From the IMG/VR virus record IMGVR_UViG_2648501730_000022, positions 1-27,879 of that record: DNA of 27,879 nucleotides, one strand, 5' to 3'. A program made the position numbers and the translations under genes. The notes beneath the pieces are model-generated. The model worked only from the letters and a program-made list of their open reading frames with translations. It did not search any database and had not been told where the DNA came from. Source of the DNA: a virus. Taxonomy: Duplodnaviria > Heunggongvirae > Uroviricota > Caudoviricetes. Numbering within the stretch: position 1 is the first letter of the stretch; every line of letters begins with the position of its first letter. Positions 1 through 27,879 of this stretch are shown piece after piece.

Positions 1-1983
1 TTACCTCTTTCTCAGGAAGTTTAGTCTCCAGGATTCCCGGGGCGGTTCAGTCACCTTGATAATGTATGCTTCAAACAGGTCACTAAACTTGTTAGTTTCA
101 CCGTTGATCTCAACATCTAATTGTTGCTGATTTTCCCATTCGATAATCAGATCATTACCTTCGAAAGTTCCTGGCGTGCTACCCTGATTTTTGATTCGAA
201 TAACCGGAGTCGGCAATTCATAGGTAACAGTAGGATTCTGGTTAATCAGTTCTACCCAATCGGATCGAGCGATGATACCGAAAGCACAAACTCGGTAATC
301 ATAAGAGCGATCTTTAGCCAGTGCATTGACACTGAAAATTTGCTGTGAAGTCTGACCGAGCTTAATCCAGTTAGGTGATCCGCTTACACGGTAATCAATC
401 TGGAAACCGTAGCGGTTAAAATCTTCCGGTGCATCCCATGTCAAAGTAACGTTCTTACCATAGATGGTTTCACCAGTTGCCTTAATTCTGAAATTAGTAG
501 GCTTCTGTACTGTCATTGAATCCGGTAAACCACTTGGTCTATTGTCTGGAGTTGCCGCATAGTTCAGGTCAGTATAAACTTGAGAATTATATTCTGTGGC
601 GGTGATAGTCATCATCCCAGCAATACCAGAATCAATCGAGCGATCAATTGCAGTAATACGCCATAAGGAATTATTCAGCTTCAATTCATCATAGGTTACG
701 CTGATAACGTCCCAAACTTCGGCAGTGAATGCGTCAGTAGTCATAAAGCTGATAACCTGAGTGATACGAGATTTATTTCGTTCTACACTCGCAAGTTTAT
801 CAATCTGGGCTTTAGACTTAACAAAACGATATTCAATATCTTTAGCGATAATTCGACCATCTTGACGAATAGTAGCATCGTTTTCAGCATCAGCCGGATA
901 ACGTAGCATTTGCTCTGAATAGTCAATTGATGGTTCTTGATACATCGCGTTAATGGTATTGAAATAACCGTTAGTGCCACCTGTTTTCAGTGATACCTTA
1001 CCCATCATGATATTGTCTTCATTGAAGGTATGCTTAACAATATCAGGAGCATCCAGTTTCAGGGTAATTCTTCCGAAGGATTCGAACATCACCCCGCCGA
1101 AAGTCTGCATAAGGCTAGTCAAGTTCTCTTTAAAGCTGGCGTTCGGATCACATGCACCGTTTGAATGTAGGTCCATCTGGCGTACTTGTTTACGTACTTT
1201 CAGGAATGAATCAACGTTGATGTTTTCAATTGGTACTGATAAACCATATTTTTCATTTGTTAGGTAGTGGAAAATCTGGTCCACGCCGTTAGTGCTAGCC
1301 TCAATAGCATTAGTTTCAAGGTTACGAATCTTTAAGCCCATAACATCGACTGCTACCTGGCTATTTGGCTGGAGAATATCAACACCAGCAGCAAGAGATT
1401 TGTCATCACGACGTAACACAATACACATGGTTGCAATACCATTGCCTTTGTAGTTGTCGTTCCAGTCTGATCCTAAATGACGTTTTGCCAGTGACAAAGC
1501 GGTGTTAGGATTCTTACCCGTGCGGAACTCAACTTCTAAGACTTTCCGGTATTCTTCTTTAATGTTGCCTTTGTCCAGTACACCATCACGGATCGTCATG
1601 TTCTTACCAACAAGAACATTTTTGTTATCGATAAACAGTGCTTTGTAATGGTCGATTTCACCCTCGGCAATTGCGAAGATTTGCACTAACTTATTGTTTT
1701 CTTGCTTGGAAATTGCCTTATAAACGCAGATTGCACCCGTGCGGGTAGTACCAAAAAGAACGGGTAATACTGTCTTAGGATCGTTTGATGTTCCTAGTGT
1801 CACCGCATTATCCGGGCTTTGTACTTTCGGTGTTTTTGGTGCGCCTACAGTGGAAGCGATCAAGGTCATTGCACCAGCAGCCATACCGATAGCGACTGCG
1901 GTCATAACCGAAAATGTTGCGGCTGCCGCCATCCCCGCCGAAGCACCAGCAATAACCGCGCCTACCAATACTTCAAATCCCAT
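1..1983 (-). CDS. Tail tip / central fibre protein, lambda J N-terminal-like with fibronectin-III-like segment (660 aa)
   Basis: Complete ORF, TAA stop at 1-3. Gly/Ala-rich hydrophobic N-terminus, then a segment resembling the lambda J N-terminal region (recalled motif, not aligned) and an FN3-like block (TLTWDAP...YDYRV). Last gene after the M/L/K-like genes; much shorter than lambda J. Confidence 0.55.
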   Translation of the reverse strand: MGFEVLVGAVIAGASAGMAAAATFSVMTAVAIGMAAGAMTLIASTVGAPKTPKVQSPDNAVTLGTSNDPKTVLPVLFGTTRTGAICVYKAISKQENNKLVQIFAIAEGEIDHYKALFIDNKNVLVGKNMTIRDGVLDKGNIKEEYRKVLEVEFRTGKNPNTALSLAKRHLGSDWNDNYKGNGIATMCIVLRRDDKSLAAGVDILQPNSQVAVDVMGLKIRNLETNAIEASTNGVDQIFHYLTNEKYGLSVPIENINVDSFLKVRKQVRQMDLHSNGACDPNASFKENLTSLMQTFGGVMFESFGRITLKLDAPDIVKHTFNEDNIMMGKVSLKTGGTNGYFNTINAMYQEPSIDYSEQMLRYPADAENDATIRQDGRIIAKDIEYRFVKSKAQIDKLASVERNKSRITQVISFMTTDAFTAEVWDVISVTYDELKLNNSLWRITAIDRSIDSGIAGMMTITATEYNSQVYTDLNYAATPDNRPSGLPDSMTVQKPTNFRIKATGETIYGKNVTLTWDAPEDFNRYGFQIDYRVSGSPNWIKLGQTSQQIFSVNALAKDRSYDYRVCAFGIIARSDWVELINQNPTVTYELPTPVIRIKNQGSTPGTFEGNDLIIEWENQQQLDVEINGETNKFSDLFEAYIIKVTEPPRESWRLNFLRKR

Positions 1984-2402
1984 TATTCACCCCCGAATCT
2001 ATAAACTTGTTCATAGTCAATGTCTGAAACAGGAATGGTCATCCAGATACCATCTTCTTCAACGAGGCCATAACCGGAATAATGAGGAACTACGGAATAA
2101 TAATTACGGTTTCCTAATTTGTGGGCTGTGACCAGTAAGTCGCCGTCCTGTAAATCATCAGTGACTAATTTGAAATGTTTCTTAATTGGTTGAAGGATAT
2201 TTGAATACCCGCTTAATTCTTTGCAGATTTTCAAGCCTTCTTCTTTAGTTGAATATTTTTTATAAAGAGAATTATATAGGTCAGTACCAGCGAGAATATC
2301 GATGATCTTACATGCAATTAGATTGCAATCATTCTCACCTTGAACGAACTCCTGACCTATTAAAGAATTGATGTAATCGGTGATAAGCCTAGTTTTTAGC
2401 AT
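1983..2402 (-). CDS. Tail assembly protein, lambda K-like (possible NlpC/P60-type Cys/His), 139 aa
   Basis: Track ORF trimmed to the internal ATG at 2400-2402, which has a GGAGG Shine-Dalgarno 8 nt upstream; the longer track ORF would overlap the upstream gene. Conserved Cys (ENDCNL) and His (VPHYSG); position matches lambda K. Confidence 0.4.
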   Translation of the reverse strand: MLKTRLITDYINSLIGQEFVQGENDCNLIACKIIDILAGTDLYNSLYKKYSTKEEGLKICKELSGYSNILQPIKKHFKLVTDDLQDGDLLVTAHKLGNRNYYSVVPHYSGYGLVEEDGIWMTIPVSDIDYEQVYRFGGE

Positions 2403-2448
2403 GTTGAATACCTCCATGCAGTTATTTACTAGGCTTAGGGAGAAGGGA

Positions 2449-3102
2449 TTATTTCTTAGAGCTAAACCATTTTGATTCTGAGTTCCACTTCCCGGCACGG
2501 GAGAAGAATAGATCGTTCTCGTTTCCAACATAGGATCGGTGGATACCATCAGAAGCATGACTACGAGCGTTTTTATCTAGAACTTCCCAGATACTATTAA
2601 GCTGAAATTCAGATTCGTTTTTACACTCATCATCTTCATGTTCGATGTTAATCCCGATGGAATCGACTACCCCACGGAAAACAGGGTAAGTGGTTTCAAC
2701 CTTGCCCGTGTTAGGGTTCAGGAAAACCATCTCGATTTTCACATCAGATTTATCGAATTGCTTGTTACGAATCAAGGTAATGTATTCCTCGCGAACGTTA
2801 GAAACAGTTACGTTGATCCCGTTGTTGTTGATCTCCTTCTCTTCGGTATTCGATGAGATTTGAAGAAAATCACCCGTTGCGAGATACGTAAAACCGTTAT
2901 AGTCCAAATCGAAATACCCATCTGTAAGCCGTAGAACGTCCCCTGACGCGGTGACTGCTTCGATAATGTGAAACATCGATCCAGTGGAGAAAAGTTGCGG
3001 TAGCGTCAATCTAGATACATTCTGCCCTGTCTGGTCGTTGTAGACCTCGATGAAGTCCAGATTGGTGCATAGTTTGCTGAATGATTCTTGAATAGTTGCC
3101 AT
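2449..3102 (-). CDS. Minor tail protein, lambda L-like position (217 aa)
   Basis: Start trimmed to ATG at 3100-3102, which overlaps the upstream TAA stop as TAATG (translational coupling). Assigned by gene order after the tape measure. Confidence 0.4.
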   Translation of the reverse strand: MATIQESFSKLCTNLDFIEVYNDQTGQNVSRLTLPQLFSTGSMFHIIEAVTASGDVLRLTDGYFDLDYNGFTYLATGDFLQISSNTEEKEINNNGINVTVSNVREEYITLIRNKQFDKSDVKIEMVFLNPNTGKVETTYPVFRGVVDSIGINIEHEDDECKNESEFQLNSIWEVLDKNARSHASDGIHRSYVGNENDLFFSRAGKWNSESKWFSSKK

Positions 3103-3662
3103 TATACATTCTCCACTAATTCGAATTTCATCTTGCCAATCTGGGCGATCTTCCAATCGATGTTTTCAGTTTTGAGAAGAAATTCGCCCTCTACGTTCTG
3201 ATACTTGATCACCTCACCCGCTAGGACGTTTTGGCGCAAGTTAGGGAAGAGTTTCATTTCACCACCTGATTTCACGTCTTCGGTGATCGTGTAGATTTTC
3301 TTGTGGTTCTCAAACTGGATGATAGTTCCCGCTTTCAGTGTTCCGGTGAAGTTGGAGAGTCTTACCTTGCGCCCACCGCGAGCAGTACCAGCAGCAGCCG
3401 TAACCATCTGGCGTACATCACCTGTATATTTTGAAAAGTAAGACAGTGGCACACTAAAAGGACGACCAAAAAGGTGACGTGCTACAAATTCTTTTACTTC
3501 GTTAATATCCTGAGCCATGTAATTCGCGGTAAATTCTGCTTCGTAAAAATGGATGCCAGTAAAGCGACGCTGGAACTTACCGGAGATAGATTGCGCCTTG
3601 AAGAAAGGTTGTTTTGATTTAAGAGTAAAATCTGTGATTTTAATATTCTTGGATTTGAACAT
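3102..3662 (-). CDS. Minor/distal tail protein (M/Dit-like position), 186 aa
   Basis: First ORF downstream of the tape measure gene; assigned by synteny only. Confidence 0.4.
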   Translation of the reverse strand: MFKSKNIKITDFTLKSKQPFFKAQSISGKFQRRFTGIHFYEAEFTANYMAQDINEVKEFVARHLFGRPFSVPLSYFSKYTGDVRQMVTAAAGTARGGRKVRLSNFTGTLKAGTIIQFENHKKIYTITEDVKSGGEMKLFPNLRQNVLAGEVIKYQNVEGEFLLKTENIDWKIAQIGKMKFELVENV

Positions 3663-3664
3663 AG

Positions 3665-3710
3665 AAAAGCCCCCATAGTTTTATGATTATTTATGACTAT
3701 GGGGGCTTTT
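3665..3710 (-). other. Perfect 14-bp inverted repeat hairpin (AAAAGCCCCCATAG / CTATGGGGGCTTTT) between tape measure stop and next gene start
   Basis: Arms at 3665-3678 and 3697-3710, loop about 18 nt. The 3' arm GGGGG overlaps the likely Shine-Dalgarno of the downstream gene; followed by a U-run on the minus strand. Confidence 0.6.
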
Positions 3711-3712
3711 AA

Positions 3713-6067
3713 TTACATCTTACGGCGTTGTGCGTCTTCTACCGCCTGAGCAACTAACTTAGCGTGACGTTTGATAGCATCCATGACCATCTTGTCTGAG
3801 CTATTAACGTTGCCGTTAATGTTCAAAGGTGCGTTAACTTCAATCGGCTGAGAGTTGCCACCGCCTGATTTTTGAGCAGCAAGGAAGTCTTTCAAATCAC
3901 CGTTAGTACGCTGATCAACTACTCGTTCACCCTTATCAAGCAACCATGTACCCTCACGAGGGATATTATCGATACCATCATGAGCCATACCGCTAACGTT
4001 AGTAGACTTGATGTTTGCGATGTTCCCCATGTTCTGAGAAACAGCCAATGCAGCAGCAGCGATCTTTTGTCCTGTGGTTACGTTGGTCGGATCGTTCCAT
4101 GCATCGGTAGCAGCCGTCCACATGTTCACCGTCGCTTGTCCAATGGAGAATGCTTTATGAGCATTGAAAGCCATCTGCATAGCTTTAGTGTTTTCCTGCC
4201 CGAAGAGAGTCATTGCAGCAGCAAAACCGCCATACATATCATCGGCTATTGACTGGCGAGCATCAGCATATTTCTTTTCAATTGCAGCCATCCGTTTTTG
4301 ATGGTTTTCATTGAGTTTTTCTAATGCAGCCATCCGTTTAGCTGGATCATTAATACCATCAATATTGAGTTTTTCGGTCTTATAATCTTGTTCAGCTTCC
4401 GATTTCTCTTGATCGATTGCATTAAATTTAGCAAACGGGTTATTTGAATCCTGATAGTCTAAGCTATTAGTCAATTGATTGGTTTTAAAACCATCCATTC
4501 CCTGTAACTGACTATCAATCTGAGAATAGTTTTGCTCGGTATCATTCACACGACGCATATATTCTTCGTAGGAGATAGCTTTACCATCAAGTAACCGTTT
4601 ATGGCTTTCTAGCTCGTTGTCCCTGATTTGTTGCAAAACTGTTAAGGCATTCAGAGCATCAATCGGATCAGCACCCAACATCATTTTATAGATGTTTTCT
4701 GCGTTCTGATCTAACAGTTGCTGACGTTTAGCGGCTGCGTCTTGCTGAGAGATTAAGCCCATATCTAAAGCAGTGTCTAAATCTTTCAAGCTGGCTTCTA
4801 ACTGCTTGTTTTGAGAAGCAATAGACGCGGCTGTCTGTCCTTGCAATTTAACATCAAGAGCATTCAGTCGCTTGATTGCATCCTCGCGTGCTTTCTGTGC
4901 TTTTTCTGCGGCTTCCTTAGCCTTTTTAGCTGCCTCTTCCGCTTTCTTCTTGGCTTCTTCTTGTTCTTTTTTCGATGGTCCGGTGACGCCTCCACCTTGA
5001 CCCGTTGGGGTAAATCCGGTATCCGATTTATTTCCAGTGATAGTAATTACCGGATCACCGTTTTTATCACGGGTAACGCCTTCACTATCCACCCAACGAT
5101 CAGGATAATTTGGTTTATTGTTGAAGCTGGCTTGTCCACCCGCTAGACCAGTAGAACTATAACCATGCTTGTTAATAAAACCACCGTTAGCCATAGCCAT
5201 ATTCTGGCGAGCTTTTTCAAACCTTTCATTAAAAGTCTTTAATGCGTTGAATAAAGCGGTCTTTTCCCAATCTTTATCAAACCAGTTGTAAAGATTATTC
5301 ATCCCTTCAACAACTGGATTTAGTGCATTTGCAGCCATACCCTTTAAGTTATCGGTAAGGGTATCCATATTTTTAGAGAATTTATTATATTCTTCGGCTG
5401 TGTCATTGGTGATTTTAACAGTTTGCTGATTAATGGCGTTTACAGCTTCCTGATAAGATCCGTATTTCTGCAATTCATCAGCCATATGACTTGAATCACT
5501 GGCTAACGATTCCATCATAAACTTAACATCAGCGATAGACGCACCAGCCTTGCGCATATCATAGAAGACCTTGATCGCCGCTTTCATCCCGCCTTGTGGA
5601 TCGTTCATAAACTCGGCATAATCTTTAATCTTCAAACCTACACTTTCTAGGTCGTCTTCAATACCGCCACCGTTACGCCATGCATCAGCCAGCTTATCTA
5701 AGGTGTCTTTGTTAATATCACCAAATTTCTCAACGGTTAAGCCAGTACCGGAGAATTGCTTCTCTAATTTCTGGAGTGTTTCGACGGTTAAACCAGTTGC
5801 TTTTGAAACTTCGCTGTATTCCTTTACATAATCACCGATGGCATTTGCAGCAGAAATAGCGCCAGCAGCCAAACCAACAAAACCACCAGCAGCCAAAGCA
5901 AGCGATCCACCAGTTCCGCGAAGGGTTCCACTTAAACTAGATAAACCACCAGACAAATCAAGATTCATTGCCCTTTCTGAAAGGTTATCAAGCATCTCTA
6001 TCGCCTGATTGGTACTTCTCCTTAGACCGTCATTATCTCCTTCTATTGTTACTATATGTCTTGTCAT
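3713..6067 (-). CDS. Tail tape measure protein (784 aa)
   Basis: Long, largely helical protein with Gly-rich hydrophobic segments and a Lys/Glu/Ala coiled-coil block (KKEQEEAKKKAEEAAKKAKEAAEKAQKA); sits directly after the chaperone pair, as in lambda G/GT/H. Confidence 0.85.
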   Translation of the reverse strand: MTRHIVTIEGDNDGLRRSTNQAIEMLDNLSERAMNLDLSGGLSSLSGTLRGTGGSLALAAGGFVGLAAGAISAANAIGDYVKEYSEVSKATGLTVETLQKLEKQFSGTGLTVEKFGDINKDTLDKLADAWRNGGGIEDDLESVGLKIKDYAEFMNDPQGGMKAAIKVFYDMRKAGASIADVKFMMESLASDSSHMADELQKYGSYQEAVNAINQQTVKITNDTAEEYNKFSKNMDTLTDNLKGMAANALNPVVEGMNNLYNWFDKDWEKTALFNALKTFNERFEKARQNMAMANGGFINKHGYSSTGLAGGQASFNNKPNYPDRWVDSEGVTRDKNGDPVITITGNKSDTGFTPTGQGGGVTGPSKKEQEEAKKKAEEAAKKAKEAAEKAQKAREDAIKRLNALDVKLQGQTAASIASQNKQLEASLKDLDTALDMGLISQQDAAAKRQQLLDQNAENIYKMMLGADPIDALNALTVLQQIRDNELESHKRLLDGKAISYEEYMRRVNDTEQNYSQIDSQLQGMDGFKTNQLTNSLDYQDSNNPFAKFNAIDQEKSEAEQDYKTEKLNIDGINDPAKRMAALEKLNENHQKRMAAIEKKYADARQSIADDMYGGFAAAMTLFGQENTKAMQMAFNAHKAFSIGQATVNMWTAATDAWNDPTNVTTGQKIAAAALAVSQNMGNIANIKSTNVSGMAHDGIDNIPREGTWLLDKGERVVDQRTNGDLKDFLAAQKSGGGNSQPIEVNAPLNINGNVNSSDKMVMDAIKRHAKLVAQAVEDAQRRKM

Positions 6068-6070
6068 AAA

Positions 6071-6445
6071 TTACCCCAATTGTCCGCTCTTGAGCTTTTG
6101 TAATAATGAAGCGTCGAAAAAACTATCAACCAAAGCAGCGTTACGTTCTTCCTCTTTCTTACGAGCAATTTCTTTTATTTCTTCTTGCGTTTTAAATTGC
6201 TTGTCGTCCTTAATCATTCGGAATTGGTTAACATTGATTTTATTCAACCATTCACGAGTCATGTTAGGAGATGTAACGTGCATGTAATACATCGACTGTG
6301 CATGTCGCGCATCTTGAAACAGGGGGCTTTGTGGTTCAAGATATGTATCGAATATATGCAACGCCCAAAATAGCGTAATTGGCATATTATCCATCTCATC
6401 TTTACTCAAGCCCCGACGCATCATTTGCCGAAAATAAAAATTCAA
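6071..6445 (-). CDS. Tail assembly chaperone, -1 frame segment (T-like); probably made only as a frameshift fusion with the upstream ORF
   Basis: The track 'M' is a TTG codon with no ATG or obvious Shine-Dalgarno. This frame is open back into the last codons of the upstream ORF and ends 3 nt before the tape measure start. Confidence 0.45.
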   Translation of the reverse strand: MNFYFRQMMRRGLSKDEMDNMPITLFWALHIFDTYLEPQSPLFQDARHAQSMYYMHVTSPNMTREWLNKINVNQFRMIKDDKQFKTQEEIKEIARKKEEERNAALVDSFFDASLLQKLKSGQLG

Positions 6446-6453
6446 GAGCGGGT

Positions 6454-6762
6454 TTACTTTACCTCGTTTTCAATTACCGCCGCATCTTTCATCAATGATG
6501 CTTGAGCAACTAAGCCGATTAATTCGCTGCGGACGCTAGTATACAATGCCTTAACTTGTTCAATAGATTCAAATACTGGCTTACCGTCTTCATCTTCAAT
6601 ACAACGAAGAATAGAGCGTTCATCACGGTCTTTTTTATCAGTATTGAAAACATGTTCATTAAATTCTTGTACCGACATAGGGCGAGCATAGAACGTAAAT
6701 CCTCCGAGGGTTAAAGATTCACGTTTCGGAGAAAGAGCTTTCAGCATTTCATTCAGATTCAT
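6454..6762 (-). CDS. Tail assembly chaperone (G-like), 102 aa
   Basis: Small acidic protein immediately upstream of the tape measure region; ends ...GUA AAG UAA with the -1 frame open downstream. Confidence 0.55.
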   Translation of the reverse strand: MNLNEMLKALSPKRESLTLGGFTFYARPMSVQEFNEHVFNTDKKDRDERSILRCIEDEDGKPVFESIEQVKALYTSVRSELIGLVAQASLMKDAAVIENEVK

Positions 6763-6807
6763 TATTGTTTCCTCATTAATAGTGATTACGCTGTATTTAT
6801 TTAGAAT

Positions 6808-7314
6808 TTAAGAGATTTTCAAAGTCTGCTTAGTGCCAGTCTTCTTAATGTTATTGAGTAAAGCAGCCGGAGGATTGCTTAACCAATAGTAATGAAAACC
6901 GCTTTGCATACTGTTATAAGGAACAGTGACAGCAGCACCACCCAAATTAACGGTTATATTCCCCGCTCTACCGTTCTGGAGATATACAGCCATAGTAGGA
7001 GTACCGCCATTGAATTGACCAACGATAACGCCAATCAGACGCCCTACGCCCACGTTTTCGGGGTTCTCCATAGATCCTTTACCGCGCATGTCAGTTACTG
7101 GATAGTTTGAAGCAGTTACACCCCAGTTATTACCCAATGAAGTAGACCACGCAGCAGTAGCTACAACCGTATCCATACCACGACCACACATCGCACTCAT
7201 GTTAGCTGGGCGACTAACCTTTAATGCGTTCATTGCTGCGCTCATCCATCGTTGACCAGTTACAGAAACAGCAGATGACCCGACCCAGCCAGGCTTATTA
7301 ACGACATTCGCCAT
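6808..7314 (-). CDS. Hypothetical tail-associated protein (168 aa)
   Basis: ORF between the tail tube gene and the chaperones; Gly/Asn-rich beta-type composition; no recognisable motif. Confidence 0.35.
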   Translation of the reverse strand: MANVVNKPGWVGSSAVSVTGQRWMSAAMNALKVSRPANMSAMCGRGMDTVVATAAWSTSLGNNWGVTASNYPVTDMRGKGSMENPENVGVGRLIGVIVGQFNGGTPTMAVYLQNGRAGNITVNLGGAAVTVPYNSMQSGFHYYWLSNPPAALLNNIKKTGTKQTLKIS

Positions 7315-7329
7315 TTTGATTACTCCAAT

Positions 7330-7356
7330 AAAAAAGCCCCACCATTAAGGCAGGGC
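7330..7356 (-). terminator. Rho-independent terminator after the tail tube gene
   Basis: Minus-strand RNA GCCCUGCC-UUAAU-GGUGGGGC followed by U6 (plus-strand A-run 7330-7335). Near-identical to the terminator after the capsid gene. Confidence 0.7.
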
Positions 7357-7362
7357 TTATAA

Positions 7363-7482
7363 TTAATCTTTAGCCTTGCGGCTTCGTTTAGCTGTGGCTT
7401 TCGCCGTAACTTCTTCTACTTCTGGAATCACCACCGCTTCATGTTCCGGCTGTGGTTCCGGTTCGGGAAGTTCTTCGTTAGT
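7363..7482 (-). other. In-frame post-TGA extension of the tail tube gene (39 sense codons + TAA)
   Basis: Reading on past TGA at 7483-7485 gives TNEELPEPEPQPEHEAVVIPEVEEVTAKATAKRSRKAKD then TAA at 7363-7365; homologous to the extension after the capsid gene. Confidence 0.5.
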
Positions 7483-7956
7483 TCATCCGGCAGTGAAGAT
7501 TTGCTGTTTCAGCGGAGCACCATCCACCGCGAAGGTAAACTCTTTGGTTACAACTTCTTCATCGCCACCGTTCATAGCAACTTTAGAAATGAAGCCGTTG
7601 AAAGCGGTGCGAATACCAGTCTGTTTTGCTGCGTCAACGTAATATTCTACTTTAATCTGAATACGAGTACCGTCTTCGGCAGCTTTGATCAGTTTTTCAT
7701 GTACCGCATCGCCTGGGATGTAGTTAACGGTCAGAGTCAGATCAGGAACGTTCAGCTTCCCTACCAGTTTACGGTTATACTGAGAAGAGAAGGATTTAAC
7801 TTCTACAGTACCGCGCTCGATACCAGTTTCAGGAAAACCAGCACACTCTTTAATTTCTTCGTAGCTTTCGTGGTCGAGAGCGGTATTAGTGGTGTCCGCG
7901 TGATAGAACAGACTTACCAGACCACCAGTAAAAATATCTTTGAATTGCTGAGACAT
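7483..7956 (-). CDS. Putative major tail tube protein (157 aa)
   Basis: Short protein upstream of the chaperones and tape measure, followed by a strong terminator. ATG at 7954-7956 preceded by a GGGG Shine-Dalgarno. Homologous to the N-terminal ~160 aa of the 277-aa protein at 11595-12428 (shared DIFTG, FP.T, LTL, KA.ED motifs). Confidence 0.5.
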   Translation of the reverse strand: MSQQFKDIFTGGLVSLFYHADTTNTALDHESYEEIKECAGFPETGIERGTVEVKSFSSQYNRKLVGKLNVPDLTLTVNYIPGDAVHEKLIKAAEDGTRIQIKVEYYVDAAKQTGIRTAFNGFISKVAMNGGDEEVVTKEFTFAVDGAPLKQQIFTAG

Positions 7957-7986
7957 AGAATTACCCCTTAATTAAAATTGTTATTA

Positions 7987-8005
7987 CGGGGGAACTAGTC
8001 CCCCG
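7987..8005 (-). other. Hairpin CGGGGGA-ACTAG-TCCCCCG between fibre and tail tube genes
   Basis: 7-bp perfect stem; the same stem sequence recurs at 25555-25573. Confidence 0.5.
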
Positions 8006-8012
8006 ACTTTTA

Positions 8013-11000
8013 TTATTTAGTTGCTTTCAGTTCGGCAATTTCTTTCTGTAATGCTTCGATCTGGGCTTTATATTTGGCGTCCATTTCCTGCATAGCTTTG
8101 ATGATTAAAGCATTGACAGCAGAGTTAGAAATAGTCTTGATTGCTTCTGGATTTTCTGGATCTTCGGTGGATTGAATACCTACTGCTTCCGGCAATACTT
8201 CTTCCAGATCCTGAGCAATAATACCTACTTCGCGTTTAATCACACTACGGTCTTTAAGAGATTTAACTTTATCGTAGGTGTAGACTTTCAGTGAGTTTAC
8301 TTTCTCTAATGCGCCGTCCTGTAATTCTTCCTTGTTAATCTTCAAACGGGAGTCAGAGCGAATGTAAACATCGTTAAACGAACCGTTACGACCTGCGGTA
8401 AAGTCACCAGCAGCGTTAAAGTCAAAGTTAGTATCATGAACATGGAGACGAACAAGAGCGTTACCGATAGTACCGTCAGGAACGTGCACACCCATTGCTG
8501 CAATGTGATATTTACCCCAATGCGTCGCTTTCCATACGTTATGTGCCGAGTTGGTGGATTGAGGACACCCAACCATAAGACCAGCAGCACGGTCACGCCA
8601 GCTAGCCCAACTACCGCCAGCAACTTCACCACGAATCAGGCCATTACCGCCACCGGTTACAGTACCAGATTCCAACTGGATCATCTTATCCGCAAGTTTC
8701 CACGTCTGGGCTTGTTTCTGACCACGGAAGCGAATAACACCAGCATCATCGGAATACATCAAACCTAGTTCTAAGCCATTCGGATCTCTAAACCACAAAT
8801 GCTTATTACCAGTGCGCTTAAATTCAATATCAGCACCGTTAAGCGTGATATTACCGCCAGTGTGAATTGCTTGAGGCTTAACAGTACCGTTGATGGCAAA
8901 CTCAATTGCCGTAGTACCCGGACCGCCCGGACGTTGGGTATACCAATGCCAACCGCTTTCATCAGCACATTCAAATACTTGTTTACGAGCATCAGCGCCC
9001 CATGCACGAATATTGAAACTAGAAGTAGCTGTACCCTTACCCCAGCGAATCAGACCAGCAGATTCCAAATCACCGAAGAATTTAGTTTTAATCGCACCAG
9101 TTGCTAAAGTACGTTCAGTGGTGAAGTGAGCACCTTTACTATCTTCAAGCTGTATAACGTTATCACGAGCGTTATTGCTATCGCCCCAATGACTCAAACG
9201 GAAATAGTCGCGGGATTGTCCAGCACCAGCATCAAATGTTAAATATTGGCCTTTAATGTATGTGTTTCCAGCAAAACGAGCAGCACGACTTGCACGTTCT
9301 AAGACTAATGCACCTTCGTTACCATCACCACCCAAAGTAACATTACCGCTACCCAGATTGTAAATGAATGGACGATAGCCGTTCCAACCACCAAATTTAT
9401 CATTTTCGGCAGTAGACAGAAGATATACGTTTTGACCATCATTACGCCAGAATGCACCATAGTTACCGTAAATCATACGGAATGCATCACTGTTAGCAGC
9501 TACATATTGACCATTGGTGTATACAATTTTGGTAGCACCTGTGCTTAAAGATACTTGACCACTTGCTTCTAATTTAACAAAGTTTTTACCTTCGTCACTA
9601 TACCATTGAAAATCGTTAGTATCTGTAGAACCAAAACCAAACCAGCCTTGACGTTTATTAGCCCCGTCTCGCTGATCCATATATTCAAAATAGTTACTAC
9701 GACCAGTAGGACGCCACATACGAATCGCGTTATTGCCTTGCAGATGAAGTCTATCGACAAATAAACCATCACTACCAACAATTTTTAATACTTCTTTTTG
9801 GTCGGTGGAACCAGTAGCCAAACGATACACATCACCTTGAACAGTTTCATGCCATATTGTTTCCGCCGCACGACTGCGGAATTTACGCATATATTTTTTA
9901 TTGTTGTCTGGTACGTTATTAAGGCTCACAATATCATAGGTTGCTTGTGAGTTATTATCAAACATCAACGTTCCGGCTTTGTTTTCGGTGTTGAACATCG
10001 TAATAACACGAGCATCGGTAACACCAACAGAAGGTTTAACGAGAGTTAATTCAGGAACATCATGTACTGTCAGAGTAACGCCATCAGTTTTACCGTATTC
10101 GACAATAACGTTATCGGTGTAACGACCGTAGTTAACGTAGATATCGTAGTTATCACCGGAAGTATTAACCGCAAATACTTGATGAACGTTCAGAGCATTT
10201 CGACGATAAGCAGCAATACTAACGCCTTTCGGGTTATTGTTACCGGAACGGATGACAATTTCTACAAAGTCAACCTGATCATAAGAGTTAACGTTATAAC
10301 CATTACCACCGAAGATACGAAGCATTACCATTCGACCATTCTGTGGGATCGTAGCGGTTGCGATCTTGAAGTATCCACGAGTAGCATCACCAGAAGGAAC
10401 GGTCATTCTAACGTTCTTGATGAACATCTGATCAACTTCGGCTTTACTATACACACCCAATTCAGTCGGAGTCGGCTTATCACCTTCGTGATACATGCGG
10501 TAGCTGAATCGCTTATTACCATCTTTATCAAAGCCATAGGTTTTAACTTGAGATGAGCTAGACCCATAGTGGAACTCAAAACCGCGACCGTGTGCTTTAC
10601 CGCCAGAATGAGGAATGTTAAGGATTAAGTTACCCCAACCTTCGGCATTGTTTGGACGGAATGCACCAAAATAATCAAGGTTACGAGCACCAGCATCATC
10701 AAAATAGTTAGCTGTTTTGGTTAACAGATAGCCGTGATGGTAAGTGTTGGTATTCTTCTTGATGTAAGCAGCATCGGCACTACCTTCAATAGAATCAATT
10801 CGCTGGTTAGCTGCGGCAATTGCGGCATCAGTAGAAGATTTATTCTGGTCTACCTTGTTGTTAATTGCTGTATGGTTGCTATTAACTGTCCCCGTAAGAT
10901 TGGTGATCTTCGTGTCGGCATCGCGTTTATTATTTGCTACGGTCGTTTCTATGGCTGATTTATTTGCTGAGACAGTATTCGTTAAGTTAGTAACGTTGGT

Positions 11001-11513
11001 ATTAGTCTGATCAACTCGTGCATTAATATCTGTCTTGTTCTTGTTAATTGTTGCGTTGATAGTATCGCGGGTTGAAGTAATAGTCTGATTCAGTTCAGTC
11101 TTAGCAGCCGCCAGAGCGTTAGCCGCTTCGGTTTTATTGTTACCTACTGTGGTAGTCAAAGCATCAATTCGTTTGTTGGCTGCGGTGTCGCCAGCAGTGA
11201 TTGAAGCATTGAGAGCATCACGGGTAGAAGTGATAGTCTGATTCAGTTCAGCTTTAGCACTAGCCAGATTATTAGCGGCTTCTTGTTTGTTGGAAGCAAT
11301 AACACGGTCAGTGCTAGTTTTGTTATTGTCTACTTTCGTATTCAGTTCAGCGTGTTTTTCTGGAGAAACACTAATTTGGACTACGTTATTATTTTTGTCT
11401 TTGGTGTAAATCACATGATCCGCCAACTGTAAGGCGATTTCACCCTGTGATAATTGTTCCGGCGTTGGTTTTTTACCCGCCGTCTGTGTGCGTTTAAATT
11501 GGATTGATTGCAT
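8013..11513 (-). CDS. Long side tail fibre (1166 aa) with C-terminal intramolecular chaperone / peptidase S74-like domain
   Basis: ATG at 11511-11513 with GAGGTGA Shine-Dalgarno. Internal ~52-aa repeats near the N-terminus; a central motif (DESGWHWYTQR) recalled as P2 gpH / lambda Stf-like; C-terminal ~110 aa (SDSRLKINKEEL...VGIIAQDLEEVLPEAV...) matches the self-cleaving chaperone of T5 pb1 and K1F endosialidase. Confidence 0.75.
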   Translation of the reverse strand: MQSIQFKRTQTAGKKPTPEQLSQGEIALQLADHVIYTKDKNNNVVQISVSPEKHAELNTKVDNNKTSTDRVIASNKQEAANNLASAKAELNQTITSTRDALNASITAGDTAANKRIDALTTTVGNNKTEAANALAAAKTELNQTITSTRDTINATINKNKTDINARVDQTNTNVTNLTNTVSANKSAIETTVANNKRDADTKITNLTGTVNSNHTAINNKVDQNKSSTDAAIAAANQRIDSIEGSADAAYIKKNTNTYHHGYLLTKTANYFDDAGARNLDYFGAFRPNNAEGWGNLILNIPHSGGKAHGRGFEFHYGSSSSQVKTYGFDKDGNKRFSYRMYHEGDKPTPTELGVYSKAEVDQMFIKNVRMTVPSGDATRGYFKIATATIPQNGRMVMLRIFGGNGYNVNSYDQVDFVEIVIRSGNNNPKGVSIAAYRRNALNVHQVFAVNTSGDNYDIYVNYGRYTDNVIVEYGKTDGVTLTVHDVPELTLVKPSVGVTDARVITMFNTENKAGTLMFDNNSQATYDIVSLNNVPDNNKKYMRKFRSRAAETIWHETVQGDVYRLATGSTDQKEVLKIVGSDGLFVDRLHLQGNNAIRMWRPTGRSNYFEYMDQRDGANKRQGWFGFGSTDTNDFQWYSDEGKNFVKLEASGQVSLSTGATKIVYTNGQYVAANSDAFRMIYGNYGAFWRNDGQNVYLLSTAENDKFGGWNGYRPFIYNLGSGNVTLGGDGNEGALVLERASRAARFAGNTYIKGQYLTFDAGAGQSRDYFRLSHWGDSNNARDNVIQLEDSKGAHFTTERTLATGAIKTKFFGDLESAGLIRWGKGTATSSFNIRAWGADARKQVFECADESGWHWYTQRPGGPGTTAIEFAINGTVKPQAIHTGGNITLNGADIEFKRTGNKHLWFRDPNGLELGLMYSDDAGVIRFRGQKQAQTWKLADKMIQLESGTVTGGGNGLIRGEVAGGSWASWRDRAAGLMVGCPQSTNSAHNVWKATHWGKYHIAAMGVHVPDGTIGNALVRLHVHDTNFDFNAAGDFTAGRNGSFNDVYIRSDSRLKINKEELQDGALEKVNSLKVYTYDKVKSLKDRSVIKREVGIIAQDLEEVLPEAVGIQSTEDPENPEAIKTISNSAVNALIIKAMQEMDAKYKAQIEALQKEIAELKATK
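11051..11300 (-). repeat. Tandem in-frame ~156-nt repeats inside the fibre gene
   Basis: Two near-identical blocks (...AGTCTGATTCAGTTCAG...) encoding repeats of the form A.AK.ELNQTITSTRD.INA.I; further diverged copies upstream. Confidence 0.6.
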
Positions 11514-11544
11514 CTAGAATCACCTCACTATAAAACAGGAATAA

Positions 11545-11562
11545 GGGAGGCGTTAACCTCCC
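11545..11562 (-). terminator. Hairpin GGGAGG-CGTTAA-CCTCCC between the 277-aa gene and the fibre gene (attenuator-like)
   Basis: 6-bp GC stem followed by a U-rich tract on the minus strand, upstream of the fibre Shine-Dalgarno. Confidence 0.4.
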
Positions 11563-11594
11563 AACGTTCATGTTTTATTTAGGTAGGAGAATCC

Positions 11595-12428
11595 TTAGTA
11601 TTCGCCGAAATCGATCCGGTCAGTCTTAGCCACTGCGCCAATTTCGCTAGGTGTCGGTTTCTCATTGGTGGAATATACCTTGATCCATTCAGAACGACCG
11701 TTTTCCTGAATATTTCGGACACGTAAACGCGGTGCGCCAGAAGTATTACAGGTTAATTGCCATGCGCCATGCTCATTAGCTTGAAGGTGAATTAATGCTG
11801 TGTCGGTTGAATATGGATTACCGCTAGCAGTTCCCTTGTAAGTTACGAAACGGTTTCCGGCTAATGCCTCGCTGTCAATCGGACCCGTGAATGGATTTAC
11901 ACCAGCACCCAAACCAAAATCACCCTGACGTAAGATCCGGCCTTCGGTAGCAATACCCCTTGCCAAAATCCCGCCATCTGGTTCAAGTTTAAATTCCAGT
12001 GTTACAGCTTTGTTATCACTACCACGGGTTTTATGTGATGTGACGTAAGCATCGAATATACAAAAGTACCCTGTGTTAGCAGCACTATAGCCAGAGTTCA
12101 CAACATAGAACATACGGAAGCGTAAAGGTGTTTTATCCTCTACCGCTTTCATCAACATTGCTTGATGTTCATCGTCAAGAACACGGTTTAATGTGAGTGT
12201 TGTCGGTTCCAGTCTACGATAACCAGCAAGTTTCCCCGTAGCGTCCTGATCGTACTCTTCCAGAGTTTCTATCTCTGTGGATTCGGTTAGCGTAGGGAAT
12301 GCTGCGATGTTCTCCATAGAACTAAAGCTAGGATCGAAAAAGTCGACCTGATTGTCTATCTGGTTAGAGATCGACACTTCAACATGTGATCCAGTGAAAA
12401 TATCTAAGTTATCTTGTGTAATATTCAT
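11595..12428 (-). CDS. Tail-tube-like paralog with extra ~115-aa C-terminal domain (277 aa)
   Basis: N-terminal ~160 aa homologous to the 157-aa tail tube protein; unique C-terminal domain. Confidence 0.45.
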   Translation of the reverse strand: MNITQDNLDIFTGSHVEVSISNQIDNQVDFFDPSFSSMENIAAFPTLTESTEIETLEEYDQDATGKLAGYRRLEPTTLTLNRVLDDEHQAMLMKAVEDKTPLRFRMFYVVNSGYSAANTGYFCIFDAYVTSHKTRGSDNKAVTLEFKLEPDGGILARGIATEGRILRQGDFGLGAGVNPFTGPIDSEALAGNRFVTYKGTASGNPYSTDTALIHLQANEHGAWQLTCNTSGAPRLRVRNIQENGRSEWIKVYSTNEKPTPSEIGAVAKTDRIDFGEY

Positions 12429-12437
12429 TATTACCCC

Positions 12438-12860
12438 TTAAAAACGCGCTAGATAAGAAAATTTAAGGCTAAGTGTCCCAACGATACCCCCATCACTAGA
12501 ATCATCGTCATAATCGGTATTAGAAGCTACTGGAGTGATATCTGAAATAGAGAAGCCCAAATCTTTAAATCGTGGGTTATCCGGCTGAATCTGGATTATC
12601 TGGCAAATACCCTCATGGATTTTTGTTTCATGAATCTGAGAATATAATTGCATTTCGATAACGCATTCAGCTTGCATTGCATTACCACCACGAACACGCG
12701 TATAAGTTTCATTCATGCCAGTAATCCAACAAACCACGTCATCACTAAAGCCTTGCTGAGTTTGTTCTACGTTTAAAGCCAGACCTAAATCTTGTTCGAT
12801 AATATCTTGCAAGGCGCGTTTGATTTTCAGTCTCGGCATATTATTAACGGTAGCGAGCAT
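12438..12860 (-). CDS. Head-tail connector / tail completion protein (140 aa)
   Basis: Assigned by position between capsid and tail genes; overlaps the upstream gene by 17 nt. Confidence 0.3.
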   Translation of the reverse strand: MLATVNNMPRLKIKRALQDIIEQDLGLALNVEQTQQGFSDDVVCWITGMNETYTRVRGGNAMQAECVIEMQLYSQIHETKIHEGICQIIQIQPDNPRFKDLGFSISDITPVASNTDYDDDSSDGGIVGTLSLKFSYLARF

Positions 12861-13134
12861 GTGTACCCCCTGCTAAAGTGATAAAGCAATCACAAGTATT
12901 GTCACCATTGCGCTTAACGTATTGAACTTTGAAACGCTGGTTTTCTACTGTGACAATATCACCTTGCTTTAAGTCTCCCTCACGACAGAATAGAAATTCG
13001 GTTTCTGTCATTACACCTGATTCGTCGGTAGTAGTAATTTCATGGTAAGCACGAATTGATTTACCACCTTCCACCGAAAATACAGGAGCACTTTTAAACA
13101 TTCGATTTAATTGTGATTCTGATAATTTGAACAT
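12844..13134 (-). CDS. Head-tail adaptor / head completion protein (96 aa)
   Basis: Small ORF immediately after the capsid terminator; assigned by synteny. Confidence 0.3.
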   Translation of the reverse strand: MFKLSESQLNRMFKSAPVFSVEGGKSIRAYHEITTTDESGVMTETEFLFCREGDLKQGDIVTVENQRFKVQYVKRNGDNTCDCFITLAGGTHARYR

Positions 13135-13164
13135 AGTTACCCCCTTTATGGAGTATTTACATAC

Positions 13165-13190
13165 AAAAAAGCCCCACCGTTAGGCAGGGC
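13165..13190 (-). terminator. Rho-independent terminator after the capsid gene
   Basis: Minus-strand RNA GCCCUGCC-UAAC-GGUGGGGC followed by U6 (plus-strand A-run 13165-13170). Confidence 0.7.
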
Positions 13191-13196
13191 TAATTA

Positions 13197-13325
13197 TTAT
13201 TCTTTAGTTTTACGTTGTTTTTTAACTGTGGCTTTCGCCGTAACCGTCTGAGATTCTTCTTCCTGAGATGGAATCAGATTTTCTTCCCCCAAATCGGGGG
13301 AAGGTTCAGATGGTTCTACGTTAGT
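13197..13325 (-). other. In-frame post-TGA extension of the capsid gene (42 sense codons + TAATAA)
   Basis: Reading on past TGA at 13326-13328 gives TNVEPSEPSPDLGEENLIPSQEEESQTVTAKATVKKQRKTKE then TAA TAA (13194-13199). Confidence 0.5.
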
Positions 13326-15332
13326 TCATTCAGCGGAGATGTGAAGAACTTTCAGAGCTTCCGGCTGAACTACGGTGAAGTCCAGGTCTACCCAGATACG
13401 CGGAACGATAGCAGACTGTGCGCGGTAAGTGGTGTCGTCCATATCCAGTTCCAGACCACCCCATTCACCGATCATGATACCGGAGAAGTCACCCAGAACG
13501 ATGTGGTCTGCCGGAATAACGCCAGAAGTAACTACATCGTAACCAGCCAGTTTGCCGTTTTCGATGATATAACCGGAAACGCCGTTATCTTTCAGGGTAG
13601 ATTCCAGTTCAGCAGCAGTTGCACCGCTCATTGCAAACTTGATGGACTGTGCCGGAACGCCAGCGTCGGTCAGTGCTGCAATTTCTTTCAGGAAGTCTTT
13701 GTAGCTAAAAGCGGCTTTCTTAGTAACGCGACCACCGTCTACCAGTTGCTTAACCAGACCTTTCGGACCGCGCTCGTTGTCTTTGTCAGACAGAATCAGT
13801 TGTTCCAGTTTGATCCGAACAGATTTGTTAATGTGATCAGTGATCAGGGTAGCAATATTCGGAACAGTTTTCAGAGACTGACGGCTGATCGGGTTGCCAC
13901 CAGCAAAAGTTTTCGGAGCCATTTTCACGTTTTCAAAGCTAGCCTTCGATTCGGGGGCACTTCCATTTTCATCAACAAAACCAAAGGCTTCGACGCTGGA
14001 AGCAGTCATTTTTGGTACTGCAATCGGGCTATTCAGACCAGACAGAACAGTCACACCCAGACGACCCAGAACAGACTGTGGAAGCAGCATTTCTACATAG
14101 GATTCGGTCAGCAGTTTTTCGTCGGTTACAGCGGTCAGAGTAGCTTTGGTGTTACCTTCGGAAGCAGCACGCAGAGCAGCAGCCGGAACGAATACAGAGC
14201 CACCGCGAGCAGCACGACCACGCTGCATTGCAGCACCAGCAGCCATAGCGGAATATTCAGCTTCGTTAGCGCCGAGCACGTCGCCATCTACCAGGGAGCG
14301 GATTACGTTATTAAGATCGAAAGTTTTTTCCATGATTTGTTCCTTATTAATTTGTTCGTTATTACGTTGAGCATTGGTAATGTTATTTAGTGCCTTAGTG
14401 CGGAATGCTTCCGGCGTCATATCTTTAACTGCCAATGCGCGTTCTAATTCTTCGTCGTTAATATTTAACTCACGAGCGATTGCTCGGATTTCTTCTTCGT
14501 CTTCTTCGGAACGTTCAGCCACTTCTTCGATTTTTTCTTCTTCAACCGGAGCGGCTTCACGTTCTTCTTTTACTTCTTCTGTTTCCCGAACAGTTGAACT
14601 ATCATCATCAACACTTTCAGGATGTTTAGCGTCTTTTCCGTCTTCGAGATTTTCATCTTCTTTATTCTCTTCAACTTGGCGCTCTTGAGTTTCTTCTACT
14701 TCCGGTTCTTTATTTTCTTCTACCGGAGTTTCTTCAACCTGAGCGGGTTCTTGTTCTTCTTTGATTTCTTCGATTTGTTCTTTAGTCATATCGCGTTTAG
14801 CCTCCAAATTAACTGTGATAGTATTTAGAGAGCGATTCAGACCCACGGTGTCGTCTGCGGGAACAGACACCCATGAAACCTCGTGAGGAATCCATTTAGT
14901 AACAATCAATTGTCCTTTGGTGTAGTCGATGTGATATTCTTTAATGTCATAACCGACAGAAATTTTTTCCATCGTACCTTCAATGACTTTATTACGAATA
15001 TCATTAGCCAAAGTGCCATGCTTAGAGAATTTAACCAGAGCACGACCTACGTTATCCGCATCGATTCGAGCGTTACAAACGACACCAATATGATTATCGA
15101 AATTATGATTGAACAGCAACGGAGCGTTATTATTCAGACGAGACAGATCAACCGCTTCCGGTGTATGTACCAGAATTTCATCTAATACCACCATTTCTTG
15201 ATTTTGCTCATCCCAGAATTGGCGCTGATAAGGCTGTTCACTGGAGAAAGCAATTTCAAATTCGTATTGATCATTCTGCCCTTCGTTAATAACTCCACCG
15301 TAACCGTTAAGATCGCGGCGAAATTTAAGCAT
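13326..15332 (-). CDS. Fused prohead protease (HK97/S78-like) / scaffold-like acidic coiled coil / major capsid protein (668 aa)
   Basis: N-terminal ~170 aa carry a His (HNFDNHIG) and the ExSxVxxPA signature (HEVSWVSVPADD) typical of HK97-family prohead proteases; residues ~180-300 are Glu/Lys-rich and helical; the C-terminal ~350 aa look like an HK97-fold capsid domain. Confidence 0.7.
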   Translation of the reverse strand: MLKFRRDLNGYGGVINEGQNDQYEFEIAFSSEQPYQRQFWDEQNQEMVVLDEILVHTPEAVDLSRLNNNAPLLFNHNFDNHIGVVCNARIDADNVGRALVKFSKHGTLANDIRNKVIEGTMEKISVGYDIKEYHIDYTKGQLIVTKWIPHEVSWVSVPADDTVGLNRSLNTITVNLEAKRDMTKEQIEEIKEEQEPAQVEETPVEENKEPEVEETQERQVEENKEDENLEDGKDAKHPESVDDDSSTVRETEEVKEEREAAPVEEEKIEEVAERSEEDEEEIRAIARELNINDEELERALAVKDMTPEAFRTKALNNITNAQRNNEQINKEQIMEKTFDLNNVIRSLVDGDVLGANEAEYSAMAAGAAMQRGRAARGGSVFVPAAALRAASEGNTKATLTAVTDEKLLTESYVEMLLPQSVLGRLGVTVLSGLNSPIAVPKMTASSVEAFGFVDENGSAPESKASFENVKMAPKTFAGGNPISRQSLKTVPNIATLITDHINKSVRIKLEQLILSDKDNERGPKGLVKQLVDGGRVTKKAAFSYKDFLKEIAALTDAGVPAQSIKFAMSGATAAELESTLKDNGVSGYIIENGKLAGYDVVTSGVIPADHIVLGDFSGIMIGEWGGLELDMDDTTYRAQSAIVPRIWVDLDFTVVQPEALKVLHISAE

Positions 15333-15352
15333 TTAATCACCTTTAATTAATT

Positions 15353-15369
15353 GGGGGCATTGCGCCCCC
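15353..15369 (-). other. Hairpin GGGGGC-ATTGC-GCCCCC between portal and capsid genes
   Basis: 6-bp G/C stem in the 45-nt intergenic gap. Confidence 0.45.
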
Positions 15370-15377
15370 GTTGGTTA

Positions 15378-16889
15378 TTAGGGATCGGTTTGAGAAGGGT
15401 TATCCTTGCTCTCACCATCAACGATAATATTTAGTGCGCTCTTTTCGGCTTGAATCTCTGAGAATACTTTTTCAGGATCATCACCACGTTCTAATATAAC
15501 GGCAGTACGTGATTTAAGTCCGTTATCAATTAAAGCAATCTCGGCGCTTACGTCTTTAAATGGATCGACGGATTCAAAACGAGGACGAATAATAGTAGTG
15601 TTCTCGATAATATGCGGAATTGCAGTAATACGAATCGGAACAATACCACGCGCAGAATAATGGCGTAGATATGCTTCAAAAATTGGCAATACCACTGTTT
15701 CAATCAATTTGTTTTGCAGTGCTTTAACGCGCGTTCTTTGAAGTAATTCGCCGTAGCGTGCGGCGCTGTAATTTATTTGGCTAGTATCGCCAGTTAAGCC
15801 CTGATTGAACACGCCAAGACCCATCGCTATACTCGTGAACATTCCATCATTGAAGCTGTTAAAGTCATCGCCGCTTTGCGTGGATTGAATACTCTTGATC
15901 GTTGCCCCTTCCGGTAATTCCTGAATAGTACCTGGCGCGAAATCGTGAATAACTTCCGGCGCTTGATATTGTTCATCATCTTCACCAGTATCAAAATCGT
16001 CACCAGAATCTTTCGGACGCTCGATGAACGCCATGCTACAACTTGAAATTCGTTTATGTACCAGTACAGCTTCGCGGAATGCGTCTTGATGTGCGATATC
16101 CTTAATCACTGGCAGGAAGTCAGTCACACCACGCAGAGATTCAGCCGCAAGTGGTTGATAATAATGACATACTTGCGAAGCATCTACGCGATAGTTATCA
16201 CCTGTGTAAGTCTGAGTCAGTAGGTTGATTTTACGAAACCAAAATGCAACAGGGCGCATTGTTTCTACGTCATACTCGATCCCCTGATAGATAGCGCGTT
16301 CTTTGCTTACTTCACGGTTGAGCGTCCAGTCGCACTTATCAGCAGACAGGATAGAAACATTTAACTCATTGTTTTCTTTGGTTAAAACTATGAAGCACTC
16401 ACCACCCATAACGCGCTCACGTTCAGCCATTACCAGCAATTCACGGAAGTTAAAGCGACCGTTACGAGAGAAGCGTTTAGCATTCTGCGCCCACTTCCAG
16501 AAAGCATTCTCGATCTGCTTATTCAGTGCGCTATCAAGTTTTCCATTTGATTTAACAACTGACGGCTTCGGATCTAGGCCAGTACCTACCACCATATCGG
16601 TGATGTATTGCGTGTAGCGACTGCCTACGGAGGTGTTTAAGGCCAGAGTACGACCCTGATCATAAAGGCGCTTACCATTCGATTTGAGAGCCTTATTGAA
16701 GGTTCCTGTGATAGTATCTTGTTGAAGCGATCCATCAATGCGATCACCAACCAGACCTAAACTTCGAGTAGCCAGAGATTTCTGGAATTTTTCTACTTGT
16801 TTGTCGATAAAGATTTTTTGTTGTTGCTGGCGGTGATTAGTTTTAACTGGAGTTTCTACCGCCTTTTTGCGTCGAAAAAGATTAAACAT
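15378..16889 (-). CDS. Portal protein, lambda gpB-like (503 aa)
   Basis: ~500 aa protein between the gpW-like and capsid genes; GGGG Shine-Dalgarno 6 nt before the ATG; acidic C-terminal region. Confidence 0.8.
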   Translation of the reverse strand: MFNLFRRKKAVETPVKTNHRQQQQKIFIDKQVEKFQKSLATRSLGLVGDRIDGSLQQDTITGTFNKALKSNGKRLYDQGRTLALNTSVGSRYTQYITDMVVGTGLDPKPSVVKSNGKLDSALNKQIENAFWKWAQNAKRFSRNGRFNFRELLVMAERERVMGGECFIVLTKENNELNVSILSADKCDWTLNREVSKERAIYQGIEYDVETMRPVAFWFRKINLLTQTYTGDNYRVDASQVCHYYQPLAAESLRGVTDFLPVIKDIAHQDAFREAVLVHKRISSCSMAFIERPKDSGDDFDTGEDDEQYQAPEVIHDFAPGTIQELPEGATIKSIQSTQSGDDFNSFNDGMFTSIAMGLGVFNQGLTGDTSQINYSAARYGELLQRTRVKALQNKLIETVVLPIFEAYLRHYSARGIVPIRITAIPHIIENTTIIRPRFESVDPFKDVSAEIALIDNGLKSRTAVILERGDDPEKVFSEIQAEKSALNIIVDGESKDNPSQTDP

Positions 16890-16899
16890 GATTTACCCC

Positions 16900-17394
16900 T
16901 TATCGCGTAAGACGTAATTTGATATTTTTAATCGGACTAATTCCCTGTTTACGTCGTTCGGCTTGAATTAATTTAGATAACTGACGTTCATAATCAGTCT
17001 TTAATTGCTGGAGAACAGCCAATGACTCATAGGCGAAAGTATTCCCTTTCACTGTCATTTGAGATAATGCGGCTTCGTCCCCAGATAAACGGGCGAAAAT
17101 AACTTGCTCGATTAAGGCGATAGTTTCCCGCAGATATTCTTTTTTGGATTGTTTGGCGAATACTGGCAAAACAGTTAATTCCTGCATTGATACCAGTTCT
17201 TCTTCCAAAGTTATTACGATGGTATATTTACCTTCGGCAAAATCTAAGGTTTTAATCTCATGATTAGCCGGAGAATCATCAACCTGATAGATAATACCTT
17301 TATTATTTCCTACCTGAATTGTTACACCCTCTTCATTCGCCAGCGTGACTTTTTCGCCTTTACGAATTACTAAGGGAATTAGTTCTAAACTCAT
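16900..17394 (-). CDS. Head-tail joining protein with gpW-like C-terminal half (164 aa)
   Basis: C-terminal ~70 aa follow the lambda gpW pattern (recalled, not aligned); sits between large terminase and portal as in lambda A-W-B. Confidence 0.45.
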   Translation of the reverse strand: MSLELIPLVIRKGEKVTLANEEGVTIQVGNNKGIIYQVDDSPANHEIKTLDFAEGKYTIVITLEEELVSMQELTVLPVFAKQSKKEYLRETIALIEQVIFARLSGDEAALSQMTVKGNTFAYESLAVLQQLKTDYERQLSKLIQAERRKQGISPIKNIKLRLTR

Positions 17395-17442
17395 AATTAC
17401 CCCTTATTTAATTGTTATTGGATTAACAATATTTAGGAGTAA

Positions 17443-17461
17443 GCCGCCCCGAAGGACGGCG
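17443..17461 (-). other. Hairpin with UUCG tetraloop downstream of the large terminase stop
   Basis: Minus-strand RNA CGCCGUCC-UUCG-GGGCGGC (one G-U pair); no U-run, so more likely a stabiliser or pause site than a terminator. Confidence 0.4.
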
Positions 17462-17466
17462 AGTTA

Positions 17467-19371
17467 TTAGAACGATGTTACCCAGCTACGGCCTCTATTT
17501 GGGCGTCTGGCGATGTTTTTACGTTGTGGTCGTGTGATTGGCTTATTTTCTTCGATTTGCTCGTCAGATTGCGATTTAGGAGCTTCTACGGGTTCTTCTG
17601 GTTCGCGGTTCAAACTATCTTTGATGGCTTCGAGTTTTTCCCATGACATTTTATTGAGTACATGGCGAGAAGCAGCATAGGAATAAGCCAGGCAGTCGAG
17701 AGCCTCGTTTCGTTGCTGACCAACTTTTACCCAACGTGTGGTATTACCCTGCCGTTTCAACTGTTCAGATAACAATTGTTCGCAGTAGTCATCAGGAACG
17801 TCACCAATCTGGAAGACCGTATGAGGATCGCTGTCTCTCAAGTTCCGGTTAATCATTTCACGGATCATCGTCTTAAGGTTGTTTACGCCCAGAATTTTAA
17901 GAGTAAAACCACCCGTTCTTGTGTCCTTGACCGGAAGGATTGGAGCATCAACATTGCTTGCCCCTTTAATGGCGCATAGGTTTTGCCACCTAGTGCAGAA
18001 GCGATAGATCACGTTTGTAGCTCGTCCGTTCGATGAGTCCACGAAAGCAGATAGCATCGGGATTCGTTGACCTGATCGGGTATAGAATTTAGCTTTCAGG
18101 AAGTTGTAAAGCTGGTCATATGCTGGCGATTCGTGGCGTTCGCAGTTCACATCATAGAATGATCGGTGATCAACTACGCATATCCCCTTACGAGAGATAC
18201 CCAGCAAGGTAGATTCCAGACGGTCTTTTTGCTGGTCAACTCCACCTACCAGAGCCAGAACATCATCAGGAATATTATCTAAGCTAATGTCAGTTTTCAG
18301 CGTTTCCAGTTCGTCGGCTGTGCGGTCTTCGTTAAGATCATCGAAGGTTTCACCGAGCACCACATTATAGAACGTTGCCAGTGACATATTCGCGTAGCTA
18401 TCAGCAAAGTCCACCACACACGCACGGATAGAACTAAACGGAGACATAAGGCGGTTAGCATGAAAACCGATTACTTCCGCATTTGGTTCGGTGGCGACCC
18501 ATTCTCCCTGAGCAACAGCACGGAGGCGATCTGGTTCTGACCAATCAGTTTCACATGACGGGCAACGGTAAACGGCTGTGTCTGGATTCGGCAGTGATTT
18601 ACCATTGATTACATGCCAATCAAAGAATACTCTACTCCATTCCATTACGTGTTTGTGTCCGCAATGCTGGCAAACGACGTGGTATTTTCTTTTATCCGAG
18701 AGTTCCCATTGTTGGTTTATCGCCCCATCCCGCGAAGTTGGAGTAGAAGCAATTACGATCCTTGCATCATCACCGAAAGTGGTTGCGCGTTGTTCCGCTA
18801 GCTGGATCGGGTTCCCTTCGTCTGACTCATCAGCCGCATCAACTTCATCCAGAATAATCAAAGGCAGTGTCTTACCGCGCAAGTGTGATGGACTGTTCAG
18901 CGACATGAAATACATGAATGATCCGTTACGAAGCTGAATAATCGATGAGTTGTTAACGGCATTGCGATCTGATTTGTCGGTGATCATCGCCTTTAATTCT
19001 GGGGTTGCCTCTAATACTGGCTTCACCTTACCCGCAATCCATGAGTTCAATTCTCGAACGTTCGCTTGCAAAACACCGATATTAGTAGGGTTACTGGCGA
19101 TCCTGTGAAAGATAATACCGTTTAGCACAAGAGTTTTACCCAACTGTGCCGAGCACTTTAGCACAATTTTTCGCCTATCTTCGGTGATCGCGTCCATCAT
19201 TCCACGTTGGAAGGGATGCAACTTAATTAGAGATCCGGCTTTAACACCATCGGTTGCAACTACATTAGCCTCTACCCATTCGCTAGGTTTCATCGTTTTA
19301 GGTGGGCGAATTGCCGCAGAGATATTTTTAAGAATCTTTTTTAATTTGGCCTTATTAGAAATCAGTTTCAT
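17467..19371 (-). CDS. Terminase large subunit, lambda GpA-like (634 aa)
   Basis: Walker A motif (KCSAQLGKT) near the N-terminus; Cys-rich segment (CQHCGHKH...CPSCETDW); size and position match lambda gpA (641 aa). Confidence 0.9.
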   Translation of the reverse strand: MKLISNKAKLKKILKNISAAIRPPKTMKPSEWVEANVVATDGVKAGSLIKLHPFQRGMMDAITEDRRKIVLKCSAQLGKTLVLNGIIFHRIASNPTNIGVLQANVRELNSWIAGKVKPVLEATPELKAMITDKSDRNAVNNSSIIQLRNGSFMYFMSLNSPSHLRGKTLPLIILDEVDAADESDEGNPIQLAEQRATTFGDDARIVIASTPTSRDGAINQQWELSDKRKYHVVCQHCGHKHVMEWSRVFFDWHVINGKSLPNPDTAVYRCPSCETDWSEPDRLRAVAQGEWVATEPNAEVIGFHANRLMSPFSSIRACVVDFADSYANMSLATFYNVVLGETFDDLNEDRTADELETLKTDISLDNIPDDVLALVGGVDQQKDRLESTLLGISRKGICVVDHRSFYDVNCERHESPAYDQLYNFLKAKFYTRSGQRIPMLSAFVDSSNGRATNVIYRFCTRWQNLCAIKGASNVDAPILPVKDTRTGGFTLKILGVNNLKTMIREMINRNLRDSDPHTVFQIGDVPDDYCEQLLSEQLKRQGNTTRWVKVGQQRNEALDCLAYSYAASRHVLNKMSWEKLEAIKDSLNREPEEPVEAPKSQSDEQIEENKPITRPQRKNIARRPNRGRSWVTSF

Positions 19372-19458
19372 GTAATTACCCTCATTACGAAATATGAAGG
19401 TATTTATTAAATTGTTGATATTTTGATAAATACGGGTATTAAGATTTAAGGGGGGTGT

Positions 19459-20064
19459 ATGCTAATTAATCAGCAAGAAAGAGATGAATTAGAATTAGCC
19501 TTGTCTTGTTGTACCGATCATGAATATCGTTTGCCAGTTAAGCACCATCACAAGAAGACTGATTACACTACATCCGGTTTTAGTCGCGAAGAAGCGAAGC
19601 AAATTTTAATCGAGTTGTATCGCGATCATGGGTATACAGATATCCATAACTTCTTTAAGAAGCACCGAACATCACAGACAGAGTTTCAGCGAGTCCGTGA
19701 ATGGTTTGATTTTGATATCAAGCGTTATTATCGAGTGGATGACGGTCCAATCTATCGGTTGCAGTGGAAGCCGATCAGGGAAGTGCTTAAACAGAAGAGA
19801 TTGAATCATGCCATTACACGCTATCGTAACGTGGCTTTCAAGAAAGGCTATGGTGATACAAGGGAATTGTTTGTAGAACTCGCTAACGTGCGATATAGCC
19901 ATTATTACAGGAATCCTAAAGAGTTCTTCGAAGTGCTGCGCAAGGTTGATATAAGTCGGGGTACATACTATTCACGGTTGAAGAAGTACGGGATTAAGGC
20001 AGAGTTTTTTATGTCAGTTGACGATGGAGAACTTTTTCCGATAAAATGTAAGTCCTCTAAATAA
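19459..20064 (+). CDS. Hypothetical basic protein with C-terminal HTH-like motif (201 aa)
   Basis: GGGGGG Shine-Dalgarno before the ATG; divergent from the terminase gene across an 87-bp gap; C-terminal SRGTYYSRLKKYGI resembles the 59-aa protein at 23335-23514. Confidence 0.5.
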   Translation: MLINQQERDELELALSCCTDHEYRLPVKHHHKKTDYTTSGFSREEAKQILIELYRDHGYTDIHNFFKKHRTSQTEFQRVREWFDFDIKRYYRVDDGPIYRLQWKPIREVLKQKRLNHAITRYRNVAFKKGYGDTRELFVELANVRYSHYYRNPKEFFEVLRKVDISRGTYYSRLKKYGIKAEFFMSVDDGELFPIKCKSSK

Positions 20065-20098
20065 AGGTGAACATTCACTTTAATTTGGAGAAATGACT

Positions 20099-20323
20099 AT
20101 GACTACTAAAGCTACTCGCGGTCGTCCTGCCCGTTTTAATCGTGAACAACTGGCAGAGATTGTAAAAGCGTACTATCAAGCACCGAAAGGTAAAGAGAAC
20201 AAAGAACGGGTATTAAATGAGCATGGCTTATCTATAGCCCAGCTATACAAATCCCTACATAAAGTTGATTTGAAATTCTTTGTTCAGGTTGACGGTGAAA
20301 TGGTAGAAGCAACAGGAAATTGA
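20099..20323 (+). CDS. Small DNA-binding protein with RGRP (AT-hook-like) N-terminus and HTH, 74 aa
   Basis: Start moved to the second ATG (20099), which has a GGAG Shine-Dalgarno ~8 nt upstream. Paralog of the 23335-23514 product (shared RP.(R/K)F.RE..(A/V)(E/D)I.K). Confidence 0.5.
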   Translation: MTTKATRGRPARFNREQLAEIVKAYYQAPKGKENKERVLNEHGLSIAQLYKSLHKVDLKFFVQVDGEMVEATGN

Positions 20324-20331
20324 TTCTCTAG

Positions 20332-20358
20332 GCCAATCCTTCGGGGTTGGCTTTTTTT
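20332..20358 (+). terminator. Rho-independent terminator with UUCG tetraloop
   Basis: GCCAAUCC-UUCG-GGGUUGGC followed by U7, 9 nt after the TGA stop. Confidence 0.75.
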
Positions 20359-20372
20359 ATACCTACAGATAC

Positions 20373-20397
20373 AAAAAAGCCCCTGAAATTCAGGGGC
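20373..20397 (-). terminator. Rho-independent terminator of the Rha operon
   Basis: Minus-strand stem GCCCCUGA / UCAGGGGC followed by U6 (plus-strand A-run 20373-20378), just below the Rha stop. Confidence 0.7.
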
Positions 20398-20405
20398 AAA
20401 AATTA

Positions 20406-21203
20406 TTACAGTCCGAAGTGTTCTAGCGATCCAACATTCTGACGAATCATGATAGTCGCTTTATTCTGAATCATGATCGTGTTATTCGGTTTAGGCAGTG
20501 TCAAAGCTGCTTTTTGTTCTTCTTCAAGAACACCCAATTCAACCAGCACCGGAAGCACATCAACAGTGAAAGAAAGTTGATAGTGAGCGTTCATGCTGCA
20601 AAACGGTATCGCGGAATCATTAGCAACATACCCACACGGCTTGTTATTTTCATCATAGACGCGCTCAATGTATCCGGCAGTACGTAAGGCCGTCAGTGCT
20701 TCTTTAACCTTCGTAGCGCCCTTTTTAGCACCTAACAGACGCGTCATTGAATGGCTATCTACGGATTTGCGATGATGTAGAGTAATCAGTTGCTTGTTCT
20801 CGCGAGTTTTCTTTAACGCCAGTTCGATCCAGTCGGTTTCTTCAAAGTCTGCATACGGGTTAACGGCTAAACGTTCCTGACGCAGTTTTTCATTTTCTTC
20901 TTTCAGTCGTTTCCATTCCTGAATAACAATCATTCGACGTTTAACATCGTAACCAGTAACAAGAGTCAGCGTCATTTCTTCGTCAAGGTGATATTCGGTT
21001 TGTTCGCGTCCATATTGGTCAAAATAGATACGCTGAGATTTCAGCGCATCTAATTCAAGTGCTTTAAACATCTTAACAATATCAGCTTTAACGTTTTTGT
21101 GTTCTTTTCCGGTAAATTCAGCGATCTGACGAGAAGACATGGTCAGTGGTTTGGTGTTATCAACAACCAGAGACACGGAAGCAGTTTTAACAGCAGTATT
21201 CAT
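20406..21203 (-). CDS. Phage regulatory protein Rha family (antirepressor-like), 265 aa
   Basis: N-terminal LTMSSRQIAEFTGKEHKNVKADI matches the Rha-domain signature; AAGGGGGA Shine-Dalgarno before the ATG. Confidence 0.75.
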   Translation of the reverse strand: MNTAVKTASVSLVVDNTKPLTMSSRQIAEFTGKEHKNVKADIVKMFKALELDALKSQRIYFDQYGREQTEYHLDEEMTLTLVTGYDVKRRMIVIQEWKRLKEENEKLRQERLAVNPYADFEETDWIELALKKTRENKQLITLHHRKSVDSHSMTRLLGAKKGATKVKEALTALRTAGYIERVYDENNKPCGYVANDSAIPFCSMNAHYQLSFTVDVLPVLVELGVLEEEQKAALTLPKPNNTIMIQNKATIMIRQNVGSLEHFGL

Positions 21204-21287
21204 AGTAAAAATCCCCCTTAACGGTTTAGTGATTTAATCCTCCCTGTTCCGGCATCACCACCGGAACAATTTTATTTATAAGAAGTT

Positions 21288-21440
21288 TTATCTCGTTTTG
21301 TATTCAGCCAGGCAGCGATCAATTTCTTCTTGAATCTGGCGCTGGCGTTCGTGGTAATCAACCATCGAGAAATTCAGGTTTGGTGTCCACGGCTTGCGGT
21401 TCGGGTTTTTACGTCCATCAATTTTCTTAGTAGTATTCAT
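21288..21440 (-). CDS. Small basic protein (50 aa); not in the ORF track
   Basis: ATG (rc of 21438-21440) with AGAGGA Shine-Dalgarno ~9 nt upstream; translation MNTTKKIDGRKNPNRKPWTPNLNFSMVDYHERQRQIQEEIDRCLAEYKTR; TAA at 21288-21290. Confidence 0.35.
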   Translation of the reverse strand: MNTTKKIDGRKNPNRKPWTPNLNFSMVDYHERQRQIQEEIDRCLAEYKTR

Positions 21441-21562
21441 AGTTCACATCCTCTTTACAAACCTAGGTCAAATCAGTTCAAAGTTGTCAAGTGCGATAAT
21501 CATAAAAAAGTCTGAAAATTTTGCCAATACCCCTTGACAAGATGCCAAAGGGTTGACCTAAC

Positions 21563-22030
21563 TTACAGCATATCTAAGCCTTCATCGTAACCGTAGAAGC
21601 CACCGTGAGAAGAAAAAGCGATTGGTGCGTAGTCATCATCATCTTCGTCTTCTTCATCGCGTTCTGGTGCTTTCTGAGCGGTTTCTTTGCCGTAGTTAAA
21701 CATTGCTTCATCCAGTTCTTGAAGAGTAAAGAAGCTACCCAGATCAACATCACCGGAACGGACTTCGAAAGGAAGGTATTCGCTAACGATGATCGCTGGA
21801 ATATTCTGGTACTTTAAGCGGCCTTCATCGGTGAAGACGTTAACAACAATGGTCGGCTTCTTATTACGGCAAAACGCATACCATACACTAGAGAAATGAG
21901 ATTCATCAGAGTTGAAAAGAATGTTGTAACCACGTTCAACAAAGATCTTCATTAACTTGTCATTGTGGAAGCTATCAGCATCAAAACCTAACAGGATGAA
22001 AGGAGTAGTGGTAGTCATTTTATGGTTCAT
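21563..22030 (-). CDS. Hypothetical protein with strongly acidic C-terminal tail (155 aa)
   Basis: AGAGGA Shine-Dalgarno before the ATG; C-terminal ERDEEDEDDDDYAPIAF...; first gene leftward from the long intergenic region. Confidence 0.5.
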   Translation of the reverse strand: MNHKMTTTTPFILLGFDADSFHNDKLMKIFVERGYNILFNSDESHFSSVWYAFCRNKKPTIVVNVFTDEGRLKYQNIPAIIVSEYLPFEVRSGDVDLGSFFTLQELDEAMFNYGKETAQKAPERDEEDEDDDDYAPIAFSSHGGFYGYDEGLDML

Positions 22031-22645
22031 AGTGGAAATCCTCTAAAAGAAAGCGAATCAATCTAATATTATTTATAAAGAGAAAATTCTTGTTATTATG
22101 AAAAGAGTGATCTGGTAGAGTCCAAAACTGGTCTGTACTTGAAAGATGATTGGATTCAGTCGGGCTAAAGCCCCCCTTCATAGATTTGATTAAATCATCA
22201 TCAAAACGAAGAAGTATCTTTAGAATATAAGAATCTTTCTTTTGAAGAAATAATAATCAGGAAGCAATTTAGCAACCGAAGGTTGCAATCCCGAAGGGAT
22301 ACCAATACCTTTCTAGAAATTGATTGTTACTCACTTCGTTCGTTTACTAGAATCAGTTAGTAACTAGTATTAAATCCCTTTCTAAGAAAATCCTTTTAAA
22401 AGTGAGTGAACGCCGTAGGCGTGAACGTGAGCGAAGCGAACTATCAATCCCTTTCGAATCCTGCTTGCAGGTCTTAGAAGGTGTTGGTGGGCGCTACGCG
22501 CACGGCTACGCCGTATTCTTTTTGCGAGATCTTTCTTGAACGTAGTGAGAGAAAGCGAGCAAAAAGGAGAACGTTAGTTCGAATTTTATATTCTATGGTC
22601 TGTGGGGTATAATACCTTTCAAGGTCATACACTTACGTGATTGAA

Positions 22646-22764
22646 GTGTAGGGTTAGTGTAGGTGTGTAGGTTTCATAGTGTAGGTTTGAGGGTGTTATA
22701 GTGTAGGTTTACTGGCTAGTGTAGTGTAGGCCAATCCCTTTAAAGGGTAGGTGTGTAGTGTAGG
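22646..22764. repeat. Iteron-like direct-repeat array, 7 copies of GTGTAGG (mostly GTGTAGGTTT)
   Basis: Copies begin at 22646, 22657, 22665, 22679, 22701, 22724 and 22758, same orientation, irregular spacing; the 12-bp palindrome CCCTTTAAAGGG (22735-22746) sits inside the array. Confidence 0.7.
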
Positions 22765-22961
22765 TTTTCAATCAAAAATTTTGACAAAAAATTCTTGTAT
22801 ATTATTCAACCAAAAAACCACCAAAAATAGATGTAAATTCATGATTTAAAAGAAATTTTCAAAAGATCTCCGTGCCATATAAGGTTTAAAAGGTTGATAA
22901 TCATTATTTGCCATTTTCAAACAAAAATTTTGATACACCTTTCTCGCTTAGATCATGAATG

Positions 22962-22990
22962 TTGACATGTGTCAAGAACTATTTTATACT
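22962..22990 (+). promoter_or_regulatory. Near-consensus sigma70-type promoter with operator-like palindrome over the -35
   Basis: TTGACA (22962-22967), 17-nt spacer, TATACT (22985-22990); TTGACAtgTGTCAA is a 14-bp palindrome. Confidence 0.5.
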
Positions 22991-23128
22991 TTTTATCCTT
23001 GGTAGGGGTTGAAATTTTCCAAACAATCCCCATATAGATGATAAGCATGATTTTTCGTGTATAAATACAATGCATGAAAAATGATTGTTCACTTCTGAAA
23101 ATCCCTTGACTAACTGTTAATTCATACA

Positions 23129-23155
23129 GCACTGGTTAGATATGCAGTGCTTTTT
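23129..23155 (+). terminator. Intrinsic terminator ~140 nt downstream of the promoter
   Basis: GCACUG-(10-nt loop)-CAGUGC followed by U5. Confidence 0.5.
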
Positions 23156-23334
23156 CGGTCGAATATTGTACGAATTGATTAATTATTAATCTTCTCTTTA
23201 GCAATTCGTGCTCCCACTGATCGGATATACAGTTGTTTTACAGAGTTTTTGAAAATCATTTTTATAAATAGAATTGTTCAGAGCGAAAAGCTCTTTTTTA
23301 AGGAATTATTAATCCACATGTGAGGAATCGATTT

Positions 23335-23514
23335 ATGGCTAGACCTGTTAAATTTACTCGTGAAATGATTGTTGATATTGCTAAACGGTTTTACAGCGAC
23401 ACTGAGCGAGGCGGGGAAAACTTCTTTAAGAAGGAAGGGATTGATAGAAGCGGATTCTATAAGCTAATGAAGAAATACGAAATTCAGGTAAAGATTAACG
23501 TTCAAGTTTGTTAA
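23335..23514 (+). CDS. Small HTH protein, paralog of the 20099-20323 product (59 aa)
   Basis: ATG at 23335 has a GAGGAA Shine-Dalgarno 7 nt upstream (the track start is a GTG with none); MARPVKFTREMIVDIAKRFY... aligns with the other paralog. Confidence 0.5.
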   Translation: MARPVKFTREMIVDIAKRFYSDTERGGENFFKKEGIDRSGFYKLMKKYEIQVKINVQVC

Positions 23515-23630
23515 TCCACTTTCACTGAGAATTATATGATGGCTTTAAAAATAAAAAGCCTCCCTTGTTGCAGCAAAGGAGACTTGAAATGAACAATTAA
23601 AACTAACACAGCATTCAGGAGTATTTATAA

Positions 23631-24656
23631 ATGAAAAATTCTAAGCGCATCACCTTCAACCTATTCATCAAATCCAACGGCAAACTGAACATTACCGTTA
23701 TGGAAGGTAAAGCAAGCAAACAAGACAAATCCTTTGAAGTAGTATCCGGTAAGACTCTGACCGAAATGCGTCAGAATGCTGGCATCAAAGACGGTGCTGA
23801 ATGGCAGATCACTAACCGTTTCGACAAACGTCACGTTAAACCTACACTGGTAGAAGGTGAATCCGTTTATTGCTTCGCTCGTGCTGTTAAAGCCGATGAA
23901 ACTTACTATCTCGCTGTTATTAAAACTGCTTCCGGCTTCCGTGCTGTAATGCATCACAAGAGCAAGCGTAACGAATACGGCGTAGAGACCCAGGAAGTTG
24001 CAAAACGCTTCCGTACTGTTGCTACTGAATCCACTGTAAAGGATGTTTCTGGTACTGTTAACACCGCTAAAGGCGGTTCCTTCTACAACCACGCATTACA
24101 GGTTACTTCCTCCTTCTTCTGCAAAAAAGAAGCACAGAAAGAAGTTGCTCCGGTAGTAGTTGAAGAAGTTAAAGAAGAAGTTGCAGTGGTTGAATCTTCC
24201 GAAGTTGAAGCACTGAAAGCACGCATTGCTGAACTGGAAGCTGAAAACGCATCTCTGAAAGCTGAACTGGCAGCGCAGGAAACCACTTTCGAAGTAGCAG
24301 CGGTTGAAGTTGAAGCAGTTGAAGAAAAATCCATTGATGAAGAACTGGAAGAACTCCTTAACTATCGCTGGGGTAACGGTGAAAAAGTAGGACAGGAAGA
24401 ACAGAAAGAAGCTGATCCGGTAGTAGTTCCGGTTGAAGAAAAATCCGCACCTGTTACTAACTTTGAATCCCTGCGCAATAACTTTATGGCTAAATTCAAA
24501 ACCACTTGGGAAGATACCGAAGAAGAACAAGAAGAGATTGAAGTAAACGAAGACGAGATCCGCGAAGCACAGATGGCACTGCATGACGCTATCTATGACA
24601 CCAACTACAGCGCCTACGCCTACGCCTACGCCTACGCCTACGCCTACGCAGCTTAA
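23631..24656 (+). CDS. Strongly codon-optimised acidic protein with (AY)6-AA C-terminus (341 aa), function unknown
   Basis: AGGAG Shine-Dalgarno 9 nt before the ATG; codon use is almost exclusively CTG/CGT/GGT/AAA/GAA/ACC/TTC, unlike neighbouring genes; central Glu/Val-rich coiled coil; ends ...SAYAYAYAYAYAYAA. Confidence 0.7.
   Translation: MKNSKRITFNLFIKSNGKLNITVMEGKASKQDKSFEVVSGKTLTEMRQNAGIKDGAEWQITNRFDKRHVKPTLVEGESVYCFARAVKADETYYLAVIKTASGFRAVMHHKSKRNEYGVETQEVAKRFRTVATESTVKDVSGTVNTAKGGSFYNHALQVTSSFFCKKEAQKEVAPVVVEEVKEEVAVVESSEVEALKARIAELEAENASLKAELAAQETTFEVAAVEVEAVEEKSIDEELEELLNYRWGNGEKVGQEEQKEADPVVVPVEEKSAPVTNFESLRNNFMAKFKTTWEDTEEEQEEIEVNEDEIREAQMALHDAIYDTNYSAYAYAYAYAYAYAA
24612..24647 (+). 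repeat. Hexanucleotide microsatellite (GCCTAC)x6 encoding the (AY)6 tail
   Basis: Six perfect tandem GCCTAC units in frame at the 3' end of the 341-aa gene. Confidence 0.9.
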
Positions 24657-24671
24657 TAGAGAGGTAATTCT

Positions 24672-24914
24672 ATGATTAATCAAAACAAAGAATTTCTTGG
24701 TAATCTGATGTTAGAAATTACCAAAATGAAAGAAAGAATGGTAGCGATGGAATCAGAGATTAAAACTCTTAAAGCTGATAATAAGGCGTTGAGAAAGTCC
24801 TTAAAACTGATTGATGAGACTAATGCGGTTATGATGGATCAGGTGTTTCCTGAGTGGCGAAATGAAACTAAACCTACACAACATAAGAAACCTACACTTC
24901 GAATTGTTGCATAA
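24672..24914 (+). CDS. Small coiled-coil protein (80 aa)
   Basis: AGAGG Shine-Dalgarno before the ATG; starts 16 nt after the upstream stop; helical K/E-rich sequence. Confidence 0.5.
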   Translation: MINQNKEFLGNLMLEITKMKERMVAMESEIKTLKADNKALRKSLKLIDETNAVMMDQVFPEWRNETKPTQHKKPTLRIVA

Positions 24915-24936
24915 AAAAGGGACTCCGAAGAGTCCC
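24913..24936 (-). terminator. Hairpin terminator with UUCG tetraloop (minus-strand U-run; may also stop the plus-strand operon)
   Basis: Minus-strand RNA GGGACUC-UUCG-GAGUCCC followed by U6. Confidence 0.6.
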
Positions 24937-25013
24937 TAGTAAGTTTAGGTTAGGTTTGCACAACAAAGATGAGGTTATAATGAACATAATGCTACATTAT
25001 TCTTTAAAGCCAG

Positions 25014-25037
25014 AAAAATAACCGCCCCGAAGGGCGG
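25014..25037 (-). terminator. Rho-independent terminator with UUCG tetraloop
   Basis: Minus-strand RNA CCGCCC-UUCG-GGGCGG followed by a U-rich run (UUAUUUUU). Confidence 0.6.
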
Positions 25038-25195
25038 GAGGATTAATACTCAATCTATACTTGTTATGTTTTTGTGTTGTATAGATCACTGACTATGAAA
25101 ACACTGTACTGGAGTGTGTTTTATGGCTTTTAATCGGGAATCCTCAAAGAAGATCCCCTGTTAATAACCATAAGGAGAAAAGGCAGATTACACTA

Positions 25196-25369
25196 TTATT
25201 TAGTATCCTTTTTACAGCAACTAAAAAGAATAAACAGGATTAAGCATACCCAGCCGTAAGGCGTACCGATTAGAAATTTGAAAAACACCACCAGCGATAT
25301 AAAAATCAATTTAATGCCAGCGACGATAGTCAAAAACAGCAGAGTAGCAAAGTAGACAAAAAGATCCAT
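25196..25369 (-). CDS. Small hydrophobic membrane peptide, two predicted TM segments (57 aa); not in the ORF track
   Basis: ATG with AGAGGA Shine-Dalgarno ~8 nt upstream; translation MDLFVYFATLLFLTIVAGIKLIFISLVVFFKFLIGTPYGWVCLILFILFSCCKKDTK. Confidence 0.4.
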   Translation of the reverse strand: MDLFVYFATLLFLTIVAGIKLIFISLVVFFKFLIGTPYGWVCLILFILFSCCKKDTK

Positions 25370-25422
25370 AGATAATCCTCTTTGAAAACGACCATCATCT
25401 ATAGTTCAATTCATCGATTTAA

Positions 25423-25524
25423 TTAATGATACTTGAAAGCGTTACACACAGTAGAAATGCCAATGTGAGCAAGTGAATATACGATAGTTAATCCTACAGC
25501 CAGATAAATCAAAAATTCAACCAT
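25423..25524 (-). CDS. Small hydrophobic peptide, one predicted TM segment (33 aa); not in the ORF track
   Basis: ATG with GAGGA Shine-Dalgarno upstream; translation MVEFLIYLAVGLTIVYSLAHIGISTVCNAFKYH. Confidence 0.3.
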   Translation of the reverse strand: MVEFLIYLAVGLTIVYSLAHIGISTVCNAFKYH

Positions 25525-25554
25525 AGGTAAATCCTCAAATAAGAAAAAGGTTAG

Positions 25555-25573
25555 CGGGGGATGTTCTCCCCCG
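25555..25573 (-). other. Hairpin CGGGGGA-TGTTC-TCCCCCG between the 184-aa gene and the peptide genes
   Basis: Same 7-bp stem as the hairpin at 7987-8005; followed on the minus strand by a U-rich tract. Confidence 0.5.
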
Positions 25574-25624
25574 TAGACGTTGACCAGCTCAACATCCTTC
25601 ACGTATATGTTTAGTATCTAATTT

Positions 25625-26179
25625 TTAAGACACATCAAATTCATCGTCTTCTTCTGGTTCTTGTTCCGGTTCATCCATTAATGCTAATTCTTCTTCCTCG
25701 TCTTCTCCCAAATCTGCATTTTCGAACAAGTCCCCTACTTCATTTAAACGACGTTCGATGATCTCCCTTAGCTTATTCTTCAATGTTTTCTGATCAGTGG
25801 CGGATTCTAAAATTTCTAGGGCATCGATCGTACAAATCTGCAAAATAGTCTGTTTCACTTTCCCGCAGTATTCCGCTAGTTCCTGTTCTACATAACCGAC
25901 AGGAATCAGGAGATTCATTTTTTCCTGGTTCTCTCGTTCGGCTGCATCTGCCAAAGCACGTTCACGGCGTAATTTCTCTACGTCGATTTGTTCTTTGATA
26001 GAAGTTTGTTTAAGCGGGTTGATAATATTTTTCAAGACCCATTCTGTTCCTTCTTTGGCTGGCACGCGGCGGGTATTGGTGTTAAATGGCAATCCCCTTT
26101 CTAACCATCGCTTACCGCCACCATTCAATGTATAGCCATATAAACGGGAAATTTCTGTAAGGGTTAATTCTTCTTTCAT
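25625..26179 (-). CDS. DNA-binding protein, possibly terminase small subunit (lambda Nu1-like), 184 aa
   Basis: N-terminal HTH-like LTLTEISRLYGY, then GGGKRWLERGLP and EKLRRERA, recalled as resembling Nu1 (181 aa); acidic C-terminal tail. Confidence 0.4.
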   Translation of the reverse strand: MKEELTLTEISRLYGYTLNGGGKRWLERGLPFNTNTRRVPAKEGTEWVLKNIINPLKQTSIKEQIDVEKLRRERALADAAERENQEKMNLLIPVGYVEQELAEYCGKVKQTILQICTIDALEILESATDQKTLKNKLREIIERRLNEVGDLFENADLGEDEEEELALMDEPEQEPEEDDEFDVS

Positions 26180-26537
26180 TGGTTATCCTCCATTAAATTT
26201 GCGTAATTTTATTTATTGGTTTTACGCACAATCTAAGCGCCTAAATCGCATTCTAACGAAGGGAAAGATCCAGTAATGGTAAGGGTTAGGAAGTGGGTTA
26301 ATAGTCGCGTAGCGACCGCGCCATAAGTGAAGTGATCACGTTTTAGAATCTCACACGCACATCAAATACCAGGGTGCCGAAAACTCCCTTTATTTCATCC
26401 ATGGAACAGTACCTTTTTAATTTGTCAAGTATTAATTTCTTAATTTAATTACTAAATCTCACCCCAATAATTGAAAAAATATCAAAAATCAATAAAGTAA
26501 GCATCTAAAAGTCAGTCCATACCAAAAGAGGTATAAA

Positions 26538-27305
26538 ATGAAAAACATTATCGCTGCTATCATGCTTTCTGCTACTGCTTTCGGTGCTGATGCTGCGTCC
26601 TTTGATTGCACTAAGGCTACTACCAAATCAGAGAAGTTTATTTGTGCTAATGAGTCAATCTCCGCACTGGATTCTAAACTTCATGAAGTATATGTTAAGG
26701 CTGTTAAGATTAATCCGTCTCTTAAACAAGAGCAACGTAACTGGAATAAAACTGTTCGTGACACAATGATCAATATCGGGCAGATTCAGCCACTGGAGGC
26801 TGTATACAACGCTCAAATCCAAAACTTGATGAATGTATTATCTAAAGAAGAAACCGCGTCAGGGAGCGTTTCAGAGACTTCTGCGAAGGTTGAAGAAGAA
26901 CAACCGAAACAGGAAGAAAAAGTGGTGGAAGAACCGAAGGTTGAAGATAAACCAAAAGGATTTACCGGAGACATGACATTGCAATGCGATGTTCACTATA
27001 GCTGGGAAATCCAAGACGGGGTAGAAACAAAAGCAGTTAAAGACATTGGCTATCCTCGTTATAACTCTGGTGAACTTAAACTTAAAGTAAAAGACGGGGA
27101 AATTATTGAATTTGTGTATCGTGATAATTATGACGCGCATAAAGCAAAGACAAAAACAGTGACGCATCAGAATGGCGCAATGCAATATGAAGGCCAAGTG
27201 GATAACAAAAAATATTATGTGTGGCGTGATAATCAAGATATGATTCGCTTAGAAGTACATAAAAAATATTCAAGAACATACATTGACCAGTACGGGTGCA
27301 AATAA
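26538..27305 (+). CDS. Secreted protein with LprI / DUF1311-like N-terminal domain (255 aa)
   Basis: Signal peptide MKNIIAAIMLSATAFGADA; then FDCTKATTKSEKFICANESISALDSKLHEVY...QRNWNK, the DUF1311 pattern; AGAGG Shine-Dalgarno before the ATG. Confidence 0.6.
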   Translation: MKNIIAAIMLSATAFGADAASFDCTKATTKSEKFICANESISALDSKLHEVYVKAVKINPSLKQEQRNWNKTVRDTMINIGQIQPLEAVYNAQIQNLMNVLSKEETASGSVSETSAKVEEEQPKQEEKVVEEPKVEDKPKGFTGDMTLQCDVHYSWEIQDGVETKAVKDIGYPRYNSGELKLKVKDGEIIEFVYRDNYDAHKAKTKTVTHQNGAMQYEGQVDNKKYYVWRDNQDMIRLEVHKKYSRTYIDQYGCK

Positions 27306-27528
27306 TTATGAAATTCAATAACATGAAGATCACAAAAGATTGGTGGGATGCGATGAAAGCTAACCACCAGAACGATATTAATTAAGTAACATTTTAGATA
27401 TACAGCACCCAGCTAACAGATCACCTTTTATGGATTTCATTATAACCCTTTTGATCTGGAAACTATGTTAATTAGTTGATTTCTAAGCCTTGTCCTTGTG
27501 ATGGGGCTTTTTATTGCAAAATTTTTAG

Positions 27529-27879
27529 TTATTTGGGGTTGACTACATTCGGGTTGCCAATTCGCCTGGCTAACTCTTGCTGAGTGATTTCTGACTGTAA
27601 AAAAGCATTTAACAGCAATACCTTAGAGGCGACGCTCAAAGGTACTTCAATAAAATGATCGTGACTATTTAATGGCGAAGGTAACGGGATAAGCTCGTTA
27701 TCTTCAAAATAAAAATCAAATGCGGTCAGTAAAGCATCTTTTGCCGCTTCCATCGCTTCAGCGACAGTTTCGCCCTGGGTCAACGCTTCAGGGATATCCA
27801 CAAAAGAAACCATATAACCGCCTTCCGGCGCGGGTGTAAGAGTGACGGGATAACGCATAATTTCGACTGTCTCTCGCAT
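27529..27879 (-). CDS. hicB: HicB antitoxin N-terminal domain with C-terminal HTH truncated; probable host gene interrupted at the prophage junction
   Basis: MRETVEIMRYPVTLTPAPEGGYMVSFVDIPEALTQGETVAEAMEAAKDAL... is a HicB N-terminal domain and matches my recollection of E. coli HicB. The ORF stops at ...QQELARRIG-NPNVVNPK*, inside the first helix of the expected Xre-type HTH. The ATG is at the window edge. Confidence 0.65.
   Translation of the reverse strand: MRETVEIMRYPVTLTPAPEGGYMVSFVDIPEALTQGETVAEAMEAAKDALLTAFDFYFEDNELIPLPSPLNSHDHFIEVPLSVASKVLLLNAFLQSEITQQELARRIGNPNVVNPK

Follow-up and report, generated by a model that had tools for sequence, protein, structure and literature searches.

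A conserved, structured noncoding block in hicB-integrated prophages is a candidate terminator-gated leader of a control operon

Introduction

What is a near-consensus promoter doing in a prophage where no gene follows it for more than 300 nucleotides? The window, by which we mean the whole 27,879-nt stretch of viral DNA that was analysed, holds such a promoter, with intrinsic terminators between it and the next rightward gene. A first-pass annotation, made from the letters alone, had read the interval either as a small RNA of ~150 nt or as an attenuator leader of the downstream operon. Here we weigh these and several other readings. The one we prefer, and to which we give an even chance, is that the sequence specifies a conserved, structured, noncoding, terminator-gated leader (attenuator) of a rightward control operon, which would yield RNAs of ~155 and ~300 nt.

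The window, from an uncharacterised E. coli prophage, belongs to a family of ~35-kb prophages of temperate siphophage type, integrated in hicB. The family is present in 31-58 of 5,426 complete E. coli genomes (~0.6-1%), the range being set by whether the query was the 401-nt candidate region or a 1.7-kb gap. Salmonella and Proteus also carry it. When relatives were sought in one genome per species, the terminase and the P1 motif each gave 0 matches, and only a 59-aa protein encoded downstream of the promoter led to them. Thirteen further loci from pattern scans (L036-L042 and L044-L049) were dropped as chance or unrelated matches, L044-L049 being AT-rich phage promoters that carry this same palindromic -35. 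A literature search for a hicB-integrated prophage turned up only an unrelated plasmid hicAB. The structural genes lie on the opposite strand from the leader operon. Scans with PHROGs, Pfam and NCBIfam found no recognisable CI-like repressor in the 35-kb prophage, no recognisable replication or antitermination genes were found in the prophage, and a tRNA/tmRNA search found none.

Results

A conserved promoter precedes an interval without an open reading frame

Three features frame the locus.

22962-22990, + strand: sigma70-type promoter TTGACA-17-TATACT, with the -35 at 22962-22967 and the -10 at 22985-22990; score 11/12
22962-22975, no strand assigned: palindrome TTGACAtgTGTCAA, with core TTGAC-N4-GTCAA, spanning the -35 and reaching into the spacer; candidate operator
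23335-23514, + strand: the first gene proposed to be gated, encoding a 59-aa orphan with three predicted helices and homologs in E. coli, Salmonella and Proteus

The promoter is the top sigma70-type match within 21500-24500, a region in which promoter-like matches as a class are not above chance (11 vs 7.0 +/- 2.4 expected). Its reading as near-consensus is borne out by 50 distinct copies of the locus from E. coli, Salmonella and Proteus prophages, 49 of which score at least 10/12. The -35 is TTGACA in 45/50 and the spacer 17 nt in 49/50; the -10 is TATACT in 32 copies and TATAAT in 11 (43/50 together). From the position of these hexamers we infer transcription with a start site at ~22995-22998.

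The palindrome over the -35, which the first-pass annotation took for a likely repressor site, is indeed there, and TTGAC-N4-GTCAA is kept in 45/50 copies, Salmonella included. TTGACAtgTGTCAA is the sole perfect copy within the window and within a complete prophage, and further operator-palindrome copies occur at chance level only. In E. coli the centre varies freely between invariant arms, a pattern that fits an operator, and a putative repressor probably binds it.

The interval itself had been described as having no plausible ORF, and this holds on the + strand, where no ORF from the promoter to 23320 reaches 25 aa. For this reason, and because homolog indels frameshift the 59-aa minus-strand ORF at 22953-23132, we discarded the idea of a conserved small ORF. 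Nothing else in the locus is as conserved as the noncoding block at 22760-23300, whose pairwise identity is 0.83-0.98 vs 0.5-0.75 for the flanking genes.

Two terminators of unequal constancy

22962-23300 carries two hairpins followed by U-runs.

23128-23134 / 23145-23151, + strand: terminator T1, AGCACUG / CAGUGCU, a 7-bp stem with a 10-nt loop (-9.8 kcal/mol), U5 to 23155
23280-23294, + strand: terminator T2, AGAGC-GAAAA-GCUCU plus U6, T-run to 23299

Promoter, palindrome, T1, T2 and the ORF-free interval are conserved across the 50 distinct copies, and the two terminators differ in how strictly. All features of the first-pass annotation lie where it put them or within 1-3 nt of there; T1, at 23128-23155, had been placed at 23129-23155 as a GC hairpin plus U5. 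It escaped a consensus terminator scan for one reason alone, a 10-nt loop above the tool's 8-nt limit. One of its base pairs runs from A-U through G.U to G-C across copies, and a C-G pair is changed to U-A in L067 and L068. Its U-run is interrupted in four E. coli copies and lost in the Salmonella copies L067-L069, and the entire T1 region is missing from L070, L072, L073 and the Proteus copies.

T2 had been noted as a second, weak hairpin. It is present, and weak by its energy in most copies (-5.5 to -6.5 kcal/mol), yet it is the universally conserved one of the two, found in 50/50 distinct copies with a stem of 5-6 bp, energies of -5.5 to -9.2 kcal/mol and U4-7. Its loop varies while the stem is maintained, and it stands 35-38 nt before the ATG in 45/50 copies. 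The terminator scan calls T2 in the window and also in L070. The leader from promoter to T2 ranges from 53 to 304 nt; some Salmonella copies (L070, L072) consist of just the promoter and 53-54 nt to the end of T2, with nothing between.

Conservation does not stop at T1. Identity peaks 3' of it, at 0.95-0.98 over 23160-23240, and collapses right after T2, where the alleles of the downstream genes are mosaic. With the peak past T1, a long-range helix spanning T1 (below) and T1 itself lost in several lineages, a discrete 150-nt small RNA ending at T1 is not supported as the functional unit; of the two readings first offered, the leader is favoured.

A conserved fold is predicted for the leader RNA

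On the + strand the E. coli copies model as a series of hairpins and one long-range helix.

23005-23031, + strand: hairpin P1, GGGGUUG / CAAUCCCC, 12-nt loop; 97.8% of cells paired
23049-23086, + strand: variable hairpin VH, whose loop contains TATAAATA at 23060-23067; 11 stem alleles
23112-23117, + strand: 5' strand of long-range helix LR, AACUGU (CACUGU in most copies), pairing with 23229-23234
23168-23211, + strand: hairpin H14, GUACGAAUUGAUUAA / UUUAGCAAUUCGUGC, with an invariant 3' arm
23214-23235, + strand: local hairpin T1', a T1 paralogue (CACTG-N10-CAGTG-N-TTTT) that competes with LR
23229-23239, + strand: 3' strand of LR, ACAGUU (23229-23234), then UUUU (23236-23239); alternatively the 3' arm of T1'
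23263-23270, + strand: TATAAATA motif, 10 nt 5' of T2

Modelled pairs are paired in 95.2% of cells, against 30-57% with slid partners, and changes on both sides of a pair fall in 19-20 cells vs 5.2 in shuffles; for cells paired, both-side-change cells and covariation score alike, 0/500 shuffles reach the observed values. Compensatory change is limited to 3-4 pairs and most pairs never vary, a thinness of covariation that reflects the shallowness of the family. Mean MFE is -76 kcal/mol on the + strand vs -62 on the - strand, 14 better on +, as would suit a + strand RNA. In the mosaic relative L043, ~250 nt cannot be aligned, yet a hairpin plus U-run at the T1 position and T2 are both kept, and its leader folds with z = -5.9.

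The elements differ in how they are preserved. P1 shows a wobble-compatible U-A to U-G change, and since several Salmonella leaders do without it, the core function does not need it. All 11 stem alleles of VH fold as a hairpin around the same loop, in 9/11 more stably on the + than on the - strand, and L063, L065 and L066 are without VH. LR encloses T1, and its first pair is C-G in 30, U.G in 7, A-U in 1 and C.A in 2 of 40 distinct copies; two of the only four substitutions unique to the window's lineage hit this pair. We weighed T1' as a possible third terminator and then gave it less weight, since in Salmonella its stem breaks (7-10 of 40 copies) and the competing LR holds. In 33 E. coli copies H14 stays 100% paired, any changes being to wobble pairs. 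In Salmonella its 5' arm erodes without compensation (A.A in 10/40) and its 3' arm is invariant in 40/40. This arm, like much of 23160-23240, is constant at the level of sequence and not of pairing, which suggests recognition at the protein or DNA level.

Such constancy could also belong to a DNA-level element, a replication origin, partition or packaging site whose inverted repeats are protein sites beside an iteron array and whose promoter serves only transcriptional activation. A TAGTGTAGG repeat array at 22640-22770 followed by an AT-rich conserved block, the extreme nucleotide conservation of 23160-23240 and the lack of recognisable replication genes all speak for it. We think it very unlikely, given that folding is strand-asymmetric with many G.U pairs that become C.A on the opposite strand, that hairpins with U-runs persist where the sequence is unalignable, that the leader varies between 53 and 304 nt with promoter and T2 retained, and that the iteron block is itself poorly conserved.

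Of all the alternatives, the one we hold least probable is immunity by RNA, as in phage P4, where a processed piece of the leader RNA forces premature termination of the leader. Here a constantly transcribed leader would be processed into a piece that terminates that same leader and silences the lytic operon with no protein repressor, a scheme in keeping with the near-consensus promoter, the tandem terminators, the failure to recognise a CI-like repressor and the repeated CACUG / CAGUG segments (three 5'-type and two 3'-type). The minimal leaders L070 and L072 contain none of the repeated segments, however, the palindrome across the -35 is suggestive of a protein repressor, and such a repressor could be among the many orphan proteins. 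Nor do covariance models help: across the whole window Rfam gave 0 matches at gathering thresholds, with C4 antisense RNA, SAM-II and phage sRNAs included, and at permissive E (up to 5) a search of 22000-23700 returned chance-level matches only (E 0.25-3.7, bits far below thresholds), none of them C4/CI RNA.

The downstream genes lack another sigma70 promoter

The rightward operon encodes the 59-aa HTH-like protein followed by 341-aa and 80-aa coiled-coil proteins, all orphans. An AF2 model of the 59-aa protein reached pLDDT 78.6, and its top matches in a fold search were generic HTH domains, not significant (best E = 2); a single-sequence AF2 model of a 155-aa protein (pLDDT 39.6) was unusable. 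No second sigma70-type promoter lies between T2 and the gene, which are ~35 nt apart, and between T1 and the gene none was seen by eye or listed by the scan. Because no other sigma70 promoter serves these genes, and because L070 and L072 carry a bare promoter plus T2, their expression would depend on read-through of T2.

These features suggest the following sequence of events. Host RNA polymerase would start at the near-consensus promoter, whose -35 sits inside the TTGAC-N4-GTCAA palindrome that a repressor probably occupies. The E. coli transcript would fold into P1, VH and then an LR-closed domain holding T1 and H14, and end at T2, 35 nt before the first gene. By promoter-proximal intrinsic termination many polymerases may stop at T1 (~155 nt) or T2 (~300 nt), and the genes would be expressed only by read-through. 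As T2 is weak (5 bp), read-through may be leaky or factor-dependent; T2 might even act mainly as an insulator or 5' stabiliser. The short RNAs would be products of the gate, possibly with an activity of their own. For this gate we identified no antiterminator, alternative anti-terminator fold or regulator.

Could the short RNA instead be the point of the locus? A stand-alone trans-acting small RNA (~155 nt to T1, ~300 nt to T2, ~53 nt in the minimal copies) would pair with host or phage mRNAs, perhaps via Hfq, and read-through into the operon would be incidental. In enterobacterial small RNAs, an AU-rich stretch followed by a terminator hairpin and poly-U forms the Hfq-binding module. Every copy has a stretch of this kind, AU-rich and single-stranded: UUUUAUAAAUA, 10 nt, the T2 hairpin and a U4-7 tail, a resemblance of sequence only. 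Together with the strong promoter and terminators, the invariant 18-nt segment at 23197-23214, constrained as sequence, and the precedent of StxS, a terminated phage leader that acts as a small RNA (PMC7547250), this makes activity in trans conceivable. Against it, lineages share no related sequence in the 5' part, where the seed usually lies, no complement to the invariant segment (23196-23214) occurs elsewhere in the prophage, to which that search was limited, and no Rfam family matches. A role in cis, moreover, cannot be incidental, as the downstream genes are without another sigma70 promoter. We regard this explanation as possible but doubtful, and the terminator-gated leader as the better account.

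A recurring motif and hairpin mark the control region

The motif 5' of T2 is part of a wider pattern. (T/C)ATAAATA occurs there in 50/50 copies, with 10-nt spacing to GAGC in 45/50. TATAAATA has five copies clustered in the control region vs 0.25 expected (20-fold) and none in the other 25 kb. It lies on the coding strand, 26-70 nt 5' of genes from at least four families and in each of the three genera, and a hairpin follows within 3-45 nt at four or five sites, so that the motif and hairpin recur before nearly every control-region gene. VH is homologous to one such cassette, 5' of a ~150-aa gene in Salmonella.

TATAAATA is identical to the T4 late-promoter consensus and has no -35 partner. 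Sigma70 needs a T at the last -10 position, which the motif lacks. T4 late promoters depend on gp55, gp33 and gp45 (PMC2988020, PMC1524935). PHROGs, Pfam, NCBIfam, a PDB sequence search and tblastn against 50,697 phage records, all of them sequence-level and thus short of remote structural homology, found no gp55, gp33 or sigma-like protein among the orphan proteins. The likeness to T4 late promoters extends to the identical 8-mer, its place on the coding strand a few tens of nucleotides 5' of genes and the missing -35 (PMC2988020, PMC1524935). It ends with the phage, which is temperate, only 35 kb long and without a gp55/gp33 homolog that we could find, and with the position of TATAAATA, which here precedes control-region rather than structural genes and is usually followed by a hairpin.

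Should the TATAAATA 10 nt 5' of T2 act as a promoter, transcription of the operon could begin there, and the leader would not strictly gate it. The locus would then be a composite cassette, in which T2 (with T1) insulates the operon, TATAAATA is a second, factor-dependent promoter that drives the genes with the T2 hairpin at the 5' end of their mRNA, and the RNA from the sigma70 promoter to T2 is a by-product or a separate unit; its conservation would be that of a recombination linker between shuffled modules. The enrichment, strand and spacing of TATAAATA and the hairpins that follow it count in favour of this reading, as do the break in similarity right after T2 and the mosaic alleles beyond. 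It also has a model in the PeSL cassettes of RB49-type phages, which follow such logic (PMC2839356, PMC4122927); conserved promoter-terminator cassettes may persist as recombination linkers (PMC2839356), and in the same gap as the leader ~80 nt (22177-22260) are ~80% identical to repeated RB49 intergenic DNA. We nevertheless rate it as rather unlikely: TATAAATA lacks the final -10 T that sigma70 needs, no gp55-, gp33- or sigma-like protein turned up in the sequence searches, a promoter 10 nt before a hairpin and U-run would mostly terminate its own transcripts, and TATAAATA may rather serve as an RNA- or protein-binding element.

A bolder version, which we hold to be quite improbable, is that TATAAATA-hairpin cassettes wire the whole control region, standing before the genes for the Rha-like protein and for proteins of 203, ~150 and 59 aa, and before a conserved putative antisense RNA of ~70 nt that would run from 23615 to 23546. 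They would be activated by an unrecognised gp55-like factor of the phage, or else the prophage would eavesdrop on T4 and rely on a superinfecting T-even phage for the late-transcription machinery, and the leader would be the single entry point for host polymerase into the circuit, or its RNA-level brake.

Discussion

If the region is a terminator-gated leader, it is most likely a phage switch of a familiar type, found here in a family with an otherwise undescribed control circuit. The 6S RNA of lambda and StxS, its counterpart in Stx phages, arise from PR'-tR' (PMC7547250). Our locus, too, has a strong phage promoter and, no more than ~150-300 nt away, an intrinsic terminator, the interval being free of ORFs, and we propose that here too the short RNA is the product of a termination gate that downstream genes need polymerase to pass (PMC7547250). 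The leader differs in its two or three terminators in tandem, its large structured domain and its unrelated sequence, and the genes after it encode small orphan regulators, not lysis or structural proteins. It thus has the layout of a lambda-type Q unit (constitutive promoter, terminator within ~200 nt, no ORF between) and not its late genes, since the 59-, 341- and 80-aa orphans follow; PHROGs, Pfam and NCBIfam scans of the control-region and recombinase-end proteins found no Q-family antiterminator.

IsrK of the Salmonella Gifsy-1 prophage has short and long isoforms (PMC4825925), and we propose the same for the leader, a prophage promoter giving a short terminated and a long read-through form that includes downstream genes; the two have no sequence or Rfam relationship. 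The leaders of P4 (CI), P1 (c4) and N15 (CA), of the Rfam C4 family, are transcribed from the prophage and terminate prematurely 5' of lytic genes, as ours would, in a phage with no obvious protein repressor; our leader has neither a covariance-model match nor covarying complementarity of the seqA/B/C type.

The PeSL elements of the T4-type phages RB49 and phi1 (PMC2839356, PMC4122927) resemble the locus in another way: a strong sigma70-type promoter and a terminator stem-loop stand before orphan genes, and the cassette outlasts its flanking genes in conservation, with similarity breaking at the cassette edge. The RB49-like stretch nearby adds to the resemblance. PeSLs, however, are ~100 bp long, number ~50 per genome and belong to lytic myoviruses, whereas the leader measures 53-304 nt from promoter to terminator, has its promoter and palindrome once per genome and resides in a temperate siphovirus. 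Temperate siphophages and T4-type phages seem to have exchanged regulatory cassettes, to judge by the recurring TATAAATA-hairpin units and the RB49-like stretch.

If true, the leader reading would give the small group of phage leaders that also serve as short RNAs (6S/StxS, IsrK, P4 CI) a further member, structured, unannotated and without an Rfam family, and a terminator-gated leader would offer a natural handle on the decision between lysogeny and lytic growth in the hicB-integrated family.

Setting and conservation of the control region

The window is a prophage whose right end is a disrupted hicB gene, and its segment 22000-23700 matches E. coli C325 with 100% identity. A complete element of ~35 kb, inserted in hicB (O55:H7 DEC5A), encodes a large serine recombinase, an endolysin, siphovirus tail and head proteins and a gpA-type terminase. 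The prophage splits hicB in E. coli (window 27529-27879; 7655-7774 and 43066-43374 in the compared locus L019), and a HicB-like gene also adjoins the Proteus relative (L059 8016-8180), which suggests that the attachment site in hicB is conserved. An IS3 element cuts off the C325 prophage within the capsid gene.

A gene-free gap of 1.3 kb (22031-23334) holds a promoter and two terminator hairpins, T1 and T2. It is flanked by a leftward 155-aa gene on one side and by rightward 59-aa, 341-aa coiled-coil and 80-aa genes on the other. Except for a Rha-type domain, the control-region proteins had no match in Pfam, PHROGs, NCBIfam, PADLOC, PDB sequences or annotated phage proteins, and family and sequence searches of the prophage proteins found no CI-like repressor, replication protein or antiterminator. 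The 155-aa orphan protein (21563-22030, -) has a very acidic C-terminal third ending ...YDEGLDML, and we take its terminal LDxL to resemble the sliding-clamp-binding tails of T4 proteins. The 341-aa orphan protein (23631-24656, +) combines a coiled coil in its centre with a AYAYAYAYAYAYAA repeat at its C-terminus; it differs greatly in length and sequence among copies and has two paralogues in the mosaic relative L043.

Thirty-one complete E. coli genomes carry the region (86-100% identity), as do 17 IMG/VR contigs of ~35 kb and nine metagenome contigs; it is absent from the representative genome of every other species searched. Copies in Salmonella enterica and Proteus mirabilis, reached via the 59-aa protein, have the same gene order and a gap of 1.4-1.6 kb; the comparison set comprised 50 distinct sequences. 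Within the 3.4 kb examined, conservation among 18 E. coli copies is highest in the block 22760-23300 (mean pairwise identity 0.83-0.98, versus 0.5-0.75 in the genes on either side), with one dip at a variable hairpin. Directly after the T2 U-run similarity collapses, and the downstream gene alleles are mosaic from there.

A near-consensus promoter with a candidate operator

The first-pass annotation had proposed a promoter, TTGACA-17-TATACT at 22962-22990, with its -35 inside a palindrome. Both are present: the promoter is an 11/12 match, the best in 3 kb, and the palindrome TTGACAtgTGTCAA is perfect. Of the 50 copies, 45 have TTGACA as the -35 and 49 a 17-nt spacer; the -10 reads TATACT in 32 and TATAAT in 11. 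The palindrome TTGAC-N4-GTCAA, also found in 45 of the 50, has invariant arms and a free centre and occurs only once in the prophage, a pattern as expected for an operator; we regard it as a candidate operator.

Unrelated AT-rich phage contigs from IMG/VR (L044-L049) have promoters with the same palindromic -35 layout, TTGACAnnTGTCAA then TATTTTAT, which may reflect a convergent operator-in-promoter design. A conserved AT-rich block contains two copies of a ~31-nt repeat, 149 bp apart (22765-22795 and 22914-22944), each with a TCAA(A)-N7-TTTGA inverted repeat; the second lies at about -83 to -53 relative to the sigma70 promoter, and both may be regulator sites. The sequence (T)AGTGTAGG is repeated ~8 times in an iteron-like array at 22640-22770, a block poorly conserved among copies. 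In some Salmonella cassettes this 9-mer comes immediately after TATAAATAC (TATAAATAC-TAGTGTAGG), suggesting that one protein binds both. A candidate antisense promoter, TTTATA-16/17-TATCAT (23038-23065, -), is a weak 9/12 match whose hexamers are both invariant in copies with the leader hairpins P1 and VH; its RNA would be antisense to the promoter and to the leader's first ~35 nt.

A predicted conserved leader fold

The interval downstream of the promoter had been described as a hairpin plus U5, then a second hairpin, with no ORF, and each point was confirmed. T1 (23128-23151) has a 7-bp stem and a 10-nt loop (-9.8 kcal/mol) followed by U5; T2 (AGAGC-GAAAA-GCUCU, 23280-23294) precedes a U6 run and was recognised by a terminator scan. 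The interval has no + strand ORF of at least 25 aa and matched no Rfam family or tRNA.

Elements of the modelled E. coli leader
23005-23031, + strand, hairpin P1
23049-23086, + strand, variable hairpin VH
23128-23155, + strand, T1
23168-23211, + strand, hairpin H14
23280-23299, + strand, T2
23112-23117 with 23229-23234, + strand, long-range helix LR, alternative to T1'
23214-23235, + strand, T1', a local T1-like hairpin, alternative to LR

The + strand has a mean MFE of -76.2 versus -62.3 for its complement, ~14 kcal/mol better. Across 33 distinct E. coli copies, standard pairs fill 95.2% of cells versus 30-57% with slid partners, and both sides have changed in 19-20 cells versus 5.2 in shuffles, a value reached in 0 of 500. 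The family is shallow, and true covariation is therefore confined to 3-4 pairs. One T1 pair runs from A-U through G.U to G-C across copies, and in Salmonella another has switched from C-G to U-A. Of 40 copies, 30 have C-G as the first LR pair, seven U.G, one A-U and two a mismatch; the window lineage has four unique substitutions in 300 nt, two of which are exactly this pair. The stem of T1', the competitor of LR, is broken in 7-10 of the 40. All 11 stem alleles of VH fold on a common loop, and nine are more stable as the + strand. L043 shares the promoter, P1 and VH; then come ~250 nt that cannot be aligned, yet it retains T2 and a hairpin plus U-run at the T1 position (leader fold z = -5.9). 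The 5' arm of H14 is eroded in Salmonella without compensation and its 3' arm, TTTAGCAATTCGTGCTCC, is unchanged in all 40 copies, an asymmetry that counts against a purely structural reading; TTTAGCAATTCGTGCTCC has no complementary partner elsewhere in the prophage.

T2 is the constant element

T2 occurs in all 50 copies (stem 5-6 bp, -5.5 to -9.2 kcal/mol, U4-7), its loop varying while the stem is kept, and in 45 it precedes the start codon by 35-38 nt. Most Salmonella copies have an identical T1; three (L067-L069) have lost its U-run. In four E. coli copies the U-run is interrupted, the stem mismatched, or both. T1 and the entire structured domain are missing from L070, L072, L073 and the Proteus copies, and in L070 and L072 the palindromic promoter lies just 53-54 nt upstream of the T2 end. 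The RNAs predicted in E. coli run 152-160 nt to T1 and 300-304 nt to T2. The ~150-nt small RNA of the first-pass annotation is a real predicted product in E. coli but is not the functional unit that is conserved. Between T2 and the 59-aa gene (23335-23514, +) there is no other sigma70-type promoter, so this first gene should depend on T2 read-through.

The region is best read as a leader that is promoter-proximal and terminator-gated (an attenuator), with short non-coding RNAs as its terminated products. The original observation was confirmed and its interpretation partly supported. The lambda 6S/StxS RNAs made at PR'-tR' work in the same way, a terminated leader yielding a short RNA (PMC7547250), as do the short and long isoforms of IsrK (PMC4825925). 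Action of the short RNAs in trans, a P4-like RNA immunity and a role at the DNA level are all ranked below the gated leader. Since no regulator of read-through was identified, leakiness of the weak T2 terminator and regulated antitermination are equally likely.

A T4-late-type motif in the control region

Nearly all copies have the 8-mer TATAAATA 10 nt ahead of T2; the 8-mer also forms the loop of VH.

Occurrences of TATAAATA in the window
21273-21280, - strand
22070-22077, - strand
23060-23067, + strand, VH loop
23263-23270, + strand, upstream of T2
23622-23629, - strand, abutting the 341-aa gene start

These five copies fall in a 2.5-kb control region where local shuffles predict 0.25 (0 of 2000 reach five), and the other 25.4 kb of the window contain none. 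Positions are the same in the compared loci L019, L043 and L059-L073. In E. coli, Salmonella and Proteus the motif occupies conserved coding-strand positions, 26-70 nt ahead of the 203-aa, Rha-like, ~150-aa and 59-aa genes, and a hairpin follows it at four or five sites. TATAAATA is the T4 late promoter consensus (PMC2988020; PMC1524935). The main rival to the gated leader is that TATAAATA is itself a promoter, with T2 an insulator and 5' hairpin rather than a gate. No gp55- or gp33-like protein was found, so the motif may be a promoter, an RNA element or a protein site.

A leftward TATAAATA abutting the 341-aa start codon marks a candidate antisense RNA (23546-23629, -). After 30-45 variable nt it is followed by a strong covarying terminator (23585-23556, -), an 11-14-bp GC hairpin with a long U-run. 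E. coli and Salmonella both conserve the unit, with covariation in its stem. This arrangement predicts a conserved antisense RNA of ~70 nt, with complementarity to the 341-aa gene's 5' UTR.

Within a second conserved noncoding block (22160-22320), ~80 nt (22177-22260) are ~76-82% identical to intergenic DNA of RB49-type (Krischvirus) T4-like phages, where it occurs in 2-3 copies per genome and, in RB49, upstream of ORF164c. RB49-type phages carry promoter-terminator cassettes, PeSLs, that flank orphan genes and mediate shuffling (PMC2839356), and 22177-22260 may be a PeSL-like promoter/stem-loop cassette common to a temperate siphophage and lytic myoviruses. Two adjoining hairpins at 22268-22301 (-), GCAACC-TTCG-GTTGC and ATCCC-TTCG-GGAT, are each capped by a C(UUCG)G tetraloop and are conserved between E. 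coli and Salmonella; they could stabilise or terminate the leftward transcript.

Leaders of this kind are already known; the region described here is a conserved, structured and previously unannotated leader RNA with tandem terminators, whose transcription we infer.

Follow-up and report, generated by a model that had tools for sequence, protein, structure and literature searches.

What is encoded by two very short, hydrophobic open reading frames (ORFs) that follow a terminase small subunit-like (TerS-like) gene in an E. coli prophage, and what might their products do? The window, by which we mean the whole 27,879-nt stretch of DNA that was analysed, belongs to an E. coli prophage of about 35 kb, with a gene for a serine recombinase and with hicB as its insertion site. 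A preliminary description of this sequence had taken the ORFs, of 33 and 57 aa, for two unannotated membrane peptides. We found both on the minus strand, which that description had left out, in different reading frames separated by 53 nt (Table 1). Each is indeed preceded by a Shine-Dalgarno (SD) sequence, GAGGA at 25536-25532 (7 nt 5' of the ATG) for the 33-aa ORF and GAGGA at 25380-25376 (6 nt 5' of the ATG) for the 57-aa ORF, and the cassette lies, as described, between the 184-aa TerS-like gene and two terminator-like sites. The strong hydrophobicity claimed for the peptides, with one and two transmembrane (TM) segments, was also borne out: in Kyte-Doolittle scans the 33-aa peptide has a single hydrophobic span, and the 57-aa peptide is hydrophobic throughout residues 1-52 except for K20, K31 and a GTPYG turn, a pattern that fits two helices (GRAVY 1.22 and 1.61 for the 33-aa and 57-aa peptides).

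Table 1. Features of the cassette and its surroundings, listed in the direction of the minus strand (positions are those of the window).
Feature	Position	Strand	Details
Palindrome	26200..26228		TGCGTAA-N15-TTACGCA (perfect); just 5' of the TerS-like gene
TerS-like (Nu1-like) gene	25625..26179	-	184 aa; PHROG 57; first gene of the putative small operon
Hairpin A	25575..25597	-	GGAUGUUGA / UCAACGUCU; first of a tandem pair after the TerS-like stop codon; MFE fold
Hairpin B	25555..25573	-	CGGGGGA-GAACA-UCCCCCG; -14.6 kcal/mol; fold prediction
33-aa ORF	25423..25524	-	One predicted TM helix (MVEFLIYLAVGLTIVYSLAHIGISTVCNAFKYH); start 25524
Spacer between ORFs	25370..25422	-	53 nt; holds the SD of the 57-aa ORF and an 11-bp hairpin
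57-aa ORF	25196..25369	-	Two predicted TM helices (MDLFVYFATLLFLTIVAGIKLIFISLVVFFKFLIGTPYGWVCLILFILFSCCKKDTK); ATG...TAA
SL1	25121..25173	-	Long hairpin in the 3' non-coding region; RNAalifold, 15 sequences
SL2	25052..25087	-	9-bp hairpin, C/A-rich 18-nt loop; predicted fold
Terminator 1	25022..25037	-	CCGCCC-TTCG-GGGCGG then TTATTTTT; terminator scan
Terminator 2	24918..24937	-	AGGGACTC-TTCG-GAGTCCCT then TTTTTT; terminator scan

Whether the pair counts as unannotated depends on the source: RefSeq/PGAP marks nothing at this position in 29 of 29 complete genomes, but other submitters have called both ORFs, under the labels 'uncharacterised' or 'putative membrane protein'. Some gene callers predict an N-terminally extended first ORF of 59, 56 or 73 aa, which we rejected because hairpins A and B lie within the extension, a 2-nt indel alters where it starts and in which frame, and the SD precedes the ATG at 25524. 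Ribosomal bypass or frameshifting that would join the two ORFs was also discarded, as there are no matching take-off and landing codons, the frames differ and three in-frame stops lie between them. Such short ORFs abound in this DNA (34 of 20 aa or more within 2.5 kb), so that their presence alone is not evidence of genes and the evidence has to be comparative.

We compared 18 distinct natural copies, counting synonymous and non-synonymous variable sites in all six frames of each region. Of the variable sites in these sequences, 10 are synonymous and 4 non-synonymous in the 33-aa ORF (p=2e-4), against 13 and 10 in the 57-aa ORF (p=3e-4), which corresponds to pN/pS of about 0.12 and 0.22. Four of the other five frames in each region have no synonymous excess, and the fifth, an antisense frame, has a weaker one (p=0.05 and p=0.004, respectively) that is expected because it has its third codon positions in common with the annotated frame. 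Chance ORFs can be ruled out, since the synonymous excess is specific to the annotated frames. The 57-aa ORF is intact in 18/18 distinct copies and the 33-aa ORF in 17/18, the exception being one lineage with a frameshift; apart from that lineage, indels are present in the flanking non-coding DNA and absent from both ORFs. Conservation of the frames in relatives had been named beforehand as a point on which the preliminary description would stand or fall, and the frames are kept, under purifying selection. On this pattern of substitutions, both ORFs are genuine, selectively maintained small genes.

The gene at the head of the cassette encodes a 184-aa protein that matches PHROG 57 'terminase small subunit' over residues 24-172 (E=6e-11), and one of its homologues is labelled 'terminase small subunit' by PGAP; the protein has no Pfam hit and no PDB sequence relative. 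A gpA-type TerL gene lies at 17467-19371, 6 kb from the TerS-like gene, with opposite-strand genes between the two. The palindrome 5' of the TerS-like gene overlaps a -10-like TAAAAT, occurs once in the window against 0 expected matches, and keeps its arms in 6/6 diverged loci with TerS identities of 50-93%; it looks like an operator. A promoter scan found no sigma-70-like promoter between the TerS-like gene and the peptides.

RNA structures surround and separate the two ORFs. Hairpin A is kept in nine diverged sequences with one compensatory UA to AU change and one UG to UA change, and hairpin B occurs with the stem variants GGGGGA/UCCCCC, GGGGGG/CCCCCC and GGGGAG/CUCCCC, all of which preserve pairing (compensatory at one pair in 4/9 sequences). 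A U-rich tract begins 6 nt 3' of the hairpin B stem; a strict terminator scan does not call hairpin B, which is terminator-like in form and probably an attenuator or else a stabilising or processing element. With the U-rich sequence it could stop the majority of transcripts short of the ORFs. The TerS-like gene and the peptides are plausibly on one transcript, though one that is probably attenuated because the hairpin pair precedes the first peptide and its second member is terminator-like. In the spacer, a predicted fold pairs 25404-25394 with 25376-25366 and takes in the AUG of the 57-aa ORF; only 1 of the 53 spacer sites is variable, whereas synonymous sites of the adjoining ORFs vary at about 0.35-0.43 per site.

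Past the 57-aa ORF follows a structured 3' region of about 190 nt. SL1 has compensatory changes at several pairs (CG/UA/AU at one and UA/CG at another, for example), SL2 at 7/9 pairs, and an invariant TTTCATAGT motif lies about 8 nt 5' of SL2. The terminator scan found four terminator-like sites in the region against 1.2 expected; terminator 1 is conserved with compensatory stem changes, and terminator 2, back to back with the end of a convergent 80-aa gene, is invariant across aligned relatives. Rfam has no family match at E<=1 for positions 24500-26400. A repeat that SL1 and the 5' leader have in common (25139-25153 and 25530-25544) was considered as a possible fold-back element and dropped because it is not kept in relatives with the other SL1 variant. 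The covarying structures on both flanks hint at post-transcriptional control.

What does the same position hold in other members of this prophage group? In all other relatives the slot 3' of the TerS-like gene is occupied by one fast-evolving protein of 92-95 aa with three hydrophobic spans. When the window is aligned with four related loci (L040, L010, L008 and L005) the flanks are identical and the coding cassette alone is replaced, and in L040-L042 a 94-aa gene is framed by the hairpin and 3' flank that also frame the split cassette. The synteny recurs in L045, L047, L051 and L052. An exhaustive HMMER search of 1.84 billion proteins added only five further clusters, of which the four that are full length lie directly 3' of a TerS-like gene of 182-187 aa in the same synteny. 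Another unsplit allele occurs in a metagenome; matches in a 17-mer metagenome scan were mostly due to chance, with true loci making up 9 of 76. Altogether there are at least seven diverged unsplit alleles against a single split lineage. Between loci, TerS identity is 50-93% and that of the membrane protein 23-53%, yet the membrane protein is present every time.

The window thus carries on two chains, as one plus two TM segments, what its relatives carry as three helices in one chain, with total number and order equal. AF2 predicts three helices for the 94-aa form at low confidence (pLDDT 65, pTM 0.34). A global alignment of the 33- and 57-aa sequences, joined, to the 94-aa protein scores 43, compared with 22.8+-6.8 for shuffled sequences, which reached the real score in 17/2000 cases. 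Against the family profile the 57-aa ORF scores 9.5 bits (shuffles 4.8+-1.9, real score reached in 48/2000), the 33-aa peptide gives no signal, and neither hhalign nor hmmsearch returned a significant score between split and unsplit forms. Sequence similarity is no more than suggestive in the 57-aa part (p about 0.02), with none seen in the 33-aa part, and replacement by an unrelated cassette of the same topology is a possible alternative to homology. From position, topology and selection together, we consider it likely that the ORFs are real genes that form the split counterpart of the three-TM partner of the TerS-like gene. The earlier picture of two independent peptides is better replaced by that of one protein in split form, given the single three-TM gene in the slot of relatives.

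The distribution of the two forms is narrow. Members of the prophage family are roughly 35 kb long, occur in E. coli, encode a serine recombinase and are inserted in hicB or beside ycdX; about 1% of complete E. coli genomes have a prophage of this group. Of 5426 such genomes, 30 carry the split form and 31 carry one of the unsplit alleles. The split allele is found on hundreds of contigs, and more than 1000 public contigs carry the cassette. The split allele is at least 95% identical within its lineage, and homologues of the 57-aa peptide are all from E. coli, at only 93-98% identity. Insertions of IS elements and of an mcr-1 transposon are seen in the slot; in one lineage an IS lies inside hairpin B with both ORFs still intact. 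An LprI-like, cargo-like gene neighbours the cassette near the prophage end. GenBank phages gave no DNA match to this prophage, and tblastn with the TerS-like gene or with the 94-aa protein found none among them either; their best TerL match is that of phage DCP80 at 43.7% identity. A one-genome-per-species collection has no match to the TerS-like gene, and our literature searches turned up neither the proteins nor their prophage group.

Together our results suggest a model in which a three-helix partner protein of TerS, here split in two, is made from a regulated operon, associates with the membrane and acts in lysis timing, a composite that we put forward tentatively and with a little less than even confidence. 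Transcription of the operon would start at the operator-controlled promoter 5' of the TerS-like gene, and the transcript would cross the conserved double hairpin, probably lowering or processing the downstream message, and end at the two terminators after the structured 3' region. Both peptides would be translated from their own SD sites, the second from a start codon inside a conserved hairpin. We predict that they then insert in the inner membrane and come together as the three-helix unit of the unsplit protein, with the N-terminus out and the C-terminus in; the first helix, which is free in the split form, could work in trans. The cassette probably specifies a membrane protein produced in lytic growth, since it appears to stand in one operon with a packaging-type gene, behind a regulated promoter.

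That this product is a holin-like or holin-modulating factor, setting the time of lysis at the cytoplasmic membrane, is possible, though as a claim by itself we regard it as doubtful. In its favour, the prophage has an endolysin that lacks a signal sequence, and none of its proteins matches any holin family. The number of TM segments and the predicted topology fit a holin, but the charged C-terminal tail is only 4-5 residues long (KKDTK or KQTK), there is no dual-start motif, and the 33-aa, 57-aa and 94-aa forms have no holin-family hit in Pfam, PHROG or NCBIfam. The preliminary description was right that no endolysin adjoins the cassette: the only one in the prophage is an M15 peptidase, about 28 kb away at the opposite prophage end (L043 10839-11192). 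The conclusion drawn from this, that a lysis cassette is unlikely, carries less weight. Linkage to the endolysin is usual for holins and not obligatory, and in T7 the holin and spanins are encoded at the terminase genes, far from the lysozyme, so that a missing endolysin neighbour is a weak argument against a role in lysis. Directly beside the endolysin are two small TM proteins of 92 and 56 aa, which are more obvious holin or spanin candidates than the cassette.

The main competing function is superinfection exclusion, in which an inner-membrane immunity protein would block DNA entry by related phages in the mode of T4 Imm, P22 SieA or HK97 gp15, and an arms race would account for the large number of divergent alleles. 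We judge this unlikely, while giving it some weight. The membrane protein diverges much faster than TerS, with multiple alleles in one slot and two of them equally frequent in E. coli, but fast divergence is equally typical of holins and of TM proteins generally. The cassette does lie near the prophage end beside cargo-like genes and is closed by its own terminators; exclusion morons, however, are usually sporadic, whereas this cassette keeps a fixed operon position with a packaging-type gene in every relative, has no detected promoter of its own, and sits behind a putative operator that suggests repression in the lysogen. PADLOC, Pfam and PHROG gave no matches; in PADLOC this applies to the 94-95 aa alleles and to neighbouring genes as well as to the peptides.

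The lysis-timing reading can be carried further, to an RNA-gated lytic membrane effector that exists in two interchangeable architectures. The 33-aa peptide would then be an antiholin-like regulator acting in trans on a pore- or lesion-forming core of 57 aa, a natural 'split holin' polymorphism. Its output would be set by the attenuator hairpins, the hairpin at the second start and the sRNA-like 3' element, and the polymorphism would be maintained at similar frequencies among E. coli prophages. We think this elaboration quite improbable as it stands.

The same RNA elements bear on a third reading, an RNA-controlled membrane toxin of the type I toxin-antitoxin (hok-like) kind, with one or more depolarising peptides whose translation is held by mRNA structure and a 3'-derived small RNA. 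In size the peptides are comparable to type I toxins, an almost invariant hairpin encloses the start codon of the 57-aa ORF, and the 3' region is sRNA-like, with two covarying stem-loops, a single-stranded linker (UUAAUCCUCC), a terminator and the invariant, -10-like TTTCATAGT. The linker is complementary to a conserved UUGAGGAU in the 5' leader, but this complementarity is merely SD/anti-SD-like and shows no covariation between alleles. No antisense promoter or convincing antisense RNA was found, the sole match being a weak plus-strand consensus at 25278-25306, and Rfam offers no match; such a module would moreover stand in an operon with a TerS-like gene and not alone, and its usual form, a 94-aa three-TM protein, is unlike known type I toxins. 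We consider a toxin function very unlikely. A decayed remnant, in which the window allele is a three-TM gene broken by stops and a frameshift and the ORFs are functionless left-overs, is less likely still: although the split form is confined to one allele lineage, one sub-lineage of which has an additional frameshift in the 33-aa ORF, and the slot has taken IS and mcr-1 transposon insertions, both frames are under purifying selection where a pseudogene should approach a pN/pS of 1, the second ORF starts at an ATG with a well-placed SD, behind a spacer more conserved than synonymous sites, and the split allele, on its hundreds of contigs, matches the unsplit one in frequency.

Two ORFs below 60 aa, skipped by RefSeq in all complete genomes that carry them, are thus real genes under selection. 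They define a small, uncharacterised membrane-protein family with a fixed TerS-like partner in a group of E. coli prophages, for which Pfam, PHROG, NCBIfam and PADLOC return only noise with every peptide form. The natural split and unsplit alleles provide a ready experiment on how a three-helix protein tolerates a cut after helix 1. Should the protein turn out to be the holin, or an exclusion factor, a missing lysis or immunity function of a poorly known phage group would be accounted for.

Among known systems, type I toxins (Hok, TisB, Ldr, Ibs and ZorO) and YnaM/YnfT resemble the 33- and 57-aa peptides in size, hydrophobicity, prophage location and structured mRNA; the cassette differs from the toxins in that an antisense RNA gene was not found at it and in its usual 94-aa three-TM form. 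Membership of the YnaM/YnfT family (NF041477) was rejected: only the 94-aa form gives a score, 11 bits (E=0.41) against a 35-bit cut-off, the 33-aa peptide has no hit, and K-12 YnaM shows no specific resemblance. T4 Imm, P22 SieA and HK97 gp15 are likewise small inner-membrane proteins of phages and highly variable between related phages, but they have no sequence relation to the cassette, which is universal in its family and bound to an operon.

The cassette is unlike holins in its distance of about 28 kb from the endolysin and in the absence of a family match and a dual-start motif. Class I holins of the lambda S105 type are nevertheless similar to the unsplit form in their small size, three TM segments and predicted N-out/C-in topology, and among two-component or class II holins (S21; XhlA/XhlB-type pairs) those of class II are similar to the 57-aa piece in having two TM segments and both ends inside; holins and the cassette family alike show extreme sequence diversity. 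The sdi stem of lambda, an RNA structure over a translation start, is comparable to what is found in the cassette. The closest likeness is to the unnamed proteins of 92-95 aa (among them P0007, P0013, P0015, P0016, P0017 and P0019), annotated 'hypothetical protein', which differ from the window in being one polypeptide where it has two ORFs. They occupy the same slot with the same hairpins and 3' region and share the restriction of the split form to this prophage family. Split and unsplit forms also have in common an N-terminal MxxF(L/I)xY and a C-terminal K-x-TK, and the terminal KKDTK is identical in P0016.

The two small hydrophobic ORFs, ORF33 and ORF57, had been reported to follow a 184-aa gene and precede two terminators, and we find that gene (the TerS-like gene) upstream on the same strand and two hairpins with T-runs downstream. 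The preliminary description of the ORFs themselves (33 and 57 aa, Shine-Dalgarno sequences, one and two transmembrane segments) proved accurate in coordinates, GAGGA sites (spaced 6-7 nt from the starts) and hydrophobicity scan. GRAVY values of 1.22 for ORF33 and 1.61 for ORF57 mark the two peptides as extremely hydrophobic; the former has a single hydrophobic span, and the latter is hydrophobic along its whole length with breaks at K20, K31 and a GTPYG turn, a pattern consistent with two helices. Nearly all of the TerS-like protein is covered by a match to PHROG 57 'terminase small subunit' (E=6e-11); the protein has no Pfam match and no PDB relative. Because short ORFs are frequent in this AT-rich stretch (34 ORFs of ≥20 aa in 2.5 kb), the gene status of ORF33 and ORF57 had to rest on comparison with relatives.

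Coordinates of the two ORFs and of associated features
Feature	Position	Strand	Remarks
Palindrome TGCGTAA-N15-TTACGCA	26200-26228		perfect; unique in the window; promoter region just upstream of the TerS-like gene
TerS-like gene	25625-26179	minus	184 aa; upstream of the ORFs
Hairpin A	25575-25597	minus	in tandem with hairpin B, between the TerS-like stop codon and ORF33
Hairpin B	25555-25573	minus	-14.6 kcal/mol
ORF33	25524->25423	minus	33 aa; GAGGA upstream
ORF57	25369->25196	minus	57 aa; GAGGA upstream
Two terminator-like hairpins with T-runs (terminators 1 and 2)	25037-25022 and 24937-24918	minus	downstream of ORF57

We examined selection in the two-ORF cassette as it occurs in nature: E. 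coli genomes and IMG/VR contigs supplied 18 distinct copies, and metagenome contigs later added four. Apart from one lineage with a 1-nt deletion in ORF33, every copy has both ORFs intact, and alignment gaps occur in the flanking non-coding DNA and nowhere within either ORF. Variable sites were predominantly synonymous relative to the sites available, with 10 synonymous and 4 non-synonymous in ORF33 (23 and 76 sites; p=2e-4) and 13 and 10 in ORF57 (37.7 and 133.3 sites; p=3e-4). Four of the other five frames per region lacked a synonymous excess; the fifth, antisense, showed a weaker one, as expected for a frame having third codon positions in common with the ORF frame. By this signature ORF33 and ORF57 can be taken as translated-type genes under purifying selection. 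The conservation of reading frames on which the preliminary description had made its claim depend is thus found in relatives, with intact frames and frame-specific purifying selection among the 18 copies. We conclude that both are real genes that RefSeq annotation has overlooked: PGAP leaves both blank in 29 of 29 complete genomes. The label 'unannotated' holds for PGAP but not for other pipelines, which call ORF57 a 'putative membrane protein' and ORF33, or arbitrary N-terminally extended versions of it, 'uncharacterised'. In the deletion lineage (loci L054 and L123, one genome and one metagenome, assembled independently) ORF33 encodes a 34-aa peptide that retains its hydrophobicity (MVEFLICLTVGLTIVYSWHILAFLLCVTLSSIIN), and ORF57 has several additional substitutions.

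In about half of the related prophages, the slot of ORF33 and ORF57 is taken by one 94-aa gene whose product has three hydrophobic helices. The flanks of the two forms align base for base and the difference is confined to the coding cassette, bordered in both by the upstream hairpin and by the downstream sequence from the last two codons, ACT AAA TAA, onward. Among 5426 complete E. coli genomes, 31 have the 94-aa allele and 30 the split one; a metagenome scan added another unsplit allele. A word-indexed search with the 94-aa protein returned only close E. coli homologues (81-98% identity), and HMMER, run exhaustively against 1.84 billion representatives, only five further clusters. Four of these five are full-length (92-95 aa, 31-53% identity, three hydrophobic spans), and all four genes lie directly 3' of a TerS-like gene of 182-187 aa in the same prophage synteny. 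Across six loci compared, TerS-like proteins are 50-93% identical and the membrane proteins only 23-53%. The TerS-like gene always has its membrane-protein partner, which evolves much faster than its neighbor.

The resemblance of the split to the unsplit form is collinear. The N-terminal starts are alike (MVEFLIYLAV in ORF33, MATFITYAVI or MTIFLTYLVI in unsplit proteins), the first helix of ORF57 (FVYFATLLFLTIVAGI) resembles the unsplit middle helix (FVAFASLA-LIVEGI), and the C-termini match (CLILFILFSCCKKDTK and CLIEFLTFVFKQTK; the unsplit slot protein P0016 also ends in KKDTK). Statistical support for homology is only suggestive: global alignment of 33+57 with the 94-aa protein scored 43 (shuffles 22.8±6.8; reached by 17 of 2000), and the ORF57 peptide scored 9.5 bits against the family profile (shuffles 4.8±1.9; reached by 48 of 2000), while the ORF33 peptide gave no signal against that profile and hhalign and hmmsearch E-values between the split peptides and the unsplit family were not significant. 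Given the same slot, the same helix count and order and the same ends, the most economical reading is that ORF33 and ORF57 probably represent a split version of the unsplit three-helix protein. The split is confined to a single tight lineage of alleles, against at least seven diverged alleles with the unsplit form, so the split state is probably derived. What we chiefly add to the preliminary description is that the two peptides probably correspond, in split form, to a three-helix membrane protein that is conserved, evolves fast and is coupled to the TerS-like gene, and that the cassette is surrounded by conserved RNA structure.

Two loci, L009 and L027, carry a 1.3-kb insertion sequence (~1750-3050; 413-aa DDE transposase; target duplicate GGAATCACCCC) exactly within hairpin B, which parts the TerS-like gene from ORF33 and ORF57; both peptides are still intact. 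In locus L157 (E. coli HeN100, NZ_CP044443.1) an ISApl1-mcr-1-pap2 colistin-resistance segment (1-3013) ends inside the cassette, and only the ORF33 part and the TerS-like gene were matched, with no match for ORF57.

All loci keep hairpins A and B, whose pairing is preserved by compensatory changes (GGGGGA/UCCCCC, GGGGGG/CCCCCC, GGGGAG/CUCCCC). A U-rich tract starts 6 nt past the stem of hairpin B, which looks like a weak terminator or attenuator; a strict terminator scan did not call it. We found no sigma-70-like promoter between the TerS-like gene and the peptides, so their expression would most simply arise by read-through from the TerS-like promoter. The palindrome there overlaps a -10-like TAAAAT and is kept in six diverged loci (TerS-like proteins only 50-93% identical); it resembles an operator, a putative binding site, and its conservation suggests that the promoter is regulated rather than constitutive. 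The 53-nt inter-ORF spacer varies at 1 of 53 sites, versus ~0.35-0.43 per synonymous site in the flanking ORFs, and is predicted to form an 11-bp hairpin with the AUG of ORF57. The fold of the 301-nt 5' part beats 100 of 100 shuffles (z = -3.5). Conservation of the ~190 nt after the ORF57 stop codon (25014-25204, minus) exceeds that of neighboring genes, and in locus L047 this region is ~95% identical though the TerS-like protein is only 52%. It is predicted to fold into two stem-loops plus terminator 1, with compensatory changes at 17 of 35 predicted pairs and an invariant TTTCATAGT ahead of the second stem-loop. It matches no Rfam family, occurs in 63 of 5426 E. coli genomes and appears laid out like an sRNA or structured 3'UTR.

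GenBank phages gave no DNA match to the window and none is close; the best TerL match among them has 43.7% identity. Of 5426 complete E. coli genomes, 64 contain the region, as do IMG/VR prophage contigs derived from isolates. Strains C325 and PI7 have the element as a ~35-kb prophage that interrupts hicB, and in some relatives the same prophage type adjoins ycdX/ghrA instead. The insertion (window 27529-27879; loci L039 and L043) splits hicB, the antitoxin gene of the hicAB locus on the chromosome, and a 559-aa serine recombinase is encoded at the prophage end opposite to that at hicB in the window. The structural genes form a long minus-strand operon that extends from a gpA-type TerL as far as the tail tip, with an M15-peptidase endolysin at its far end. 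The TerS-like gene stands alone near the other prophage end, 6 kb from TerL (17467-19371), across opposite-strand genes, a Rha-family regulator gene and an ORF-poor gap; no TerS candidate adjoins TerL, and such a separation is uncommon for a lambda-type terminase. The gap is AT-rich (22031-23630; GC as low as 29%) and holds six direct copies of GTGTAGGTTT at 22646-22767 (+); three more, in inverted orientation and as far as 2.2 kb off, are at 23838, 24870 and 24888 (-), two of them just past terminator 2. These repeats (12 matches in the window versus 1.7 expected) could be a candidate origin, or terminase or regulator binding sites. A GCCTAC hexanucleotide repeat (24612-24651, +) encodes the C-terminal YAYAYAYAYAYA tail of a 341-aa acidic protein (23631-24656), the annotated length of whose gene varies among strains. 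The gene for a secreted protein of the LprI family (lysozyme-inhibitor-like; 26538-27305, +), which lies at the prophage end and is divergent to the TerS-like gene, behaves like cargo, as unrelated small genes replace it in some relatives.

No library searched yielded a functional lead for ORF33, ORF57 or the 94-aa forms, and an AF2 model gave three helices only, at low confidence. We tentatively propose a lytic-cycle role, in lysis timing or holin-like. It is favored by the core rather than sporadic nature of the gene, an operon probably shared with a packaging-type gene under a promoter with an operator-like site, RNA structure over the translation starts, an endolysin that lacks a signal sequence, and the failure of the prophage proteins to match any holin family. 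Against it, the slot gene lies 28 kb from the endolysin, which two small TM proteins of 92 aa (one TM helix and a coiled coil) and 56 aa directly adjoin. Lysis had been judged unlikely for lack of an adjacent endolysin; the distance is real, but the argument is weak, since in T7 the holin and spanin genes lie with those of the terminase, at a distance from the lysozyme gene. Upstream of the M15 endolysin, outside the window, L043 10839-12740 encodes a 92-aa protein with an N-terminal TM helix and coiled coil, together with 56-aa weakly hydrophobic, very basic 227-aa and 115-aa proteins; these four have no match among known holin or spanin families, and the segment shows no evident lipoprotein o-spanin.

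Allelic diversity of the slot and its position near the prophage end would also fit a putative exclusion or immunity membrane protein, a reading with which the universal presence of the slot gene and the absence of a promoter of its own agree less well. Putative RNA-controlled, type I toxin-like peptides are improbable: their sizes and the RNA structures agree, but the usual slot form is a 94-aa three-helix protein and we found no antisense RNA. Simple decay of the slot gene is most improbable, being contradicted by the purifying selection on ORF33 and ORF57. The remaining probability falls to other or unlisted functions, and the interpretation in the preliminary description is, overall, partly supported.

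We regard the slot proteins as a new family inside a familiar class, the small phage membrane proteins, and their natural split/unsplit polymorphism makes them attractive. Against a holin role, their charged tail has only 4-5 residues and they lack a dual-start motif. In favor of the proposed lytic-cycle role, the unsplit form is like class I holins in size and in its predicted N-out/C-in three-helix topology, and the ORF57 piece is like class II holins in topology.

Follow-up and report, generated by a model that had tools for sequence, protein, structure and literature searches.

In phages with a lambda-type (Nu1/gpA) terminase, the cos site lies directly upstream of Nu1, the gene of the small terminase subunit (TerS). 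In nearly every tailed phage, the genes for the small and the large subunit (TerL) are adjacent (PMC3488191). Exceptions are Yersinia phage PY100, whose ORF2 and ORF18 are described in PMC3488191 as widely separated and on opposite strands, and Pseudomonas phage PaP3 (orf1 and orf3; PMC3488191); in Rhodococcus phages of Cluster CR, a gene block lies between terS and the structural genes (PMC13313380). The literature search found no report of the prophage lineage described here. The separation of its terminase genes, which the original prediction called unusual, is indeed uncommon, yet separated terminase genes are documented in the phages just named.

The window (the whole stretch of DNA analysed, 27,879 nt) ends on its right side inside the host gene hicB, and its main features are as follows.

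25625-26179, minus strand: terS, encoding a probable divergent Nu1-family small terminase (TerS) of 184 aa
17467-19371, minus strand: terL, encoding a lambda gpA-type large terminase (GpA_ATPase 1.4e-59 and GpA_nuclease 4.8e-46 in Pfam; phrog_15 1.8e-141)
19372-25195, both strands: intervening non-structural block, the same cassette between terS and terL in 25 loci; on the terL side ORFs of 201 and 76 aa (plus), a Rha-family regulator (20406-21203, minus) and a 155-aa ORF (minus), on the terS side a 1.3-kb ORF-poor stretch and ORFs of 64, 341 and 80 aa (plus)
26538-27305, plus strand: LprI-family accessory gene (PF07007, phrog_14799), between terS and the prophage end
27529-27879, minus strand: N-terminal part of host hicB, its C-terminus cut off by the prophage; junction at about 27535-27560

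According to the ORF list and the sequence, the helix-turn-helix ORF of 184 aa lies exactly where it had been predicted, and its ATG is preceded by a GGAGGA ribosome-binding site. The ORF list also confirms that terL starts at 19371 with no small-subunit gene beside it, its nearest upstream neighbor being a divergent ORF (19459-20064, plus strand) across a gap of 87 bp; a gene for a lambda-family portal comes after terL. From the terS stop to the terL start the distance, anticipated as about 6 kb, is 6,253 bp, with at least seven ORFs in between, on both strands. As the prophage junction lies inside hicB at the right end of the window, terS is about 1.4 kb from the prophage end.

The 184-aa protein is very probably the TerS of the prophage, a divergent Nu1-family member and the partner of the gpA-type TerL. 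The comparison with small-terminase HMMs that the original prediction had proposed was positive in PHROGs, where phrog_57 (“terminase small subunit”) matches residues 24-172 of the protein with E 6e-11; Nu1 of lambda (from NC_001416) matches the same profile at 1.3e-76, and homologues do so at 1.2e-15, 2e-17 and 1.3e-22, covering nearly the whole profile (up to positions 9-192 of 199). No match of the window protein was found in NCBIfam or in Pfam, including Phage_Nu1 (PF07471); a 77%-identical homologue from ETEC1739, named “terminase small subunit” by PGAP, reaches Phage_Nu1 with E 0.006 and 16.6 bits, which is below the cut-off of 30. A word-indexed search returned 73 close relatives, most of them unnamed, from E. 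coli, Salmonella and Proteus; their alignment contains 43 invariant columns, conservation extending along the whole protein. By exhaustive profile search 232 representative clusters were collected, nearly all of proteins of 150–200 aa; 19 of 40 aligned remote representatives match Phage_Nu1 of Pfam (best 9e-18). When compared to lambda Nu1 with hhalign, a profile of 17 sequences gave 93.9% (E 1.6e-7) and one of 40 sequences gave 99.0% (E 7e-18, 123 columns, Nu1 residues 2-142); since true Nu1-like proteins are included in the latter profile, it matches Nu1 by transitive homology. Other small-terminase families (Terminase_2, Terminase_4/P27, Terminase_5 and GP3_package) gave no Pfam match at E <= 0.1, and the only terminase PHROGs matched were phrog_57 and, in homologues, phrog_141. 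Among 50,697 phage records, tblastn with the window protein found nothing and no cultured relative came to light, the TerS proteins of the relatives matching only that of a Paracoccus phage (E 1e-3). A scan of genome contigs yielded no relative; the wide alignment was too divergent for a locus search.

It is improbable that the 184-aa protein is instead a winged-helix regulator of the MerR/excisionase type in a phage that lacks or hides a conventional TerS. Such a protein might be a transcription factor, or a directionality factor for the serine integrase, which becomes a near neighbor across attP after excision; the N-terminal fold is that of a MerR/Xis-like winged helix, the gene is probably transcribed separately and lies close to the prophage end, and a conserved inverted repeat overlaps its leader. 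The family matches that point in this direction are weak, confined to the helix-turn-helix and seen in homologues (phrog_66, excisionase/regulator, 2.8e-5; phrog_2474, MerR-like, 3e-3; HTH_17 and MerR_1 of Pfam, the latter in 3 of 40), while the window protein itself matches no MerR/excisionase family in Pfam, PHROGs or NCBIfam, and the match to the Nu1 family continues far past the helix-turn-helix. MerR regulators typically carry a C-terminal effector or dimerization domain, and Xis proteins are typically small. Further, orthologues occupy the canonical TerS slot, overlapping terL, and no other TerS candidate was found. The suggestion that the protein is a regulator and the true small subunit lies elsewhere is thus disfavored, there being no match to a transcription-factor family beyond the helix-turn-helix.

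An AF2 model of the TerS (pLDDT 72.6) predicts four consecutive regions.

Residues 1-40 (approximately): winged helix-turn-helix, modeled as strand-helix-helix-strand at residues 4-40 with moderate confidence (pLDDT 64-71)
Residues 41-89: long helix of 49 residues
Residues 94-153: helical bundle
Residues 159-184: acidic, disordered tail

The architecture predicted by the model is Nu1-like. Invariant residues include W25, G29, P31 and W47, as well as F181 in the tail. The best PDB match in Foldseek was 6hn7_B, the N-terminal domain of phage 80 TerS (TM 0.62 over 71 columns), with an E of 1.1, which is not significant; the 6HN7 entry shows this domain in complex with the PICI protein Rpp. Profile matches in the PDB to 6hn7, 1j9i (the DNA-binding domain of Nu1) and 7lw0 were weak and all at the N-terminus. 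UDP-sugar epimerases, the top PDB matches by sequence (residues 88-159), were judged to reflect spurious helical similarity.

Gene order is the most decisive line of evidence. In 25 IMG/VR viral-contig loci of about 35 kb (L006-L030), terS and terL are intact, lie on the same strand and are 5.5–9 kb apart, with a cassette in between that encodes the 64-aa helix-turn-helix, 155-aa, Rha, 76-aa helix-turn-helix and 201-aa proteins. In a second lineage (L034-L040; TerS 42–47% and TerL 52–57% identical) the genes are also on the same strand and 5–6.6 kb apart, with other cargo; one of its loci (L036) holds in this gap a gene similar to NUMOD3 homing endonucleases (12275-12889) and one for a GntR-type helix-turn-helix protein, and upstream of terS one for a CAP12/Pycsar-type TIR-domain protein (6445-7341; 4.8e-38), so the slot around the gap seems to collect defense and selfish genes. 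In a third, sister lineage (L041-L047; TerS 36–38% and TerL 38–40% identical), terS is directly upstream of terL or overlaps it. The two genes co-occur in every locus long enough to include both; they are not adjacent in the window or in 32 related loci, where 5–9 kb lie between them, and are adjacent in the sister lineage. Adjacency is a typical trait of the Nu1 family, not a function-defining one. Since the sister-lineage orthologues adjoin terL, the ancestral arrangement had terS right in front of terL, and the split is a derived state; the place of these orthologues in the TerS slot makes the family the cognate small subunit for this family of TerL, and the terL product of the window the presumable partner of its TerS. 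No other TerS candidate was found among the remaining genes of the ETEC1739 prophage or the structural genes of the window, which was the search of the rest of the prophage that had been advised. Together with the Nu1-family profiles and the orthologues beside terL, this bears out the original prediction's first option, a small subunit uncoupled from the late operon.

The gene is carried by 63 of 5,426 complete E. coli genomes, mostly under the label “hypothetical protein”. In strain ETEC1739, ycdX houses a prophage that is related and complete (about 35 kb) and carries a large serine recombinase on the far side, and E. coli C325 is 100% identical to positions 17400-27879 of the window. The C325 prophage is truncated by IS3; repressor, Cro and replication genes are not recognizable anywhere in the prophage of about 35 kb, and cultured relatives are missing from the phage records searched. 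These observations would suit a defective or rearranged prophage in which the 184-aa gene survives as a stranded leftover without a role for terL. Such decay is very unlikely, given that the same order recurs with intact ORFs in the 25 viral-contig loci, that attachment sites include hicB (the window), ycdX (ETEC1739) and others, with intact copies at at least two of them, that homologues are present in Salmonella and Proteus, that the second lineage has the same split with other cargo, and that the protein is conserved over its whole length.

All non-structural genes of the element lie between terS and terL (19372-25195 in the window, 24137-30258 in L004), with the serine-recombinase integrase at the opposite end. 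Within this block, 22031-23319 is a stretch of about 1.3 kb without an ORF of at least 60 aa; its GC content of 0.36 is the minimum of the window and it holds many promoter-like matches. Rfam matched nowhere in the window; the stretch may serve as an origin or a regulatory hub, or may encode an unannotated RNA. On either side of the Rha region, 20093-20323 and 23320-23514 (both plus strand) encode small paralogous helix-turn-helix proteins that are 35–38% identical, share an N-terminal “RP..F” motif and match no family. The 341-aa protein is an acidic coiled-coil protein with a C-terminal (Ala-Tyr) repeat, YAYAYAYAYAYAA, which derives from a short tandem repeat (24620-24656); its gene is in two pieces in ETEC1739.

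Beyond terS, the slot of the lysozyme-inhibitor-like LprI-family gene varies between loci: L031 lacks the gene, and L002, L012, L024 and L027 have something else in its place. In the window the nucleotide sequence of this gene shares 94–96% identity with one from RB49-like phages of the T-even group (Krischvirus), and the rest of 17400-27879 has no near match among the 50,697 phage records; by its sequence, it looks like a recent transfer between a virulent myovirus and a temperate element. Genes for a distal subunit of long tail fibers similar to phage T4 gp37 (8013-11513, minus strand; phrog_1699, 7e-137) and a gp38-like adhesin (6808-7314, minus strand; phrog_1121) are embedded in a tail module of the siphovirus type, which again points to exchange with T-even phages.

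One and the same TerS (97–100% identical) occurs together with TerL alleles that are only 55–58% identical to each other. In L006-L031 there are two such terL alleles, each combinable with the same terS, portal and flanking genes, and the switch between them falls at about codon 17. The first 16 residues of TerL, MKLISNKAKLKKIL[KR]N, are the same in both save for one K/R change. This conserved N-terminus was considered as a docking site for TerS and set aside: the block is 100% identical at the nucleotide level from the 87-bp intergenic region to codon 16, and identity running through the intergenic region marks a recombination junction, which makes the conservation ambiguous and leaves a docking site unproven. 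The closest TerL among cultured-phage records (43.7% identical) is that of phage DCP80 (PQ671644.1). It is encoded in the first part (1-5735) of a 141-kb record classed as a T-even-like Gaprivervirus, where a lambda-type terminase and portal are unexpected; the record may be a chimeric assembly.

The terS gene likely lies in a transcription unit of its own, whose 3′ side would be set by the following features.

25555-25573, minus strand: GC hairpin CGGGGGA-GAACA-TCCCCCG, a 7-bp stem past the terS stop; a T-run starts 6 nt after the stem
25196-25524, minus strand: two small hydrophobic ORFs 3′ of terS, of 33 aa (ATG at 25524) and 57 aa (25196-25369), both preceded by a GAGGA ribosome-binding site of their own
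25022-25037, minus strand: canonical intrinsic terminator, 6 GC pairs followed by a T-run, the first canonical one on this strand

The hairpin folds better than shuffled sequence (z -3.1) and was not called by the terminator scan; it may act as a weak or partial terminator. Since the first canonical terminator comes only after both small ORFs, which match no family, the unit probably consists of terS and these two. The terminators originally ascribed to terS are therefore borne out in part: the canonical one lies past two further ORFs, and the hairpin next to the gene may be a weak one. On the 5′ side, a scan of 26180-26537 gave no sigma-70-like promoter for the minus strand, and a conserved TTGACA upstream of terS is not accompanied by a usable -10 hexamer at 16–18 bp.

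Four elements stand out in the non-coding DNA upstream of terS.

26180-26430, minus strand: conserved non-coding block of about 250 bp, kept whichever gene lies beyond (22 distinct upstream regions aligned)
26378-26414, minus strand: two-part motif AGGTACT-N23-GAGTTTTCG, then a GC-rich and then a T-rich stretch
26304-26316, unstranded: perfect palindrome GTCGC-GTA-GCGAC, inside a GC-rich island
26200-26228, unstranded: inverted repeat TGCGTAA-N15-TTACGCA, read from the sequence, just upstream of the terS ribosome-binding site

The conserved block may combine a putative cos region (a cosN-like core and a terS-proximal binding region) with the promoter and leader of terS; in L031 hardly anything else lies between terS and the att junction. 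In its general form, AG[GT]T[AT]CT-N(18-34)-G..GTTT(T)CG, the two-part motif recurs in all three lineages: most loci with upstream sequence have it, the exceptions being L027, L029, L042, L043 and L046, and a locus that has it contains a single copy, 5′ of terS and on the terS strand. There were 3 off-target matches in the 1.44 Mb scanned and no recurrence near terL, a count which, as the pattern was derived from the same sequences, shows specificity and not independent significance. By conservation, 26378-26414 is the best candidate for a cos core; it could equally be a promoter or activator site, and an activator-dependent promoter is the main alternative to cos for this motif. That cos lies within 26330-26430 has a slightly better than even chance. 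The lineage with adjacent genes shares the motif, and cos of lambda is 5′ of Nu1, which suggests that cos stayed with terS at the split.

The original prediction saw a possible cos/pac or operator site in the palindrome-rich DNA upstream of terS. The region remains plausible, and the palindrome it named is present; the best-conserved element, however, is the two-part motif, the palindrome belonging to one sub-lineage. A 20-mer containing it was found in 20 of 30 loci and is absent from L002 and L027-L029, whose TerS differs in the recognition helix, so the palindrome is possibly a lineage-specific element of TerS specificity (cosB-like); genetic linkage alone could cause the co-variation. The inverted repeat, a possible operator to judge from its sequence, occurs in alleles of the window, L002 and, less exactly, L027 types, while alleles of the L017 type have a degenerate left arm; a repeat finder run on the intergenic region returned short AT-rich matches only. 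Contig ends were considered as a guide to cos and proved uninformative, because one Logan contig begins 1 nt ahead of the motif and four others read through. A contig of 35.5 kb ends at att, not at cos.

A genuine TerS with cos elsewhere, near terL or outside the window, the upstream block being a regulated promoter only, is a possible reading but the less probable one. Metagenome contigs do read straight through the block, and the TTGACA and the inverted repeat would suit a promoter; the former, though, has no usable partner hexamer, the motif keeps its place upstream of terS in adjacent and split lineages alike without being repeated near terL, and the established position of cos in Nu1/gpA phages is directly 5′ of Nu1.

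With cos placed upstream of terS, packaging might proceed much as in lambda. By analogy to Nu1, the N-terminal winged helix-turn-helix of TerS would bind sites in the region of about 250 bp that precedes terS, the long helix and the helical bundle would oligomerize, and the conserved acidic C-terminus would recruit TerL, which would nick a nearby cos core, for which 26378-26414 and the adjoining GC-rich bases are the candidate. DNA would then be packaged in the order terS, early block, terL, head, tail, lysis, integrase, attP and cos. The ancestral terS-terL pair is parted in this clade by a regulatory/accessory block of 5–9 kb, and the split would leave a cos-terS cassette as a small transcription unit of its own beside attP. 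More speculative, and on balance unlikely, is the further idea that cos and terS form a self-contained, separately regulated cassette for packaging specificity that can be exchanged without the TerL motor; it is suggested by the pairing of one TerS with divergent TerL alleles and by the joint variation of the N-terminal domain of TerS and its upstream DNA. If it were true, separate control of terS (through the inverted repeat over its leader) would be a distinct checkpoint for the commitment to packaging, and the whole early/control region would lie inside a split packaging module.

Taken together, the locus combines an ordinary function with an uncommon, derived gene order and an annotation gap. 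The understanding of the terminase mechanism is unchanged. Its value for annotation is plain, as terS is a “hypothetical protein” in nearly all of its 63 carriers, Pfam and NCBIfam miss the window protein, and tools that look for terS only beside terL would miss such genes. It also shows how inserted regulatory/accessory genes have split a lambda-type terminase operon, an event that is dated by the sister lineage with adjacent genes; the putative cos staying with terS bears on how packaging specificity (terS and cos) can evolve and recombine apart from the TerL motor, as well as on the prediction of virion ends for uncultured prophages.

Among described systems, gpNu1/gpA of lambda is the closest: its small subunit belongs to the same PHROG family (57), as reflected in the profile-profile match, and has the winged helix-turn-helix, helical oligomerization region and C-terminal tail that are predicted here; its TerL partner is likewise of the gpA type, a lambda-family portal comes next, and the DNA immediately 5′ of the small-subunit gene is a long conserved non-coding block. 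Unlike Nu1, the window TerS is only about 20% identical to it and under the Pfam threshold, its C-terminus is a (predicted) acidic disordered tail, and its gene is 6.3 kb upstream of terL without overlap, with non-structural genes in both directions in between and a terminator of its own. The TerS of phage 80 (6HN7) provides the best structural match of the predicted N-terminal domain, with a weak match in sequence and an E that is not significant; in contrast to that system, no Rpp-like gene was seen here. PY100, PaP3 and the Cluster CR phages, likened to the window by gene order, have other genes between those for the small and the large terminase as well. What sets the window apart from them is that the split occurs within a Nu1/gpA-type system and can be dated against a sister lineage which has kept the canonical order.

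Follow-up and report, generated by a model that had tools for sequence, protein, structure and literature searches.

A prophage attR junction within the hicB antitoxin gene of Escherichia coli, attributed to a large serine recombinase

Organization of the window

The window, which is the whole stretch of 27,879 nucleotides analysed here, carries prophage DNA at positions 50..27553, which make up the right-hand part (~27.5 kb) of an element of ~35 kb. The left limit of the phage DNA is set by the terminal 49 bp of an IS3-family insertion sequence (1..49, minus strand), which present the inverted-repeat end (TGAACCGCCCCGGGAATCC...). Positions 1-40 are identical to an IS3-family end in E. coli C325 (starting at 6408 of L001, with the IS end at ~6457 of L001), and the source contigs that carry this exact truncated reading frame break inside the IS, with an HTH_Tnp_1 transposase reading frame beginning just beyond. 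The gene cut by the IS encodes a tail-tip protein. Its 5' part occupies 50..1983 on the minus strand, and the open reading frame (1..1983, 660 aa) runs into the IS and stops there. In intact relatives the protein has ~1258 aa, and positions 51-90 of the window map to 15662 of L004, within a 3777-nt gene (13818..17594). Because the IS3-family element interrupts the tail-tip gene, the window's own copy of the prophage is probably defective, and because the source contigs stop inside the IS, the recombinase and the attL of its own genome lie out of view.

According to annotation tables and PHROGs, the prophage part encodes tail, head and portal proteins, the large terminase, a Rha/Ant-like regulator, the small terminase and a moron cassette. 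Positions 1-25000 share ~90% nucleotide identity, over 80-88% of their length, with prophages in E. coli H2, CE0007a and others. Isolated phages of this prophage lineage are absent from the 50,697 phage records searched, where the best terminase match in a protein search is 44% identical. The layout of the packaging module is unusual, the small terminase homologue (phrog_57, 25625-26179) lying ~6 kb from the large terminase (17467-19371), with the Rha/Ant-like regulator, several uncharacterised genes and a gene-free region between them. This last region (22031-23630) extends for ~1.6 kb with no reading frame of 80 aa or more, has no annotated gene in the related prophages L001, L003, L004 and L006, and includes iteron-like repeats (TAGTGTAGGTGTGTAGG, 22655-22758) as well as two copies of a 31-nt repeat, at 22765 and 22914. 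Rfam returned nothing for it, and a role as an origin or a regulatory region is possible.

The last phage gene before the junction is a moron of the LprI family (lysozyme-inhibitor-like), located at 26538..27305 on the plus strand and recognised by Pfam LprI and by phrog_14799 (E = 1e-114). Together with a short reading frame at ~27308..27385, it forms a segment (26532-27368) with 94-96% DNA identity to 'hypothetical' genes of the virulent T4-like Krischvirus phages RB49, JSE, KFS-EC and MIZ4. From this identity the cassette looks like a moron that a temperate prophage and lytic myoviruses have exchanged in recent times; in a megablast search of the 50,697 phage records it was the sole match, and the rest of the window's phage half returned none. 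The cassette is closed, before the att arm, by a terminator-like hairpin on the plus strand (27485..27514) that was found in a terminator scan and consists of a 10-pair stem followed by TTTTT; it also appears in the minimum-free-energy and centroid folds, with a z-score of -1.36, a fold that taken by itself is weak evidence. No Rfam family was detected at the junction or elsewhere in the window, and no sigma-70-like promoter was detected at 27200-27879.

The truncated hicB allele

The right edge of the window is occupied by a truncated hicB allele (27529..27879, minus strand), in which 108 native residues are followed by NPNVVNPK and a stop codon, giving a protein of 116 aa from an upstream ATG. 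With the start preferred by PGAP (MRYP, at 27858) the product has 109 aa, and the native part amounts to 101 of 138 residues on that numbering. Residues 1-108 of the reading frame match HicB of E. coli K-12, whose sequence used here agrees in full with the solved EcHicB chain 6HPB (138 aa). From position 27554 rightward the DNA shares 99.4% identity with the intact hicB of K-12; leftward of it the sequences are unrelated. Codon 109 is AAC (N) where the native gene has AAA (K), its first two bases being the crossover dinucleotide, and after it come seven phage-derived codons (PNVVNPK) and TAA. Alignment to an uninterrupted hicB, a check proposed with the initial annotation, puts the breakpoint at 27554-27555. 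The description given there of an N-terminal part of HicB up to QQELARRIG, followed by NPNVVNPK and a stop, agrees with the reading frame and with the K-12 comparison, and its assignment of the right flank to E. coli hicB agrees with the 99.4% DNA identity. The resemblance is no accident, given that 5323 of 5426 complete E. coli genomes carry this hicB sequence.

The Pfam HicB_lk_antitox domain is found in both the truncated and the intact alleles, PF15919 covering residues 10-74 of the window's reading frame. The HTH_3 domain (PF01381) is found in intact K-12 HicB only, at residues 88-134 of 138, and is absent from the window's allele. The initial annotation put the break within helix one of the DNA-binding domain; the HTH_3 profile moves it slightly later, to the turn that follows 'TQQELARRIG', the first helix belonging to the helix-turn-helix motif itself. 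The protein retains the N-terminal partial RNase H domain and loses the recognition helix ('KPKQEITRLFN') and everything downstream of it, including the C-terminal β-strand used for dimerisation. By its reading frame and domain content, the window's hicB is a truncated derivative and not an intact HicB of the helix-turn-helix class. PGAP labels the same allele in C325, H2, EC416 and L73 as 'hicB, incomplete, missing C-terminus'. The window stops at the start of hicB; in C325, which is 100% identical to the last 600 bp of the window, hicA (WP_000813794.1, the same as in K-12) lies directly next to it.

The host locus and its attachment sites

In complete copies of the element, such as those of H2 (L003) and EC416 (L004), a ~35 kb prophage lies between two fragments of hicB. 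The 5' fragment adjoins hicA-yncJ-rlhA and a 120-nt 3' fragment adjoins ydcR at attL, so that the flanks of the prophage in complete lysogens show the K-12 gene order with a phage inserted. Since both halves are present in this order around the phage, hicB is host DNA that has been split and not replaced. The central reading of the initial annotation, a host hicB interrupted at a prophage integration junction, is therefore upheld by both the junction and the synteny; its suggestion that the insertion had replaced the 3' end of hicB is not, this end having been displaced by ~35 kb to attL, where it survives as the 120-nt fragment.

The hicB-like gene could instead be cargo of the phage, or a naturally short allele. 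Phages and plasmid-prophages do carry hicAB, as exemplified by Cyrano of LF82 (PMC9928086), and natural HicB proteins commonly have no DNA-binding domain (PMC10865869). Against phage cargo stand the 99.4% identity to K-12 hicB within the K-12 context hicA-yncJ-rlhA, the occurrence of the hicB sequence in 5323 of 5426 complete E. coli genomes, nearly all of them without any phage, and the intact state of the missing 3' end beside ydcR at the other junction. Homologues in E. coli do not naturally end at the break: nearly all of the 5323 run on past it into the native 3' end. The gene is flanked by hicA-yncJ-rlhA and, beyond the prophage, by ydcR, and is thus not part of the mobile element. The synteny and the presence of both halves of hicB refute the cargo and short-allele explanations, to which we attach next to no probability.

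The split of a host gene by a prophage can be followed here to the base pair. In the window, attR consists of a phage-derived P arm (TATTTGGGGTTGACTACATTCGGG, 27530..27553), which in addition provides the truncated hicB with its seven terminal foreign codons and its stop, the crossover dinucleotide TT (27554..27555) and a host-derived B' arm within hicB (GCCAATTCGCCTGGCTAACTCTTG, 27556..27579) that is identical to intact K-12 hicB. The uninterrupted attB reads ...CTCCTGTTTAGGT-TT-GCCAATTCG..., attL (EC416 and L73) reads ...CTCCTGTTTAGGT-TT-TCCTAATATCATG..., and attR (the window, C325, EC416 and L73) reads ...GACTACATTCGGG-TT-GCCAATTCG.... The attL site equals attB through the TT and attR equals attB from the TT onward, so that the host identities overlap by exactly 2 bp, and the TT bases, which establish the position of the crossover, are the only ones common to attB, attL, attR and the reconstructed attP (TATTTGGGGTTGACTACATTCGGG-TT-TCCTAATATCATGTACCCACAATA). 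This overlap could be resolved because in the window-type phage the arm and the host sequence diverge immediately at the TT (TTCGGG in the phage versus TTTAGGT in the host). In the variant found in H2 the phage arm mimics the host and the junctions share 9 bp (TTTAGGTTT), and therefore the crossover point would have been hidden there. A direct repeat or att core matching at the far end of the element, which had been expected initially, does not exist beyond the 2-bp TT.

The arms of attP, with the P' arm taken from the attL of EC416 and L73, form an imperfect inverted repeat in which 15 of 24 positions match, a value reached by 3 of 5000 shuffled sequences. The attB site is no more symmetric than expected by chance (7/24 at the hicB site and 8/24 at the ycdX site described below), and attP and attB clearly differ from each other. 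The central dinucleotide (TT/AA) is non-palindromic, and the relative orientation of phage and host gene is the same in all 37 hicB lysogens and in the ycdX lysogen. An exact-pattern search of IMG/VR for a continuous attP gave no match; the IMG/VR contigs at this place are trimmed at gene starts.

The recombinase and the proposed integration mechanism

In complete relatives of the prophage, a 559-aa 'recombinase family protein' is encoded ~1.5 kb inside attL, that is, outside the window. In EC416 this protein contains the Resolvase (PF00239, E = 2e-14), Recombinase (PF07508) and Zn_ribbon_recom (PF13408) domains, all above their gathering scores, and its N-terminal ...YIRFSSMRQ... may be read as the catalytic motif of a serine recombinase. 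This domain architecture is that of a large serine recombinase (LSR), as judged from the protein families matched. No tyrosine integrase is annotated in the complete copies of the element in H2 and EC416. The initial expectation of an integrase at the other end of the element was right as regards a recombinase, which complete relatives do carry there; this enzyme is a large serine recombinase and not a tyrosine integrase, and the left end of the window is not that end of the element but an IS3-family end within the tail-tip gene.

The checks proposed with the initial annotation implied a tyrosine-integrase prophage inserted at the 3' end of a gene, with a substitute 3' end and an att core in direct repeat. 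Many E. coli prophages are generally known to integrate in this way, and the 9 bp (TTTAGGTTT) shared in H2-type junctions could pass for such a core. In the window-type phage, however, the shared core is only 2 bp, where ~7 bp or more would be expected; the sole recombinase between attL and attR in the complete copies is the protein with Resolvase, Recombinase and Zn-ribbon domains; and hicB is not reconstituted, its frame ending after eight foreign codons. The 2-bp core and the LSR domains together refute integration by a tyrosine enzyme, which we regard as very improbable.

Large serine recombinases make staggered 2-bp cuts, rotate their subunits and religate the DNA. In such systems the enzyme by itself recombines attP with attB, excision additionally requires a directionality factor, and polarity is fixed by the non-palindromic dinucleotide at the centre of the sites. 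Integration by the LSR is assigned to the window from relatives that are 90% identical to it, the recombinase and attL lying outside the window, and the chemistry of the exchange is inferred from knowledge of the enzyme family. On this basis, LSR dimers would bind attP and the attB within hicB and introduce, at the central TT of each, breaks staggered by 2 bp. Subunit rotation and religation would then generate attL (the hicB 3' end joined to the P' arm, beside ydcR) and attR (the P arm joined to the hicB 5' end, beside hicA). As no base is gained or lost in integration, excision is predicted to restore hicB exactly.

Recurrence and decay among E. coli genomes

The window's junction itself is matched across its length by 17-19 complete E. 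coli genomes. More generally, recurrence of the integration is established by the finding of the hicB attR in 37 of 5426 complete E. coli genomes and of attL in at least 34. These 37 lysogens come from humans, pigs, cattle, poultry and water and include several phage variants that differ in the cargo beside both arms; in most of them attL and attR are 33-42 kb apart. The 28 relatives of the recombinase in IMG/VR come from predicted prophages whose ends were cut back to gene starts; only four keep a junction, which in each case is an attL in hicB and shows the same TT.

Decayed copies are frequent in this prophage lineage. Prophage remnants of 4-14 kb are present in L73, PK5074, PSJ-07, EC707, EC05, EC42405 and 2020CK-00188, and in C325 the prophage has been split by a ~205 kb rearrangement and the recombinase is shortened to 279 aa. 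The type of IS found at positions 1-49 of the window is also present in the C325 prophage, at a different place, where it is associated with the ~205 kb rearrangement and the truncated recombinase.

A sister lineage integrated into ycdX

A sister prophage, ~90% identical in nucleotide sequence, splits a different gene, ycdX, in E. coli GN4741 (fragments at 3168..3509 and 38836..39240 of L006). Its junctions have the same arrangement of phage arm, TT and host arm, with the same TT and nearly identical attP arms, which are symmetric at 16 of 24 positions (reached by 1 of 5000 shuffles). When the ycdX host arms are rejoined through a single TT, the resulting sequence occurs uninterrupted, at 100% identity, within ycdX in thousands of genomes, and therefore a scar-free, conservative exchange is demonstrated at the sister site. 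This ycdX-type prophage is present in at least 12 complete genomes, and UTME-9 apparently carries a ycdX-type prophage as well as a hicB junction.

The LSR of the ycdX-type prophage also has 559 aa and is 92% identical to that of the hicB type. When the single ycdX-type sequence is compared with the residues that are invariant in five hicB-type enzymes, 39 ycdX-specific substitutions are found, 30 of which fall within residues 176-351; the Pfam Recombinase and Zn-ribbon matches, which represent the DNA-binding domains, cover residues 198-368. Such clustering, seen in one ycdX-type sequence, fits a change of target specificity.

The state of hicA in lysogens and in other genomes

Of the 37 hicB lysogens, 27 have a full-length hicA (four checked by sequence, one by protein accession and 22 by alignment span and annotation label), eight carry a 22-bp hicA deletion allele, and two (one verified, one inferred) carry a 444-bp deletion that removes hicA together with the 5' end of hicB. 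The 22-bp deletion lies between TGCG repeats and occurs in 811 of the 5426 complete genomes (e.g., L037 7656..7810 and L039 6516..6670). The 444-bp deletion removes the promoter region and hicA, reaches 177 nt into hicB and affects roughly 1000 genomes (L036, ~6051); ~1069 of 5323 genomes are without the segment containing hicA and the 5' part of hicB. The 22-bp allele was counted with an asymmetric query and the 444-bp allele was estimated from genomes with less than 80% coverage. The status of hicAB thus varies widely in E. coli independently of the phage, and about a third of the genomes are already without hicA function.

Three lesions among the prophage remnants had raised the idea of a selective loss of hicA in lysogens, which was rejected once the baseline had been measured: the 22-bp allele is present in 8 of 35 lysogens and in 803 of 3749 other genomes (odds ratio 1.09, Fisher p = 0.84, phylogeny being ignored). 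Since it is equally common elsewhere, the hicA lesions are to be seen as lineage alleles and not as responses to the phage. The phage has also integrated into a hicB remnant without hicA (EC42405), integration into the 444-bp deletion allele being possible because the attB part of hicB is kept. Conversely, hicA is intact in remnants whose truncation of hicB is irreversible (C325, L73, PK5074 and PSJ-07).

Predicted consequences for HicAB function

The N-terminal domain of HicB masks the active site of HicA and so neutralises it, the C-terminal helix-turn-helix domain binds the operator of promoter P2, and the EcHicB dimer forms through the β-strand that follows the helix-turn-helix (PMC11594946). 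P2 directs expression of the antitoxin only and P1, which is CRP-S/Sxy dependent, that of both proteins (PMC11594946). Having lost its recognition helix and dimerising strand, the truncated HicB would exist as a monomer and would not repress the antitoxin-only P2, and with P2 repression lost the output of antitoxin would, if anything, be raised. It is therefore plausible, from this domain analysis, that the truncated protein still neutralises HicA but loses autoregulation.

Another view is that the truncated HicB is non-functional or rapidly degraded, lysogens surviving because hicA is essentially silent. The dependence of P1 on CRP-S and Sxy (PMC11594946) is in keeping with such silence, and the lost dimer interface and the two orphan helices could destabilise the protein. 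Three observations point the other way. HicA is inhibited independently of the DNA-binding domain of HicB, being bound through helix α1 of the N-terminal domain, and the most prevalent classes of HicB lack a DNA-binding domain altogether (PMC10865869). Yersinia HicB3 still complexes HicA3 when its C-terminal domain is missing (PMC11594946). Finally, hicA has stayed intact in old remnants decayed by IS elements, from which an unneutralised toxin would be expected to disappear. A non-functional or degraded HicB is accordingly considered unlikely, and retention of HicA neutralisation by the truncated protein is preferred.

The truncation might also be adaptive, either as an addiction device or benefit, or by disarming or rewiring an anti-phage defence formed by HicAB, with excision switching hicB on in a form of 'active lysogeny'. 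Several points are compatible with such a role. Integration is conservative, so excision would as a logical consequence restore hicB; other LSR elements are generally known to split host genes as switches (comK, spsM and sigK); and both targets of this lineage, hicB and ycdX, are intragenic. HicA modules have also been proposed to take part in defence against phages (PMC10865869). The genomic data weigh in the opposite direction. Lysogens show no excess of hicA inactivation (p = 0.84), about a third of E. coli lost hicA function without the phage (811 genomes by the 22-bp and ~1069 by the large deletion), integration extends to hicB remnants without hicA (EC42405), and the sister lineage targets the unrelated gene ycdX. 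This suggests that the site was chosen for its sequence and its dispensability and not for its function. An adaptive role is thus improbable, and the initial proposal of a possible benefit or addiction effect finds no support, hicA lesions being no commoner in lysogens than elsewhere.

The disruption of hicB looks instead like a tolerated, roughly neutral damage in a dispensable and often decayed locus. In conclusion, positions 27530-27579 of the window very probably represent the attR left by site-specific, LSR-mediated integration of a ~35 kb temperate phage into E. coli hicB, and the disruption of the gene looks like tolerated collateral damage and not like an addiction device. Integration that splits hicB in this way is a clear but ordinary kind of event, with no sign of either a gain or a cost for the host.

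A more speculative proposal, to which we give a small chance, joins the two lineages. The prophages would represent a natural case of serine-integrase retargeting, in which 92%-identical enzymes with nearly the same attP use an attB in either hicB or ycdX, and the insertion in hicB would reversibly switch a toxin-antitoxin module for which a role in phage defence is suspected. If this were true, lysogeny would strip HicB of its repressor domain and scar-free excision would return it.

Significance and comparison with known systems

Part of this was on record already, as PGAP flags both halves of hicB as incomplete, and the LSR only as a 'recombinase family protein'. What is added is the exact boundary and the mechanism for this prophage lineage, and hicB and ycdX join the attachment sites of E. 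coli prophages; the searchable literature yielded nothing specific on either gene as a prophage or serine-integrase attachment site. The definition of attB, attP, attL and attR at base-pair resolution, together with a pair of related enzymes, could serve serine-integrase engineering. The 37 natural genomes with an EcHicB devoid of its DNA-binding domain, beside a mostly intact hicA, offer a test bed for autoregulation in vivo.

Compared with HicAB of E. coli K-12 (6HPB/6HPC), in which HicB belongs to the helix-turn-helix type of class 3, the window's allele shares the first 108 (101) residues, the locus and the neighbouring hicA, whereas the C-terminal 37 residues, comprising the recognition helix, the following helices and the dimerising strand, are exchanged for eight phage-encoded residues. 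It resembles HicB classes 1 and 2 of Gerdes 2024 (PMC10865869) in consisting essentially of a toxin-neutralising fold without an operator-binding domain. By contrast, those classes are evolved full-length proteins and the window's allele is an accidental truncation that keeps the linker and two orphan helices of the helix-turn-helix. With respect to the sister lineage, the phage is ~90% identical and uses the same TT with a different attB.

LSR elements that split genes are well established and include the Listeria phages A118 and phi10403S in comK, Bacillus SPbeta (with SprA) in spsM, the skin element (with SpoIVCA) in sigK and the mycobacteriophage Bxb1 in groEL1. The hicB prophage is like the comK, spsM, sigK and groEL1 elements in encoding an enzyme with Resolvase, Recombinase and Zn-ribbon domains and in integrating inside a coding sequence. 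It further shares with them a 2-bp non-palindromic exchange without duplication, an attP that forms an imperfect inverted repeat, and an excision predicted to restore the gene. It differs in its host, E. coli, where tyrosine integrases dominate, in its target, a type II antitoxin gene, and in that a developmental or regulated excision is so far hypothetical. The nearest LSRs among the 50,697 phage records are ~30% identical and belong to the Burkholderia phages Bcep176 and JC1 and to YbcK-like proteins of E. coli. On these comparisons, the hicB junction appears to work like those of the known gene-splitting LSR prophages, while its enzyme and phage are not close to any characterised member.
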